Shown one piece after another: positions 1 through 46,953 of a stretch of DNA of 46,953 bases (the stretch's first letter is position 1; each line of letters opens with the position of its first letter). The position numbers and the translations under genes were made by a program. Source of the stretch: an uncultured Anaerolineaceae bacterium (GTDB taxonomy: Bacteria; Chloroflexota; Anaerolineae; Anaerolineales; E44-bin32). The notes beneath the pieces are model-generated. The model was not told the origin of the DNA and ran no database searches. It was given only the letters and a program-made list of their open reading frames with translations. Where the stretch lies: positions 6,214-53,166 of the forward strand of contig CAYUWF010000003.1 in NCBI GenBank assembly GCA_964448245.1. Reading direction: 5' to 3'.

Positions 1-7
1 CGACGCC

Positions 8-34
8 TAGGGGCGGGTCTCAGACCCGCCCCTA
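8..34. repeat. GC-rich palindromic hairpin repeat, copy 1 (TAGGGGCGGGTC-tca-GACCCGCCCCTA); likely terminator after the response-regulator gene
   Basis: Perfect 12-bp inverted repeat read directly. The stop codon of the 32..685 gene (32-34) lies in the right arm. The same core palindrome recurs at 21468-21496 and 25624-25652. Confidence 0.7.
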
Positions 35-685
35 CAGATAATCCTTCAAGTTGTGCTGGACGGCGTAGGCGGCCGCCTCGGCGCGGTTGCGCACATTGAG
101 CTTCGAAAGGATGCTGCTGACGTAGTTGCGCACGGTGCCTTCGCCCAGGTAGAGCGCCTCGGCGATCTGGCGGTTCGTCCGGCCCTCCGCCACCAGCTGC
201 AGGACGTGCATCTCCTGCTGGGTGAGATCGGCGAAGGCCGAGGCCTCCTCTGCGCGGGCCGCCTTGCGCACCTCCTGGAAGACCCGCTGGGTGACCGCCG
301 GATCGAGCAGGGCCTCGCCGCGCCCGATGGTCTCGATCGCCCGCACCAGGTCCTCACTGCCGATCTGCTTGAGGACGTAGCCGGCGGCGCCGGCGCGGAT
401 CGCCGAGAAGAGCATTTCATCCTCGGCGTAGGAGGTGAGCATGATGACCTTCGTCTGCGGGAAGCGGGTGGTGATCTCCTGACAGGCCTCGATACCGGAT
501 TCGCCCTTGAGGCGGATGTCCATCACGACCACGTCCGGCTGGTAGGCCGCCGTCTTGTCGACTGCCTCCCGCGCCGTGGCCGCCTCGGCGACGACCTCGA
601 AGCTCGGGTGCCGCTCGAGCAGCGAACGCAATCCCACCCGGACGACTTCGTGATCATCCACCAAGATAATCCGTTGATGGGGCAT
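32..685 (-). CDS. NarL/LuxR-family response regulator (receiver + LuxR-type HTH)
   Basis: 217-aa ORF. Receiver motifs [26 protein letters not shown]-terminal Lux[49 protein letters not shown]. Confidence 0.9.
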
Positions 686-738
686 CGCACCTCACACGCA
701 GGCCGATTCTAGCGCGAGCCAACCTGGCGGGCAAGAAC

Positions 739-769
739 GCAAACCGGTTCCGCCAGGGAACCGGTTTGC
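739..769 (-). terminator. Hairpin (13-bp perfect stem, 5-nt loop) downstream of the hsp20 remnant
   Basis: GCAAACCGGTTCC-gccag-GGAACCGGTTTGC read directly. On the minus strand it is followed by GTTCTTG. Confidence 0.45.
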
Positions 770-794
770 GTACCGAGCGCGGTCGGCGTCGCCA

Positions 795-1437
795 CTTTGC
801 CTTGACGATGATCGTCTTGAGTTTGACCTCATCGGCCTCCGGCAGGGCCAGGGTCGGAACGCCGTTCTCGATTTTGGCACGGGCGCGATCGGCGACGACC
901 GGTGCCGGGAGCGGTAGGGGGCGCGAGAGCTCGCCCGCTCGCGCTCGCGCAAGGAGCAGGCTGCTGAAAAATGGAGACCGGTGTCAAACCCCCACCCCGA
1001 CGAAATCGCTCGTGCTCAGGCACTGTCGGCGGAGAGGCCATACAAGCTGCTCCCGGGAAGGCACCGGGACGGTGTCCGCAAGGGGTCGGGGGTCGAGGCG
1101 GGAGCGGGCTTTTTCAGCAGCCTCGTAGTACGTGACCTCCCGGGTTGCGGCTTCGTCGCTCATCGATCCACACAAGGTGAGCACGTCGCCCGGAACACAG
1201 ATGTTGATGTCCTGCGCCCGGGACTCCGGGCAAGGTGGCCATCACCACGACCTCGTCGTTCGTCTGGAACAGGTCGACCGGGGGGAGGCCGGCGGCCTCC
1301 GTCCAACCCCGCAAGTCGGCCACGGGTTCATTGAAGAACCGGTCGATCTTCTCCCGCATGCTCAGCGGCTCCCGATAGGGCCATCGACCAAGGCGCGACC
1401 TCGTATCACGCCGCGGGGCGGCGTTTCTCGCATCCAC
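795..1437 (-). pseudogene. Hsp20/alpha-crystallin small heat-shock gene remnant, frameshifted and interrupted by a repeat element
   Basis: The N-terminal part (frame of ORF 1114..1437) reads RWPYREPLSMREKIDRFFNE...PPVDLFQTNDEVVVMATLPGV. The domain continues in another frame (AQDINICVPGDVLTLCGS...REVTYY), so there is a 1-nt frameshift near 1211-1225. It is then broken by the element at 959-1122 and resumes in the same frame at 959 downward: LLLARARAGELSRPLPLPAPVVADRARAKIENGVPTLALPEADEVKLKTIIVKAK. No nearby in-frame stop follows, so the 3' end is uncertain. Confidence 0.6.
959..1122 (-). mobile_element. MITE-like repeat with terminal inverted repeats GGCTGCTGAAAAA / TTTTTCAGCAGCC, copy 1 (inside hsp20)
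   Basis: 13-nt perfect TIRs read directly. The internal sequence aligns by eye, in reverse orientation, with 4512-4697 (shared GACCCCTTGCGGACACCGTCCCGGTGCCTTCCCGGGAGCAGC..CCGCCGACAG.GCCTGAGCACGAGCG). Both copies translate to the same peptide (ARAQALSAERPY.LLPGRHRDGVRKGSG) in ORFs 981..1334 and 4486..4683. Confidence 0.55.
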
Positions 1438-1495
1438 TCTACGAGAGATCCGTCTGAGGGAGGTTAACGCCGAGCCGGCGCCGCCGGGCCGTGGG

Positions 1496-2248
1496 CTAGC
1501 CGCCCGGGGGCGCGGAACCGTCCGCCGCCTGGCGCCGGAAATCGACGAAACGGTAGCCGACGCCGCGCTCGGTCAGGATGTAGCGCGGGTTGGAGGGGTC
1601 GGGTTCGAGCTTCTGGCGCAGATAGTTGATGTAGAGCCGCAGATAGTGGGTCTCCTCGCGGTATTCGTACCCCCAGACCTTGGCCAGGAGCTGATCGTGA
1701 GGCACCACCCAGCCGGCGTTCTGCACCAGGTGGTAGAGCAGGCGGTATTCGGTCGGGCGCAGTCGCACGAGCTTGCCTTCCACCCAGACTTCGCGGCGGT
1801 CGAAGTCGATCTTCAGCCGCTGGTCAACCTGGATCGGCTCGTGGGGGGCGGCAGCCGGCGCTTCGGTGCGGCGCAGGACGGCGCGCACACGGCTGACCAG
1901 CTCGCGTGGGCTGAAGGGCTTGGTGATGTAGTCGTCGGCGCCCAGCTCGAGGCCGCGCACGCGGTCGTCCTCGTCGCCTTTGGCGGTGAGCATGATCACC
2001 GGGACGGTCGAGATCTCCCGCACGAGGCGCAGCGTTTCGAACCCATCCAGCTCGGGCATCATCACGTCGAGCAGAACCAGGTCGGGCAGACGGTCGCGCA
2101 GCTGGCTGAGGGCCTGCGTCCCGGTGGAGGCCTCGCTGACGTCGAAGCCGTCGTGCTCGAGGTTGAGGCGGATGAAGCCGATCATCCTGGGCTCGTCATC
2201 GACGACCAGGATCTGCCGTCGGGACGACGGCGATGGGATGCTACTCAC
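1496..2248 (-). CDS. OmpR/PhoB-family response regulator (receiver + winged-helix)
   Basis: 250-aa [65 protein letters not shown]-terminal [17 protein letters not shown]...[14 protein letters not shown]...[14 protein letters not shown] start overlaps the upstream stop by 8 nt. Confidence 0.9.
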
Positions 2249-2483
2249 GCACGAAGCCGATGAGCTTCTCTTCCTCCGAGGTCGGCATGATCTCGATGTA
2301 GTTGATGCGGTGCATCGGCCAGACGACCGTGACGACGTTGCCCTGCACGTAGGGCAGGTCCTTGCCGTCGCGGCGACGCGGGTTGCTCAGGGTAATGACC
2401 GTGTCGGTCGGCGTCGGGGTCTCCTCGACCTCTCCGACGACCGGGTCCTCCCCCGAGATATGAACCAGCACGGTGATCGGCAT
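2241..2483 (-). CDS. Small hypothetical protein (80 aa) between the FHA and OmpR-type genes
   Basis: ATG at 2483 preceded by AAGGGGA. Non-repetitive, protein-like composition. Tightly packed between coding neighbours. No family recognised. Confidence 0.55.
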
Positions 2484-2495
2484 CGTTCGTTCCCC

Positions 2496-3011
2496 TTATC
2501 CGCGGGTACGGGAGATGAGCTGGAGCCGCAGGCGGCCCACCTGGATGACGTCGCCGTGACGCAGGAGGACCGGTTTCAGCGGGTCGGAGCGCAAGCCGTT
2601 GACCAGCGTGCCGTTGGCGCTTTCCAGATCGACGATGGTCACGGCTTCGGGCGCCAAACGAACTTCGGCGTGCATGCGCGAGACGCCCTGCTCGTAGCCG
2701 TCGAACGGTCCCAGGTCGATGTCCGGGATGACGGCCTGGCCTTCGATCGTCCGTCCCAGGGTGTAATTGTCGCGCCCGATGAGGGGAACGACATCGCCGG
2801 TGCTGACGACGCGCAGGCCGATGACCGCCCCCGATTCGAGCCCCGGGCCTTCGGGCAGGGACGGCTTGGTGTGCAGGGCCTCGGCGTGGATCTCGTCGCG
2901 CGAGATGGTGACCGTCGGGGCGCCATTGGCCAGCACCAGGCGCGTGCCGCACTCGGTGCAGAACATCGTCCCGACGAACTCCTGGTGCTTGCAGGTCGGG
3001 CACACGATCAT
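2496..3011 (-). CDS. Zinc-ribbon + FHA domain protein
   Basis: The last 171 codons of ORF 2496..3785, starting MIVCPTCKHQEFVGTMFCTECG (CxxC..CxxC). FHA signature: LIGRDNYTLGR...VSRMHAEV...IVDLESANGTLVNG...L..GDVIQVG. The ATG at 3011 overlaps the upstream stop as ATGA. Confidence 0.85.
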   Translation of the reverse strand: MIVCPTCKHQEFVGTMFCTECGTRLVLANGAPTVTISRDEIHAEALHTKPSLPEGPGLESGAVIGLRVVSTGDVVPLIGRDNYTLGRTIEGQAVIPDIDLGPFDGYEQGVSRMHAEVRLAPEAVTIVDLESANGTLVNGLRSDPLKPVLLRHGDVIQVGRLRLQLISRTRG

Positions 3012-4489
3012 GACGATTCCGTCTTGGCTGGAAGCAGCATCAAGGCACGCGTCCCGTACTTCAGGACTTTCTCGCCTTCCGTGCTGAGCCGGCGCGAGTG
3101 GGTCAGGCGTTCCGCTTCGCTCAGCGCCGCCTTGGCCAGGTCGCGCTCGTTGACCGCCAACAGCTGCGTCGCCAGGTTCTCCAGCCGGCGGGCGGCCTGG
3201 GTCGACTGGCCGAGTTCGGCTTCGTGGCGGGCCTTCTCCTGCATCGTGTACAGGGCGATCTGGCTCAACGCCGCCACGATGTCTTTCGGCGCCGGCTCGG
3301 GATCGGGCGTCTTGGAGACGGGCAGGCTGATGTTCACGGGCAGGCTCTGCGCGCCGGCCTCGCCGCCGAGGATGTCGGCCGCAACCTGGAAATCGGCCAA
3401 CTGCACTTGGGTCAGCGCGGAGGCAGGGTGGACGACGACCTCCAAAAGGAGCCGGATCCGCCCGTCCTTCGGCAGGTGGCCCAGGATCATCGGCAAGGTG
3501 TCCCCGGTCGGCATTGGATCCGGGAGCAGGCGGAAGGACGAGCGCAGGTCGACCTGTTCGCCGAAGGCGCCCTCCAGCCGCACCCGGCTGGCGAAGACCT
3601 TGCTCAGCGAGTCGAAGATGTGCTTCAAGAGATTGGTGATGGCCTTGGGCGTATCGAGGAAAAGGACGTTGCCTCCGCTGCGGCTGGCGAGATCGTCCAG
3701 CAGCCGATCGCTCCAATCCGCCCCGATGCCGACGCCGTTGACGGTGATGCCCTTCTCGGCCGCGCGTTCGGCGATCTGCAGGCACAGATCCTCATCGCCG
3801 TAGGTCCGCCCGTCGGTCAGCAAGATCAGGTGGTTGACCCCCTCCTTGGAGAAGGTCTTCTGCAGCTCGGCCATCCCCAACTCAAGGCCCTGGCCGATCT
3901 CGGTGCCGCCGCCGGCCTGGAGCAGGCTCAGGCGCGAGCGGGCCGTGGTGAGGTCGCGCGCCTGATCGTGCGAGACGATGACCTCCGCCCGATCGCTGAA
4001 AGCCACGATGCAAGCCGAGTCCCTGGACTCGAGGTCTTTGAGGATGGCCAGCGTCGCCGCACGGACCTGGTCGAGGCGCTGGCCGCGCATCGAGGTCGAT
4101 TTGTCGATGACGATGCAGACGTTGATCGGCGGCCGGGCGAAGGTGGCGCTTTCGGCCGGGAGGATGTCGAGCAGCATGTAATGGACCTGGGGCTCGTCGA
4201 GCGGCAGTAGCGCCCTACGGCTGTGCACGACGTTGCAATACAGCCGCGCCCCCTGCGCCGCTCGCTGGTCGATCTCGGCCAGCGCCTTGTCGTACTCACT
4301 GCGGCGCGCCGGATCGCTCAGGATCTCGTAGCCGAGGCCGATCTCGAGGAACAACTCGGTATCGCCGGCCTTGACGTTGCGGTCGGGGTGGAGCCGCAGC
4401 GCCGACTCACGGTAAGCCCGGCGAAGCTGGTCGAGCGAGGCGCTGCGCGGCACGCCCAGGAGAGCATAGTAGTCCTTGTCGCCGCTCAC
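3008..4489 (-). CDS. J-domain (DnaJ N-terminal) + von Willebrand factor A domain protein
   Basis: 493 aa. J domain: DYYALLGVPRSASLDQLRRAYRESALRLHPDRN. vWA with MIDAS-like motif: CIVIDKSTSMRG...GGGTEIGQGL...LILLTDGRTYGDE. GTG start at 4489 with GGAGG upstream. Confidence 0.85.
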   Translation of the reverse strand: MSGDKDYYALLGVPRSASLDQLRRAYRESALRLHPDRNVKAGDTELFLEIGLGYEILSDPARRSEYDKALAEIDQRAAQGARLYCNVVHSRRALLPLDEPQVHYMLLDILPAESATFARPPINVCIVIDKSTSMRGQRLDQVRAATLAILKDLESRDSACIVAFSDRAEVIVSHDQARDLTTARSRLSLLQAGGGTEIGQGLELGMAELQKTFSKEGVNHLILLTDGRTYGDEDLCLQIAERAAEKGITVNGVGIGADWSDRLLDDLASRSGGNVLFLDTPKAITNLLKHIFDSLSKVFASRVRLEGAFGEQVDLRSSFRLLPDPMPTGDTLPMILGHLPKDGRIRLLLEVVVHPASALTQVQLADFQVAADILGGEAGAQSLPVNISLPVSKTPDPEPAPKDIVAALSQIALYTMQEKARHEAELGQSTQAARRLENLATQLLAVNERDLAKAALSEAERLTHSRRLSTEGEKVLKYGTRALMLLPAKTESS

Positions 4490-4511
4490 GCTACGCCCGC
4501 CTCCGGAGGTC

Positions 4512-4697
4512 CTACGAGGCTGCTGAAAAGGCCCGTTCCCACCTCACCCCCCGACCCCTTGCGGACACCGTCCCGGTGCCTTCCCGGGAGCAGCCTGTAA
4601 GGCCTTTCCGCCGACAGCGCCTGAGCACGAGCGGTTTCGTGGCGGAGAGGGGGCCGGGGCGGGGTTTTGACGACGGTCGCCATTTTTCAGCAAGCTG
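4512..4697 (+). mobile_element. MITE-like TIR repeat, copy 2 (intergenic, between the PP2C stop and the J-vWA start), inverted relative to copy 1
   Basis: Begins CTACGAGGCTGCTGAAAAGG and ends CCATTTTTCAGCAAGCTGC. Aligns by eye with the reverse complement of 957-1128. About 14 nt longer in the G-rich part. Confidence 0.55.
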
Positions 4698-5582
4698 CTA
4701 GTCGGACGGGAAGTAGATCAAGATGGCGGTGATGTTGTCGGGTCCGCCAGCGCCGTTGGCGGCGCGGACGAGCTGGTCACAGGCCGTCTGCGGATCTCCG
4801 GCGTTGAGCACGATTCTCCGAATCTCCTTCTCGGGGACGGTGCCCCACAGGCCGTCCGAGCACATCAGCATATAGCCGCCGTGCGGGACCGGCTCGCTGA
4901 AAACGTCCACCTTGAGATTGGCGCCCTGGCCGATGGCGTTCCACAAGACGTTGCGCTGCGGATGCAGTGCGGCCTCCTCCTCGGTCAGCTGTTCGAGCTC
5001 GATCAGGCGCTGCACCAGCGAGTGATCGCGGGTGAGGGCGCGGGCTTCGTCGCGGGTGATGAGGTAGGCCCGGCTGTCGCCGACGTGGCCGATCGTGATC
5101 TGCTGGCCGAGCAGCACCGCCACCGTCAGCGTCGTGCCGCCGCCCGGCACACGGTCGACGACGGCCAGGTTGGCCTCTTCGAGGGCCTCCTGCACCAGCT
5201 CCTGCAGGCTGGGGGCCTCTTCCTGGGGTTCGATGTCGAACAGGTGGACAATCGTTTCGGCGGTGATCTTGCGGGCGACGGTGCGCACCGAGATCGAGCT
5301 GGCGACCTCGCCCGAACGATGGCCGCCCATGCCGTCGGCCACGACGAACAGGCCGAAGTCGGGCAGCGGTTCTTGCCCATCGGCGCGGCCGATCATGTAG
5401 AAGAGGGCGTCCTCGTTGTGGGTACGTTCGATGCCGGTCGACTGGGCGGCGCCGAGCACCATGCGGCGAACGGCGTGTACCGGAGGCGCGTGGCCCAGGA
5501 CGCCGACGTCGAGCGGCGCCGTCTTGACGGTGTCGGGGGAAGGGCGGCGGGGCTTGCGAAAAAGTCGTTTCCAGAAACTCAT
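4698..5582 (-). CDS. PP2C-family Ser/Thr protein phosphatase
   Basis: 294 aa. RTHNEDA...FVVADGMGGHRSGEVAS...GGTTLTV...GHVGDSRAY...MCSDGLW...GGPDNITAI. Confidence 0.9.
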   Translation of the reverse strand: MSFWKRLFRKPRRPSPDTVKTAPLDVGVLGHAPPVHAVRRMVLGAAQSTGIERTHNEDALFYMIGRADGQEPLPDFGLFVVADGMGGHRSGEVASSISVRTVARKITAETIVHLFDIEPQEEAPSLQELVQEALEEANLAVVDRVPGGGTTLTVAVLLGQQITIGHVGDSRAYLITRDEARALTRDHSLVQRLIELEQLTEEEAALHPQRNVLWNAIGQGANLKVDVFSEPVPHGGYMLMCSDGLWGTVPEKEIRRIVLNAGDPQTACDQLVRAANGAGGPDNITAILIYFPSD

Positions 5583-5618
5583 GGTCGGCGGCGCGCCTCG
5601 TGTCTCCCTGAGAGTGCC

Positions 5619-7499
5619 CTAGGCCAGAAGAGCATACACCTTGTGGTCGGTCGAACCGATGTAGACGACCCCGTTGGCGATCAACGGCGTCCCGGTGATC
5701 GGGCCCCCGGTGGAGAATTGCCACCGCTTGCGGCCCGACCGCATATCGATGCAATACAGGGAACCGTCGACGGACCCGACGTAGACCGAATCCTCATGGA
5801 CGAGGGGCGAACCGGTGACCTGGTGTTCGGTGGCGAAGCGCCAGGCCTCGCGGGCGCTGCGGGCGTCGACGGCGTAGAGGTTGTTGTCGGCACAGCCGAT
5901 GAAGACCTTGCCCTCGGCGTAGACCGGCGACGAGATCGTCGGCTTGCCCATGCGGAACCGCCACAGCTGCCAGCCGCCCTCGGCCTCGATGGCGTACAGC
6001 GTCCAGTCCATCGAGCCGAAGTAGACGACGTTGTCGACGATGATCGGGGAGGAGGTCACGGCGCGCTTGGCGCGGAAGCGCCACTTGAGCTCGCCGCGGA
6101 AGTCGACGCAGTAGAAATCGCCGGTCTCGCAACCAAAGTAAACGCGGTCGTTGACGACGCAGGGCGTCGAGCGCACCGGGCCGGCCGCTTCGGCGCGCCA
6201 GGCGCGCCGGCCGTTGGCGACGTTGACGACGTGGACGTGGCCGTCGTCCGAGCCGAAGAAGATGTGCCCTTCCCAAAGGACCAGCGACGAGCGGATCGGC
6301 CCCTCGGTGTAGTAGGTCCAGGCCAGCTTGCCGCGGTTTGCGGTCACGGCGTGCAGACGCTGATCCTCCGAGCCGACGTAGACCAGATCGTCGAAAGCCG
6401 TTGGGCGGCCCGAAATGCCGCCCTCGGTCGGGTACTTCCATTGAAATTCGCCGCTCTTGGCGTTCAAGGCGTACAGGTTGTTGTCGTAACAGCCGATGTA
6501 GAGGGAGCCGTTGTGGTAGTAGGGCGAGCCGCGCAGTTCGTCCTCGCATTCGAAGGCCCAAATCTCCTGGACGTCGCTGCGTTGCTGGATGACCGAGGCC
6601 GTCTTGGCCGAGACCAGCAAGCCGGTGTGCCGCGCCGCCGCCAGCAGCGCGTTCTTCATCGCCTCGGTCGAGGGATACCGGTCGCGCGGGTCGTACTCGA
6701 GGGCCTTCTCGATGACCTCGATCACCTCCGGCGCGACGGCCGGGTTCAGCTGGTGGATCGGCCGATCCGAGAAGGAGAACGGCGCTTCGGCCCGCGGGTC
6801 GCGACGGGTAAGCAGGTGGTGGAATGTGGCGCCCAGGGCGTAGATGTCGCCGGCAGGCGAGGCCTCGCCGCGGTATTGCTCGGGAGGCGAGTAGCCTTCC
6901 GTCCCAATCATTGTCCCCTTCTGGCCGGGCGAGAAGATGCGGGCAATGCCGAAGTCGATCAGCCGGATGTGGGCATGGTGATCGGCCATGATGTTGGACG
7001 GTTTGACGTCCCGGAACACCACCGGCTGCGGCTGGTGGCTGTGCAGGTAGGTCAGCACGTCGCACAGTTCGATGGCCCAGGCGACGACCTGCGCCTCGGC
7101 CACCGGCTCGGTCGTGGCGCGCAGCAGGGCTTCCAGATCGCGCCCCTCGATGAACTCCATGATCAAGTAGGAGCTGCTGTCGGCGGTGAAGTAGTCGTAA
7201 ATGCGCGGGATCGCCGGATGGGAGAGCGTCGCCAGCAGATCCGCCTCGCGTTCGAAGTTGCGCACGACCATCTCGTACATGGTCGGGTCGGAGGCCAGGT
7301 TGATCATTTCCTTGATGGCGACGAGCTTGGTGACGTTGGGGAAGTGCAGGTCGCGGCCCTTGTAAACCGAACTCATGCCACCCGAGCCCAGGTTGCCCAG
7401 GACGAGGTAACGGTCCTGCAACGTGACCCCGGGCTGCAACTGGCCGAGCTGGCCGGTCTCTCCGGATTGTCCCTCGAGGGTCCGCGTGATGCGCCGCAT
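5619..7499 (-). CDS. Ser/Thr protein kinase with C-terminal PQQ-like beta-propeller repeats
   Basis: 626 aa. Kinase motifs: LGSGGMSSVYKG, VAIKEM, VFRDVKPSNIM, DFGIAR, GTEGYSPPE. Repeated LYA(L/V).A.SG...W.. units in the C-terminal half. Confidence 0.9.
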   Translation of the reverse strand: MRRITRTLEGQSGETGQLGQLQPGVTLQDRYLVLGNLGSGGMSSVYKGRDLHFPNVTKLVAIKEMINLASDPTMYEMVVRNFEREADLLATLSHPAIPRIYDYFTADSSSYLIMEFIEGRDLEALLRATTEPVAEAQVVAWAIELCDVLTYLHSHQPQPVVFRDVKPSNIMADHHAHIRLIDFGIARIFSPGQKGTMIGTEGYSPPEQYRGEASPAGDIYALGATFHHLLTRRDPRAEAPFSFSDRPIHQLNPAVAPEVIEVIEKALEYDPRDRYPSTEAMKNALLAAARHTGLLVSAKTASVIQQRSDVQEIWAFECEDELRGSPYYHNGSLYIGCYDNNLYALNAKSGEFQWKYPTEGGISGRPTAFDDLVYVGSEDQRLHAVTANRGKLAWTYYTEGPIRSSLVLWEGHIFFGSDDGHVHVVNVANGRRAWRAEAAGPVRSTPCVVNDRVYFGCETGDFYCVDFRGELKWRFRAKRAVTSSPIIVDNVVYFGSMDWTLYAIEAEGGWQLWRFRMGKPTISSPVYAEGKVFIGCADNNLYAVDARSAREAWRFATEHQVTGSPLVHEDSVYVGSVDGSLYCIDMRSGRKRWQFSTGGPITGTPLIANGVVYIGSTDHKVYALLA

Positions 7500-7525
7500 T
7501 GGGCTACCGGGATTTAATCCTGCGG

Positions 7526-7534
7526 ATTATAGCA
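7526..7534 (-). promoter_or_regulatory. Extended -10 box (TGCTATAAT) upstream of the kinase gene
   Basis: The reverse complement of 7526-7534 reads TGCTATAAT, 26 nt upstream of the ATG at 7499. No good -35 hexamer is seen. Confidence 0.4.
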
Positions 7535-7651
7535 CGAGTGTAATCGCCAGCTGCGGGGCCAGGGATGGTACGAGCGTCCCCGGCCCTGGCGGCGAGCGAC
7601 GATTCTCTGTGGAGGGCCGCCGGTGGAGGCTGCGCGGGACCTTGCGATCGG

Positions 7652-8662
7652 CTAACGATCGCGGCGAAGCAGGCGCTGGGCCAGCTCCTCCAGCTCGGCC
7701 GAGGCCGGAGGGCGGGGCGAGGCGTCGCGCAGGGCTGCCATCGCCTGCCGCGTATGGACCTCCGCCTCCTGGCGGGTGGCGTCCTCGGCCCCGCAGTCGG
7801 CCAGGGCACGCTGCAATGCGGCGATGTCGGGCACCGCCGTCCTCCCGGCGGACCACAGGCGTGCGAATTCCGGGGATCGTTGCAGCCCGAGGAGCACCGG
7901 ATAGGTCTTCTTTCCCTGGCGCAGGTCGTCGGCGACGGGCTTTCCCGTCTGATCCGGCTCTCCCCAGATGCCAAGCAGGTCGTCCAGGAGCTGGAAAGCC
8001 ATCCCGAGACGCCAACCGAAACGTTGGAACGCGTCGCGGATGCCGGAGGGAGCCTCCGCCACCCGGCTGCCGACGGAGGCCGCCGCCGCCACCAGGGAGG
8101 CGGTCTTGCCGCTGATCATCTCCAAGTACTCGTCCGCCCCGACGACCTCACGCTGCTCGAAGCCCAGGTCGAGGTGCTGTCCCAGAGTCAACTGCAGGGA
8201 GGCCTGGTCCAGGATGTGCTGCACGGCAAGGGCCGTGCCGGGGGAGACGCCCCCATCGATCAGGCGATGGCACGCCAGTCGAGAGGCGATGTAAAGGAAG
8301 TCCCCGGTGTTGACCGCCTGGGGAACGCCCCAGCGCGCCCAGACAGTGGACCGGCCTCGCCGCGTCTGGCTGGAGTCCTCGACGTCGTCGTGGACAAGCG
8401 AGAAGTTGTGGATCAGTTCGACGCTGGCTGCGGCCGGCACGGCCGTCCGCCATTCTCCGCCGGCGCTCGCCGCGCACAGCAACGTCAGCAGCGGGCGGAT
8501 ACGCTTGCCTCTTGACTCGCCCGGCTCCCAGCCGAAATGGTGTCGGACCATGAGGCCGACTTCCACATAAGGTTCCGGGAGGAGGTGCTGGAGGCTGGAC
8601 TGCAGCTCGGCCTCGACCGCGGCGAGCATCGCCGGGGCAAGCGCCGAGGCGAGGGCGGTCAT
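7652..8662 (-). CDS. Polyprenyl (geranylgeranyl/farnesyl) diphosphate synthase family
   Basis: First Asp-rich motif LVHDDVED, second [12 protein letters not shown]. The ORF extends to 8710, but the ATG at 8662 overlaps the upstream stop as ATGA and is the preferred start. Confidence 0.85.
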
Positions 8663-9690
8663 GGGAGGGGCACCAGCCGCGCCTTTCGCAAGGCTGCCAG
8701 GTCCGAGCAACCGGTGGCGAACATCACCAGCCGCAATTCAGCCACCACATGCTCCATCGTCCGCACGACGGCCTGCGGGGATTCCGCCGCCGCCTTCAGG
8801 AAGGGCCCGGCCATCGCGCCCATGTCGGCGCCGAGGGCGATGCCCTTGGCAATATCGGTGCCGCTTCGCAGCCCACCCGACGCAATCAGCGGGATGGCGG
8901 GCAGCTCCAGCCGCACCTGACGCACGGCGTCGGCGGTGGGGATGCCCCAGCCGACGAAAGCCGCCGCCAGCCGCGCCGCGTCCGGATCCGTCGTTCGATG
9001 CATCTCGACTTGCGACCACGATGTCCCCCCGGCGCCGGCAACGTCGATCGCGGCAACACCGGCCTCCGACAGCCGTCGGGCGTCGGCGCCGGAGATTCCC
9101 CAGCCGACCTCCTTGGCGATCACGGGGACGGGGAGCGCGGCGCACACCTGCGCGATCTTGCGAAGGAGTCCGGAGAAGTCGGTGTCGCCCTCCGGCTGCA
9201 CGGCCTCCTGCAGCGCGTTGAGATGCAGAACCAGCGCGTCCGCTTCCACCAGGTCGACGGCGCGGCGGCACTCGTCCGGGCCGTAACCGTAGTTGAGCTG
9301 CACCGCGCCGAGGTTGGCCAGCAGCAGGATGTCGGGGGCGGCGCGGCGGACCTGATACGTGGCCGCCTGGGCAGGGTCTTCCAGGGCGGCCCGGAGCGAC
9401 CCCAGCCCCATCCCCACGCCGGCCTGCTGGGCCGCCTGCGCCAGCGCCAGGTTGATCTGGCCGGCTATGGCTGTCCCGCCGGTCATGGAGGAGATCAACA
9501 GCGGCGCCGCCAGGCGCCGTCCGAGGAAGGTCAGGTCGGTCCGGATCGCGCGCAGGTCGAGTTCAGGCAGCGCGGCGTGCTCGAAGCGCAGGCGCTCCAG
9601 CCCGGTCGTCAGGGCGGAGGCGACATCTTTCTCCAGATTGATCTGGATATGGTCCGCCTTCCGCCGTGAAACCGGCGCACCTTTCGGCAT
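8659..9690 (-). CDS. fni: Type 2 isopentenyl-diphosphate delta-isomerase (FMN-dependent)
   Basis: 343 aa. [10 protein letters not shown]..., [51 protein letters not shown]. Confidence 0.85.
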
Positions 9691-9766
9691 CTGGGGGTGT
9701 TCCTAGTGGGCGAGGTATGATCTTATCAGCCGGCCCGGGGGGTGTCAACTTGCGGGCCGGTTCTTC

Positions 9767-9775
9767 TGATACAAT
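9767..9775 (+). promoter_or_regulatory. Possible extended -10 (TGATACAAT) for acpP
   Basis: TGATACAAT lies 19 nt upstream of the ATG at 9794. AGGAGG RBS at 9783-9788. Confidence 0.35.
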
Positions 9776-9793
9776 GACCCCCAGGAGGTCTTC

Positions 9794-10036
9794 ATGGCAG
9801 ACACCAACGAAGCGGTGCAAGGCATCATTATCGAACTTCTCGGGGTCGACGCGGCCAAGGTCATCCCGGAGGCTCGCTTCCGCGAAGACCTCGAGGCCGA
9901 CTCACTCGACTTGGTCGAATTGATCATGGCCTTCGAAGAGAAGTTCGGCGGGGAGATCTCCGACGAGGACGCACAGAAGATCACCACGGTGGGGGAAGCC
10001 GTCACCTACATCGATACCCACATGAAGCCGAAGTAA
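9794..10036 (+). CDS. acpP: Acyl carrier protein
   Basis: 80 aa. Phosphopantetheine attachment motif [20 protein letters not shown]. Strong RBS. Confidence 0.9.
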
Positions 10037-10080
10037 ACCTCGCCTGCGCCGGCCGACCCGAGGAAGTCGGTTCGGCGGGG

Positions 10081-11274
10081 TTAGCGCCGCACTTTTCGAG
10101 AGCCGGCTCGTGCCGGCTCTTTGTTTTTCCGGCGAACAGGCCGGGAGGCGGCGATCAGGCTCCGCAGCCGGGCTTCCTCGCGGTCCTGCCGGCGCAGGTA
10201 GCCGCGCAGAAAGGTCGAACCGCGTAGCCGGAGCGCCATCGGCGCCACCACGCGCATGTCGTCGGGCCCGGCGCTGAGCCGGCCGTCGGCGCTGGCATAG
10301 GCCCGGGCGGCCTCGAAGAGCGTGATCTCCGCCCGAAGCGAGTCGATCCCCATCCGGCGAACGAGGTCGAGGCCGAAGATCTCGGCCTGCGGCTGGAGCA
10401 CGACCTGCGGCAGAGCCTGTCGGGCCGCCGCCAGATCCTCCCCGGCCAGCGCCGTGTCGGCTTCGAAGCGCGCGATCAATCGGCGCGGGCTGTTGCGGAA
10501 CGCCACCGACCGCCGATAGGCTTCCAGGCGGTCGTCGGGAACGGCCAGACCGCGCACGACCACGCGCAGGCCGAAACGATCGAAGATCTGGGGGCGCAGG
10601 CTCCCTTCCTCCGGATTCATCGAACCGATCAGCACGAAGCGGGCGCGGTAGGTCCCCGAGAGCGACCCCCGCTGAACGGTGAAGATGCCCTGGGCGGCGG
10701 CGTCGAGGATGGCGTCGACGATCTCGTCCGGCATCAGGTTGGCCTCGTCGAGGTAGAGCAGGTTGCGATCCGAACGCGCCAACAGGCCGCGGCGCAGCCG
10801 CGATCGCCCGGCGCCGCCGGCGCGTTCATCGAGCCCGCCGACGACGTCTTCCAGCCGAGCGTTGAGGGGGAGCTCGACCAATCGCACCCGGTCGAGATAG
10901 GTCAGCGGTTCGCCCAGCCCGTACTTGCGCGCGCAATCGGGGCAGACGGCATCGATGCCGCCGGTCTCGATGTCCTCCGGCAGACAGCCGTAGGCGCACA
11001 GGCTGCGCGCCACCTCGGGCAGCAGGTCGGCCAGGCTGCGCACGGCCGTCGTTTTGCCTGTGCCGCGCGGGCCGAGCAGCAGCACACCGCCTACGTTCGG
11101 GTTGATCAACGCCAGGATCAAAGCCAGCTTCATCTCTTCCTGGCCGACAAGCGCCAGGAAGGGGAAGACCAGCTGCTCGGACAAGCCGAGGTCTTCCTGC
11201 GACGGCGCTTCCAGGAAGCGCTGCGAGCCGGCGCGCTGCAGGAGCTCCGTCAGGGAGCGCACGGGCTCGGTCAT
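10081..11274 (-). CDS. ChlI/BchI-family AAA+ ATPase (Mg-chelatase subunit I-like), stand-alone
   Basis: 397 aa. FPFLALVGQEEMKLALILALINPNVGGVLLLGPRGTGKTT (Walker A), LLYLDEANL (Walker B), ARFVLIGSMNPEEGSLRPQIFDRFGL. Carries a CX3CX13CX2C insertion. No D or H subunit gene is in the window. Confidence 0.8.
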   Translation of the reverse strand: MTEPVRSLTELLQRAGSQRFLEAPSQEDLGLSEQLVFPFLALVGQEEMKLALILALINPNVGGVLLLGPRGTGKTTAVRSLADLLPEVARSLCAYGCLPEDIETGGIDAVCPDCARKYGLGEPLTYLDRVRLVELPLNARLEDVVGGLDERAGGAGRSRLRRGLLARSDRNLLYLDEANLMPDEIVDAILDAAAQGIFTVQRGSLSGTYRARFVLIGSMNPEEGSLRPQIFDRFGLRVVVRGLAVPDDRLEAYRRSVAFRNSPRRLIARFEADTALAGEDLAAARQALPQVVLQPQAEIFGLDLVRRMGIDSLRAEITLFEAARAYASADGRLSAGPDDMRVVAPMALRLRGSTFLRGYLRRQDREEARLRSLIAASRPVRRKNKEPARAGSRKVRR

Positions 11275-11777
11275 CAGGCCTCGTCCAGCGGATCCTGGCC
11301 GCGCTGCGCCAGCCGGTAGGCCTGGCGCTCCCGGCCGGCCGCCATGCGGCGGTTCTCGGCCTCCGTCTCCGCCAGCAGCGGCGGCACCGGCTTAGGCCGG
11401 CCGGATTCATCGAGGGCGACGTACACCAGATAGCCGCTGTTGGTGTGCGTGCGCGTGCCGGTGACCGGGTCCTCGGCGATGACCTGGACGCGCGTTTCAA
11501 CCGACGTGCGCCCGACGTAGGTCACCTCGGCCTCGAGCACGACCAGATCGCCGATGCGGATCGGCTCGTGGAAACGCATTTGATCGATGGCGACGGTGAC
11601 GACGCGGGTCTGCGCGTGCCGCATCGCCGCCAGGGCGCCCGCTTCGTCGACCAGCTTCATGATCCAGCCGCCGTGGACGTCGCCGCGGAGATTGGCGTGT
11701 TCCGGCTGCATCAACTGGCTGAGGGTGACCCTGGAGGCGGCCACCGGTTTGGGGGCCGCCGGGGTCGGGTGACTCAC
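11274..11777 (-). CDS. Acyl-CoA thioesterase (hotdog fold, YciA-like)
   Basis: The C-terminal 167 codons of ORF 11274..12104. MQPEHANLRGDVHGGWIMKLVDEAGALAAMRHA...VVTVAIDQMRFHEPIRIGDLV. The GTG at 11777 overlaps the upstream stop as GTGA. Confidence 0.8.
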   Translation of the reverse strand: MSHPTPAAPKPVAASRVTLSQLMQPEHANLRGDVHGGWIMKLVDEAGALAAMRHAQTRVVTVAIDQMRFHEPIRIGDLVVLEAEVTYVGRTSVETRVQVIAEDPVTGTRTHTNSGYLVYVALDESGRPKPVPPLLAETEAENRRMAAGRERQAYRLAQRGQDPLDEA

Positions 11778-12151
11778 TCCATGTCCTTCTTCAGCTCGCC
11801 GGCATCGGTCGTGTGCAGCCGCTCCGGCTGCTCTTCGAGGACGTCGATCACCTCGAAGGGGAGGCCCGACATCATGGGGGGAAGCGGCACGGAGGCCGGC
11901 GGCCGGATGCGGGGTGGGGAAGGCAGAGGCTCGCGGCGCTCCAACTCGTCGTCCATCGTTCGCTTTCGCAGGATGCGTGGATCGGGTGTCAGCCAGCCGA
12001 CGTAGAGTCCCTGAACGTCGTAGACCTGGCGGTCGGGCGTGACGAAGCCGATCCACTCGCCCTGCGGGCTGTACAGGTGCGGGAAGACGAGCAGCGCCAT
12101 CCAATCGCCGGGCGTGGAGTAGATCGGGATGGCTTTGGTCGGCGGCGTCAT
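11774..12151 (-). CDS. Hypothetical protein (125 aa), possibly a beta-flower-like repeat at the N-terminus
   Basis: ATG at 12151 (MTPPTKAIPIYSTPGDWMALLVFPHLYSPQGEWIGFVTPDRQVYDVQGLYVGWL...). The longer ORF to 12412 overlaps the GtrA gene. The family assignment is a weak recollection only. Confidence 0.55.
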   Translation of the reverse strand: MTPPTKAIPIYSTPGDWMALLVFPHLYSPQGEWIGFVTPDRQVYDVQGLYVGWLTPDPRILRKRTMDDELERREPLPSPPRIRPPASVPLPPMMSGLPFEVIDVLEEQPERLHTTDAGELKKDME

Positions 12152-12179
12152 GTCCGTCGCTCCGAAGGCTCCACGTGCA

Positions 12180-12704
12180 TTATACCGGCGGGCTTTCGAC
12201 CGACAACGGCGCGGGCTGAGCGCGCGGCTGGTCGACATCGGCGTAGGTCCACAGCCGGTTCGCCAGGAAGTTCCAGAACAATACGATGATGATGGCGGCG
12301 GCCAGGGCCATGTTGATGCCGAGGGTGGAGGCCGAGACGGTCGCCGACGCCTCCAAGCCCGTCCCCAGCAAAATCGATGCCACGGAAGTAGAGGGGCCAC
12401 GCAGCAGAGCAAGCACCGCCGTGCGGATCGCCAGGCCGATCAGGCTGACGACGGCGAATTGGCCGGCCTGGCGGCGCAGCGGTTTCGATCGCGAATCGGG
12501 GTAGGTCCAGTAGCGGTTCCAGATGAAATTATTGGTCACCGCCGCCACGAAGGAGCATACCGACGCCGCAAGCCACGGAAGACCGAGCCGCGTGTGCAGC
12601 AGGTTGAAGGTCCCGATATCGATGACAAAGCCCAGCGTGCCGACGGCGCTGAACTTGACGAAGCGACTGAGCTCCGGTCGGGTGAGCAGGCGCGGTCGGG
12701 TCAC
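12180..12704 (-). CDS. GtrA-family membrane protein
   Basis: [23 protein letters not shown]...[11 protein letters not shown]..., four hydrophobic segments. The GTG at 12704 overlaps the UXS stop as GTGA; the ORF itself runs to 12770. Confidence 0.75.
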
Positions 12705-13651
12705 GATTTCTTCCGAAAGTCTTCGATGGTGGTCGCCAGACCACTCTCCAGGCTGATGGAGGGGGACCATCCCAGGAGCCGCAGGGCGCGGCTGATCTCT
12801 GGCTGGCGGCGATCGGGGTCGGAAGCATCGCGGCGCTCCGGATGGAGGGCGATGCCGGCCGCGTTCTGCGCCAGCCGGTTGGTTGCCTCGGCCAGCTCCC
12901 GGATCGTGATCTCGTCCGGGTTTCCCAAGTTGACCGGTTCGTGGACGTCCGAAAGCAGGAGCCGGTACAACCCTTCGATCAGGTCGTCGACGTAGCAGAA
13001 GGACCTTGTCTGACTCCCGTCCCCGTAGACGGTCAGCGGGTTTCCAGCGAGGGCCTGGGTGATGAAGTTCGGCACGGCCCGGCCGTCGTCGCGGCGCATG
13101 CGCGGGCCGTACGTGTTGAAGATGCGGGCGATGCGCGTATCGATCCCATGAGTACGATGGTAGGCCATCGTGATCGCTTCGGCAAAACGCTTGGCCTCGT
13201 CGTAGACCGAGCGCGGTCCGATCGGATCGACGTGGCCCCAGTAGGACTCAGCCTGCGGGTGGGTTTCCGGATTGCCGTAGATTTCGGAGGTCGAGGCCAG
13301 CAGGAAGCGCGCCCGGTGGGCGCGGGCGACGCCCAGGGCGTTGTGGGTGCCGAGGGCGCCCGCCTTGAGCGTCTGGATGGGCAGTTGGGGATAGCCGTAG
13401 GGCGAGGCCGGATTGGGGCTGGCCGGGGACGCCAGATGGACGACGGCTTCGACCGAGCCCGGGACGAAGATGAAGTTGGAGACGTCGTAGCGGACGAACG
13501 TGAATTCGCTGCGGCCGGCCAGATGGGCAAGGTTCTGCGCGCTGCCGGTGATCAGGTTGTCGATCACGATCACGGCGTGCCCTTCGGCCAGGAGCCGGTC
13601 GCAGAAATGCGAGCCGATGAAACCGGCGCCGCCGGTCACCAGGACGCGCAC
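12701..13651 (-). CDS. UDP-glucuronate decarboxylase / NAD-dependent sugar epimerase-dehydratase
   Basis: 316 aa. [49 protein letters not shown] before the GTG start. Confidence 0.85.
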
Positions 13652-13688
13652 GGATGCCTCCCAGGGCGCTGGCGGGTCGGGAAAAAGG

Positions 13689-15341
13689 TCATGGGGCGCT
13701 CCAATCGATGGCGGAGACCTGCCCGTCGCTCGTCAGGCGATGGGCCTGCGTGCTGGCCACGTCGACGATCCACAAGTCCCCCTGATAAATCACCGCCAGA
13801 CGCTGTCCGTCCGGAGACCAGGCCACGCGATGTGGCTCGAGGCCCGGCTCACCTTCGGCGGGGAAGAGCGTGCGCAGGTTGCTGCCGTCGCGGTCGATGA
13901 CCGCCAGGCGGTAGCGGCTCGACTCGCTCTCCAGCGGGGTCAACGCCTGGAGGAAGGCGATCTGATGGTCGACCTCACCGTCGGGGAGCAGGCGCGGCGG
14001 CGAGACGACCGGCTCGGCGAACATCCCACTGCGCAGGTGGAGCGGGAGAGCCGCGCCGCTCGTCGGCTGAAGCGCCACGAGATCGAACGCGGGCGAGGCG
14101 GCTTCCGTTTCGAGGCCGACGGGTGGGCCGTGCCGCACCGTGAAGAGCGTGCGATCGTCCCAGGCCCAACTGATGCCGGGCACCCAGGCCCAATCGCCGA
14201 GGGTCTGATAAGGCGTCATCTCCAGCGCCGGCGCCAGCGACGGGTCGTCGACCGAGACGACTCCCACGCCGTCCGGCCGCGCGTAGGCCAGGTGCGCCGC
14301 GTCCGGGGCCCAGGCAAAGGACGAGCCCCACCAACCGTATTGCCCGCCGGAGTTGGCCGGGAGCAGAGGCCGGGGTGGTCCGGCCCGGACTCGCTCGCCA
14401 TCGGGCCGGACCGTCACCAGGTTTAGGTCGTTGTTGGCCTGCCACCCGGGCGCCGCCGGACGCGGCTCGACGGTGCTGAAGGCGACGACCAGCTCCGTGG
14501 GATCCGGGGACCAATCGGCGAAATGAACGACGTTCGACGCGCCGAGCGAGAAGGGCGCGGGGTTGCGGCCGAGCGCCGAGACTGCCCACAAGGCGTTAAT
14601 CTCCTCGGTCTCCTGCGGGTCGTGCCGGGTGAAGGCCAACCAGGCCGCGTCCGGCGAGAGTTCCAGGATGCGACCATCGGCATCCCCGGAGACCGTGACC
14701 GGTGTGCGGCTTCCGCTGTCGCCCGAGATGGTCCAGACGTTGCCGGACGAGATATAGGCCAGCGTGCCTTCGATCGGCACCGGGCTATAGGCCGTCAGCG
14801 CACCCACCATCAGGATCTCGGGCTTCGGCTCCAAGACGATCTGGCTCTTGACCGGCGTGCGCGAAATCTCGAGGCCTTCTTCCGTCACGATGCGAAACGT
14901 GATCTCCTTCAGCCCATTCTCCCCGGCCTGGAGCAGCCGCGTTTCTCCCTCGGGGAGGACCTCGTTGCGCAGCGTCTGCTGCGGGAAGGGCAGGGTGACC
15001 TGCTCGACCTCGAAGGTCTCCTCGAGGCGGGTGACTTCGATTCGGGTTCCATCGGTGACGAGCGTGTAGGCCGGGGGTTGCAGGCGATCGAGCTCGCCCA
15101 ACTCGACTCCGGCGGCATCCAGGGCCTGCACCACCGATGATCCGGAGGGGACGGCGGCGCGCACTTCGTCGCCATCGGCGGCGATGAGGACCGAAATCGC
15201 CCCGGCCGTCGCCTGCGGACCGACACAAGCGCCGAGCGACGCCGTCAGCAGCAGCGCCAGGACGCCTCGAAGCGCCGCGCGCGGGCCGCGGCGTGTCGGA
15301 GGCAATGGAGAGAAGTCGGCCGGCTGGTATAATCCGCCCAC
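13689..15341 (-). CDS. Secreted/lipoprotein with DUF348-like + G5 domain and a TolB-like beta-propeller
   Basis: Signal/lipobox-like [12 protein letters not shown]5-like [46 protein letters not shown]. The C-terminal half has repeated W.PDG..LAF motifs. The true start may be the TTG near 15308. Confidence 0.7.
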
Positions 15342-15347
15342 GTGAGC

Positions 15348-15923
15348 TCAGCGCAGTTCGGCGACGATCGCCAGCGCCCCATCGGCGACGGCAATCGACG
15401 TCACCCGGAATCCGGTAGCCAGCGACCCCATCGGCCCCGCCAGGGCCTCGCTCAACATAGCGGAGATGCTCTCCCGAATCCCCTGCGGTGCAGGAAGCGG
15501 GCCGAAGTCGGCCGAGGTCAGTTCGAAGCCGAGGCGACCCTGCGCGTCGATGACGGGCGTGATGACGAAGCGCACGCTGGCCTCGAACGGCCCCTGCTGG
15601 ACGACCCCATAGACCTGGATGACCCCGTCGCGCAGCGTCACCGCCGGCGAGTGGAAAAGGGGGTCTTCTTCTCCGCCGAGACGCGTCGTCAGCGCCGAGG
15701 TCAACTGTTCCTCCGTCAGAAGGACCGTCACCTGGCCGCTGGTCACCGCGCCTTCGAGCGCCTCGGTCCACGACTCAGACGCCTGCGTGGCGGCGCCGGT
15801 CGAGGCCTCCGGTGCAGCCGGCAGATCCGGGCCGCCGAGGTTGAGGCGACAGGCCACGGTGGAGGCGGCGAGCATCACCACGATCCAGCCGGACACGGCA
15901 CAACGACGACGATGAAATCGCAT
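15348..15923 (-). CDS. Hypothetical secreted protein / lipoprotein
   Basis: ATG at 15923 gives MRFHRRRCAVSGWIVVMLAASTVAC (signal peptide with a Cys). The longer ORF to 16043 overlaps scpB. No confident family. Confidence 0.6.
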   Translation of the reverse strand: MRFHRRRCAVSGWIVVMLAASTVACRLNLGGPDLPAAPEASTGAATQASESWTEALEGAVTSGQVTVLLTEEQLTSALTTRLGGEEDPLFHSPAVTLRDGVIQVYGVVQQGPFEASVRFVITPVIDAQGRLGFELTSADFGPLPAPQGIRESISAMLSEALAGPMGSLATGFRVTSIAVADGALAIVAELR

Positions 15924-15967
15924 CTCTGTTTCACAGCGCGGCCCGCTCCTCGAAGGTCCGCGCGCAC

Positions 15968-16576
15968 ATGGACGATCGCGGCGTGAACGAGCCGACCGCG
16001 GATTATAGCACCCCGGGGCAGTTGGCCGACGCTGCGCTGACACCCGAGGCGCGGCTGGAAGCGCTGCTCTTCGTCTCCGGGACGCCGGTGACGGCGCAGC
16101 GCCTCGGCGAAGCGCTGGGTGTCGGCAGCGCAGAGGTGGACGAGGCCCTGCCGCATCTCGAGGCGCAGCTCGCCCGGCGCGGGCTGCGCCTGCAGCGGCA
16201 CCGAGGCGGGTACTCCCTGACGACCGCGCCGCAGGCGGCGGGGGACGTTGCCCGCCTGCTCGACCTGGAAAGCAGCGCCCACCTGACGCGGGCCGCCCTC
16301 GAGACGCTCTCGATCATCGCCTATCACCAGCCGGCGACGCGCCCGCTGATCGACAGCATCCGCGGCGTCAACTCCGAGGCCTCCGTCCACACACTGGTGC
16401 GTTATGGGCTGGTGGAGGAGTCGGGGCGCGGCGAAGGTCCGGGGCGGCCGATCCTGTACGCGACGACGCAGGACTTCCTCCATCACTTCGGCCTGCGCTC
16501 CCTGGCCGCCCTTCCCCCTCTCGAGACGGGGGAGGCCGAGACGTTACCGCTCGCCCCGCCGCAGGATGACCCCTGA
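15968..16576 (+). CDS. scpB: Segregation and condensation protein B
   Basis: LEALLFVSG.PV....L......EVDEAL..L...L..RGL.L......Y.L.T, LT.AALETLSIIAYHQP.TR..ID.IRGV.S....TL...GLV...GR....GRP.LY.TT..FL..FGL. The start could be the in-frame TTG at 16022. Confidence 0.85.
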   Translation: MDDRGVNEPTADYSTPGQLADAALTPEARLEALLFVSGTPVTAQRLGEALGVGSAEVDEALPHLEAQLARRGLRLQRHRGGYSLTTAPQAAGDVARLLDLESSAHLTRAALETLSIIAYHQPATRPLIDSIRGVNSEASVHTLVRYGLVEESGRGEGPGRPILYATTQDFLHHFGLRSLAALPPLETGEAETLPLAPPQDDP

Positions 16577-17379
16577 TGGAACGCCTGCAGAAGATCCTGG
16601 CACGCGCCGGCGTCGCCTCGCGCCGTGCCAGCGAAGTGCTGATCGAGCAGCGGCGGGTGACTGTCAACGGGGAGCCGGCGCGCATCGGCCAGCAGGCGGA
16701 CCTGGCCCGCGACGAAATCCGGGTGGACGGACACCGCCTCCAGGCCGCCGCCGATCCGGTCTGGGTGGTGTTGAACAAACCGGCCGGGGTGGTGGTGTCC
16801 GATCGAGCGCAGGGCCTGCGCCGCACCGCCCGCCAGCTCGTCGACCTGCCGACGCGGCTGTTCGCCGTCGGGCGGTTGGACGTCGAGAGCGAGGGCCTGG
16901 TGGTGCTGACGAACAACGGAGGGCTGGCCGAGCGGCTGGCGCACCCGCGTTATGAGCACGAGAAGGAATACCGACTCCTGCTCAACCGGGCCCCGGATGA
17001 TGAGCAGCTGGCCACGTGGGGTCGGGGGCTGGTGCTGGGCGACGGCCATCGCACGCGACCGGCGCGCGTCTGGCGGGAGTCGGGCGGACAATCCCAGCGC
17101 TGGCTCCGTCTCGTCCTGCGCGAGGGCCACAAACGTCAGATCCGCCAGTCGGCCAAGGCGTTGGGACTGCGGGTGGAGCGATTGATCCGCATCCGCCTGG
17201 GGCCTTTCGAGCTGGGCACAATGAAACCGGGCGAGTGGCGCCTGGCGACGGACAGGGAAGTGGCGCGCCTCGAAGAGGCCGCAACGCCTCCACGAGGCCG
17301 GCCGCGGCGTCTGCCGACCGCCGCTCGGCCGGGAGCCGCGTGCCGCCGGAAACAGTCTCCTTCCAAGGAGCGCCGATGA
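16576..17379 (+). CDS. rluB: Pseudouridine synthase, RsuA/RluB family (S4 + PseudoU_synth_2)
   Basis: [32 protein letters not shown] (S4), [18 protein letters not shown] (catalytic Asp motif), HEKEYRL. The start overlaps the scpB stop (TGATG). Confidence 0.85.
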
Positions 17380-18521
17380 AGCTGCACGAATACCAGTCCA
17401 AGCAACTCTTCGCGCAAGAGGGGATCCCGATTCCGCGCGGACGGGTGGCGATGACGGCCGCCGAAGCGCGCGCCGTTGCCGAGGAGTTGGGCGGGCGGGC
17501 GGTCGTCAAGTCACAGGTGCTCGTCGGCGGGCGGGGCAAGGCCGGGGGCATCCGCCTGGTCAACTCGCCCGAGGCCGCCGAAGACGCCGCCACGCAGGTG
17601 CTGGGGATCCAGATCAAGGGCTTGCCGGTGCGGAAACTGCTGGTCGACGAGGCGGTGGGGATCCAATCCGAGATCTACCTCGGCCTGACCAACGACCGGC
17701 AGGCGCGCTGCCCGGTGCTGATCGCTTCGGCCGGAGGCGGAGTCGAGATCGAAGAAGTGGCACGCCGCGAGCCTGGGAAAATCGTCCGACTCCCGATCGA
17801 TCCACTGCTCGGGCTGCGCGAGTACCAGGCGCGCTACCTGGCGGCGGCGATCGAGCTGCCGCGCGACCACTGGCGGAGCTTCATTCAGATCGCTTCGGCC
17901 CTCTATCGGGTGTTCCGGCGGGTCGACGCGACGCTGGCCGAAATCAACCCGCTGGTCGTGACGAAAGACCAACGCCTGCTGGCGCTCGACGGGAAGATCG
18001 TCATCGATGACAACGCCCTCTTCCGCCACACGGACATTGCCGAAATGCGTGACCTTGACGAAGAGGCCCCGGCCGAGCGCGAGGCGCGCAAGTATGGACT
18101 GTCCTACGTCCACCTCGATGGTTCGATCGGCTGCATGGTCAACGGCGCCGGATTAGCCATGGCGACGATGGACGTCATCGAGCTGTGCGGCGGGAAACCG
18201 GCCAACTTCCTGGACGTCGGGGGCGGGGCGGGGGCTGAGAAGGTCGCCGCTGCCCTGCAGTTGATTCTGGCCGAACCGGCGGTGCGGGTGGTCCTGCTCA
18301 ACATCTTCGGCGGGATCACCCGCTGCGACGAAGTCGCCCGGGGCGTGCTGAGCGCCATGCAGGAAGTGAAGCCCAAGGTCCCGTTCGTCGCCCGGTTGGT
18401 CGGGACGAATGAGGAAGAAGGTCGCAAGCTGCTGTCCCAGGCCAGGCTGACGACGGCCAGCTCCTTGATGGACGCCGCCCGTAAGGCCGTGGCGGCCGCC
18501 GGGGGGAGTGCCCAGGCATGA
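17376..18521 (+). CDS. sucC: Succinate--CoA ligase (ADP-forming) beta subunit
   Basis: [22 protein letters not shown]...[17 protein letters not shown]...INPL..., [41 protein letters not shown] overlap with rluB. The longer ORF from 17016 is an artefact. Confidence 0.92.
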
Positions 18522-19390
18522 GCATCCTGATCGACAAGCAGACCCGTCTTCTTGTGCAGGGGATCACCGGGCGGGAGGGCGAATTCCATGCCCGTCAAAT
18601 GCTCGACTACGGCACGCGGCTGGTCGCCGGCACGAGCCCCGGCAAGGGCGGCGAATGGGTGCTGGACGGCAAGGTCCCCGTGTTCGACACGGTGGCCCAA
18701 GCGGTGGAGGCGACCGGCGCCAACTGCAGCGTGATCTTCGTGCCGGCGCGCAATGCGGCCGACGCCATGCTGGAAGCCGCCGACGCCGGATTGCCGTTGA
18801 TCGTGTGTATCACCGAAGGCGTCCCCGTGCAGGACACGATGCAGGTCAGGCGTTACCTGGATCAGCGCGGGGCGCGCCTGGTCGGACCCAACGGCCCGGG
18901 CCTGCTCTCGCCCGGCCAGGCCAAGGTCGGCATCATCCCCGGCCACATCGCCATCCCCGGCGACATCGGCGTCGTATCGCGCTCGGGTACGCTGACGTAC
19001 GAGGTGCTGTACGCCCTCAAGCTGCGCTCGCGCGGCGTATCGACCTGCGTCGGCATCGGCGGCGACCCGGTGAACGGGACGTCGTTCATCGACGTACTCG
19101 AAATGTTCGAGGAAGACCCGAACACCGAGCAGGTGGTGCTGATCGGGGAAATCGGCGGGACGGACGAAGAGCGCGCGGCGGATTTCATCGCCGATCGGAT
19201 GACCAAGCCCGTCGTCGGCTTCGTCGCCGGGCGCAGCGCGCCCCCGGGCAAGCGCATGGGCCACGCCGGCGCCATCGTCGAGGGCGGGACGGGTCTGGCT
19301 TCCGACAAGATCACGGCGCTGCGGGCGGCGCGCGTGCGCATGGCCGAGCACCCCGAGCAGATACCCGACCTGCTCGATGGAGCGAGATAG
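18518..19390 (+). CDS. sucD: Succinate--CoA ligase alpha subunit
   Basis: [60 protein letters not shown] overlap with sucC. Confidence 0.92.
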
Positions 19391-19410
19391 CCCCTCGCCA
19401 AGGAGACGCC

Positions 19411-19809
19411 ATGGCCGGCCCCAAGGTAGACCGCTCCGATCGAAAGCCGCCCGATCTGGACCCCTTGCGGGATGAGGTCACCCGGGCACCGGGCGAGGTG
19501 GCGGCGCGTCGTCGCCTCGGCTGGGGGCTCTACGGGGCCGGCGAGGTCCCCGAGGCGCTGGAGGTCTTCCGCCTGGCCTGCCGTGACTTCCCCGACGACG
19601 CCGATCTGCTCTACGGTCTGGCGCTCACTGCGAAGAAGGCCGGCGCCATCGACGAAGCCGACCAGGCCTTCCTGCAGGTCGCCAGGCTGGCCGAGGGGAT
19701 GACCGACCCCGGGCGGTCTGAAATCCTGCATCGGTTGGCGACCGGCCAGCACAACCAGCTTCACACGGGCCGATGGGGCCTCAAGCGGGAGATCTGGGGC
19801 GGGCCTTGA
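19411..19809 (+). CDS. Small TPR-like hypothetical protein (132 aa)
   Basis: ATG at 19411 preceded by AAGGAG. LGWGLYGAGEVPEALEVFRLACRDFPDDADLLYGLALTAKKAGAIDEADQAF resembles TPR units. Confidence 0.6.
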   Translation: MAGPKVDRSDRKPPDLDPLRDEVTRAPGEVAARRRLGWGLYGAGEVPEALEVFRLACRDFPDDADLLYGLALTAKKAGAIDEADQAFLQVARLAEGMTDPGRSEILHRLATGQHNQLHTGRWGLKREIWGGP

Positions 19810-20819
19810 CGACGAAGCGCGCACGGCTGGAGGCGGCACTAGCCGGGGAGGTCGCCGACCGCCCGCCGTTCGCCCTGTGGCGTCATTTCCCGGTCGACGA
19901 CCAGTCCCCCGAAACCCTGACCGACGCCGTCGTCGCTTTTCAGCGCGACGTCGACTGCGACTTCATCAAGGTCACGCCGGCTTCGTCCTTCTGCGTTCGC
20001 GATTGGGGCGTCGTCGATGCGTGGCGGGGCTCGACGGAAGGAACGCGCACCTATATCGCGCGGCGAATTCAGCGCGCCGAGGACTGGGCGGCGCTCGAGC
20101 CGCTCGATCCGCACGGCGGAGCGCTGGGCGAGCACCTTCGCTGCCTGCAAGCCGTCGTCCGGTCGGAAGGACAGGGGACTCCGGTGCTGGCGACGATCTT
20201 CTCGCCGCTGGCGCAGGCGAAGAATCTCGCCGGCGGAGGCACGCTGCTTGAGCACCTGGGCCGCGATCCCGAACGGGTCCTGGCCGGGCTGGAGGAGATC
20301 GCGCGCACGACGGTGCGATTCATCGAGGCGGCGCGCGCGGTGGGCGTCGACGGGATCTTCTACGCCGTCCAACACGCCTCGCCGGACCTCCTCGATCGGG
20401 AGGCCTATGCGCGATTCGCGCTGCCCCACGACCGGATGATCCTCGAAGCCGCCGGCGGATTGTGGCTCAACGTGATCCATCTGCACGGCGAGAAGGTCGA
20501 TTTCGATGTGGCCGGCGCCCTGCCGGCCCCAGTCGTCAACTGGCACGACCGGGAGACATCTCCGGGACTGCGGGAAGGCCGCCGACGGTCGGGCAAGGCC
20601 GTGTGCGGCGGACTGGCGCGGGTGGAGACGCTCGTTCTGGGTGACCCGGCGCGCGTGCGCGCCGAAGCGCAGCAGGCTTTGCGCGAAACCGACGGCGGCC
20701 GCGGCCTGATCCTCGGGACCGGCTGTGTGGTCCCGATTCACGCGCCGCGGGCCAACTTGCTGGCCGCCCGCCGGGCGGTGGAAGAGCTTCCGGGAAGCTT
20801 CAAGCTTCCCGCAAGCTGA
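19773..20819 (+). CDS. Uroporphyrinogen decarboxylase (URO-D)-family protein
   Basis: 348 aa. RPPFALWRHFP..., DFIKVTP, GVDGIFYA, NVIHLHG, weakly URO-D/MtaA-like. The start may be the in-frame TTG at 19806 (TTGA overlap with the upstream stop). Confidence 0.6.
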   Translation: MGPQAGDLGRALTTKRARLEAALAGEVADRPPFALWRHFPVDDQSPETLTDAVVAFQRDVDCDFIKVTPASSFCVRDWGVVDAWRGSTEGTRTYIARRIQRAEDWAALEPLDPHGGALGEHLRCLQAVVRSEGQGTPVLATIFSPLAQAKNLAGGGTLLEHLGRDPERVLAGLEEIARTTVRFIEAARAVGVDGIFYAVQHASPDLLDREAYARFALPHDRMILEAAGGLWLNVIHLHGEKVDFDVAGALPAPVVNWHDRETSPGLREGRRRSGKAVCGGLARVETLVLGDPARVRAEAQQALRETDGGRGLILGTGCVVPIHAPRANLLAARRAVEELPGSFKLPAS

Positions 20820-20824
20820 TCACG

Positions 20825-21394
20825 ATGAGCGGCCTGCGCGTCGTTGGGGGCGTGGCTCGCGGTCGAAGGCTTCGCCAGGTCCCAGGTGAAGGGACGCGAC
20901 CGATTGGGGACCGCGTCAAGGAGGCCCTCTTCAGCATCCTCGGCGCCGACGTCGAGGGCGCCAGATTCCTCGACCTCTTCGCCGGCACGGGGAGCGTCGG
21001 GATCGAGGCGCTTAGCCGCGGCGCCGCCGAAGCCGTCTTCGTCGACAAGGCGACCGCGGCGATACGCACCCTGCGCGAAAACCTGTCCGCCACCGGCCTG
21101 ACCGAGCGCGCCTCCCTCGTCCAACAGGACACCTTCGCTTTCCTCGGCCAGGACCCTGCCCAGCCTTTCGACTACGCCTTCGTGGCGCCGCCGCAGTACC
21201 GCGGCTTGTGGCGCGAAGTCCTGCTGCGTCTGGACGAGAGGCGGGCGTGGTTGAGCGAAGATGGGTGGGTGATCGTGCAGATCGACCCGCGGGAAGACGA
21301 GCCCGAAGGCCTCTCACGGCTGGCGCGCTTCGACGAGCGCGCCTATGGACAAACGAAGCTCATTTTCTACCGGGCTGGTAGTCCCGGGCTCTAG
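20825..21394 (+). CDS. rsmD: 16S rRNA (guanine966-N2)-methyltransferase
   Basis: RVVGGVARGRRL....G..TRP..DRVKEALFSIL.....GARFLDLFAGTGSVGIEALSRGA..AVFVD, VAPPQY. Confidence 0.85.
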   Translation: MSGLRVVGGVARGRRLRQVPGEGTRPIGDRVKEALFSILGADVEGARFLDLFAGTGSVGIEALSRGAAEAVFVDKATAAIRTLRENLSATGLTERASLVQQDTFAFLGQDPAQPFDYAFVAPPQYRGLWREVLLRLDERRAWLSEDGWVIVQIDPREDEPEGLSRLARFDERAYGQTKLIFYRAGSPGL

Positions 21395-21467
21395 CCCGGG
21401 GCGCGAGGGCGAAGGCTGACCGCGAAGCGTCCCGTAGGGAAGCCTGCGAGGTTGGCCCCCGGGAATC

Positions 21468-21496
21468 GTAGGGGCGGGTCTTGGACCCGCCCCTAC
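21468..21496. repeat. GC-rich palindromic hairpin repeat, copy 2 (GTAGGGGCGGGTC-ttg-GACCCGCCCCTAC)
   Basis: 13-bp perfect stem read directly, between the convergent rsmD and NUDIX genes. The left flank GGGAATC matches the right flank GATTCCC of copy 3. Confidence 0.7.
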
Positions 21497-21521
21497 GGTC
21501 TCTGAATCGACGGCGGACTCT

Positions 21522-22022
21522 TCAATCGATCCGGATCGTCAGGTTTCGGGCGTCATCGTACCGGTAGACGGCGGTGAAAGGCGCCGCGCCCTCCAGGCAG
21601 GCCTGGGCGCGCGGCAGCAGGGTAAGCAGGTCTTCGACCGTCCCTGCCGCCATCGCCTTCTCCAGCGAGAACCACTGGAGCTCCCCTTCGTCGGCGGCGC
21701 GGGGCGGCCCGTCGTCCACCTTCGCCACGAAGACGCTGATCCCGATTCCGGGAGACCCGCCGAGATCGACGATCACCTCGCCTGCGAGACGCAGGTCGGT
21801 GAGGGTCAGCCCGGTCTCCTCGACGAACTCGCGTCGGGCGGCCTGCCCGGCCGACTCGCCCCGCTCGATGTGCCCCCCGATGCCGTTCCACCGTCCGGCC
21901 CATGCGCCGCGACCTGGGGGCACCCGCTGCAGCAGGACCCGCCCGTCACGAAAGCCGAAGATTAGCGCCCGCGGGACGACCTGGTAGCGGCTCGCATCGA
22001 GGCGCTGGCCGGCCAGCGACAT
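21522..22022 (-). CDS. NUDIX hydrolase
   Basis: Nudix box GGHIERGESAGQAARREFVEETGL. Confidence 0.85.
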   Translation of the reverse strand: MSLAGQRLDASRYQVVPRALIFGFRDGRVLLQRVPPGRGAWAGRWNGIGGHIERGESAGQAARREFVEETGLTLTDLRLAGEVIVDLGGSPGIGISVFVAKVDDGPPRAADEGELQWFSLEKAMAAGTVEDLLTLLPRAQACLEGAAPFTAVYRYDDARNLTIRID

Positions 22023-22197
22023 CCGCCTAGCGTCCCGTTCCGGAGAGCAGCGAACCTGCTGCGTCTGCCATGCTTCAGACCCCGGTCATCGCCACGGCTC
22101 TCTTGCAGGAGTCACACCTCTCGGAGCCCCGCCTATACCTGGACCACAAGTCGAGACACCGAAGGAATTCGATGGCCGTCTTCGCCGGAACGGGACA

Positions 22198-23622
22198 CTA
22201 GTCCGCCAAATCGCCGACGACTTCCGTCACGCCCGCGCCCCGCAGGTACGCGTCGAGCGAAGGGCGGATGATCGTCGGGGGGACGTGCGCGGAGACCTCG
22301 CCATCGGTATCTCCGACGTTGAGCCGCTGGAACAGCAGGTCGAACTGCGTCTCCCACACCCGGCTGATGCGATCGAGCGCCTCCGCCGAAAGCCCCCACA
22401 AGTCGGACTTGAAGGGCCCGATGGCGTTCTTGCGCGTCTTGTAATAGAACTGCTCATCCGTCACGCCGGGCTTCCGCTCGGCGGCGAAGTTCTTGTCCAG
22501 GTAGGCGTACATCGAGCGGCGCAGCTCGTCGGGCAGGTTCTGGAACAGGATGTTCTGGAAGTTCGTCGCCAGATGGACCTCGCAGGCGCCGGCTTCGGTG
22601 AAGCGACGGAAGGCCTCCTCCGGCAGGGTCGAGGCGCCGTGCTGCACGGCGCCGGCCATCTGGTAGGCCTGGCGGGCGATGCGCGACAGCTCGCGCAGCG
22701 TGTCGAAATCGACGCCGACCTGGGCGATCGAACCGTCCGGCAGAACGACGCCGCCGTGCGAGGTCCCGGTCTGGATGCTGATCTTCGACAGGCCCGGACG
22801 GCCCGGGCCGAGGGCGCCCAGGGCCTGGTTGAAGCCGTCCATGAAGCCGCGCAGCTCGGGCTCCGAGCTGTTGCGCCCGCCGACCTCGCCGATCTCGCCG
22901 CCGATAGAAATAGTGATGCCCTTCGGCTCGGCCCGCCGGACGTCGAGGGCCAGCTCGGCGCACAGGTTGTAATTGAGCTGCTGCTGCTCGGCGATCGTTG
23001 GGCGCGACAAGTCGACCAGGGTCGATGTGTCGATGTCGATGTTGAAAAAACCGCCCTGCACCGCTTCGCGGATGAGGTCGCCAACGGCCGCCACTTCCTT
23101 CAGCGGGGCTTCGGCGAAACGCTTGGCGCTGACCTGGAAGTGGTCGCCCTGCAGGAACACCGGCCCGCTCCAGCCTTCGGCGACGGCCGCCGCCACGATC
23201 GACGACGTGTACTCCGACGGGCGCTGGTGGGTGTAGCCCATCTCCGATCGAGCGATCTCGAAGATGATGGCGCCGGCGTGGCGGCGTTGCGCGGCGCGGA
23301 AGACGGTCCGCGCGGCGTGGTAGCTGAGGGCACGCAAGTTCATCGCCGGGACGGTGAAGTCGTTGCGGGTGTCGCCTCGCCCGCGGGCGCGGTACAGGCC
23401 GTCGATCGAGGCCGGGTAGACCCCGACCTGGGCGGCCGCCTCGCGGATTACCCAGCGCGCCAGGCCGGCCTCCGGCTCGGCAGCCAGAGCCGCGCGGTGG
23501 GCGAGGGAGTCGATGCTCGTCGTTAGTCGGGCACGGTCCCGCACAGTGAGCGTGCGGCCGGAAAGGGAAAGCGCACCGGCCGTGCCGTCGACCAGGCGCC
23601 GAAGGTGATCCTGCCAGACCAT
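22198..23622 (-). CDS. Class II fructose/ketose-bisphosphate aldolase family protein
   Basis: ATG at 23622 with AGGAG upstream. FTVPAMNLRA, VFLQGDHF, FFNIDIDTS, ISIQTGTSHGG, AVQHGASTLP. The longer ORF to 23844 has an Arg/Pro-rich artefactual N-terminus. Confidence 0.75.
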   Translation of the reverse strand: MVWQDHLRRLVDGTAGALSLSGRTLTVRDRARLTTSIDSLAHRAALAAEPEAGLARWVIREAAAQVGVYPASIDGLYRARGRGDTRNDFTVPAMNLRALSYHAARTVFRAAQRRHAGAIIFEIARSEMGYTHQRPSEYTSSIVAAAVAEGWSGPVFLQGDHFQVSAKRFAEAPLKEVAAVGDLIREAVQGGFFNIDIDTSTLVDLSRPTIAEQQQLNYNLCAELALDVRRAEPKGITISIGGEIGEVGGRNSSEPELRGFMDGFNQALGALGPGRPGLSKISIQTGTSHGGVVLPDGSIAQVGVDFDTLRELSRIARQAYQMAGAVQHGASTLPEEAFRRFTEAGACEVHLATNFQNILFQNLPDELRRSMYAYLDKNFAAERKPGVTDEQFYYKTRKNAIGPFKSDLWGLSAEALDRISRVWETQFDLLFQRLNVGDTDGEVSAHVPPTIIRPSLDAYLRGAGVTEVVGDLAD

Positions 23623-23882
23623 GGGAAACTCCTGAGAGAGGCTCGCGGCGATTATACGGCCGCGCTTAGTGTCCCGGAGGGGACGCCGCTCCCGCGCCCT
23701 CGCCCCCTCCCTAAGCGGAGGCCTCTTCGTGCCGGGGCATCGGGGTGCGTGTCTGCGGCCGAAGTCGAAGGGCTTATCCAGGACGAAGCCGAACGGCGCT
23801 TCGATAGCATCCCGAGCTCGGGCCTCCGCTCCGCGCGGAGCCATCTCGCGTCCGCGCGGTCAGGGATCGGTCACCCTGCTGA

Positions 23883-23911
23883 TTGCCTCCGGCGGATGCG
23901 CAGACTATAAT
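23883..23911 (+). promoter_or_regulatory. Sigma-70-like promoter (TTGCCT-N17-TATAAT) for the 23958 gene pair
   Basis: Hexamers and the 17-nt spacer were read directly. The -10 box ends 46 nt before the ATG at 23958. Confidence 0.45.
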
Positions 23912-23957
23912 GACTTCGCGACTCCGGCCGCCGCGGCCGGTTTGCGGGAGGACGCGC

Positions 23958-24482
23958 ATGGCAGGCACGGTGGATCCCCTCGGGAAGATCACCGCAGGCG
24001 ACGACCTGCTCGGGAAGATCCGGAAGACCGTGGCCGGGTTCGTCGGGTACCTCGACCGGGAGAATCGCCGGGAGGCCGACAAGCTGCTGCGGACGACCAC
24101 CGCCAACCGCTACGAACAGCAATGGGGGCGGATTTCGGCGATCCAGCGGCAGATGATCGAGGCCGGGGGGCTCGAGCAGGTAGATCAGCTCGAGGCGGCG
24201 GCGATCAAGCTGCGAACGTTCATCGATCGGGTCAAGGCCGCCTCCTACGGTTACGCCGGCTTCTTCGATGCGGTGCGCATCAACTCGAACGAGCTGCAGA
24301 AGATCTACTCCTACGACCTGCAGCTCTTGGAGGACGTCAACAGTATTTCGAGCGCCATCGACAACGTCGAAGCCTCGATGGGCAGCGACGGCCTGCCGGC
24401 GGCGATGCGCCATCTGACGACGCTCTGCCAGGATGTGGTCGACGCGTACGACCGCCGCGACGAGGTCCTGCTGGCGGTCTGA
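23958..24482 (+). CDS. Hypothetical alpha-helical protein (174 aa), partner of the SPFH-HTH gene
   Basis: ATG at 23958 with GGGAGGA upstream. Helix-rich sequence (LLRTTTANRYEQQWGRISAIQRQMIEAGGLEQVDQLEAAAIKLRTFIDRV). 26 nt upstream of the next gene. No family recognised. Confidence 0.6.
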   Translation: MAGTVDPLGKITAGDDLLGKIRKTVAGFVGYLDRENRREADKLLRTTTANRYEQQWGRISAIQRQMIEAGGLEQVDQLEAAAIKLRTFIDRVKAASYGYAGFFDAVRINSNELQKIYSYDLQLLEDVNSISSAIDNVEASMGSDGLPAAMRHLTTLCQDVVDAYDRRDEVLLAV

Positions 24483-24508
24483 GCGCCGGCGCCTAAGGAG
24501 AAACGAGC

Positions 24509-25537
24509 ATGGCCAGGATCTTCGATGTCATCGAATACCCCAACGAAATGCGCGATGAGATCGCCCATCGCTTCCCGGACAGCGGCAGCGGCGATTTCCA
24601 CATTGGCTCGCAGGTTATCGTCCGGGAGACCCAGAGCGCGGTCTTCTTCCGCGACGGCAAGGCCCTCGACACCTTCGCCCCCGGGCGCCACACTATCACG
24701 ACCGCCAACATCCCCGGCCTGGTCAACCTGATCGGCAAGCTGTTCTCCGACCAGACGCCCTTCAAGGCCGAGGTCTACTTCGTCTCGATGCGCGAGTTCG
24801 TCGACCAGAAGTGGGGCACCCCGCAGCCGATCATCGTCCGCAACCCGGGGATGGCCCTGGGCGTGGCGCTGCTTCAGGGCTACGGCATCTACAGCTTCGT
24901 CGTGGCCGATCCGCAGCAGTTCGTCAACCAGGTCGTCGGCCAGACCGGGGCCTTCAAGACGGCCGACATCCAGGCCCGGCTGCGCTCGATGCTGCTCTCC
25001 AAGTTGCAGGACCTGCTGGGCGAGACGACCAAGGTCAAGAACGTACCGGAACTGATCGGTCTGGTGGAAGAGATCGGGGCCGGCGTGCGCGCCAAGTCGC
25101 AGGACGATTTCAAGGCGCTCGGCCTGACCTTGAAGGCCTTCTACATCGAGAGCCTCAAGCCCTCGGACAAGTCAGCCGAAGAGCTGCGGGCGATGGGCAT
25201 GCTCGACGTCGCCACCTACACTCAACTTCAGGCGGCAGATGCCATGCGAGATGCAGCGCAGAATCCCAGCGGCGGGGCAGGATTGACGGCCGGGATCGGA
25301 GCCGGAATGGGGATCGGTGGGGCGATCAGCGACGCGCTGAAGAGCGCGCAGACCGCCGGGGCGGCTTCGGCAGCGGCCATGCCGGACGTCATGACGCCCT
25401 CGGAGGCGGCCAAGTACCTCCAGGTCTCCGAAGAGGACGTTCTGGCCGCCATCAAGGCCAAGCAGATCAAGGCCAAGAAGATCGGCGAGGGTTACCGCAT
25501 CAGCCGCGATGCCCTTCAGGAATACCTGAAGAGCTAG
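24509..25537 (+). CDS. SPFH/YdjI-like (COG4260-type) protein fused to a C-terminal excisionase/MerR-type HTH
   Basis: MARIFDVIEYPNEMRDEIAHRFPDSGSGDFHIGSQVIVRETQSAVFFRDGKALDTFAPGRH is typical of YdjI-like SPFH proteins. A Gly/Ala-rich linker follows. The C-terminal MTPSEAAKYLQVSEEDVLAAIKAKQIKAKKIGEGYRISRDALQEYL resembles the HTH_17 family. Confidence 0.7.
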   Translation: MARIFDVIEYPNEMRDEIAHRFPDSGSGDFHIGSQVIVRETQSAVFFRDGKALDTFAPGRHTITTANIPGLVNLIGKLFSDQTPFKAEVYFVSMREFVDQKWGTPQPIIVRNPGMALGVALLQGYGIYSFVVADPQQFVNQVVGQTGAFKTADIQARLRSMLLSKLQDLLGETTKVKNVPELIGLVEEIGAGVRAKSQDDFKALGLTLKAFYIESLKPSDKSAEELRAMGMLDVATYTQLQAADAMRDAAQNPSGGAGLTAGIGAGMGIGGAISDALKSAQTAGAASAAAMPDVMTPSEAAKYLQVSEEDVLAAIKAKQIKAKKIGEGYRISRDALQEYLKS

Positions 25538-25623
25538 CTCTCCCGCGGATCCGACGAAACGGCCCGGAGGGGCCAGGGGGGATCCCAGGATGGGGGCGGG
25601 ATTTGCCCTGAAGTAGATCGCAT

Positions 25624-25652
25624 GTAGGGGCGGGTTTCAAACCCGCCCCTAC
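25624..25652. repeat. GC-rich palindromic hairpin repeat, copy 3 (GTAGGGGCGGGTT-tcaa-ACCCGCCCCTAC)
   Basis: 12-13-bp stem read directly, between the convergent SPFH-HTH and NERD genes. Confidence 0.7.
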
Positions 25653-25705
25653 GATTCCCGGCCATGAGCCGACTCGTTCGTTTTGTGGTCGGGCCGGAGG
25701 CCCAG

Positions 25706-26401
25706 TCAGGTTGTGACGAGCAAGCTCTCCCAGGGCGCGGCCAACGTCCCCGCTTCGGCCTCCGTCAGGGGCGACTGGCGCGCCAGATTCCGCACGTACT
25801 CCTTGAGCTTCTTGATGTGCACGGCGGGGTGACCGTCGTTGTTCTCCAGCCGCGCCTCGGCGTGACAGAAGACAAGCAGCGGGACGATCTCCCACGCCGC
25901 GCGATCGGGGAGGCGCCGCCGGAGCTGCCGGTCGAGGTCGGCCGCCTCACGCTCCGCCTGGGGCAGGAGGCTGCTCATCGTCGAAGGTTTGCCGGAGGGC
26001 ACACCCTTCTTGAGCCGGGTCCGCCACAGGCTTCCGTCGCGCCACTTGAACACCCCCGGCTCGCCGACTGGAATCAGCGCCACGGCCGCCCGCTGGGTGA
26101 AGAGAGCGTGGCGGCAGCCGAGGAGGTAATGGTAGAGGCGGTGGCGGCCATCAAGACCCTTCAGCGCGGCGTCGAGGACCTGATCGCTGCGGCCGTGCTC
26201 GGGCCAGCGGCGCATCAGCATCGTGCCGATCTGCGAGGCGAGCAGACCCACCAGCGCCAGGCCCATCGTGACCCCGAGGCTGTCCGAATCGCCCAGGGAG
26301 ACGAGCAGGGCCACGACCATCACGCCCAGGCCGCCGAAGGAGAGGATCTTCGAAAGACGTCGTATGCGATCGATGCGGCGGACGTTCATGTAACGTTGCA
26401 C
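25706..26401 (-). CDS. Membrane protein with NERD-like (nuclease-related) domain
   Basis: Two N-terminal hydrophobic helices (ILSFGGLGVMVVALLVSL, GLALVGLLASQIG), then LDGRHRLYHYLL...ALFTQRAAVALIPV...VPLLVFCHAEA, resembling NERD. The family call is moderate. Confidence 0.55.
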   Translation of the reverse strand: MQRYMNVRRIDRIRRLSKILSFGGLGVMVVALLVSLGDSDSLGVTMGLALVGLLASQIGTMLMRRWPEHGRSDQVLDAALKGLDGRHRLYHYLLGCRHALFTQRAAVALIPVGEPGVFKWRDGSLWRTRLKKGVPSGKPSTMSSLLPQAEREAADLDRQLRRRLPDRAAWEIVPLLVFCHAEARLENNDGHPAVHIKKLKEYVRNLARQSPLTEAEAGTLAAPWESLLVTT

Positions 26402-26448
26402 GATGGGTTACTCCACAGGGGTGTAAGGAACGCGCGGGCCGCAGGCAT

Positions 26449-27477
26449 TCACTCGTTCGCCGACGCCTGGATGGACTGCCGCTCCAGATAGGGCTCGAGG
26501 GCACGACGCAAGGCTTCGAGCAGACCGGCCTCGACTGAGGCGCGGGCGGCGCCGATGGCGTTGACCAGCGCTCGCGCGTCGGAGTGTCCGTGGCCGATGA
26601 AGACCAGTCCGTTCAGTCCGAGCAGCGGGGCAGCGCCGTACTCCGCCGGATCGAACAGGCGCCGGACGCGGGAAAAGGCCGGCCGCGCCAGCAGGCCCCC
26701 GACGGCCGTCAGCGGCCCGGCGGCGATCTCCTCCCGAATGATCTCGGTTAGAAAGCGCGCCACCGCTTCGCTCGTCTTGAGGAACACGTTGCCGGTGAAT
26801 CCGTCGGTGACGGCGACGTCGACAGCGCCGGTGTAGATCTCCTTGGCCTCGATGTTGCCGACGAAGTTCAATCCGGATGAGGCCAGGAGGGGGTAGGTCT
26901 CGTGGATCAAGGCCGAGCCCTTTCCCGGCTCCTCGCCGTTCGAAAGCAGGCCGACGCGCGGGCTCGGGATCCCGAGGGCAACCTGCGCATAGACAGCTCC
27001 CATTACGGCGAACTGGAGGATGTACTCGGGCTTGCAGTCGACGTTCGCGCCGATATCGAGGATGACGGCGCGCCCGCCGCGTATCGGGAACAGCGCCGTC
27101 AGGGCGGGACGCCGGACCCCTCGCAGCCGGCCGAGGCGGAGCAGGGCGGTGGTCATGGCACCGCCGGTGTTCCCGGCGGTGACGAAGGCCTGCGCCGCGC
27201 CGCGGCGAACCAGCTCGATGCCGACCGCCATCGAGCTGTCGGCCTTCCCGCGCGCGGCGGTGACCGCCTTGTCGGCCATCTCGACGACTTCGGAGGCGTC
27301 GGCGATGCTGATCCTCCCGGCGCGATCCCCGTGCGGCGCGAGAAGCTGCTCCAGGCGGGTGCGCGGGCCGGCCAGGACGAGCGGGTCATTCCAGCGTTCG
27401 ACGGCGGTCAGCGCCGCTTCGACCTCCGGCTGGGGGTGTTGGTCGCTCCCCATGGCGTCGAGGACGATGCGGGTCAC
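26449..27477 (-). CDS. plsX: Phosphate acyltransferase PlsX
   Basis: GTG at 27477: VTRIVLDAMGSDQHPQPEVEAAL, FVTAGNTGG, ILDIGANVDC, NGEEPGKG, FVGNIE, DVAVTDGFTGNV, LLGLNGLVFIGHG.S. The ORF extension to 27648 runs antisense over the tRNA and is rejected. Confidence 0.88.
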   Translation of the reverse strand: MTRIVLDAMGSDQHPQPEVEAALTAVERWNDPLVLAGPRTRLEQLLAPHGDRAGRISIADASEVVEMADKAVTAARGKADSSMAVGIELVRRGAAQAFVTAGNTGGAMTTALLRLGRLRGVRRPALTALFPIRGGRAVILDIGANVDCKPEYILQFAVMGAVYAQVALGIPSPRVGLLSNGEEPGKGSALIHETYPLLASSGLNFVGNIEAKEIYTGAVDVAVTDGFTGNVFLKTSEAVARFLTEIIREEIAAGPLTAVGGLLARPAFSRVRRLFDPAEYGAAPLLGLNGLVFIGHGHSDARALVNAIGAARASVEAGLLEALRRALEPYLERQSIQASANE

Positions 27478-27511
27478 GCGGGCCTCCGATGCGGCGAATC
27501 GGCGGTGATGG

Positions 27512-27539
27512 TTGACAGCGCGGGCAGCGCGGCTATAAT
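27512..27539 (+). promoter_or_regulatory. Consensus sigma-70-type promoter TTGACA-N16-TATAAT driving tRNA-Leu
   Basis: Both hexamers match the consensus perfectly. The -10 box ends 26 nt before the tRNA 5' end. Confidence 0.6.
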
Positions 27540-27565
27540 ACCGCGCTGGGCATCCCCTGCGTCCT

Positions 27566-27647
27566 GCGCTGGTGCTGGAATTGGCAGACAGGCATGGTTG
27601 AGGGCCATGTGCCGAAAGGCGTGGGGGTTCAAGTCCCCCCCAGCGCA
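27566..27647 (+). tRNA. tRNA-Leu (anticodon GAG), type II with long variable arm; CCA not encoded
   Basis: Folded by hand. Acceptor GCGCTGG/CCAGCGC plus discriminator A. D-loop AATTGGCAGA. Anticodon stem CATGG/CCATG with loop TTGAGGG. Variable arm TGCCGAAAGGCG. T-arm GGGGG-TTCAAGT-CCCCC. Confidence 0.85.
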
Positions 27648-27860
27648 CTGTCGAGGCCGTCCTGAGCCGCAGTCCCGAGCGTAGCGAGGGAGAAGCCGAA
27701 GGACGGCCTTTCGATTCATGGCCGTGTCAGGCGCGCTGAGCGAAGTCCCTCGCGCCGCTCGGGATGGTATCGAAGCGCGCCCAAGCTCGGGGCGAGCTGC
27801 TCGGCCTCCTTCGACGGAGCCTGCCTGATCGACCGCGAAGCGTCCCCGAGGGAAGACGAA

Positions 27861-27881
27861 GGGCTCAGGATGCCTGAGCCC
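27861..27881 (-). terminator. Intrinsic terminator after the ABC ATPase gene
   Basis: GGGCTCAGG-atg-CCTGAGCCC lies immediately after the stop (27882-27884). On the minus strand it is followed by TTCGTCTTCC. Confidence 0.55.
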
Positions 27882-28625
27882 TCAGTGCTGCAGGATCTGT
27901 GAGAGGAAGAGCTTGGTCCGTTCTTCCTTCGGGTTGGTGAAAAGCTCCTGCGGGGTGGCCCGCTCGACGATCTTCCCCTCGTCCAAGAAGATCAACTCGT
28001 CGGCGGCCGCCCGCACGAATCCCATCTCGTGCGACACCACCAGCATCGTCATGCCTTCGCCGGCCAGGGCCAGCATGACGTCCAGCACTTCCTTGATCAT
28101 CTCTGGGTCGAGGGCGCTCGTCGGCTCGTCGAAGAGCATGATCTTAGGATTCATGGCGAGCGAGCGGGCAATGGCGACGCGTTGCTGCTGGCCGCCCGAG
28201 AGCTGTCCCGGATAGACGTCGGCCTTCTCGGGGATCCCGACGTGCTCGAGCTGCTGGCGGGCAATGCCTTCCGCCTCTTGGCGCGAGCGCCGGCGCACGA
28301 CCCGCTGCGCCAGGGTCACGTTCTCGAGCGCGGTCAGATGCGGGAAGAGATTGAAGAGTTGGAAAACCAGTCCAATCTCTGCGCGGACGGCATTCAACTG
28401 GCGCTGGTCGGTGGTCAGCCGCTTGCCCTCAACCCACACCTCGCCGCTGGTGGGCGCCTCGAGGTAGTTGATGCAGCGCAACAGGGTCGACTTGCCGGAG
28501 CCGCTCGGGCCGATGATGACCACCACTTTGCCGCGGCCCACCTCCAGGCTGACACCGTTGAGGGCTTCGACCTTGCCGAAGCGCTTGAAGAGATCCTTGA
28601 CAACGATGATGGCCTCGTCATTCAT
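27882..28625 (-). CDS. Polar amino acid ABC transporter, ATP-binding protein
   Basis: GPSGSGKST (Walker A), [13 protein letters not shown] (signature), [11 protein letters not shown] (Walker B), VVSHEM. Confidence 0.92.
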
Positions 28626-29496
28626 GCCGGCGCAGACGCCTCTCGTAGGCGGCGACCGCCATCGATAGGGCCACGGTTATCGTCAGATAGAGAACGGCCA
28701 GCGTCATGTAGGCCTCCGGGAACCGGAACGTGCTGCCGGCGTACAAGCGGGCGATCTGGGTCATGTCGCGGACGGCCAGCACGGAGACCAGCGACGAGTC
28801 CTTGACCATCGAGACGAAGTCATTGCCGAGGGCGGGCAGCACGTTGCGGATGGCCTGTGGCAGGATGATGTGGCGCATCGCCTGGCCGTACCTCATGCCG
28901 AGCGAGCGGGCAGCCTCCATCTGTCCCCGCCCGATGGACTGGATGCCGGCTCGAAAGACTTCCGCTAAAAACGCGCCGTAGGTTACAGCGAGAGCGATGA
29001 TGGCGCGCGCAAGCATCGGTACGGCGTCGTTCTCAATCCCGCTGACCAGGCTGCCGAGGCCGGATAGCCCGATCGAGGAGAACCATTCGCCGAGGGCGTG
29101 CAGCAGATCGATCCCTACCGGCACCCCTACAAACGCGATGAAAAAAATCAGCACCAGCATCGGGATGCCCCGTACCACCTCGATGTACATCCTGGCCACA
29201 TTGTGGATCACGACGTTGTGGGACATGCGCCCCAGGCCGGCGATCAGCCCGAGGACGATCGCCAGCACATAGGCGATGATCGAGGTCACCAGGGTTGTGG
29301 CGATGCCCACCTTGATCCACTGGAAAGCCTCGTTGAAGTTCGGGGTGGTGAGGATGCCGACCCAGGCCCACAGGATGACCACGACGATCCCGATAAACCA
29401 CCACGGAAGATCGACAAGGCGGCGACCGACCGATTCTTGGGCGCGCTTGGGCTTCGGTGCAGCCTCGACGAAAGACGTGGATGTGTGTTCTGCCAT
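28618..29496 (-). CDS. Polar amino acid ABC transporter permease
   Basis: 292 aa, multiple TM segments. EAA-like loop [22 protein letters not shown]. 8-nt overlap with the ATPase gene. Confidence 0.88.
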
Positions 29497-29609
29497 TATT
29501 CAACCGCGGGCGTGCGACAGGCCGGTGCCCTCGGGGGTCCCCCCGTCGAGCACCGGCCCGCCAACGGGCTCGCCGACCGGGCGAGCCGGAGCGAATCAGA
29601 CAGCCTGCC

Positions 29610-30440
29610 TTAGCCCAGGTCGTCGTAAGTGATCGTAAACGAAGGCCCGAAGAACCTCAGGTTGACGTCGGCCATGAAGCCGCTGTCGACCATCGCCTGC
29701 ATGGCCGCGTTGACGGCCGCCACCAGATCGCTGCCCTTGGGGAAGATGAAGCCGAGCTGATCGCTCGAGAGCGACGGGCCGACTAGCTTGAGAGCGTCGG
29801 CGTTCTCACCCAGATAGCCAAGTCCGGCAGTTTCGTCGATGATCACAGCATCGACATCACCCGCGATCACCGCCTGCACCGCGAACGGGAACTGTTCGAA
29901 GGCGGAGATGCGTTCCTCGGGCAAGAATTTCGCCGCCGTCTCGTAGTTGGTTGTGCCCGTCTGCGTTCCGATCTTCAGGCTCTCATCGGCGACGATGTCC
30001 TCGATGCTATCGATGCGGGTCTCATCGAGACGCACCAGGAGGCGTTGATCGATATTGATGTAACCGTCGGAGAAGTCGACGATCTCCGCCCGGTCCTCGG
30101 TGATCGTGATTCCGTCCGCCGCGGCGTCGAACTGTCCGTCGGAAACAGCCTGGATCATGCCCTCCCAGGCTGCCTCGGTGAAGACCGGCTGGCAGTTGAG
30201 CAGCCGGCAGATCTCGTTCCAGACCTCATAGTCCCAGCCGCTGGGCGCTCCCGTGGCGGGGTCGAGATAGTTGAAGGGCAGGTAGGCGTTCTCGACCGCC
30301 ACCGTGACCTCTCGGCCGCCTAGATCCGGCATGCCTGCAACTGCACCGCCGCTGGGTGGTTCCGTGGCCGCCGTCTGCGAGGTGCAGGCAGCGAGGGCCA
30401 AGGTCAGCAGGACCAGCAGGTAGAGCATTTGCTTCTTCAT
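29610..30440 (-). CDS. Amino acid ABC transporter substrate-binding lipoprotein
   Basis: ATG at 30440 with GGAGGAGAG upstream. MKKQMLYLLVLLTLALAAC lipobox. FDAAADGITIT, type 3 SBP-like. The ORF extension to 30632 is rejected. Confidence 0.85.
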   Translation of the reverse strand: MKKQMLYLLVLLTLALAACTSQTAATEPPSGGAVAGMPDLGGREVTVAVENAYLPFNYLDPATGAPSGWDYEVWNEICRLLNCQPVFTEAAWEGMIQAVSDGQFDAAADGITITEDRAEIVDFSDGYINIDQRLLVRLDETRIDSIEDIVADESLKIGTQTGTTNYETAAKFLPEERISAFEQFPFAVQAVIAGDVDAVIIDETAGLGYLGENADALKLVGPSLSSDQLGFIFPKGSDLVAAVNAAMQAMVDSGFMADVNLRFFGPSFTITYDDLG

Positions 30441-30591
30441 CTCTCTCCTCCAGATTGGATGCGGTTTCTCCCGAAGTCCTCTCGGGGTGGCGTTGCGCGC
30501 AGGGGAAGGGCGCGTTCTCATCCGGGCGGCCACGTGACACCTTAGATTAATAACCTGACTCCCGCAGGAACGCAAGCAGAAGGCGACGCAA

Positions 30592-31335
30592 TCAACCGTC
30601 CGGATCGGCCGCCGAGCCCGACGGCAGCCCAACGTGGATGCGCTGGCTCTCGAAGGGCAGGTAGGGACCGATCATCGTCAGAACCTGCTGGGCGGGCAGG
30701 CTGAGGGAGGCGTGGGCCGGCAATAGGTCCAGCAGGAGCTGCAGATCCGTCCCGGGCTGCACGGCTCCGGCGCGCTCGGCGAGCGCCTGCAACAGGCGGG
30801 TCTGGGCGAGCAGGGCCGCGGACGGGTCGTCCCGCAGCAGCGCCAGGACGTTCAAGGCCGCCGCACCATCGACCGTCGACTCACCGGCCGGGACGCCGCC
30901 CAGGAAGTCGATCAGGGCGGCGAAGCCCTCGGCGTCGACGACGACGACGGCGTCGAGCGGAAGCGTGGTCAGGGAGGCCAGGGCCTGCGCCGAGTCGGAC
31001 CCGGAGGCGTAGGCCTCCCGCACCGTTGCCCCGTCCGGGAGCGTTTGGTTCGTCGGGAAGCCGAAGAGGAAGAGCTCCTTACCCGGCGGTCGAAAGGAGG
31101 CCAGCCAGACCGCGAGCAGTTCGCTCGAGCCGGGGTCGAGGGAGTCCACGCCCAGGATCAGGATGGTGACTTGGGGGGTCCCGACGGAGGCCCCGGTGGG
31201 CGTGACGCGGGCGGTTGGCGTGTGAAAGAGATTCGACGATGACGAACGCGGGCGCAGAAGCGCCGTCGCCACGCCCAGCGCGAAGAAGCCGACGGCGGCG
31301 GCGATAAGGATAGTGCGGAAAGAGATCGATCGCAT
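30592..31335 (-). CDS. LytR/CpsA/Psr (LCP)-family protein (short form)
   Basis: N-terminal TM segment (ILIAAAVGFFALGVATALL), then ILILGVDS...LLAVWLASF...LPLDAVVVVDAEGFAALIDFLGGV. Confidence 0.55.
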   Translation of the reverse strand: MRSISFRTILIAAAVGFFALGVATALLRPRSSSSNLFHTPTARVTPTGASVGTPQVTILILGVDSLDPGSSELLAVWLASFRPPGKELFLFGFPTNQTLPDGATVREAYASGSDSAQALASLTTLPLDAVVVVDAEGFAALIDFLGGVPAGESTVDGAAALNVLALLRDDPSAALLAQTRLLQALAERAGAVQPGTDLQLLLDLLPAHASLSLPAQQVLTMIGPYLPFESQRIHVGLPSGSAADPDG

Positions 31336-31480
31336 GAGACGCCGAGGGTGTAGACGCGTCGGCGGGCGGATTGTACTCCGAGCCGCGGGCGCACCATCAA
31401 TCCATGATCTCTGTCATATCGGACGACCAAGCGGCCAGCCTGTTGGAATCAGCGGCCTTGTTGTTTAGGCTTGCGGACGC

Positions 31481-31705
31481 CCCACCCCCTACCCCCTCCC
31501 CGATGACCACGGATACCCAGATGTAGGCGCAGACGGGGAGGGGGATAGTAATCTCAAGGGGACGGGGGCGGCGGAGCCGCCCCCGTCCCCTTGAATGACT
31601 CCCTCCCCCTGACTCTCACCCTGGCCTACGGACTCCTGATGATGCAGGGGGCCCTCCGCTGCGCTACGGGGTGCTGCGCGAAGGGCAGGATGGAGGTGGG
31701 AGGGC
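31481..31705 (+). repeat. Composite C-rich/G-rich palindromic repeat, locus A (downstream of the ftsZ block)
   Basis: CCCACCCCCTACCCCCTCCCC (31481-31501), GGGGAGGGGGA (31535-31545), a perfect 18-bp hairpin TCAAGGGGACGGGGGCGG-cggag-CCGCCCCCGTCCCCTTGA (31554-31594), CCCTCCCCC (31601-), GGAGGTGGGAGGG (31693-31705). Same layout as 34591-34775. Confidence 0.6.
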
Positions 31706-31724
31706 CCCAGTGAGGGCTAGATTG

Positions 31725-31919
31725 TCAGAATCCGCGGAGAAGGGCCTCTGCGGCGGCGTGACCCAGAATGAAGGCCGCCACCGCCAGCATGCCGACGGGG
31801 ATGGCGCGCATCGTCCGGGGATGGTGCACCGCGAATCCGGTGACGGCGGCGGCCATGCGCCAAAAGGCGCCTTGCATTCGGGCCCGAGTCGAGCACCATA
31901 CCCTTCGCACGGCTGTCAT
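31725..31919 (-). CDS. Possible small membrane protein (64 aa)
   Basis: The ATG overlaps the upstream stop as ATGA. Hydrophobic C-terminal segment AIPVGMLAVAAFILGHAAA. The first half looks weakly coding. Confidence 0.35.
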   Translation of the reverse strand: MTAVRRVWCSTRARMQGAFWRMAAAVTGFAVHHPRTMRAIPVGMLAVAAFILGHAAAEALLRGF

Positions 31920-32146
31920 CTCGAAGTGCTGATGCGCACGATGCGGCCGCGCTCGTCGGCCACGACGCGCACGATGCGCGTCAGACTCTTGCCGCCGGGG
32001 AGCGACGCCTTGCCCTTGTAGGTGAGCAGGACCAGCGCCCAGTCGTTTCCCCCGGGTTGCGGGCGCACCGTCGGCGCGACGCCGTCCATCTCGGGGAACG
32101 TCCGCAATACTTGGCGTGTGACTTTCTCGATCGTCCCCTTCTCCAT
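31916..32146 (-). CDS. Small hypothetical protein (76 aa) immediately downstream of ftsZ
   Basis: The ATG lies 1 nt after the ftsZ stop. Balanced, protein-like composition (MEKGTIEKVTRQVLRTFPEMDG...RIVRVVADERGRIVRISTSR). Confidence 0.55.
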   Translation of the reverse strand: MEKGTIEKVTRQVLRTFPEMDGVAPTVRPQPGGNDWALVLLTYKGKASLPGGKSLTRIVRVVADERGRIVRISTSR

Positions 32147-32147
32147 C

Positions 32148-33263
32148 TCAGCCTCCGCTACTCCGCAGGAAGCTCCGACGACGCAGGAACGCCGGCAGGT
32201 CGAGGTTCTGCTCGGCCTGCGGCGCGGTGTGCACGACCGAGACGTCTTCGGCTTCGGGCGCCGGTACCGTCTCGACCGCCTGGCCGCCGATGCCGGTGAC
32301 GATCAGGATCGCCTGGGCGCGCCCGGTCATGCCCGGTTCGGTCGTGGCGCCGAAAATCAGGTCGACGTCCGGCGAGAACGACTGACGCAGGTCCTCCACG
32401 GCCTCGCCGATGTCGAACAGAGTGAGATCGTCTCCGCCGGTGAAGTGGACCAAGACGCCGCTGGCCTGTTCCAGGCTGTCGACCTCCAGCAGCGGATGGC
32501 GCAGCGCCTGGCGGATGGCGGTGTGGGCCATGCGATGGCCTTCGCCGATGCCGATCGCCATCAGCGCCCCGCCGCCGTGCTGCATCAGCTCGCGCACGTG
32601 GGCGAAGTCGACATTGATCAGCCCGGCGCGGGTGATCAGCTCCGAGATCCCCTGGACGCCCTGGCGCAGGACGTCGTCCGCCAGACGGAAGGCGACCTCC
32701 AAGCTGAGCTCGCGGGGAACGATCTTCAACAGACGGTCGTTGGGCACGGTGATCAGAGTGTGGGTATGAGGTTGCAGGAGACGGATGCCCTCGGCGGCAT
32801 TGCGCATGCGCCGGGTCATTTCGAAGCCGAAGGGCATCGTGACGATGGCGATGACCACGGCGCCGATCTCGCGGGCGATCTCGGCTGCCACCGCGGCGGC
32901 GCCGGTGCCTGTTCCACCGCCCATCCCGGCGGTGATGAAGACCATGTCGGCGCCGGAGAGGGCGTGCGCCAGCTCGCGGCTGCTTTCCATGGCGGCGGCG
33001 GCGCCGATCTTCGGATCCCCGCCGGCCCCCAGGCCGCGCGTCACGCGCGGGCCGAGCTGAATTCGCACCGGCGCCAGCGACGAAGACAGCGCCTGGGCGT
33101 CAGTGTTGGCGGCGATGAAGTCGACCCCATCCAGCCCGAGCTCGATCATGCGGTTGATGGCGTTCTGTCCGCCGCCGCCGAGGCCGATGATCTTCACCAT
33201 GGCCATTCCTACCGGGGCCGCCGTTGGCGCGGCCATCGTTTGTAGCATCACGTTGTCGCTCAT
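32148..33263 (-). CDS. ftsZ: Cell division GTPase FtsZ
   Basis: IGLGGGGQNAINRM, ANTDAQAL, GAGGDP, FITAGMGGGTGTGAAAV. C-terminal tail LDLPAFLRRR. Preferred ATG at 33263 (GAGGAG RBS); the ORF runs to 33311. Confidence 0.93.
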   Translation of the reverse strand: MSDNVMLQTMAAPTAAPVGMAMVKIIGLGGGGQNAINRMIELGLDGVDFIAANTDAQALSSSLAPVRIQLGPRVTRGLGAGGDPKIGAAAAMESSRELAHALSGADMVFITAGMGGGTGTGAAAVAAEIAREIGAVVIAIVTMPFGFEMTRRMRNAAEGIRLLQPHTHTLITVPNDRLLKIVPRELSLEVAFRLADDVLRQGVQGISELITRAGLINVDFAHVRELMQHGGGALMAIGIGEGHRMAHTAIRQALRHPLLEVDSLEQASGVLVHFTGGDDLTLFDIGEAVEDLRQSFSPDVDLIFGATTEPGMTGRAQAILIVTGIGGQAVETVPAPEAEDVSVVHTAPQAEQNLDLPAFLRRRSFLRSSGG

Positions 33264-33273
33264 GCTGGTCTCC

Positions 33274-34497
33274 TCAGGCCCTGGCGGCCGCGGCGAAAGT
33301 GTCCGGGTCAAGCCATTCGACGCGGCAGCCGTCTCGTTCCAGGTGGGCCGTCATCTGTTCATCGATCGATCCGATCGTGCCAAGGACCGTGACGCGTTCG
33401 GCCAACCTGGCCTCGGCCGGCGAGCAACCGACGGCGCCCGGAGTTCGCAAGGCGACCTGGCCGGCGAGCGCCCACAGCATCGGGTCGGCGCTGCCAGGCG
33501 GCAGGAGAATGTAGTGTGCCAGCGACTTGGGGCGCTGCCTCTTGGCCGCCGCCAGCAGCGCGCCACGCACCATGTCGACATCGCGCTTCGGTTGATCGGG
33601 CGCGCTGTACCACGCGGCGTAGGCTTCAGAAGAGGTGGGCGAGGCGGTCAGCAGGAAGAAGGCGAAGGCCTGCAGCGTGGCCGGGGCGTCCGGCCCCATC
33701 AGCCACCGCGCCACACCGGCGTTCTGTTCGAAAGACGAGGCGTCGTCGGTCGTGGTGCGAGCCGGCAGCGCTCCGCCGCCGATCACGTACACAGGGAGCG
33801 CCTTCCCGATAGCGGTCTGCCCGATGGCGGTGTACCACTCGGGGAGGCGGAGGCCGCGCTGATCTTGAGAACCCTCGGGCGTGTGATACGGCCGACTCTC
33901 GGGCCACGCCTGCGGGCCGCCGGCGCCCCAGTCGAGGGCGCGCCCATAGGTCCAGGTGTACGCGCCGAGGGCCAGGCGATCCAGCAGCGACTCCTGCCCG
34001 CGGCGGGCAAGACCGCGCAACGTCCCCTCGAGGAAGGCCGTGTCCCAGTAGTCGCCTCCGGGCTCGAGCGGCGAGACCATCGGCACCATCCCCAGTTCGG
34101 CCTGGAGATTCCAGAGCGGGAGGGCGCGGTCGATGAAGCGTTCGACGATGCCGACGCGGCTCCACTCGGACGACTCCCAACTGGAGCGCAGGTTGGGCTT
34201 GTCGAAAAGGACCACGTGGCGCACGCCCCAGGCGGCGTAGGCCCGCAGCAGGGGTTCGACGTCGGACGGATTCAGCCGGCCGACCGGCGCCGGCAGGTGG
34301 ACGATCGGCTCGATGCCCTCGTCCAGGAGGCCGCGCAGGAAGTCCTCCGGGACGGAGCGCGAGGTCGAGGCCCGCAGGACGAGCCAGGCGGCGCCGAAGG
34401 AGCGCAGCACCGGGAGCCACGCTGCAAGATCCGCCGGACCGTAGTGGCGGTCGTCAGGGTAGTACTGGAACCCGAGACGGGAAACAGATGGGAGCAT
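33274..34497 (-). CDS. Hypothetical protein (407 aa) directly upstream of ftsZ, possibly TIM-barrel/glycoside-hydrolase-like
   Basis: The ATG at 34497 (MLPSVSRLGFQYYPDD...) avoids the repeat region. Ends 10 nt before the ftsZ start. The fold guess is weak. Confidence 0.6.
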   Translation of the reverse strand: MLPSVSRLGFQYYPDDRHYGPADLAAWLPVLRSFGAAWLVLRASTSRSVPEDFLRGLLDEGIEPIVHLPAPVGRLNPSDVEPLLRAYAAWGVRHVVLFDKPNLRSSWESSEWSRVGIVERFIDRALPLWNLQAELGMVPMVSPLEPGGDYWDTAFLEGTLRGLARRGQESLLDRLALGAYTWTYGRALDWGAGGPQAWPESRPYHTPEGSQDQRGLRLPEWYTAIGQTAIGKALPVYVIGGGALPARTTTDDASSFEQNAGVARWLMGPDAPATLQAFAFFLLTASPTSSEAYAAWYSAPDQPKRDVDMVRGALLAAAKRQRPKSLAHYILLPPGSADPMLWALAGQVALRTPGAVGCSPAEARLAERVTVLGTIGSIDEQMTAHLERDGCRVEWLDPDTFAAAARA

Positions 34498-34590
34498 GGG
34501 TGCCGTAGGGGCTCTTGTTGCAAGGAGCGTGCCGAGAGTGGCCGACCTGGCCCTGGAGCGGGTGGCCTCCATTCGGGCCCTGTCCAGACC

Positions 34591-34775
34591 CCCACCCCTT
34601 ACCCCTCCCCCGGTCCCGGGCTCCATGAATGGTCTGCTGGCTGCCGGGGGAGGGGAGAAATCCTCGAGAAAGGGGGAGAGCGGAGCTCTCCCCTTTCTCG
34701 AAAACCCTCCTCCTCTCCGCTTCTCGACCTGGATGGGTCCAAAGCTGGAGAGGAGAGGGGGTAGGGGAGGACGGG
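34591..34775 (+). repeat. Composite C-rich/G-rich palindromic repeat, locus B (upstream of the ftsZ block)
   Basis: CCCACCCCTTACCCCTCCCC (34591-34610), GGGGGAGGGGAG (34646-34657), hairpin CGAGAAAGGGGGAGAG-cgga-GCTCTCCCCTTTCTCG (34665-34700, one bulge), CCCTCCTCCTCTCC (34706-), GGAGAGGAGAGGGGGTAGGGGAGG (34747-34770). Confidence 0.6.
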
Positions 34776-34798
34776 ATCCGCCTCAGCGATGAAGATCT

Positions 34799-37456
34799 CT
34801 AGCGGGAAACGGCAAGCTTCAGGACCTTTCCGGTCGAATCCAGCGTCAGGCGGGCGAAGTGGACGTGCTTGCGGCCGCCATCGGAGATGTGCTTCGTGAG
34901 CGTCACGACCACGGTCTGCTGAGTCTCGGCCGGTGCGGACTTCATCCCGAGCTGGGAGCAAGGACACAGGTGGTCGCGACCGTCGCAGCCGCAATGTTGC
35001 GAGTGGACCTTGGCGTTGGCATCCGCCAGGCCGGGAAGGTACTGCGCCACGATCGTCTTGACCCGGTCGAGGGTCTCAGGTTGCAGATCGTCCGCCGGGA
35101 TGTTGGCAGCCCCCAGAGCACAGGCGATCTTCATGTCCTTCGGTCGGCGGCTGGGGCGGGCAGGCGCCTTGGGCGCCGTGCCGCGCGGCAGCGGCTGAGC
35201 GACGTAGAGCGGATCGCCGTACAGGACGAAGGAGATTAGCGTCTTCTGGTCCTCGCCGTCGAGGTAACCCTGGCGGCGGTGCATTTCCGCCACCAGGCTG
35301 AGCTTCGCCCGGCGTAGAGCCTCGCCCACGGGCAAGCCCAGATTGAGCTGGTCCCAGAAGTAGCGACCGAGGAGGTCGGCGGCGATCAGCGGCGGGGTGA
35401 CCGACCCGTAAGAGATCTCGGTCGAACCGACGACGGCGTGCGAGCCCGAGGCGAGGAACTTCAGCGCGAGGGCGTCGTCGGCGGTGCGCTTGACGACGTG
35501 CGCGCCGTAGCAGGCTTCGCTGAAGACGACCTTCGGCGCGCGTCCACCGTTGACGATATCCTGCGGCCGCAGGGCGACCGGGAACTCGGTGTCGGCTTCT
35601 TTGTCGCGCAGCGGATCGCGGTGACCGAACCACTCCGGCGCGTCCTCGACGCCGTGCAGGTTGTAGTAGGAGAGAGTGCTCGGCCGGACGGCCTGCGCCG
35701 GAAGAGCCCCGGCCTGGGTCGGCGGCGAGGTCAGCATGGCCTGCGGGTCGCCGATGGCGCGGAAGACGGCCATCGACGCCTTGCGCCAGATGCTGGCCGA
35801 GTAGCCGAGGGCGCGCGGCCGAGAGCCGAAGAAGCGACTGAAGCGGCGGCGTAGCCAGCCCCGCAATCGCTCGACGGGATTCGCCGGCCGATTGGCGAAA
35901 GCGTGGCCGACGGCGGCCTCGCGCAGGATGCGGACGAGCACGTCGGCGTCGTCCTCGCAGGGCAGGCGGCCCACGGGCCACTCGGGCGCCAGGTAGTTCT
36001 CGTCCGAGGTGCTGTAGGGGTTGTCGGAGGCGACGGACTCGTCGTCATCATCGGTGGGGTTGGGCAGGTGGTGGAACGGGATGATGCCGTCGCCGCCGAC
36101 GATCAAGAGCGCCCCGATCATCTCCCCGCGGCGGGCCAGGGCGCGGTCCAGATCCGTCAGCCGCAGCTTCACCTGCCAGGCATTGCCCGGGTCGACGGGC
36201 GTCATGCGGAAAGCCTTGAGGGTCGTCGGGTCGTCGGGGTAGAAGACGTAGGACGACCAACCCGGGCGGCTGCGCATGGCGTCGGCCAGAGCGCGCACCG
36301 CCTCGTCGATGCGCGCGAAGCGGTCCTGGCCGAAGACCTGGGCCAGGCGCGTGCGGCTGCTCAGGACGATGTAGGCCGGCTGGCGCCGGTCGACATCGGT
36401 GGTGGCTTCGGGCGCGCGCAGACGTACCGCCAGGCGATCGAAGTCGGCGCGGATGCGCTCGATCTCCGGAGACTCGCGAGGATCCTTGTCCCCATTGTCT
36501 GGCCCGCGGAAAGACTCCCAGGGCTCGGGCTCGGGAGCCGGCCCGTCCGAGGCCCCCAGGACGGCGGCCGCGACGGCCGGGCCAAGGTCAACCGGCGCTG
36601 CGGAAGGCCGCGTCACCTCGGCACCGATCGCGGTCGCCCCCACGCCCGCCTCGGCGGCGGCGGACCTCGAGGCGGCGCCCGATCCACCCAGCCGGTTGTC
36701 GCCCAGGATGGCGGCGACTTCGGCCGGGACGGGGCGGGAGATGTCGGCGGTGAGCTTCTCACTCCACAGAGACCGGTAGGCGTGGTCGCTTCCGAGCATC
36801 TTCAAGGCGACGCGCCCGGTCGGATCGTTGGACGCGGCGCGGTGGAGATACTCCACGGCGCGGGCATGCTCACCGCGGCGCAGCAGGTCGTCGGCCAGGG
36901 TCAGAGAGAAGGCGACGCACTCGGGCCACCGGTCGTGCGCGGCGCGTGCCGTGGCGACGGCGGCGGCGTTGTCGCCCGAGGCTTGCAGCGAGCGCATCAG
37001 GACCAGGGCGGGGAGGGGGATATCCGGGTCGGACTGCAGCGCTTCCTTGGCCTCTTCGACCGCCGCCTTGGCTTTGCCGGCTTCCAGATGCGCCTGGGCG
37101 ACCATTAGATGTCGGGACCACGAAGGAGCCCCGTCATCGCCGGCCTGCTTGCGCAGCGCGCGGCTGCTGGTGCTGGCCAGGCTGGCGCGCAGCGGATCGC
37201 CGGCGGCCCGGGCGGCTACGGCCAACAGGTCGTAGGCCTCGATAAACTCCGGATCGGCGGCGATGATCTGGCGCAGACGGCGTGAGGCCGAACCGGCATC
37301 GCCCTGCTCGACCTCGACCTGGGCCATCAGGAACTGGACCTCCAGGTCGTTCGGCCAGCGCGCCAGCCAATCGGCGGCCAGCGATCGGGCGTAGTCCAGC
37401 CGGCCGGCGGCGCGGGCCGCCTGCAGCAAACGGAAGAGCGAAGCGCGATCGATCAT
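34799..37456 (-). CDS. TPR domain + clan CD cysteine peptidase (gingipain C25 / CHAT-like) protein, no signal peptide
   Basis: 885 aa. N-terminal ~230 aa are TPR-like. Ala/Gly/Pro linker. C25-like LLIVGGDGIIPFHH...SDNPYS...PEWPVGRLP. Candidate dyad His601 (YYNLHGVEDAPEWFG) and Cys648 (VVFSEACYGA). Ends ...FVLYGDPLY. Cys-rich tail HCGCDGRDHLCPC. The start overlaps the upstream stop as ATGA. Confidence 0.8.
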   Translation of the reverse strand: MIDRASLFRLLQAARAAGRLDYARSLAADWLARWPNDLEVQFLMAQVEVEQGDAGSASRRLRQIIAADPEFIEAYDLLAVAARAAGDPLRASLASTSSRALRKQAGDDGAPSWSRHLMVAQAHLEAGKAKAAVEEAKEALQSDPDIPLPALVLMRSLQASGDNAAAVATARAAHDRWPECVAFSLTLADDLLRRGEHARAVEYLHRAASNDPTGRVALKMLGSDHAYRSLWSEKLTADISRPVPAEVAAILGDNRLGGSGAASRSAAAEAGVGATAIGAEVTRPSAAPVDLGPAVAAAVLGASDGPAPEPEPWESFRGPDNGDKDPRESPEIERIRADFDRLAVRLRAPEATTDVDRRQPAYIVLSSRTRLAQVFGQDRFARIDEAVRALADAMRSRPGWSSYVFYPDDPTTLKAFRMTPVDPGNAWQVKLRLTDLDRALARRGEMIGALLIVGGDGIIPFHHLPNPTDDDDESVASDNPYSTSDENYLAPEWPVGRLPCEDDADVLVRILREAAVGHAFANRPANPVERLRGWLRRRFSRFFGSRPRALGYSASIWRKASMAVFRAIGDPQAMLTSPPTQAGALPAQAVRPSTLSYYNLHGVEDAPEWFGHRDPLRDKEADTEFPVALRPQDIVNGGRAPKVVFSEACYGAHVVKRTADDALALKFLASGSHAVVGSTEISYGSVTPPLIAADLLGRYFWDQLNLGLPVGEALRRAKLSLVAEMHRRQGYLDGEDQKTLISFVLYGDPLYVAQPLPRGTAPKAPARPSRRPKDMKIACALGAANIPADDLQPETLDRVKTIVAQYLPGLADANAKVHSQHCGCDGRDHLCPCSQLGMKSAPAETQQTVVVTLTKHISDGGRKHVHFARLTLDSTGKVLKLAVSR

Positions 37457-40400
37457 GGGTTCACCGCCATCCGGTAGGTTCCGCCATGGACGAACTCCAG
37501 GGCTCGAACGGCCGCCAACTGCTGGAGGGTCGCTGTGTCGGTGGGGTCGAGTTCTGCCGCGCGTTCAAGCATGCGTTCCGCCTCGCCGTAGGCCTTGAGC
37601 GCCTTGAAGACGTGAGCGGCGCGTCGGAAGGCCTCGGGGGCGCGCGGGTGGGCCTCGGCCGAGCGGCAATAGGCATCGAGGGCGTGGTCCAGCTCGCGCC
37701 GGGCCTCGTAGACCTGGCCGAGCTCGAGCGCCAGATCGGCCTCGAGAGGATTGAGTGTTTCAGCCTGCCGCAGCAGGTCGAGGGCGCGGTCAAGTTGACC
37801 CGATTTGCGCTCGACACGAGCCAGGCGGACATGCAGCGCGGCCGAACGCGGCGTCAGCCGCAGGGCCGCTTCCAGGGCCTGGCCGGCGGCCGGGAACCCC
37901 TCCGTCGCCTCGAGCGCCTCGGCCAGGGAGCGCCACGCGCCGTCGTCATCGGGATCCGTTGCCAGGTGGGCCCGCAATTCCTCCGCGGCCAGCCCGGCTC
38001 GACCAATTTCAATGAGCAGGCGAGTGCGAGTCTCCCGCAAGGCCGCGGGATCCTTGGCCACTGCCGCCGCGCGGTCGAGCAGCGCCAGAGCCTGGTCCGG
38101 CTCTCCCTGTTTGGCGGCGGCGGCCGCCAGGCAATGCAGGGCATCCGGCCGGTCGCCACCAAGACGGAGGGCACTCTCGGCCCAACGCCGCGCCTCGCGC
38201 ATCTTGCCGGCCGCCAAGGCCGCCTGTGCCTGGCCGACGAGGTGTTCAGGCTCGGTCGGCGCGATGGAGGCGGCGCGCTCGAAGAGAGATTCCGCCTGGG
38301 TGACGTCTCCGCCGGCGAGGGCCAGCTCGCCTGCTTCGTGCCACACCTGCGCCTCTGATGGCAGCAGCGGAAGGAGGCGCTCGTACGCATGCAGCGATTC
38401 GCTCAGATGGCCGGCCTGGCGCAGGGCGCGAGCATAAGCCAGCCTCCAAGCGGTGTTCTCGGGATCGAGTTCGACCGCCGCCTGAAGATGGGGGAGGGCC
38501 GAGTCGAGGTCGGTCTGTGCCAGGTACAAATCGGCCAGGGCGGCGTGCCAAGCAGGCTCGTCCGACCATTGGGCCAGGGCGGAATTCAAAGCAGCGATGG
38601 CCGAGTCGGAGTAGCCCTGGGCCAGGTGAGCGCGGGCCAATAGAGACTGCGCGGCGGGCCGCAACCCGGCATCCTCGGCGGCGTCGACGAACGCCTGGCG
38701 CGCCAGCGATGGGTTGCCTCCATGAAGGTGGGCTACGCCGGCAAGGAGAGCCTGCCAGCTGGCACCGAGATCGTCGGGTTGGCACTGGCGCAGGACGTCC
38801 AGCGCGTCGAACGGGCGCCGGCAGCGGAGATGGGCGATAGCCAACGCTTCGAGCGGCCCGTTGACCGCCGGGTCGTCCGTCGAGGTCGATTGGAGCCCCT
38901 GCATGGCTTCTTCATCCTCGGGCGATCGGGTGAGCCGCAGACGGTAAGCGATGGAGCGCCCGGCCTCGGCCGCGCCGAGCGGGCCGGCGAGGCAGGTCTC
39001 GAGCCAGGTGATGAGCGAGTTGGAAGGGACATCCGGCCGAGGGGCATGCCGGCGCGCAAGCGCCGCCTCGCCGAAGAGCCAGCGGGCTTCCAGGACCCGC
39101 ACGATGGTTTCCGCCAGAGCAGTCTCGCCGCGGGCATCGGTCGTCGAGAGGATCGGCGCCAGGGCCGTGAGGGCATCGTTCCAGTTGGCGAGCCGCAGCT
39201 CGGCGCGCGCCAGGGCCAACCGGTCGTCCGGCGTCGGCGAGTCCGGGCGCCGGGCCTCGACGATGGCCAGCTTGGCGGCGGCCAGATCGCCGATCGACAC
39301 GGCCGCTTCGGCGTAGAGAGCCCACGCGGCGGCGGAGATGGTGGGCAGGGAGGTCGCCTTGGTCAAGACTTCGAAAGCGCGGGCAGGCTGCTTGAGCCGC
39401 AGCCAGGCCTCGCCCAGTGCCGCAAGCGTGGGGCTGGTGGGGGCCTCGGCGGCGGCACGCGTCAGTAGGTCGACGGCCTCTTGCGCCGAGCCGTGGCGCA
39501 GCGTAGCCAGGCCGGCTTCGGCCAGCAAAGCTGCGTCGGCAGGGTGATGCCGCAGGCCTTCGGCGAACTGGTTGAGACCCGCCTCGAACTCCTCGTTGTC
39601 GACCAGCGCCCTTGCCAGGGAGCGCTGGATGCGGACATCATTGGGAGTCAGCTCGAGCGTCTTGTGCCAGGCGCCGATCGATTCAGACTGACGCCCGGCG
39701 GACCACAGCGCCGCCGCGCGGCGCGCCTGAATCTCGGCGTCCCCCGGGACGAGGCCGGCGACGTGGCTTAACGCGTCGATCGAGGTGGGGAGGTCCCCTG
39801 CGCCCTCGGCGACGTCGGCGAGTTCGATCCAAACCGAAGGTTCTTCCGGCTGCGCGGAGGCGACACCCTTGAGCAGGGTAGCGGCGCGCGTTGAGAGGCC
39901 GAGCCCGACCAGGACGTGGGCCGCCCGCCGGCGGAGAGCGAGATCACCCGGACCGGCCAGAGCTTTTTCGACGGCGCCCGCCGCCGCCGTGGATTCTCCC
40001 GCATGCAGGGAGGCTTCGGCTGCGTCGAGCCATAATCCTGCGTCCCCCTCGGCCTGCGCGGTGGCGCTGTGATAGGCCGCGGCGGCCCGCTTCCAGTCAC
40101 CTGTCTGCTGAGCAACCGCCGCCAGGACGTGGAGACCGGCGCGGTTGGCCGGATCCGCGGTGAGAAGACTTTCGGCCGTCTGGCGGGCCTCATCGATCAG
40201 CGACACCGCGAGGTAGGCTCCTGCGAGCGGTTCAAGGAACTTCGGATCCTGCCCATCGGCGGCGCGCAGGGCCTCGAAGGTGCGAATGGCGGAGAGCGTG
40301 TCGCCTGCCTGGAGCAGGCACTGTGCCCTGTGAAGCGCGGCGAACTTTGCCTGAGGCGCGTCGCGCGGCGCGGCTTGGAGGTACTCCGCGTAGCACTGAG

Positions 40401-42531
40401 CCGCTCGTTCGGCGTCTCCGGAGTCTTCGTAGGCGCGCGCCAGCCAGAAGGGAAGAGCCAGGTCGTGGGAGCCCAGCACCCGCGCGCGCAGCAATCGTCC
40501 TGCGGCGGTCCTGGCGCGCGCAGGGTCGGGCGGGACGTCGCCCATGAGCTCGAGGCGTCCGGAGATCAGCCAGGCCTCGGCCGGGGCGTTCTGCGGCAGG
40601 TGGGCGAAGAGGGTGCGGGCGGCATCGAATTCGCCCGTCGCCTCGTAGGCGGAGGCCAGGGCCATGCGCGTTTCCTGGTTCCCCGGCAGCCGACGATGTG
40701 CGTTGCGCAGGGGCTCCACGGCCTCCGCCGGACGTCCCAGGGCGAGCAACGCCGCACCAGTTTCAAGATTGGCCTGCGAATCGCGGGCATCGATCTCCAA
40801 GGCCTGGCGGGCGGATTCGAGGGCTTCGCTCGGGCGGCTTTGTACGCGGAGCCAGTGCGCGAGCGCGGCGTAGATCGGCGCGGCGCCGGGCGCCATCTGT
40901 GAGGCGCGCCTGAGCGTCTCGCCCGAGGCCTCGTCGTTTCCGAGGTCTTGATGGAGGCGGGACAGGCCGAGCCAAAGCGCCGGCTCGGATGGGTTTTCCT
41001 GTGCGGCGACCTCAAGCTGCGAGATTCCCTCGGCGCCGCGGCCTTCGGCAACCAGCACCTTTGCCCCCAGGAGGATCCGATCGAGCGACGGCACGCCGGA
41101 TGGGGATTCGAGGAGGAGAGCCTGGGCCTGTTGCGTATCGCCGAGGGCGATGGCGCAGTCGACGACTTTCTTCCACGTCGCCGGACGCGGGTCACCCGCA
41201 AGTGCCTTCAACGCGGCCAGCGCTTCCGCCGGTCGGCCAAGCCGCTGCAGCGCCTGGGCCTCGACCTCGATCGCCGAGGCGCTGGTGCTGTCGAGGGCCA
41301 GGGCCAATCGGGCCTGTGCCAGGGCGCCGTGATCGTCCCCACACTCCGCAAGCGCTTGCGCGTAGGCACAACGAGTTGACACATCCGAGGGGACCTCGGC
41401 CAGGGCGGCGCGAAACACGTCGAGCGCCAGGCCGGGCTCTCCGCACGCCACGAGGCCGAATGCGAGGGAAGGGCTGGCCTTCGGATCTCCGACCTCGAGC
41501 GCGTTGAGCGCGGACTCGATCAGGATGCCCCGGCCTTTTTCCACGGCGCCGCCTTGGAGGTATGCCGTTCCGGCGGCGAAGCCGAGAGAAGGCGTGGTCG
41601 AGGTGGGGGGCAACAAGGAGAGCGCCGCGGCGGCGTCGCCTTTCTCCACAAAGGACAGCGCAACGTTCGCCAGGCGCGCATCCGAAGGGCCGAATTGCAG
41701 GGCCTGTTGGCGTGCTTCAAGCGCGCTGACGATGTCTCCATCCTGCGCGGCGACGATGGCCAAACCGTCGGCAAGGGCTGCGAGCTCCCCTCGGCGCGTT
41801 TCCCACGCGTCCTGCAAGCGCCTGCGCAGAGTGCCCGGGGTAGGCCGACTTACAGGCGGGACGTCGGCCTTGGCGGAATCAGGCCGTCCCGCGGCGGCGG
41901 CGACGGCCGCAGCGAAGTTTGCCTCGCCGGCTTCGACCAGGCGCAGGAGAACAACATCCAAATGGGCCGCGGCGGCGGCAGCCAGGGCGCAGGCCGCTTC
42001 GTCGTCGGTGCCGTTGGCGCGCAGCGCGGCCGCCAGGGCGGCCAATGGCCGCCGGTCGCTCGACTCTGCAAGGCTGGCGGCAAGACGCTGCCGGTCGACG
42101 ACGGCCTCCCAGGCGACGGCCAGTGGCGAGCGCCAATCGACGGGGACCGCGCTTATCATTCGCTCGACGCCCTGCGCGCCCTCGTCTCGCTCGGTGCGGA
42201 GGACTTCACCTGCCAAGATCAGGACGTCGTCCGCCGAGAGGTCGTCACCGGCCGACTGGCCCGAGAGCAACGCCTCAAGTCGGGCTGCCAGCGCAGGGGG
42301 CCACACGGAGGGCAGAGAAGTCAGGCTGGTGTGGCCGGTGGCGGCGACAAGCGCGGTGGCGGCAGGGGAGTCGCCTGACCCGGCCGAACGGACAAGAGCG
42401 GCGTGCACCGGCTCTTCCTTGAGCCAGTCGAGTGCGCCCGGAACATGGAGCAGCCGCCGGAGAATGCCGGAGGTATTCTCCGCACCGATCGCGTCCTGGA
42501 GGCGGGCGAAGGCTTCGTCGAGGGTCGCCAT
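37453..42531 (-). CDS. Giant tetratricopeptide-repeat protein (1692 aa)
   Basis: A single uninterrupted ORF. Dozens of 34-residue Ala/Leu-rich units (e.g. AWLISGRLELMGD, ALAECGDDHGALAQARLALALD, GQLDRALDLLRQAETLNP). No catalytic motif seen. Confidence 0.85.
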   Translation of the reverse strand: MATLDEAFARLQDAIGAENTSGILRRLLHVPGALDWLKEEPVHAALVRSAGSGDSPAATALVAATGHTSLTSLPSVWPPALAARLEALLSGQSAGDDLSADDVLILAGEVLRTERDEGAQGVERMISAVPVDWRSPLAVAWEAVVDRQRLAASLAESSDRRPLAALAAALRANGTDDEAACALAAAAAAHLDVVLLRLVEAGEANFAAAVAAAAGRPDSAKADVPPVSRPTPGTLRRRLQDAWETRRGELAALADGLAIVAAQDGDIVSALEARQQALQFGPSDARLANVALSFVEKGDAAAALSLLPPTSTTPSLGFAAGTAYLQGGAVEKGRGILIESALNALEVGDPKASPSLAFGLVACGEPGLALDVFRAALAEVPSDVSTRCAYAQALAECGDDHGALAQARLALALDSTSASAIEVEAQALQRLGRPAEALAALKALAGDPRPATWKKVVDCAIALGDTQQAQALLLESPSGVPSLDRILLGAKVLVAEGRGAEGISQLEVAAQENPSEPALWLGLSRLHQDLGNDEASGETLRRASQMAPGAAPIYAALAHWLRVQSRPSEALESARQALEIDARDSQANLETGAALLALGRPAEAVEPLRNAHRRLPGNQETRMALASAYEATGEFDAARTLFAHLPQNAPAEAWLISGRLELMGDVPPDPARARTAAGRLLRARVLGSHDLALPFWLARAYEDSGDAERAAQCYAEYLQAAPRDAPQAKFAALHRAQCLLQAGDTLSAIRTFEALRAADGQDPKFLEPLAGAYLAVSLIDEARQTAESLLTADPANRAGLHVLAAVAQQTGDWKRAAAAYHSATAQAEGDAGLWLDAAEASLHAGESTAAAGAVEKALAGPGDLALRRRAAHVLVGLGLSTRAATLLKGVASAQPEEPSVWIELADVAEGAGDLPTSIDALSHVAGLVPGDAEIQARRAAALWSAGRQSESIGAWHKTLELTPNDVRIQRSLARALVDNEEFEAGLNQFAEGLRHHPADAALLAEAGLATLRHGSAQEAVDLLTRAAAEAPTSPTLAALGEAWLRLKQPARAFEVLTKATSLPTISAAAWALYAEAAVSIGDLAAAKLAIVEARRPDSPTPDDRLALARAELRLANWNDALTALAPILSTTDARGETALAETIVRVLEARWLFGEAALARRHAPRPDVPSNSLITWLETCLAGPLGAAEAGRSIAYRLRLTRSPEDEEAMQGLQSTSTDDPAVNGPLEALAIAHLRCRRPFDALDVLRQCQPDDLGASWQALLAGVAHLHGGNPSLARQAFVDAAEDAGLRPAAQSLLARAHLAQGYSDSAIAALNSALAQWSDEPAWHAALADLYLAQTDLDSALPHLQAAVELDPENTAWRLAYARALRQAGHLSESLHAYERLLPLLPSEAQVWHEAGELALAGGDVTQAESLFERAASIAPTEPEHLVGQAQAALAAGKMREARRWAESALRLGGDRPDALHCLAAAAAKQGEPDQALALLDRAAAVAKDPAALRETRTRLLIEIGRAGLAAEELRAHLATDPDDDGAWRSLAEALEATEGFPAAGQALEAALRLTPRSAALHVRLARVERKSGQLDRALDLLRQAETLNPLEADLALELGQVYEARRELDHALDAYCRSAEAHPRAPEAFRRAAHVFKALKAYGEAERMLERAAELDPTDTATLQQLAAVRALEFVHGGTYRMAVNP

Positions 42532-42543
42532 GAGACCGTCCTG

Positions 42544-42879
42544 CTAGACCGTCGCCCACTCGACCTGCGTCAGGATCCAGTACGAGGCCCCGATCATCAT
42601 CAGGCCGAGCGTGATCAGGAAGACGCCCGTGCCGTTCGTGGTGCGGACGAGGTCGTTGAGCGAAGCCACCAGCGCTGAGGCGCTGCTGACCAGGCCGGTG
42701 ACCTCTTCCGCCAGCCCCTTCTGAGCGAGGCGGGCGGTGTGGGCCGCCAGCATCTTGACCTCGGCCGAGTTGCCCCGCCCGATGAGGACGAAGGCCCCGA
42801 GCAGGATGCACATGCAGCCCAGGATGAACACGGCCACGGAGATCACAATCTGAAAATCGCTGAGGTTCAGGGGAATCAT
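42544..42879 (-). CDS. Small 2-TM membrane protein (111 aa), first gene of the TPR/peptidase operon
   Basis: ATG at 42879 with GGGAGG upstream. TM1 FQIVISVAVFILGCMCILLGAFVLI. Amphipathic loop. TM2 GVFLITLGLMMIGASYWIL. 12 nt upstream of the TPR gene. Confidence 0.7.
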   Translation of the reverse strand: MIPLNLSDFQIVISVAVFILGCMCILLGAFVLIGRGNSAEVKMLAAHTARLAQKGLAEEVTGLVSSASALVASLNDLVRTTNGTGVFLITLGLMMIGASYWILTQVEWATV

Positions 42880-42899
42880 CTTTGCCTCCCGGTCGAGCG

Positions 42900-43271
42900 T
42901 CAGGAGGCGGTGATGCAAGGCCCGTGCCAGGCCGGGCTTGCGGCGAGGTTACGGGCCGAGATCCGTGTGGCCCCGACGTCGCCGTAGGGCGAGGTCTCGT
43001 CCCAGAGGTGGTGCGTCATCGTGCCGTCGATGCCCTGTGCCACGCGGCGGCCATCGGCATTGTAGGAATACACGACGGTCGTGCCGTCGGGCAGGCCGAC
43101 GCCGCCCAGGCGATCCCGGGCGTCCCATGAGTATGCTGTGACGTCGGCTCCGTCGGTAGCCTGGGTGAGGTTCCCGCGCGGATCGTAGGCGAAGGATGTC
43201 CCGCCTGCCGTGAGCAGCTGATCGAGCTCGTTGTAGGCGTAGCTCGTGGTCGCGCCGTCGACGGTCTCCAT
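42900..43271 (-). pseudogene. Truncated Rhs/YD-repeat remnant (terminal orphan fragment, no toxin domain)
   Basis: METVDGATTSYAYNELDQLL...AYDPRGNLTQ...YSWDARDRL...YSYNADGRRV...HLWDETSPYGDV parallels the other two Rhs copies. Homology stops near 42978 and the frame then reads non-Rhs sequence to a stop at 42900. Confidence 0.65.
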
Positions 43272-43358
43272 GGCACCGGCGGTGATCGAGCCCCGATTGG
43301 AGGGCTTCAGGTTTCCGCTCTGCTTAGTCGATGTGAGCTGGGTCCCAGAGTCAGGAAG

Positions 43359-43739
43359 CTAGTGGCGGGCCACGAATACGCGTATCTCTTCCAGTGTGGT
43401 TGCTGGATTGAGCTCCAGGGTCTCATACGAGTTTGCTGGAAAGAGGAACAGCCTGTGCCTATCCGGGATCACTTTCCGATGCCACAGGAAGAAGTCCTCC
43501 ACGGGCATGTCCAGCCAGACTACTTGGGCGTTGGGTTGAAGCCCTCCATATACTCTTCCCCCATCGGGGACTGCGAGACCCCAAGCCAGAATAGCGGTAG
43601 GCTTCGGGCTGTAGAACTCGATGTCGGGCCAGTCCTTTGTCAGCAGGTCACGATACCTAGATGGGTCGATAACGAGGTCGCTTTTTGCAGTCTGCCAGTC
43701 TCTGGGACTGTACGGAGTCACGAAGTATGGCCTGGTCAA
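43359..43739 (-). CDS. Candidate immunity protein for the orphan PD-(D/E)xK toxin cassette (126 aa)
   Basis: Starts 21 nt downstream of the toxin stop, on the same strand, in lower-GC sequence. Assigned by position only; no family recognised. Confidence 0.55.
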   Translation of the reverse strand: MTRPYFVTPYSPRDWQTAKSDLVIDPSRYRDLLTKDWPDIEFYSPKPTAILAWGLAVPDGGRVYGGLQPNAQVVWLDMPVEDFFLWHRKVIPDRHRLFLFPANSYETLELNPATTLEEIRVFVARH

Positions 43740-43760
43740 TTCAAGTTCCTCCCTTGATTC

Positions 43761-45335
43761 TCAAGGCACGAGTTGGATCACGCCCATTGACCCAGGGGTG
43801 AAGCCTGCCTGTACAAGCATCTGCTCAAAGAATAGAGCTGCCTCGGCCGTGGTTGTGCGAACGATCAGCCCGGCCGGTTGGGCCCCGGGAATGCCACTCG
43901 ACGTGATAAGGGCTAGTCGATACCTGCTCAGCTCGTCGATCTGCTGGGCAACGAGAAAGGGCGGGGGATTGTCTAGCCTGTACATAGTGTTGTCCCCCGC
44001 ATGTTTCGCTTCAACCAGGCGGCAAGAGGCCGGAGCAATACCGTCGGCATCGATGGTGTCTGCAGGGATCGGAATGGTCTTCGCAAATATGCCATACAGG
44101 CCGTTTGCACGAGCCACCCTTGCTCATACTCGTAGTTCGGGTTGCCGGGACGGTAAGATGCACGTACGTTTGGAAGGCTCTCCCACCATGCCGCAAACGC
44201 CACTGGGTCACAGCTGTCAGTCTCGTTCCTGTCGCGCTGATCCGGTCTGGGCTCTCCAGGCAGAAGTTGCGTTAGTGTAAGCATAAGGATTGCCTCCGCG
44301 ACTCTCCTGATCTTTCGGAATACCTCTCCCTTGCGGTTCAGCTCATCCAGGAGATCGCGGATTTCGTCAAGGGGATCTCTGCCGTCAGGTGATGGTGACG
44401 GCAATGGGGGGTATGAGGGGGCAAGATCTGGAAGGACGCCGACTTGGGCCATCATGAGGAGCACATAACTTGCAGCGAGGGCTCCGCCGGCCAAGATGGC
44501 CAAGTCAGTGAGCCCCCTAGCCGCCTGGAGTCCTACCATCGCTGTTGTCAGGGCATAGCTCTTGAAGCTCTGGGCTCCCAGTGGATCAAATTGGTTGACC
44601 GGATTGTCTGTCGCGTACACATAGCGGTTAACCTCGACCGGATTGAAGGCCTGCACCTCCATCGGATCCCGCGAGAGGAACCTACCGAGCGCCGGGTCGT
44701 AATATCGGGCCCGCAGACTATACAGTCCTGTCGGGGCGTCGAACTGCTGGCCGGTGTAGAGATAGGGATTCGTCGTGGATCCCGTGCTGGCGAAGAGGCC
44801 TCCGAAAGCGGTGTAGTCGTAGGTGTCGGTGACTACGCCGCCGCTATTGGTGAGCGCGCGGGCACTGCCCTGGGCGTCACCGAGGTAGTAGCTGGTCGAA
44901 CCCGCTCGCCTCTGCGAGAGGAGCTCGCCTCCGCCGAGCACGTAGCTTGCGAGCGGTGCGCCGCCCGCGTCGGTTTCGAGCACAACGTCGCCGTAGAGCG
45001 AGGCCTCGTCCCAGAGGTAGTTCGTATCGACTCCGTCCACAGCCTGGCGCACGCGTCGACCGTCGGCGTCGTAGGTGTAACCCAGCGCGGTTCCATCAGG
45101 AAGGGTGGCGCCACTCAGTCGATCCAAGGCATCCCAGGAGTAAGCAGTGACGTCGCCGCTGGTTGAGGTCTGGGTGAGGTTCCCGCGCGGATCGTAGGCG
45201 AGGCTCGAACTGCCGGAGCTGAGCAGCTGGTCCAATTCATTGTAGGCGTAGGTGGTCATTGCGCCGTCGACGGTCATGCTGAGCCGCTTGCCGACGGGGT
45301 CGTAGGGAAGGCAAGGTCCGTTCCATCCTGCAGGT
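43761..45335 (-). pseudogene. Orphan Rhs C-terminal cassette: YD repeats + DPxGL core end + frameshifted restriction-endonuclease-fold (PD-(D/E)xK) toxin domain
   Basis: YD repeats (YDPVGKRLSMTVDG...YTYDADGRRV...), LYTGQQFD, RARYYDPALGRFLSRDP, NRYVYATDNPVNQFDPLGA. The toxin part switches frame near 44115-44122 from ORF 43973..45277 to ORF 43761..44117, which carries IDADG...CRLVEAKH. No credible start or RBS: YD homology continues upstream of the internal Met, with a further frameshift and a stop. Confidence 0.7.
44931..45118 (-). repeat. Rhs recombination tract, orphan-cassette copy (identical to 46766-46953 except one A/G)
   Basis: Base-by-base comparison at offset 1835: 182 consecutive identical nt (44931-45112), one mismatch (45113 A vs 46948 G), then a match to the window edge. 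Confidence 0.85.
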
Positions 45336-45377
45336 GGACCATCCCGAGGGGACCTACCAGCACATTGCCGCGGCTAC

Positions 45378-45671
45378 CTATGACCGCTTTCGAGGTACGC
45401 TGATCGCAGCGATAATCGCCGCCTCGGAAGGTATATCGCTCTTCCAGTCAACTTTCATCAGGGAATCTCGAGCCGCGTCTTCTAGAGCTACCACAACCCG
45501 CGTGAGGGCGGCATTTCCGACCCGGTAGGACACCTCTCGGAGCGTGGCAAAAGTGACCCGCAGATTCTCGAGAGCCTCCATGTCCTGCCCCGTCCGCGAG
45601 CCAATCAGATGGTCTCTTAGACCGAAGAGAATCCCGGCGAAATCAGTCTCTGTTTCTCCTTGTTCGGTCAT
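45378..45671 (-). CDS. Candidate immunity protein for the main Rhs toxin (97 aa)
   Basis: Starts 16 nt after the Rhs stop with GGACGGAG upstream. Helical, acidic, lower-GC sequence. Assigned by position only. Confidence 0.55.
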   Translation of the reverse strand: MTEQGETETDFAGILFGLRDHLIGSRTGQDMEALENLRVTFATLREVSYRVGNAALTRVVVALEDAARDSLMKVDWKSDIPSEAAIIAAISVPRKRS

Positions 45672-45687
45672 GATCTCCGTCCTCTAC

Positions 45688-46953
45688 TTACGGCTCGCGG
45701 AGCATGTAGATCGCGAGCAGCTGAGGCGAAACGCTCGTCGTGTTGAGATTCGCCAAGTCGGCGGCGTGCCACTCGTCCCAATAGCCTCTATCTGAGTGGT
45801 ACACGGTGAGATGGCCAGGCGGGTAGGTCGCCCCGGCTCCCGTTGAGGGATCGATGAAGACCCCGCTAGTCCAGAGCTTAATCACTGGTTGGTTCGAATT
45901 TGGCCTAACAACGTAGCCGTTTGCAACCAAGATGCTCGTTCGGAATCGGATGAACTTCCCTGATGGGGGTAGCTCCGAAAACGATAACCCAGTTTCCCCG
46001 TCTTGAATCCGGTGGAGGCTGAGGTCCTTGATGCGGCTTCCACTCCGGTATATCAGATCCGGCGTCGTCGTGGGGTCGATCGGGATCGGAGGGAAGGGCG
46101 TTACCTCGACCTCTGGTTCAGGTCCTGGAAGAGGCTTGGTTCGACGGAGTGCATCCAGGGCCTCGCGCAGAGCTTCTGCTTGCCCGGCACGCTCAAAAGC
46201 TCGCTCAATCGCGTCGCGCCACACTTCTGGCAGCGCCGGTTCCTCACCCTGTTGGACGTCAGGGACGGCACCGGGGATTCCAATCACGAGGAGGCTGACA
46301 AGCACCCACGCTACAGGGCGGGCGACCACTCCGACAACCGACTTCAACCCAGCGAGGGCCCGAAGAACGCCAGCAATGGGCGAGGAGTATTCAGCTGTGG
46401 CGCTCCAGAGCCCCGACGGGTCCGCCATGCGTACCGGATCGTTCGCCGCATAGACATATCGGTTGGCCTCGACCGGATTGAATAGCTCCACTTCCACCGG
46501 ATCCCTCAAGAGGAACCGTCCAAAGCCCGGGTCGTAGTACCTCGCCCTCAGGCTGTACAGCTCCGTAAGCGGATCGAACTGCTGGCCCGTGTAGAGGTAG
46601 GCGTTGGCTGTCGTGCCACTGTGGGCGAGGAGGTCGCCAAAGGCGGCGTAGTCGTAGGTGTCTGTAATCGCTCCCGCGCCGTCGGTCAGCGCCCGCACGC
46701 TGCCCATGGCGTCGCTGAGGTAGTAGCTGGTGGCGCCGGCGCGGGTCTGCGCGAGCAGCTCCGGCCCGCCGAGCACGTAGCTTGCGAGCGGTGCGCCGCC
46801 CGCGTCGGTTTCGAGCACAACGTCGCCGTAGAGCGAGGCCTCGTCCCAGAGGTAGTTCGTATCGACTCCGTCCACAGCCTGGCGCACGCGTCGACCGTCG
46901 GCGTCGTAGGTGTAACCCAGCGCGGTTCCATCAGGAAGGGTGGCGCCGCTCAG
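45688..46953 (-). CDS. Rhs-family polymorphic toxin, 3' part (open at the window edge), with an unclassified C-terminal toxin domain
   Basis: The frame is open to 46953 (LSGATLPDGTALGYTYDADGRRVRQAVDG...). LYTGQQFD, RARYYDPGFGRFLLRDP, NRYVYAANDPVRMADPSGL, then ~240 aa of non-Rhs sequence ending at 45688. Confidence 0.85.
   Translation of the reverse strand: MSGATLPDGTALGYTYDADGRRVRQAVDGVDTNYLWDEASLYGDVVLETDAGGAPLASYVLGGPELLAQTRAGATSYYLSDAMGSVRALTDGAGAITDTYDYAAFGDLLAHSGTTANAYLYTGQQFDPLTELYSLRARYYDPGFGRFLLRDPVEVELFNPVEANRYVYAANDPVRMADPSGLWSATAEYSSPIAGVLRALAGLKSVVGVVARPVAWVLVSLLVIGIPGAVPDVQQGEEPALPEVWRDAIERAFERAGQAEALREALDALRRTKPLPGPEPEVEVTPFPPIPIDPTTTPDLIYRSGSRIKDLSLHRIQDGETGLSFSELPPSGKFIRFRTSILVANGYVVRPNSNQPVIKLWTSGVFIDPSTGAGATYPPGHLTVYHSDRGYWDEWHAADLANLNTTSVSPQLLAIYMLREP
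46766..46953 (-). repeat. Rhs recombination tract, main-gene copy
   Basis: See 44931-45118. Identity collapses to roughly 60-65% immediately 3' (below 46766 / 44931). Confidence 0.85.

Follow-up and report, generated by a model that had tools for sequence, protein, structure and literature searches.

A conserved operon encoding a predicted cytoplasmic C25 peptidase, linked to sigma-54-type promoters and frequently to ftsZ in Anaerolineae

Introduction

The closest described relatives of the peptidase considered here are the gingipains Kgp and RgpB of MEROPS family C25, with the catalytic dyad His444/Cys477 in Kgp, and PorU, the T9SS sortase, which belongs to the same family. Csx29 is the TPR-CHAT protease of type III-E CRISPR ('Craspase'), while separase is a eukaryotic protein of family C50, clan CD. 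FlgR of Helicobacter and Campylobacter and CtcC of Chlamydia are sigma-54 activators without a DNA-binding domain. To our knowledge, no sigma-54-dependent ftsZ has been described, and a literature search found none. The search likewise found no described system composed of a two-transmembrane (2-TM) protein, a TPR protein and a TPR-C25 protein, in agreement with a preliminary description of the present DNA, which knew of no system with this three-gene composition.

Here, we describe such a trio of genes on a 46,953-nucleotide stretch of DNA from an uncultured Anaerolineaceae bacterium (contig CAYUWF010000003.1, positions 6,214 to 53,166; the whole stretch is called the window below). By gene content and order, the trio is the first block of an eight-gene cluster that is conserved across the Anaerolineae and has predicted sigma-54 promoters. 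With moderate confidence, we propose that it is a sigma-54-switched, membrane-tethered cytoplasmic protease module, probably acting in division or septation.

Organisation of the operon

All genes, domains, codons and promoters described below, and the hairpin, lie on the minus strand. The first gene (positions 42544–42879; assigned from its open reading frame, ribosome-binding site and start codon) begins at the ATG at 42879 with GGGAGG ahead of it, and encodes the 2-TM protein of 111 amino acids. It is followed after a 12-nt gap by the second gene (37453–42531; open reading frame and TPR family matches), which encodes a TPR protein of 1692 amino acids. The third gene (34799–37456; Pfam, AlphaFold2 and Foldseek), encoding the 885-residue TPR and Peptidase_C25 protein, overlaps the second in an ATGA at 37453–37456, and a 4-nt overlap is also present in a relative (locus L001). 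The coordinates thus bear out the same-strand layout, gap and overlap reported earlier. Third-position GC is between 0.80 and 0.91 in the three frames.

The product of gene 1 has two TM-like segments by hydropathy, connected to a conserved basic amphipathic loop of about 50 amino acids, which is the best-conserved part of the protein in 53 loci and is predicted to be cytoplasmic by the positive-inside rule. It matches no family in Pfam, NCBIfam or PADLOC. The gene 2 product is an all-TPR solenoid, matched by many TPR families (TPR_19 with an E-value of 2.7e-57), with no true TM segment, signal peptide or export signal found; in the NCBIfam scan, its scores for PrsT and further named TPR proteins stay under the cut-off. 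From the fixed synteny and translational coupling, we infer that the three proteins may associate physically.

Domain structure of the peptidase

In the AlphaFold2 model of the gene 3 product (pLDDT 88.7, pTM 0.72), the amino-terminal TPR domain (residues 1–250; positions 36707–37456), which has TPR_14, TPR_19 and TPR_16 matches, is made up of 13 helices with a pLDDT above 90. This is followed by an Ala/Pro-rich linker (residues 255–328; 36473–36694), assigned as disordered from the pLDDT, which is below 50 for residues 257–328, and from the alignment, across which its length varies. The linker holds a conserved short motif, PEPWExFxGPD, at about residues 310–322, in which P310, P312, E314, F316, G318 and P319 are nearly invariant.

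The C25 catalytic domain (residues 355–765; 35162–36394) was delimited from Pfam, conservation and the model. It matches Peptidase_C25 (PF01364) with 41.1 bits against a cut-off of 23 (E-value 1.8e-10) in two stretches, one of which covers residues 642–750. Homologues carry precomputed PF01364 annotation and the NCBI name 'C25 family cysteine peptidase'. When the model is compared with the PDB using Foldseek, the top two matches are both gingipain K (4rbm, E-value 6.7e-9, and 6i9a, E-value 4.1e-8), each with a target-normalised TM-score of 0.51. The combination of TPR repeats with a clan-CD peptidase core, proposed earlier, is supported by the Pfam match and by gingipain K being the best fold match. 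The preliminary description had also called the protein CHAT-like and had suggested profile and fold comparisons with both families; the C25 assignment stands by Pfam and Foldseek, while the CHAT label does not, no CHAT family being matched at E ≤ 0.1.

The putative catalytic dyad is formed by His601 (codon at 35654–35656) and Cys649 (codon at 35510–35512). H601-G602 and C649-x-G651 are invariant in sets of 25, 20 and 136 homologues with identities as low as 33%, and the wider A648-C649-x-G651 motif is invariant or nearly so in the 136 sequences. In the model, His601 follows a beta-strand formed by residues 595–599 and Cys649 one formed by residues 643–646, which is the clan-CD arrangement; on this motif context and model, the pair is the likely counterpart of the Kgp dyad. 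The earlier proposal of a His601/Cys648 dyad was therefore right for the histidine and one residue off for the cysteine, residue 648 being an alanine; as to the doubt whether the pair would be conserved, His601/Cys649 is present in all 136 homologues. The C25-type motifs GGDGIIPF, SDNPYS and VGRLP noted previously are present and largely conserved: among 25 homologues the GG, PF, SD/PY and G-R residues are invariant, while Ile458, Ser482 and Leu498 are at variable positions.

Dead enzyme domains are found in many large scaffold proteins, and profile searches with the catalytic domain fail to reach the characterised gingipain chains in the PDB. Both observations would fit a non-catalytic pseudo-peptidase, in which the C25 domain is a structural or binding part of the TPR scaffold complex. 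We consider this improbable in view of the invariance of H601-G602 and C649-x-G651 over such sequence distances and of the many other invariant polar residues around the dyad, a pattern which suggests that peptidase catalysis is under selection.

An active peptidase might also be exported. Gingipain K, to which the model has its best fold match, is a secreted protein, and the cluster encodes a membrane protein and, further downstream, an LCP-like protein, as might be expected for a gingipain- or PorU-like protease or sortase that is exported or surface-located and acts on the cell envelope. However, no signal peptide, Tat motif, TM or hydrophobic segment was found in the gene 3 product, confirming the earlier remark that it differs in this from secreted gingipains, and its amino-terminus is a confidently folded TPR helix. 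The Pfam and NCBIfam scans revealed no T9SS C-terminal-domain family, a gingipain-type prodomain is not evident and the partner TPR protein is also without export signals. We regard export as very improbable; by sequence and model, the gene 3 product is predicted to be a cytoplasmic peptidase of family C25 (clan CD).

The protein ends in an alpha/beta domain with a Cys/His-rich insert (residues 780–885; 34802–35119), delimited by hhalign, BLASTP and the model, in which its fold is predicted at a pLDDT of 75–93. This domain gave no Pfam match, either to the T9SS C-terminal domain or to any other family, and resembles p76, a small protein encoded further downstream: hhalign of the two family alignments gives a probability of 95.7% and an E-value of 9e-9 over the whole 76 amino acids, and pairwise BLASTP a tail match with an E-value of 3e-4. 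On these alignments, the free-standing p76 is a paralogue of the carboxy-terminal domain of the peptidase.

The downstream ftsZ block

The preliminary description treated the trio (34799–42879) as a complete unit. Beyond position 34799, five further conserved genes are located on the same strand, ftsZ among them, so that the order in the window is promoter P1, 2-TM, TPR, TPR-C25, promoter P2, p450, ftsZ, p76, p64 and p247. This ftsZ block, missed at first, changes the likely biology of the trio.

The peptidase gene and the second block are separated by a 301-nt spacer, compared with roughly 10–75 nt only in relatives. The spacer contains a long perfect hairpin (34660–34712, assigned by folding energy), possibly a terminator or attenuator; the 91-nt region 34640–34730 has a folding energy of -52.3 kcal/mol (z-score -3.5), and none of 200 shuffled sequences is as stable. 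Gene 4 (p450; 33274–34497, delimited by homologue alignment) encodes a conserved soluble protein of about 407 amino acids. Its true start is probably Met44 of the 450-residue open reading frame, the position at which the homologues begin, and no match was found in Pfam (FtsA included), NCBIfam, PADLOC or the PDB. Gene 5 (32148–33263), which begins 10 nt past the gene 4 stop, encodes a 371-residue FtsZ, with 367 bits for TIGR00065 against a cut-off of 295, Pfam Tubulin and FtsZ_C matches and a conserved carboxy-terminal peptide, DLPAFLRRR; by these family matches it is a bona fide equivalog.

Gene 6 (p76, 76 amino acids; 31916–32146, assigned by hhalign and position) starts 1 nt after the ftsZ stop codon. 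The start of gene 7 (p64, a small hydrophobic protein; 31725–31919, assigned by homology and junction sequence) overlaps the p76 stop in an ATGA, and its product is homologous to that of a 67-amino-acid gene at the same position in L001 (E-value 1e-8). Gene 8 (p247; 30592–31335) encodes a predicted single-pass membrane protein with an amino-terminal TM segment; its match to the LCP (LytR-CpsA-Psr) family is weak, partial and under the Pfam and NCBIfam cut-offs. It is kept at the same position in relatives.

Conservation in related genomes

A word-filtered search with 8000 candidates scored 2732 homologues of the peptidase, and there are also matches to 1437 clusters formed at 50% identity. Relatives of the trio are present in at least 524 species genomes, at 37–90% identity; of these, 80 loci were listed and every one is labelled Anaerolineae or Chloroflexota. 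The TPR gene is directly upstream of the C25 gene in 67 of 67 loci and the 2-TM gene upstream of both in 50 of 50. The trio is thus a fixed module, never split in relatives. Earlier, it had been asked whether the three genes co-occur in related genomes and whether they sit in variable islands: they do co-occur, and what surrounds them is a fixed housekeeping context. By distribution and synteny, they are core, vertically conserved genes, not island genes.

Among 39 well-flanked GTDB loci, ftsZ is within the locus in 27 (downstream in 22, upstream in five) and is not within 10 kb of the trio in the other 12. Wherever the contig is long enough, p450 is followed by ftsZ. Of the 44 GTDB loci in which ftsZ is complete, 42 have p76 detected after it, as do nearly all metagenome loci of sufficient length. 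When metagenome loci were collected with p450 as the seed, a C25 match preceded p450 in 73 of 80, and most of the other seven begin too near a contig end for this to be judged. Some genomes have the two blocks in permuted order as one eight-gene operon; in L054 this operon is tightly packed and reads p450, ftsZ, p76, p82, p257, 2-TM, TPR and C25, with its only strong sigma-54 site at the head.

Sigma-54 promoters and regulators

Promoter P1, a predicted sigma-54 (-24/-12) element with the sequence TGGCACGGGCCTTGCA (42914–42929), was assigned from the strict pattern and from conservation, and starts 50 nt upstream of the start codon of the 2-TM gene. The strict pattern has two matches in the window against 0.03 expected. 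A P1-type element is present 44–56 nt upstream of the orthologous 2-TM gene in 40 of 52 loci; some distant loci (L057, L061, L065, L073 and L080) gave no such element. Promoter P2, a sigma-54-type element with the sequence CGGCACGCTCCTTGCA (34519–34534; relaxed pattern and conservation), starts 37 nt upstream of the p450 ATG at 34497 and is one base off TGGCAC-N5-TTGCA, with a C for the first T. The relaxed pattern is located 15–110 nt upstream of the orthologous p450 in 94 of 112 loci, most commonly at 37 nt, compared with 3/111 before C25, 1/55 before TPR and 0/93 before p76. Over 1.98 Mb, the operon strand has 172 occurrences of the sigma-54 pattern against four on the opposite strand, and 151 of the 172 sites lie a short way upstream of the 2-TM gene, p450 or ftsZ. 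The sites are still there where p450 and ftsZ have no C25 gene ahead of them (L157 and L160).

Upstream of the trio, relatives usually have rpoN and the genes of a PAS histidine kinase and an NtrC-type activator; the activator gene, with rpoN and the kinase, is immediately upstream in 38 of 47 loci. The activator has 391 amino acids with REC and AAA+ domains, is encoded beside its kinase and rpoN, and gave no match to an HTH or other DNA-binding domain. The three regulator genes were not found in the window, because an Rhs insertion, which runs to the window edge, occupies their usual place. We infer that both blocks depend on the kinase and activator through sigma-54.

The link of the trio to these regulators is more constant than that to ftsZ, so the trio may serve another sigma-54-controlled process. 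It could be a cytoplasmic protease module for another adaptive programme, such as a response to envelope or nutrient stress or the quality control of membrane-associated proteins, with its proximity to ftsZ reflecting shared regulation or inherited gene order instead of action on the divisome. Genomes without a nearby ftsZ have assorted housekeeping genes downstream of the trio, and neither the TPR nor the C25 domains bear a division-specific signature, both in line with such a role. Against this, the blocks are contiguous in two gene orders, with a sigma-54 site heading whichever comes first; the promoter type is common to both, and the gene beside ftsZ, p76, is a paralogue of the peptidase's own carboxy-terminal domain. 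We treat another programme as a possible but rather unlikely setting and retain the division or septation module as the preferred reading.

Neighbouring Rhs DNA

Three Rhs carboxy-terminal cassettes adjoin the trio in the window. The preliminary description had an Rhs remnant ending 20 nt before the first gene and suggested that the trio may belong to the same conflict island or be read through from it. The distance is correct, the Rhs-like open reading frame stopping at 42900, 20 nt before the gene 1 ATG, but only the first part of this frame is Rhs; its last 24 or so codons are native intergenic DNA with the sigma-54 promoter. The GC content is 0.60 for the Rhs DNA and 0.70, which is host-like, for the operon. 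In the closest relative, L036, the upstream DNA shared with the window begins some 59 nt ahead of the start codon, and P1 sits inside this sole shared upstream stretch; L036 holds different cargo at the same intergenic site. When the upstream Rhs DNA of the window was searched against loci L001–L083, no Rhs-derived match was found, and the upstream DNA gave only the promoter segment of about 45 nt in L036 and one short tblastx match in L062. Neither the 2-TM protein nor the peptidase has a match among the PADLOC defence models, the TPR protein has weak generic TPR-type matches only, and no cas or other defence genes are present in any examined neighbourhood.

Apart from its position beside the three cassettes, a role as a sensor-effector conflict or defence module of an Rhs polymorphic-toxin island, or one read through from it, could be argued from the TPR-linked clan-CD proteases of some defence systems, such as Csx29. 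We see hardly any chance of this for a trio that at least 524 species carry in a fixed housekeeping setting, with no Rhs homology in the fetched loci, and that has host-like GC, its own conserved sigma-54 promoter, no PADLOC model for two of its proteins, no CHAT family, and other cargo at the same site in the closest relative. The island or read-through origin proposed earlier is accordingly abandoned on the evidence of the promoter, the GC content and relatives without Rhs; by base composition and comparison, the cassettes are an unrelated low-GC insertion next to the trio. Island membership of the trio, as a candidate in itself, was rejected as already contradicted by synteny in relatives.

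Proposed function

In the division or septation module that we favour, the kinase and activator pair would switch on both blocks through sigma-54. The cytoplasmic loop of the 2-TM protein would tether the TPR scaffold to the inner membrane face, and the scaffold would recruit and position the peptidase via TPR-peptide contacts. The peptidase might then cleave a cytoplasmic division or septation target, which could be FtsZ, p450, p76 or a partner, and in these multicellular filamentous bacteria such cleavage would tune how septa form or how filaments fragment.

Comparison with known systems

The gene 3 product shows similarity to the gingipains and PorU in its Peptidase_C25 match and gingipain-K-like predicted fold, and to family C25 in the order of His and Cys, with the H-G and A-C motifs after beta-strands. 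It differs in being, by prediction, cytoplasmic, with an amino-terminal TPR fusion and a novel carboxy-terminal domain, and in having no signal peptide, T9SS domain match or evident prodomain; its sequence has diverged too far for profile searches to reach the gingipain chains in the PDB. Its gene occurs together with those of a giant TPR protein and a membrane protein, under predicted sigma-54 control, in monoderm-type Chloroflexota.

With Csx29 and other CHAT effectors it shares an amino-terminal TPR domain and a cytoplasmic clan-CD protease, presumably latent on a large partner. However, it has no CHAT match or cas neighbours and is encoded by a core gene, not an island gene. The likeness to separase, a helical-repeat region followed by a caspase-like clan-CD domain in a cytoplasmic protein, here genomically tied to the division machinery, is architectural only: there is no Peptidase_C50 match, the fold match is to C25 and nothing in the trio points to a role in chromosome cohesion.

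Like the dcw/ftsQAZ cluster, the second block contains a genuine ftsZ with tightly linked small genes on either side. However, the slot before ftsZ is taken by the 407-residue p450, without a Pfam match, FtsA included, and scans of parts of the window showed no ftsA, ftsQ, mur or mraZ/W gene. The regulatory arrangement resembles the FlgR and CtcC regulons, with -24/-12 promoters of the TGGCAC-N5-TTGCA type and an HTH-less REC and AAA+ activator encoded by its kinase and rpoN, but the predicted targets here are a protease module and an ftsZ block, where those regulons control flagellar or developmental late genes.

Gene layout of the trio

The three genes of the trio lie on the minus strand. 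Gene 1 (42544-42879), coding for the 111-residue 2-TM protein, starts with an ATG at 42879 preceded by GGGAGG. It is followed by gene 2 (37453-42531; 1692 amino acids), with TPR over most of its length, and by gene 3 (34799-37456; 885 amino acids), which combines an N-terminal TPR region with a Peptidase_C25 domain. The spacing in the preliminary description is borne out: 20 nt separate the stop of the Rhs-like open reading frame (42900) from the ATG of gene 1, genes 1 and 2 are 12 nt apart, and gene 2 overlaps gene 3 at an ATGA. Third-position GC is 0.80-0.91 in all three frames, in a genome of 68-70% GC, so the frames are coding. Hydropathy analysis places two trans-membrane segments in the gene 1 product and none in the products of genes 2 and 3. 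The gene array does not end at 34799, the limit given for the operon in the preliminary description, and runs on past that point on the same strand.

The C25 peptidase

The C25-type peptidase core proposed for gene 3 is confirmed by the Pfam Peptidase_C25 model (41.1 bits against a cut-off of 23). In a word-filtered search with 8000 candidates, 2732 homologues were scored; the best 120 of these have identities of 60% or more in the peptidase half and are, with few exceptions, full-length proteins of about 880 amino acids. These 120 come from metagenome-assembled genomes of Anaerolineales/Chloroflexota, and some are named "C25 family cysteine peptidase" by NCBI. An exhaustive HMMER search matched 1437 clusters at 50% identity (435 with E < 1e-30), the members being mostly 850-1000 amino acids long with the peptidase domain C-terminal.

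Three alignments, of 25, 20 and 136 sequences with identities down to 33%, show His601-Gly602 and Cys649-x-Gly651 without variation. Of the dyad suggested before, His601 stands, and the catalytic cysteine is residue 649 rather than 648. The AlphaFold2 model calculated with 136 sequences (pLDDT 88.7, pTM 0.72) supersedes one based on 25 close homologues, in which the catalytic half was poorly modelled (pLDDT 62). It consists of a TPR domain (residues 1-250), a disordered linker (residues 257-328), an alpha/beta catalytic domain (residues ~355-765), in which His601 and Cys649 each directly follow a beta-strand, and an alpha/beta C-terminal domain (residues 780-885). The linker (36473-36694, minus strand) is otherwise variable and carries the conserved motif PEPWExFxGPD (residues ~310-322), which may serve for docking or autoprocessing. 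In this motif, the position before the glycine is usually, but not invariably, occupied by arginine.

A Foldseek search of the PDB with the model gives gingipain K at the top (entry 4rbm, E 6.7e-9, target-normalised TM-score 0.51), and apart from gingipain K the listed top 50 consists of TPR or TPR-containing proteins. Searches of PDB sequences with the single sequence, the full-length profile and the catalytic-domain profile returned TPR proteins and noise and did not reach the gingipain chains; the dyad is thus assigned from its motif context, from its invariance and from the model. No Pfam match to the CHAT or C50 families is present in the gene 3 protein.

Sigma-54 promoters and regulators

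The window contains two matches to the strict sigma-54 pattern, where 0.03 would be expected. The promoter before gene 1, P1 (TGGCACGGGCCTTGCA, 42914-42929, minus strand), fits the -24/-12 consensus perfectly and begins 50 nt upstream of the start codon, and an element of this type is found 44-56 nt upstream of the gene 1 orthologue in 40 of 52 loci. The second strict match (TGGCATCGATTTTGCT, 12367-12382, minus strand) is located about 260 nt upstream of an open reading frame with a 4HBT thioesterase domain (11274-12104). A sigma-54-type promoter, P2 (CGGCACGCTCCTTGCA, 34519-34534, minus strand), starts 37 nt before Met44 of p450, the first gene of the ftsZ block. The pattern occurs upstream of p450 in 94 of 112 loci, and control counts are 3 of 111 before the C25 gene, 1 of 55 before the TPR gene and 0 of 93 before p76. 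Over 1.98 Mb of fetched loci it is found 172 times on the operon strand and four times on the opposite strand; 151 of the 172 operon-strand sites lie directly upstream of gene 1, p450 or ftsZ. Sites also precede rpoN in three loci (L025, L029 and L030). A simple consensus scan of the operon strand between 30400 and 43400 revealed no sigma-70 promoter-like site. No description of a sigma-54-dependent ftsZ was found in the literature searched, and we know of none.

The activator encoded beside rpoN, of the NtrC family, contains 391 amino acids (3271-4446 in the relative L001 and 372-1547 in L036, the closest relative). It can be aligned to AtoC/NtrC only as far as the end of the AAA+ domain and thus lacks the usual C-terminal HTH DNA-binding domain; FlgR and CtcC likewise have no such domain. 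An analogy with the PEP-CTERM proteins PrsK/PrsR/PrsT was considered, PrsT being the best NCBIfam match of gene 2, with all matches below the cut-offs. The activator best matches AtoC and NtrC. The resemblance was put down to generic TPR and AAA+ similarity, and the analogy was dropped.

The spacer between the peptidase gene and p450, about 10-75 nt in relatives, is expanded to 301 nt in the window and contains a hairpin with a stem of about 25 bp (34660-34712, minus strand). The 91 nt around it have a folding energy of -52 kcal/mol (z -3.5). The hairpin may act as a terminator or attenuator, or may represent a repeat element.

The ftsZ block

Downstream of the trio, again on the minus strand, p450 (33274-34497) probably has its true start at Met44 (34497) and codes for about 407 amino acids. 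It is followed by ftsZ (32148-33263; TIGR00065 score 367 against a cut-off of 295), with the C-terminal peptide DLPAFLRRR, and by p76 (31916-32146), which starts 1 nt past the ftsZ stop. The genes for a small hydrophobic protein of 64 residues, p64 (31725-31919), and for p247 (30592-31335), which spans the membrane once and whose similarity to the LCP (LytR-CpsA-Psr) family is weak and partial, close the conserved cluster; equivalents of both are present in either gene order (L001, L002 and L054). A fusion of SPFH/Band_7 and HTH_17 domains, encoded at 24509-25537 on the plus strand of the window, keeps its relative position in L001 and L002.

In the 80 metagenome loci listed from a p450-seeded scan, ftsZ follows p450 wherever the locus is long enough, p76 follows ftsZ in nearly all loci long enough to show it, and 73 have a C25 match ahead of p450. 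Loci L157 and L160 have no C25 gene before p450, yet carry sigma-54 sites before p450 and directly before ftsZ.

The soluble p450 is always directly before ftsZ in these genomes, the slot usual for ftsA. The possibilities of a diverged FtsA and of a known enzyme were rejected, there being no Pfam, NCBIfam or PDB match; it has no PADLOC family match either, and its sole signal is a marginal single CWB2-like repeat (E 0.018). The many invariant tryptophan, glycine and aspartate residues in its sequence suggest that it is an enzyme.

The p76 protein is a paralogue of the C-terminal domain of the peptidase (34802-35119, minus strand), to which it is homologous over its full length, as judged by profile-profile comparison (hhalign probability 95.7%, E 9e-9), and both proteins end in -SR. 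The copy of the domain in the peptidase contains an additional Cys/His-rich insert, HCGCDGRDHLCPC. A PepSY-like nature of p76 and this domain was a guess from a motif, with no family match in support.

Conservation and permutation of the cluster

Two long contigs, with orthologues 62-64% identical, show the genes in the order rpoN, PAS histidine kinase, activator (REC plus sigma-54 AAA+), 111-residue protein, TPR protein of about 1715 residues, TPR-C25 protein, protein of about 427 residues, ftsZ, proteins of 75, 67 and about 250 residues, amino-acid ABC transporter and plsX. When GTDB was scanned with one genome for each species, at least 524 species had a relative. The 80 loci listed are labelled Anaerolineae, Anaerolineales or Chloroflexota, save one "uncultured bacterium", and several of their metagenome-assembled genomes are deposited as "uncultured Chloroflexia". 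Among the listed GTDB loci, the TPR gene abuts the C25 gene in 67 of 67, the 2-TM gene is upstream in 50 of 50 and the activator gene is upstream of the trio in 38 of 47. The distant homologues P0266 and P0254 lie on contigs too short to be informative.

In L054, the activator gene is followed by a sigma-54 site, p450, ftsZ, p76, genes for membrane proteins of 82 and 257 residues, the 2-TM gene, the TPR gene and the C25 gene. The first six genes are separated by 4-45 nt, with no strong sigma-54 site ahead of the 2-TM gene. L060 has the same layout; in L082, p450 is not detectable and the sigma-54 site is directly upstream of ftsZ. The L054 order is a circular permutation of that in the window, which speaks for selection maintaining all eight genes as one group. 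At the locus, ftsZ is present in 27 of 39 well-flanked cases (22 downstream and five upstream of the trio). Where it is not nearby, the genes downstream of the trio are assorted housekeeping genes, with no further conserved partner.

The Rhs insertion

Three Rhs C-terminal cassettes (42975-46887, minus strand) adjoin the trio, inserted between P1 and the place where the activator gene would be expected, two with PxxxxDPxGL cores followed by variable tails and the third cut after "...LWDETSPYGDV". The GC content of this region is 0.60, against 0.70 for the operon. Of the roughly 4 kb of window DNA upstream of gene 1, about 45 nt near the start codon match L036; the remainder has no match in L001-L083 except one short tblastx hit in L062. 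In L036, the gap between the activator gene and gene 1 (1569-4447) instead contains opposite-strand genes for a HAMP protein and a Ser/Thr kinase, and the promoter segment is present twice (4122-4166 and 4484-4521). With other cargo in this relative, the gap is a lineage-specific variable spot and appears to be a local insertion hotspot.

The Rhs remnant had been described as extending to 20 nt before gene 1. Part of that reading frame is indeed Rhs, but its final ~24 codons are native intergenic DNA in frame, with P1 inside. The membership of the trio in a conflict island, proposed from this adjacency, is not upheld, the Rhs array being an insertion with no Rhs-derived match in L001-L083. Neither the 2-TM protein and the peptidase nor p450 and p76 match a PADLOC defence model. 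The adjacency is an insertion artefact and no evidence of a conflict system, and a tempting mis-annotation is thereby corrected.

Discussion

The trio is a fixed, sigma-54-promoted and translationally coupled set. Its products are a membrane protein, a giant TPR protein and a C25 peptidase that is cytoplasmic and has its dyad intact. The set is co-located with an ftsZ block that has the same type of promoter. In the mechanism we propose, the PAS kinase and the HTH-less activator would turn on both blocks. The 2-TM protein would hold the TPR solenoid at the membrane through its basic loop, which is its best-conserved part. TPR-peptide contacts would recruit the peptidase, and perhaps also the -SR tails or the FtsZ C-terminal peptide, and the peptidase would cut a component of division or septation. 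Structure and regulation are the well-supported part of this proposal; for the whole, from the cluster through switch, tethering and recruitment to cleavage of a division target, we put the chances as even. The division target is the weakest step, because in one third of the well-flanked loci the trio is found with its regulators away from ftsZ.

A more specific version is rather unlikely: in Anaerolineae, a sigma-54-controlled ftsZ would be paired with a dedicated, membrane-tethered, TPR-scaffolded clan-CD protease of the cytoplasm that cleaves FtsZ, p450 or p76, as a bacterial, separase-like switch setting the time and place of septum formation or filament breakage. The free p76 protein would then rival or mimic the C-terminal domain of the protease, as a regulator or a substrate.

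Cell division in Chloroflexota is almost unstudied; the one preprint on live imaging that was found claims the first such observations for the phylum. The cluster supplies concrete candidates: an ftsZ preceded by a sigma-54 promoter rather than placed within a dcw cluster, the conserved p450, p76 and p64 of unknown family, and a cytoplasmic protease of gingipain type that would have a scaffold and a membrane anchor of its own. If the protease does act on the divisome, this would be a new mode of bacterial division control and the first physiological role of a cytoplasmic C25 peptidase. If it does not, the family is still a large one, present in at least 524 species and forming 1437 clusters at the 50% identity level; it is uncharacterised and defines a compact sigma-54 regulon whose activator has no DNA-binding domain.

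No description of the trio/ftsZ system was found in the literature searched, and the gene 3 proteins make up a class-wide C25 subfamily, cytoplasmic and uncharacterised, within a sigma-54/ftsZ cluster that is itself undescribed. Sequence model, dyad and fold together place the gene 3 protein in family C25. It differs from the gingipains proper in having no export signal, no T9SS domain and no evident prodomain, and it is not a CHAT protease, a separase or a known defence component. Its architecture is nevertheless like that of TPR-CHAT proteins and separase, with helical repeats joined to a clan-CD protease in the cytoplasm.
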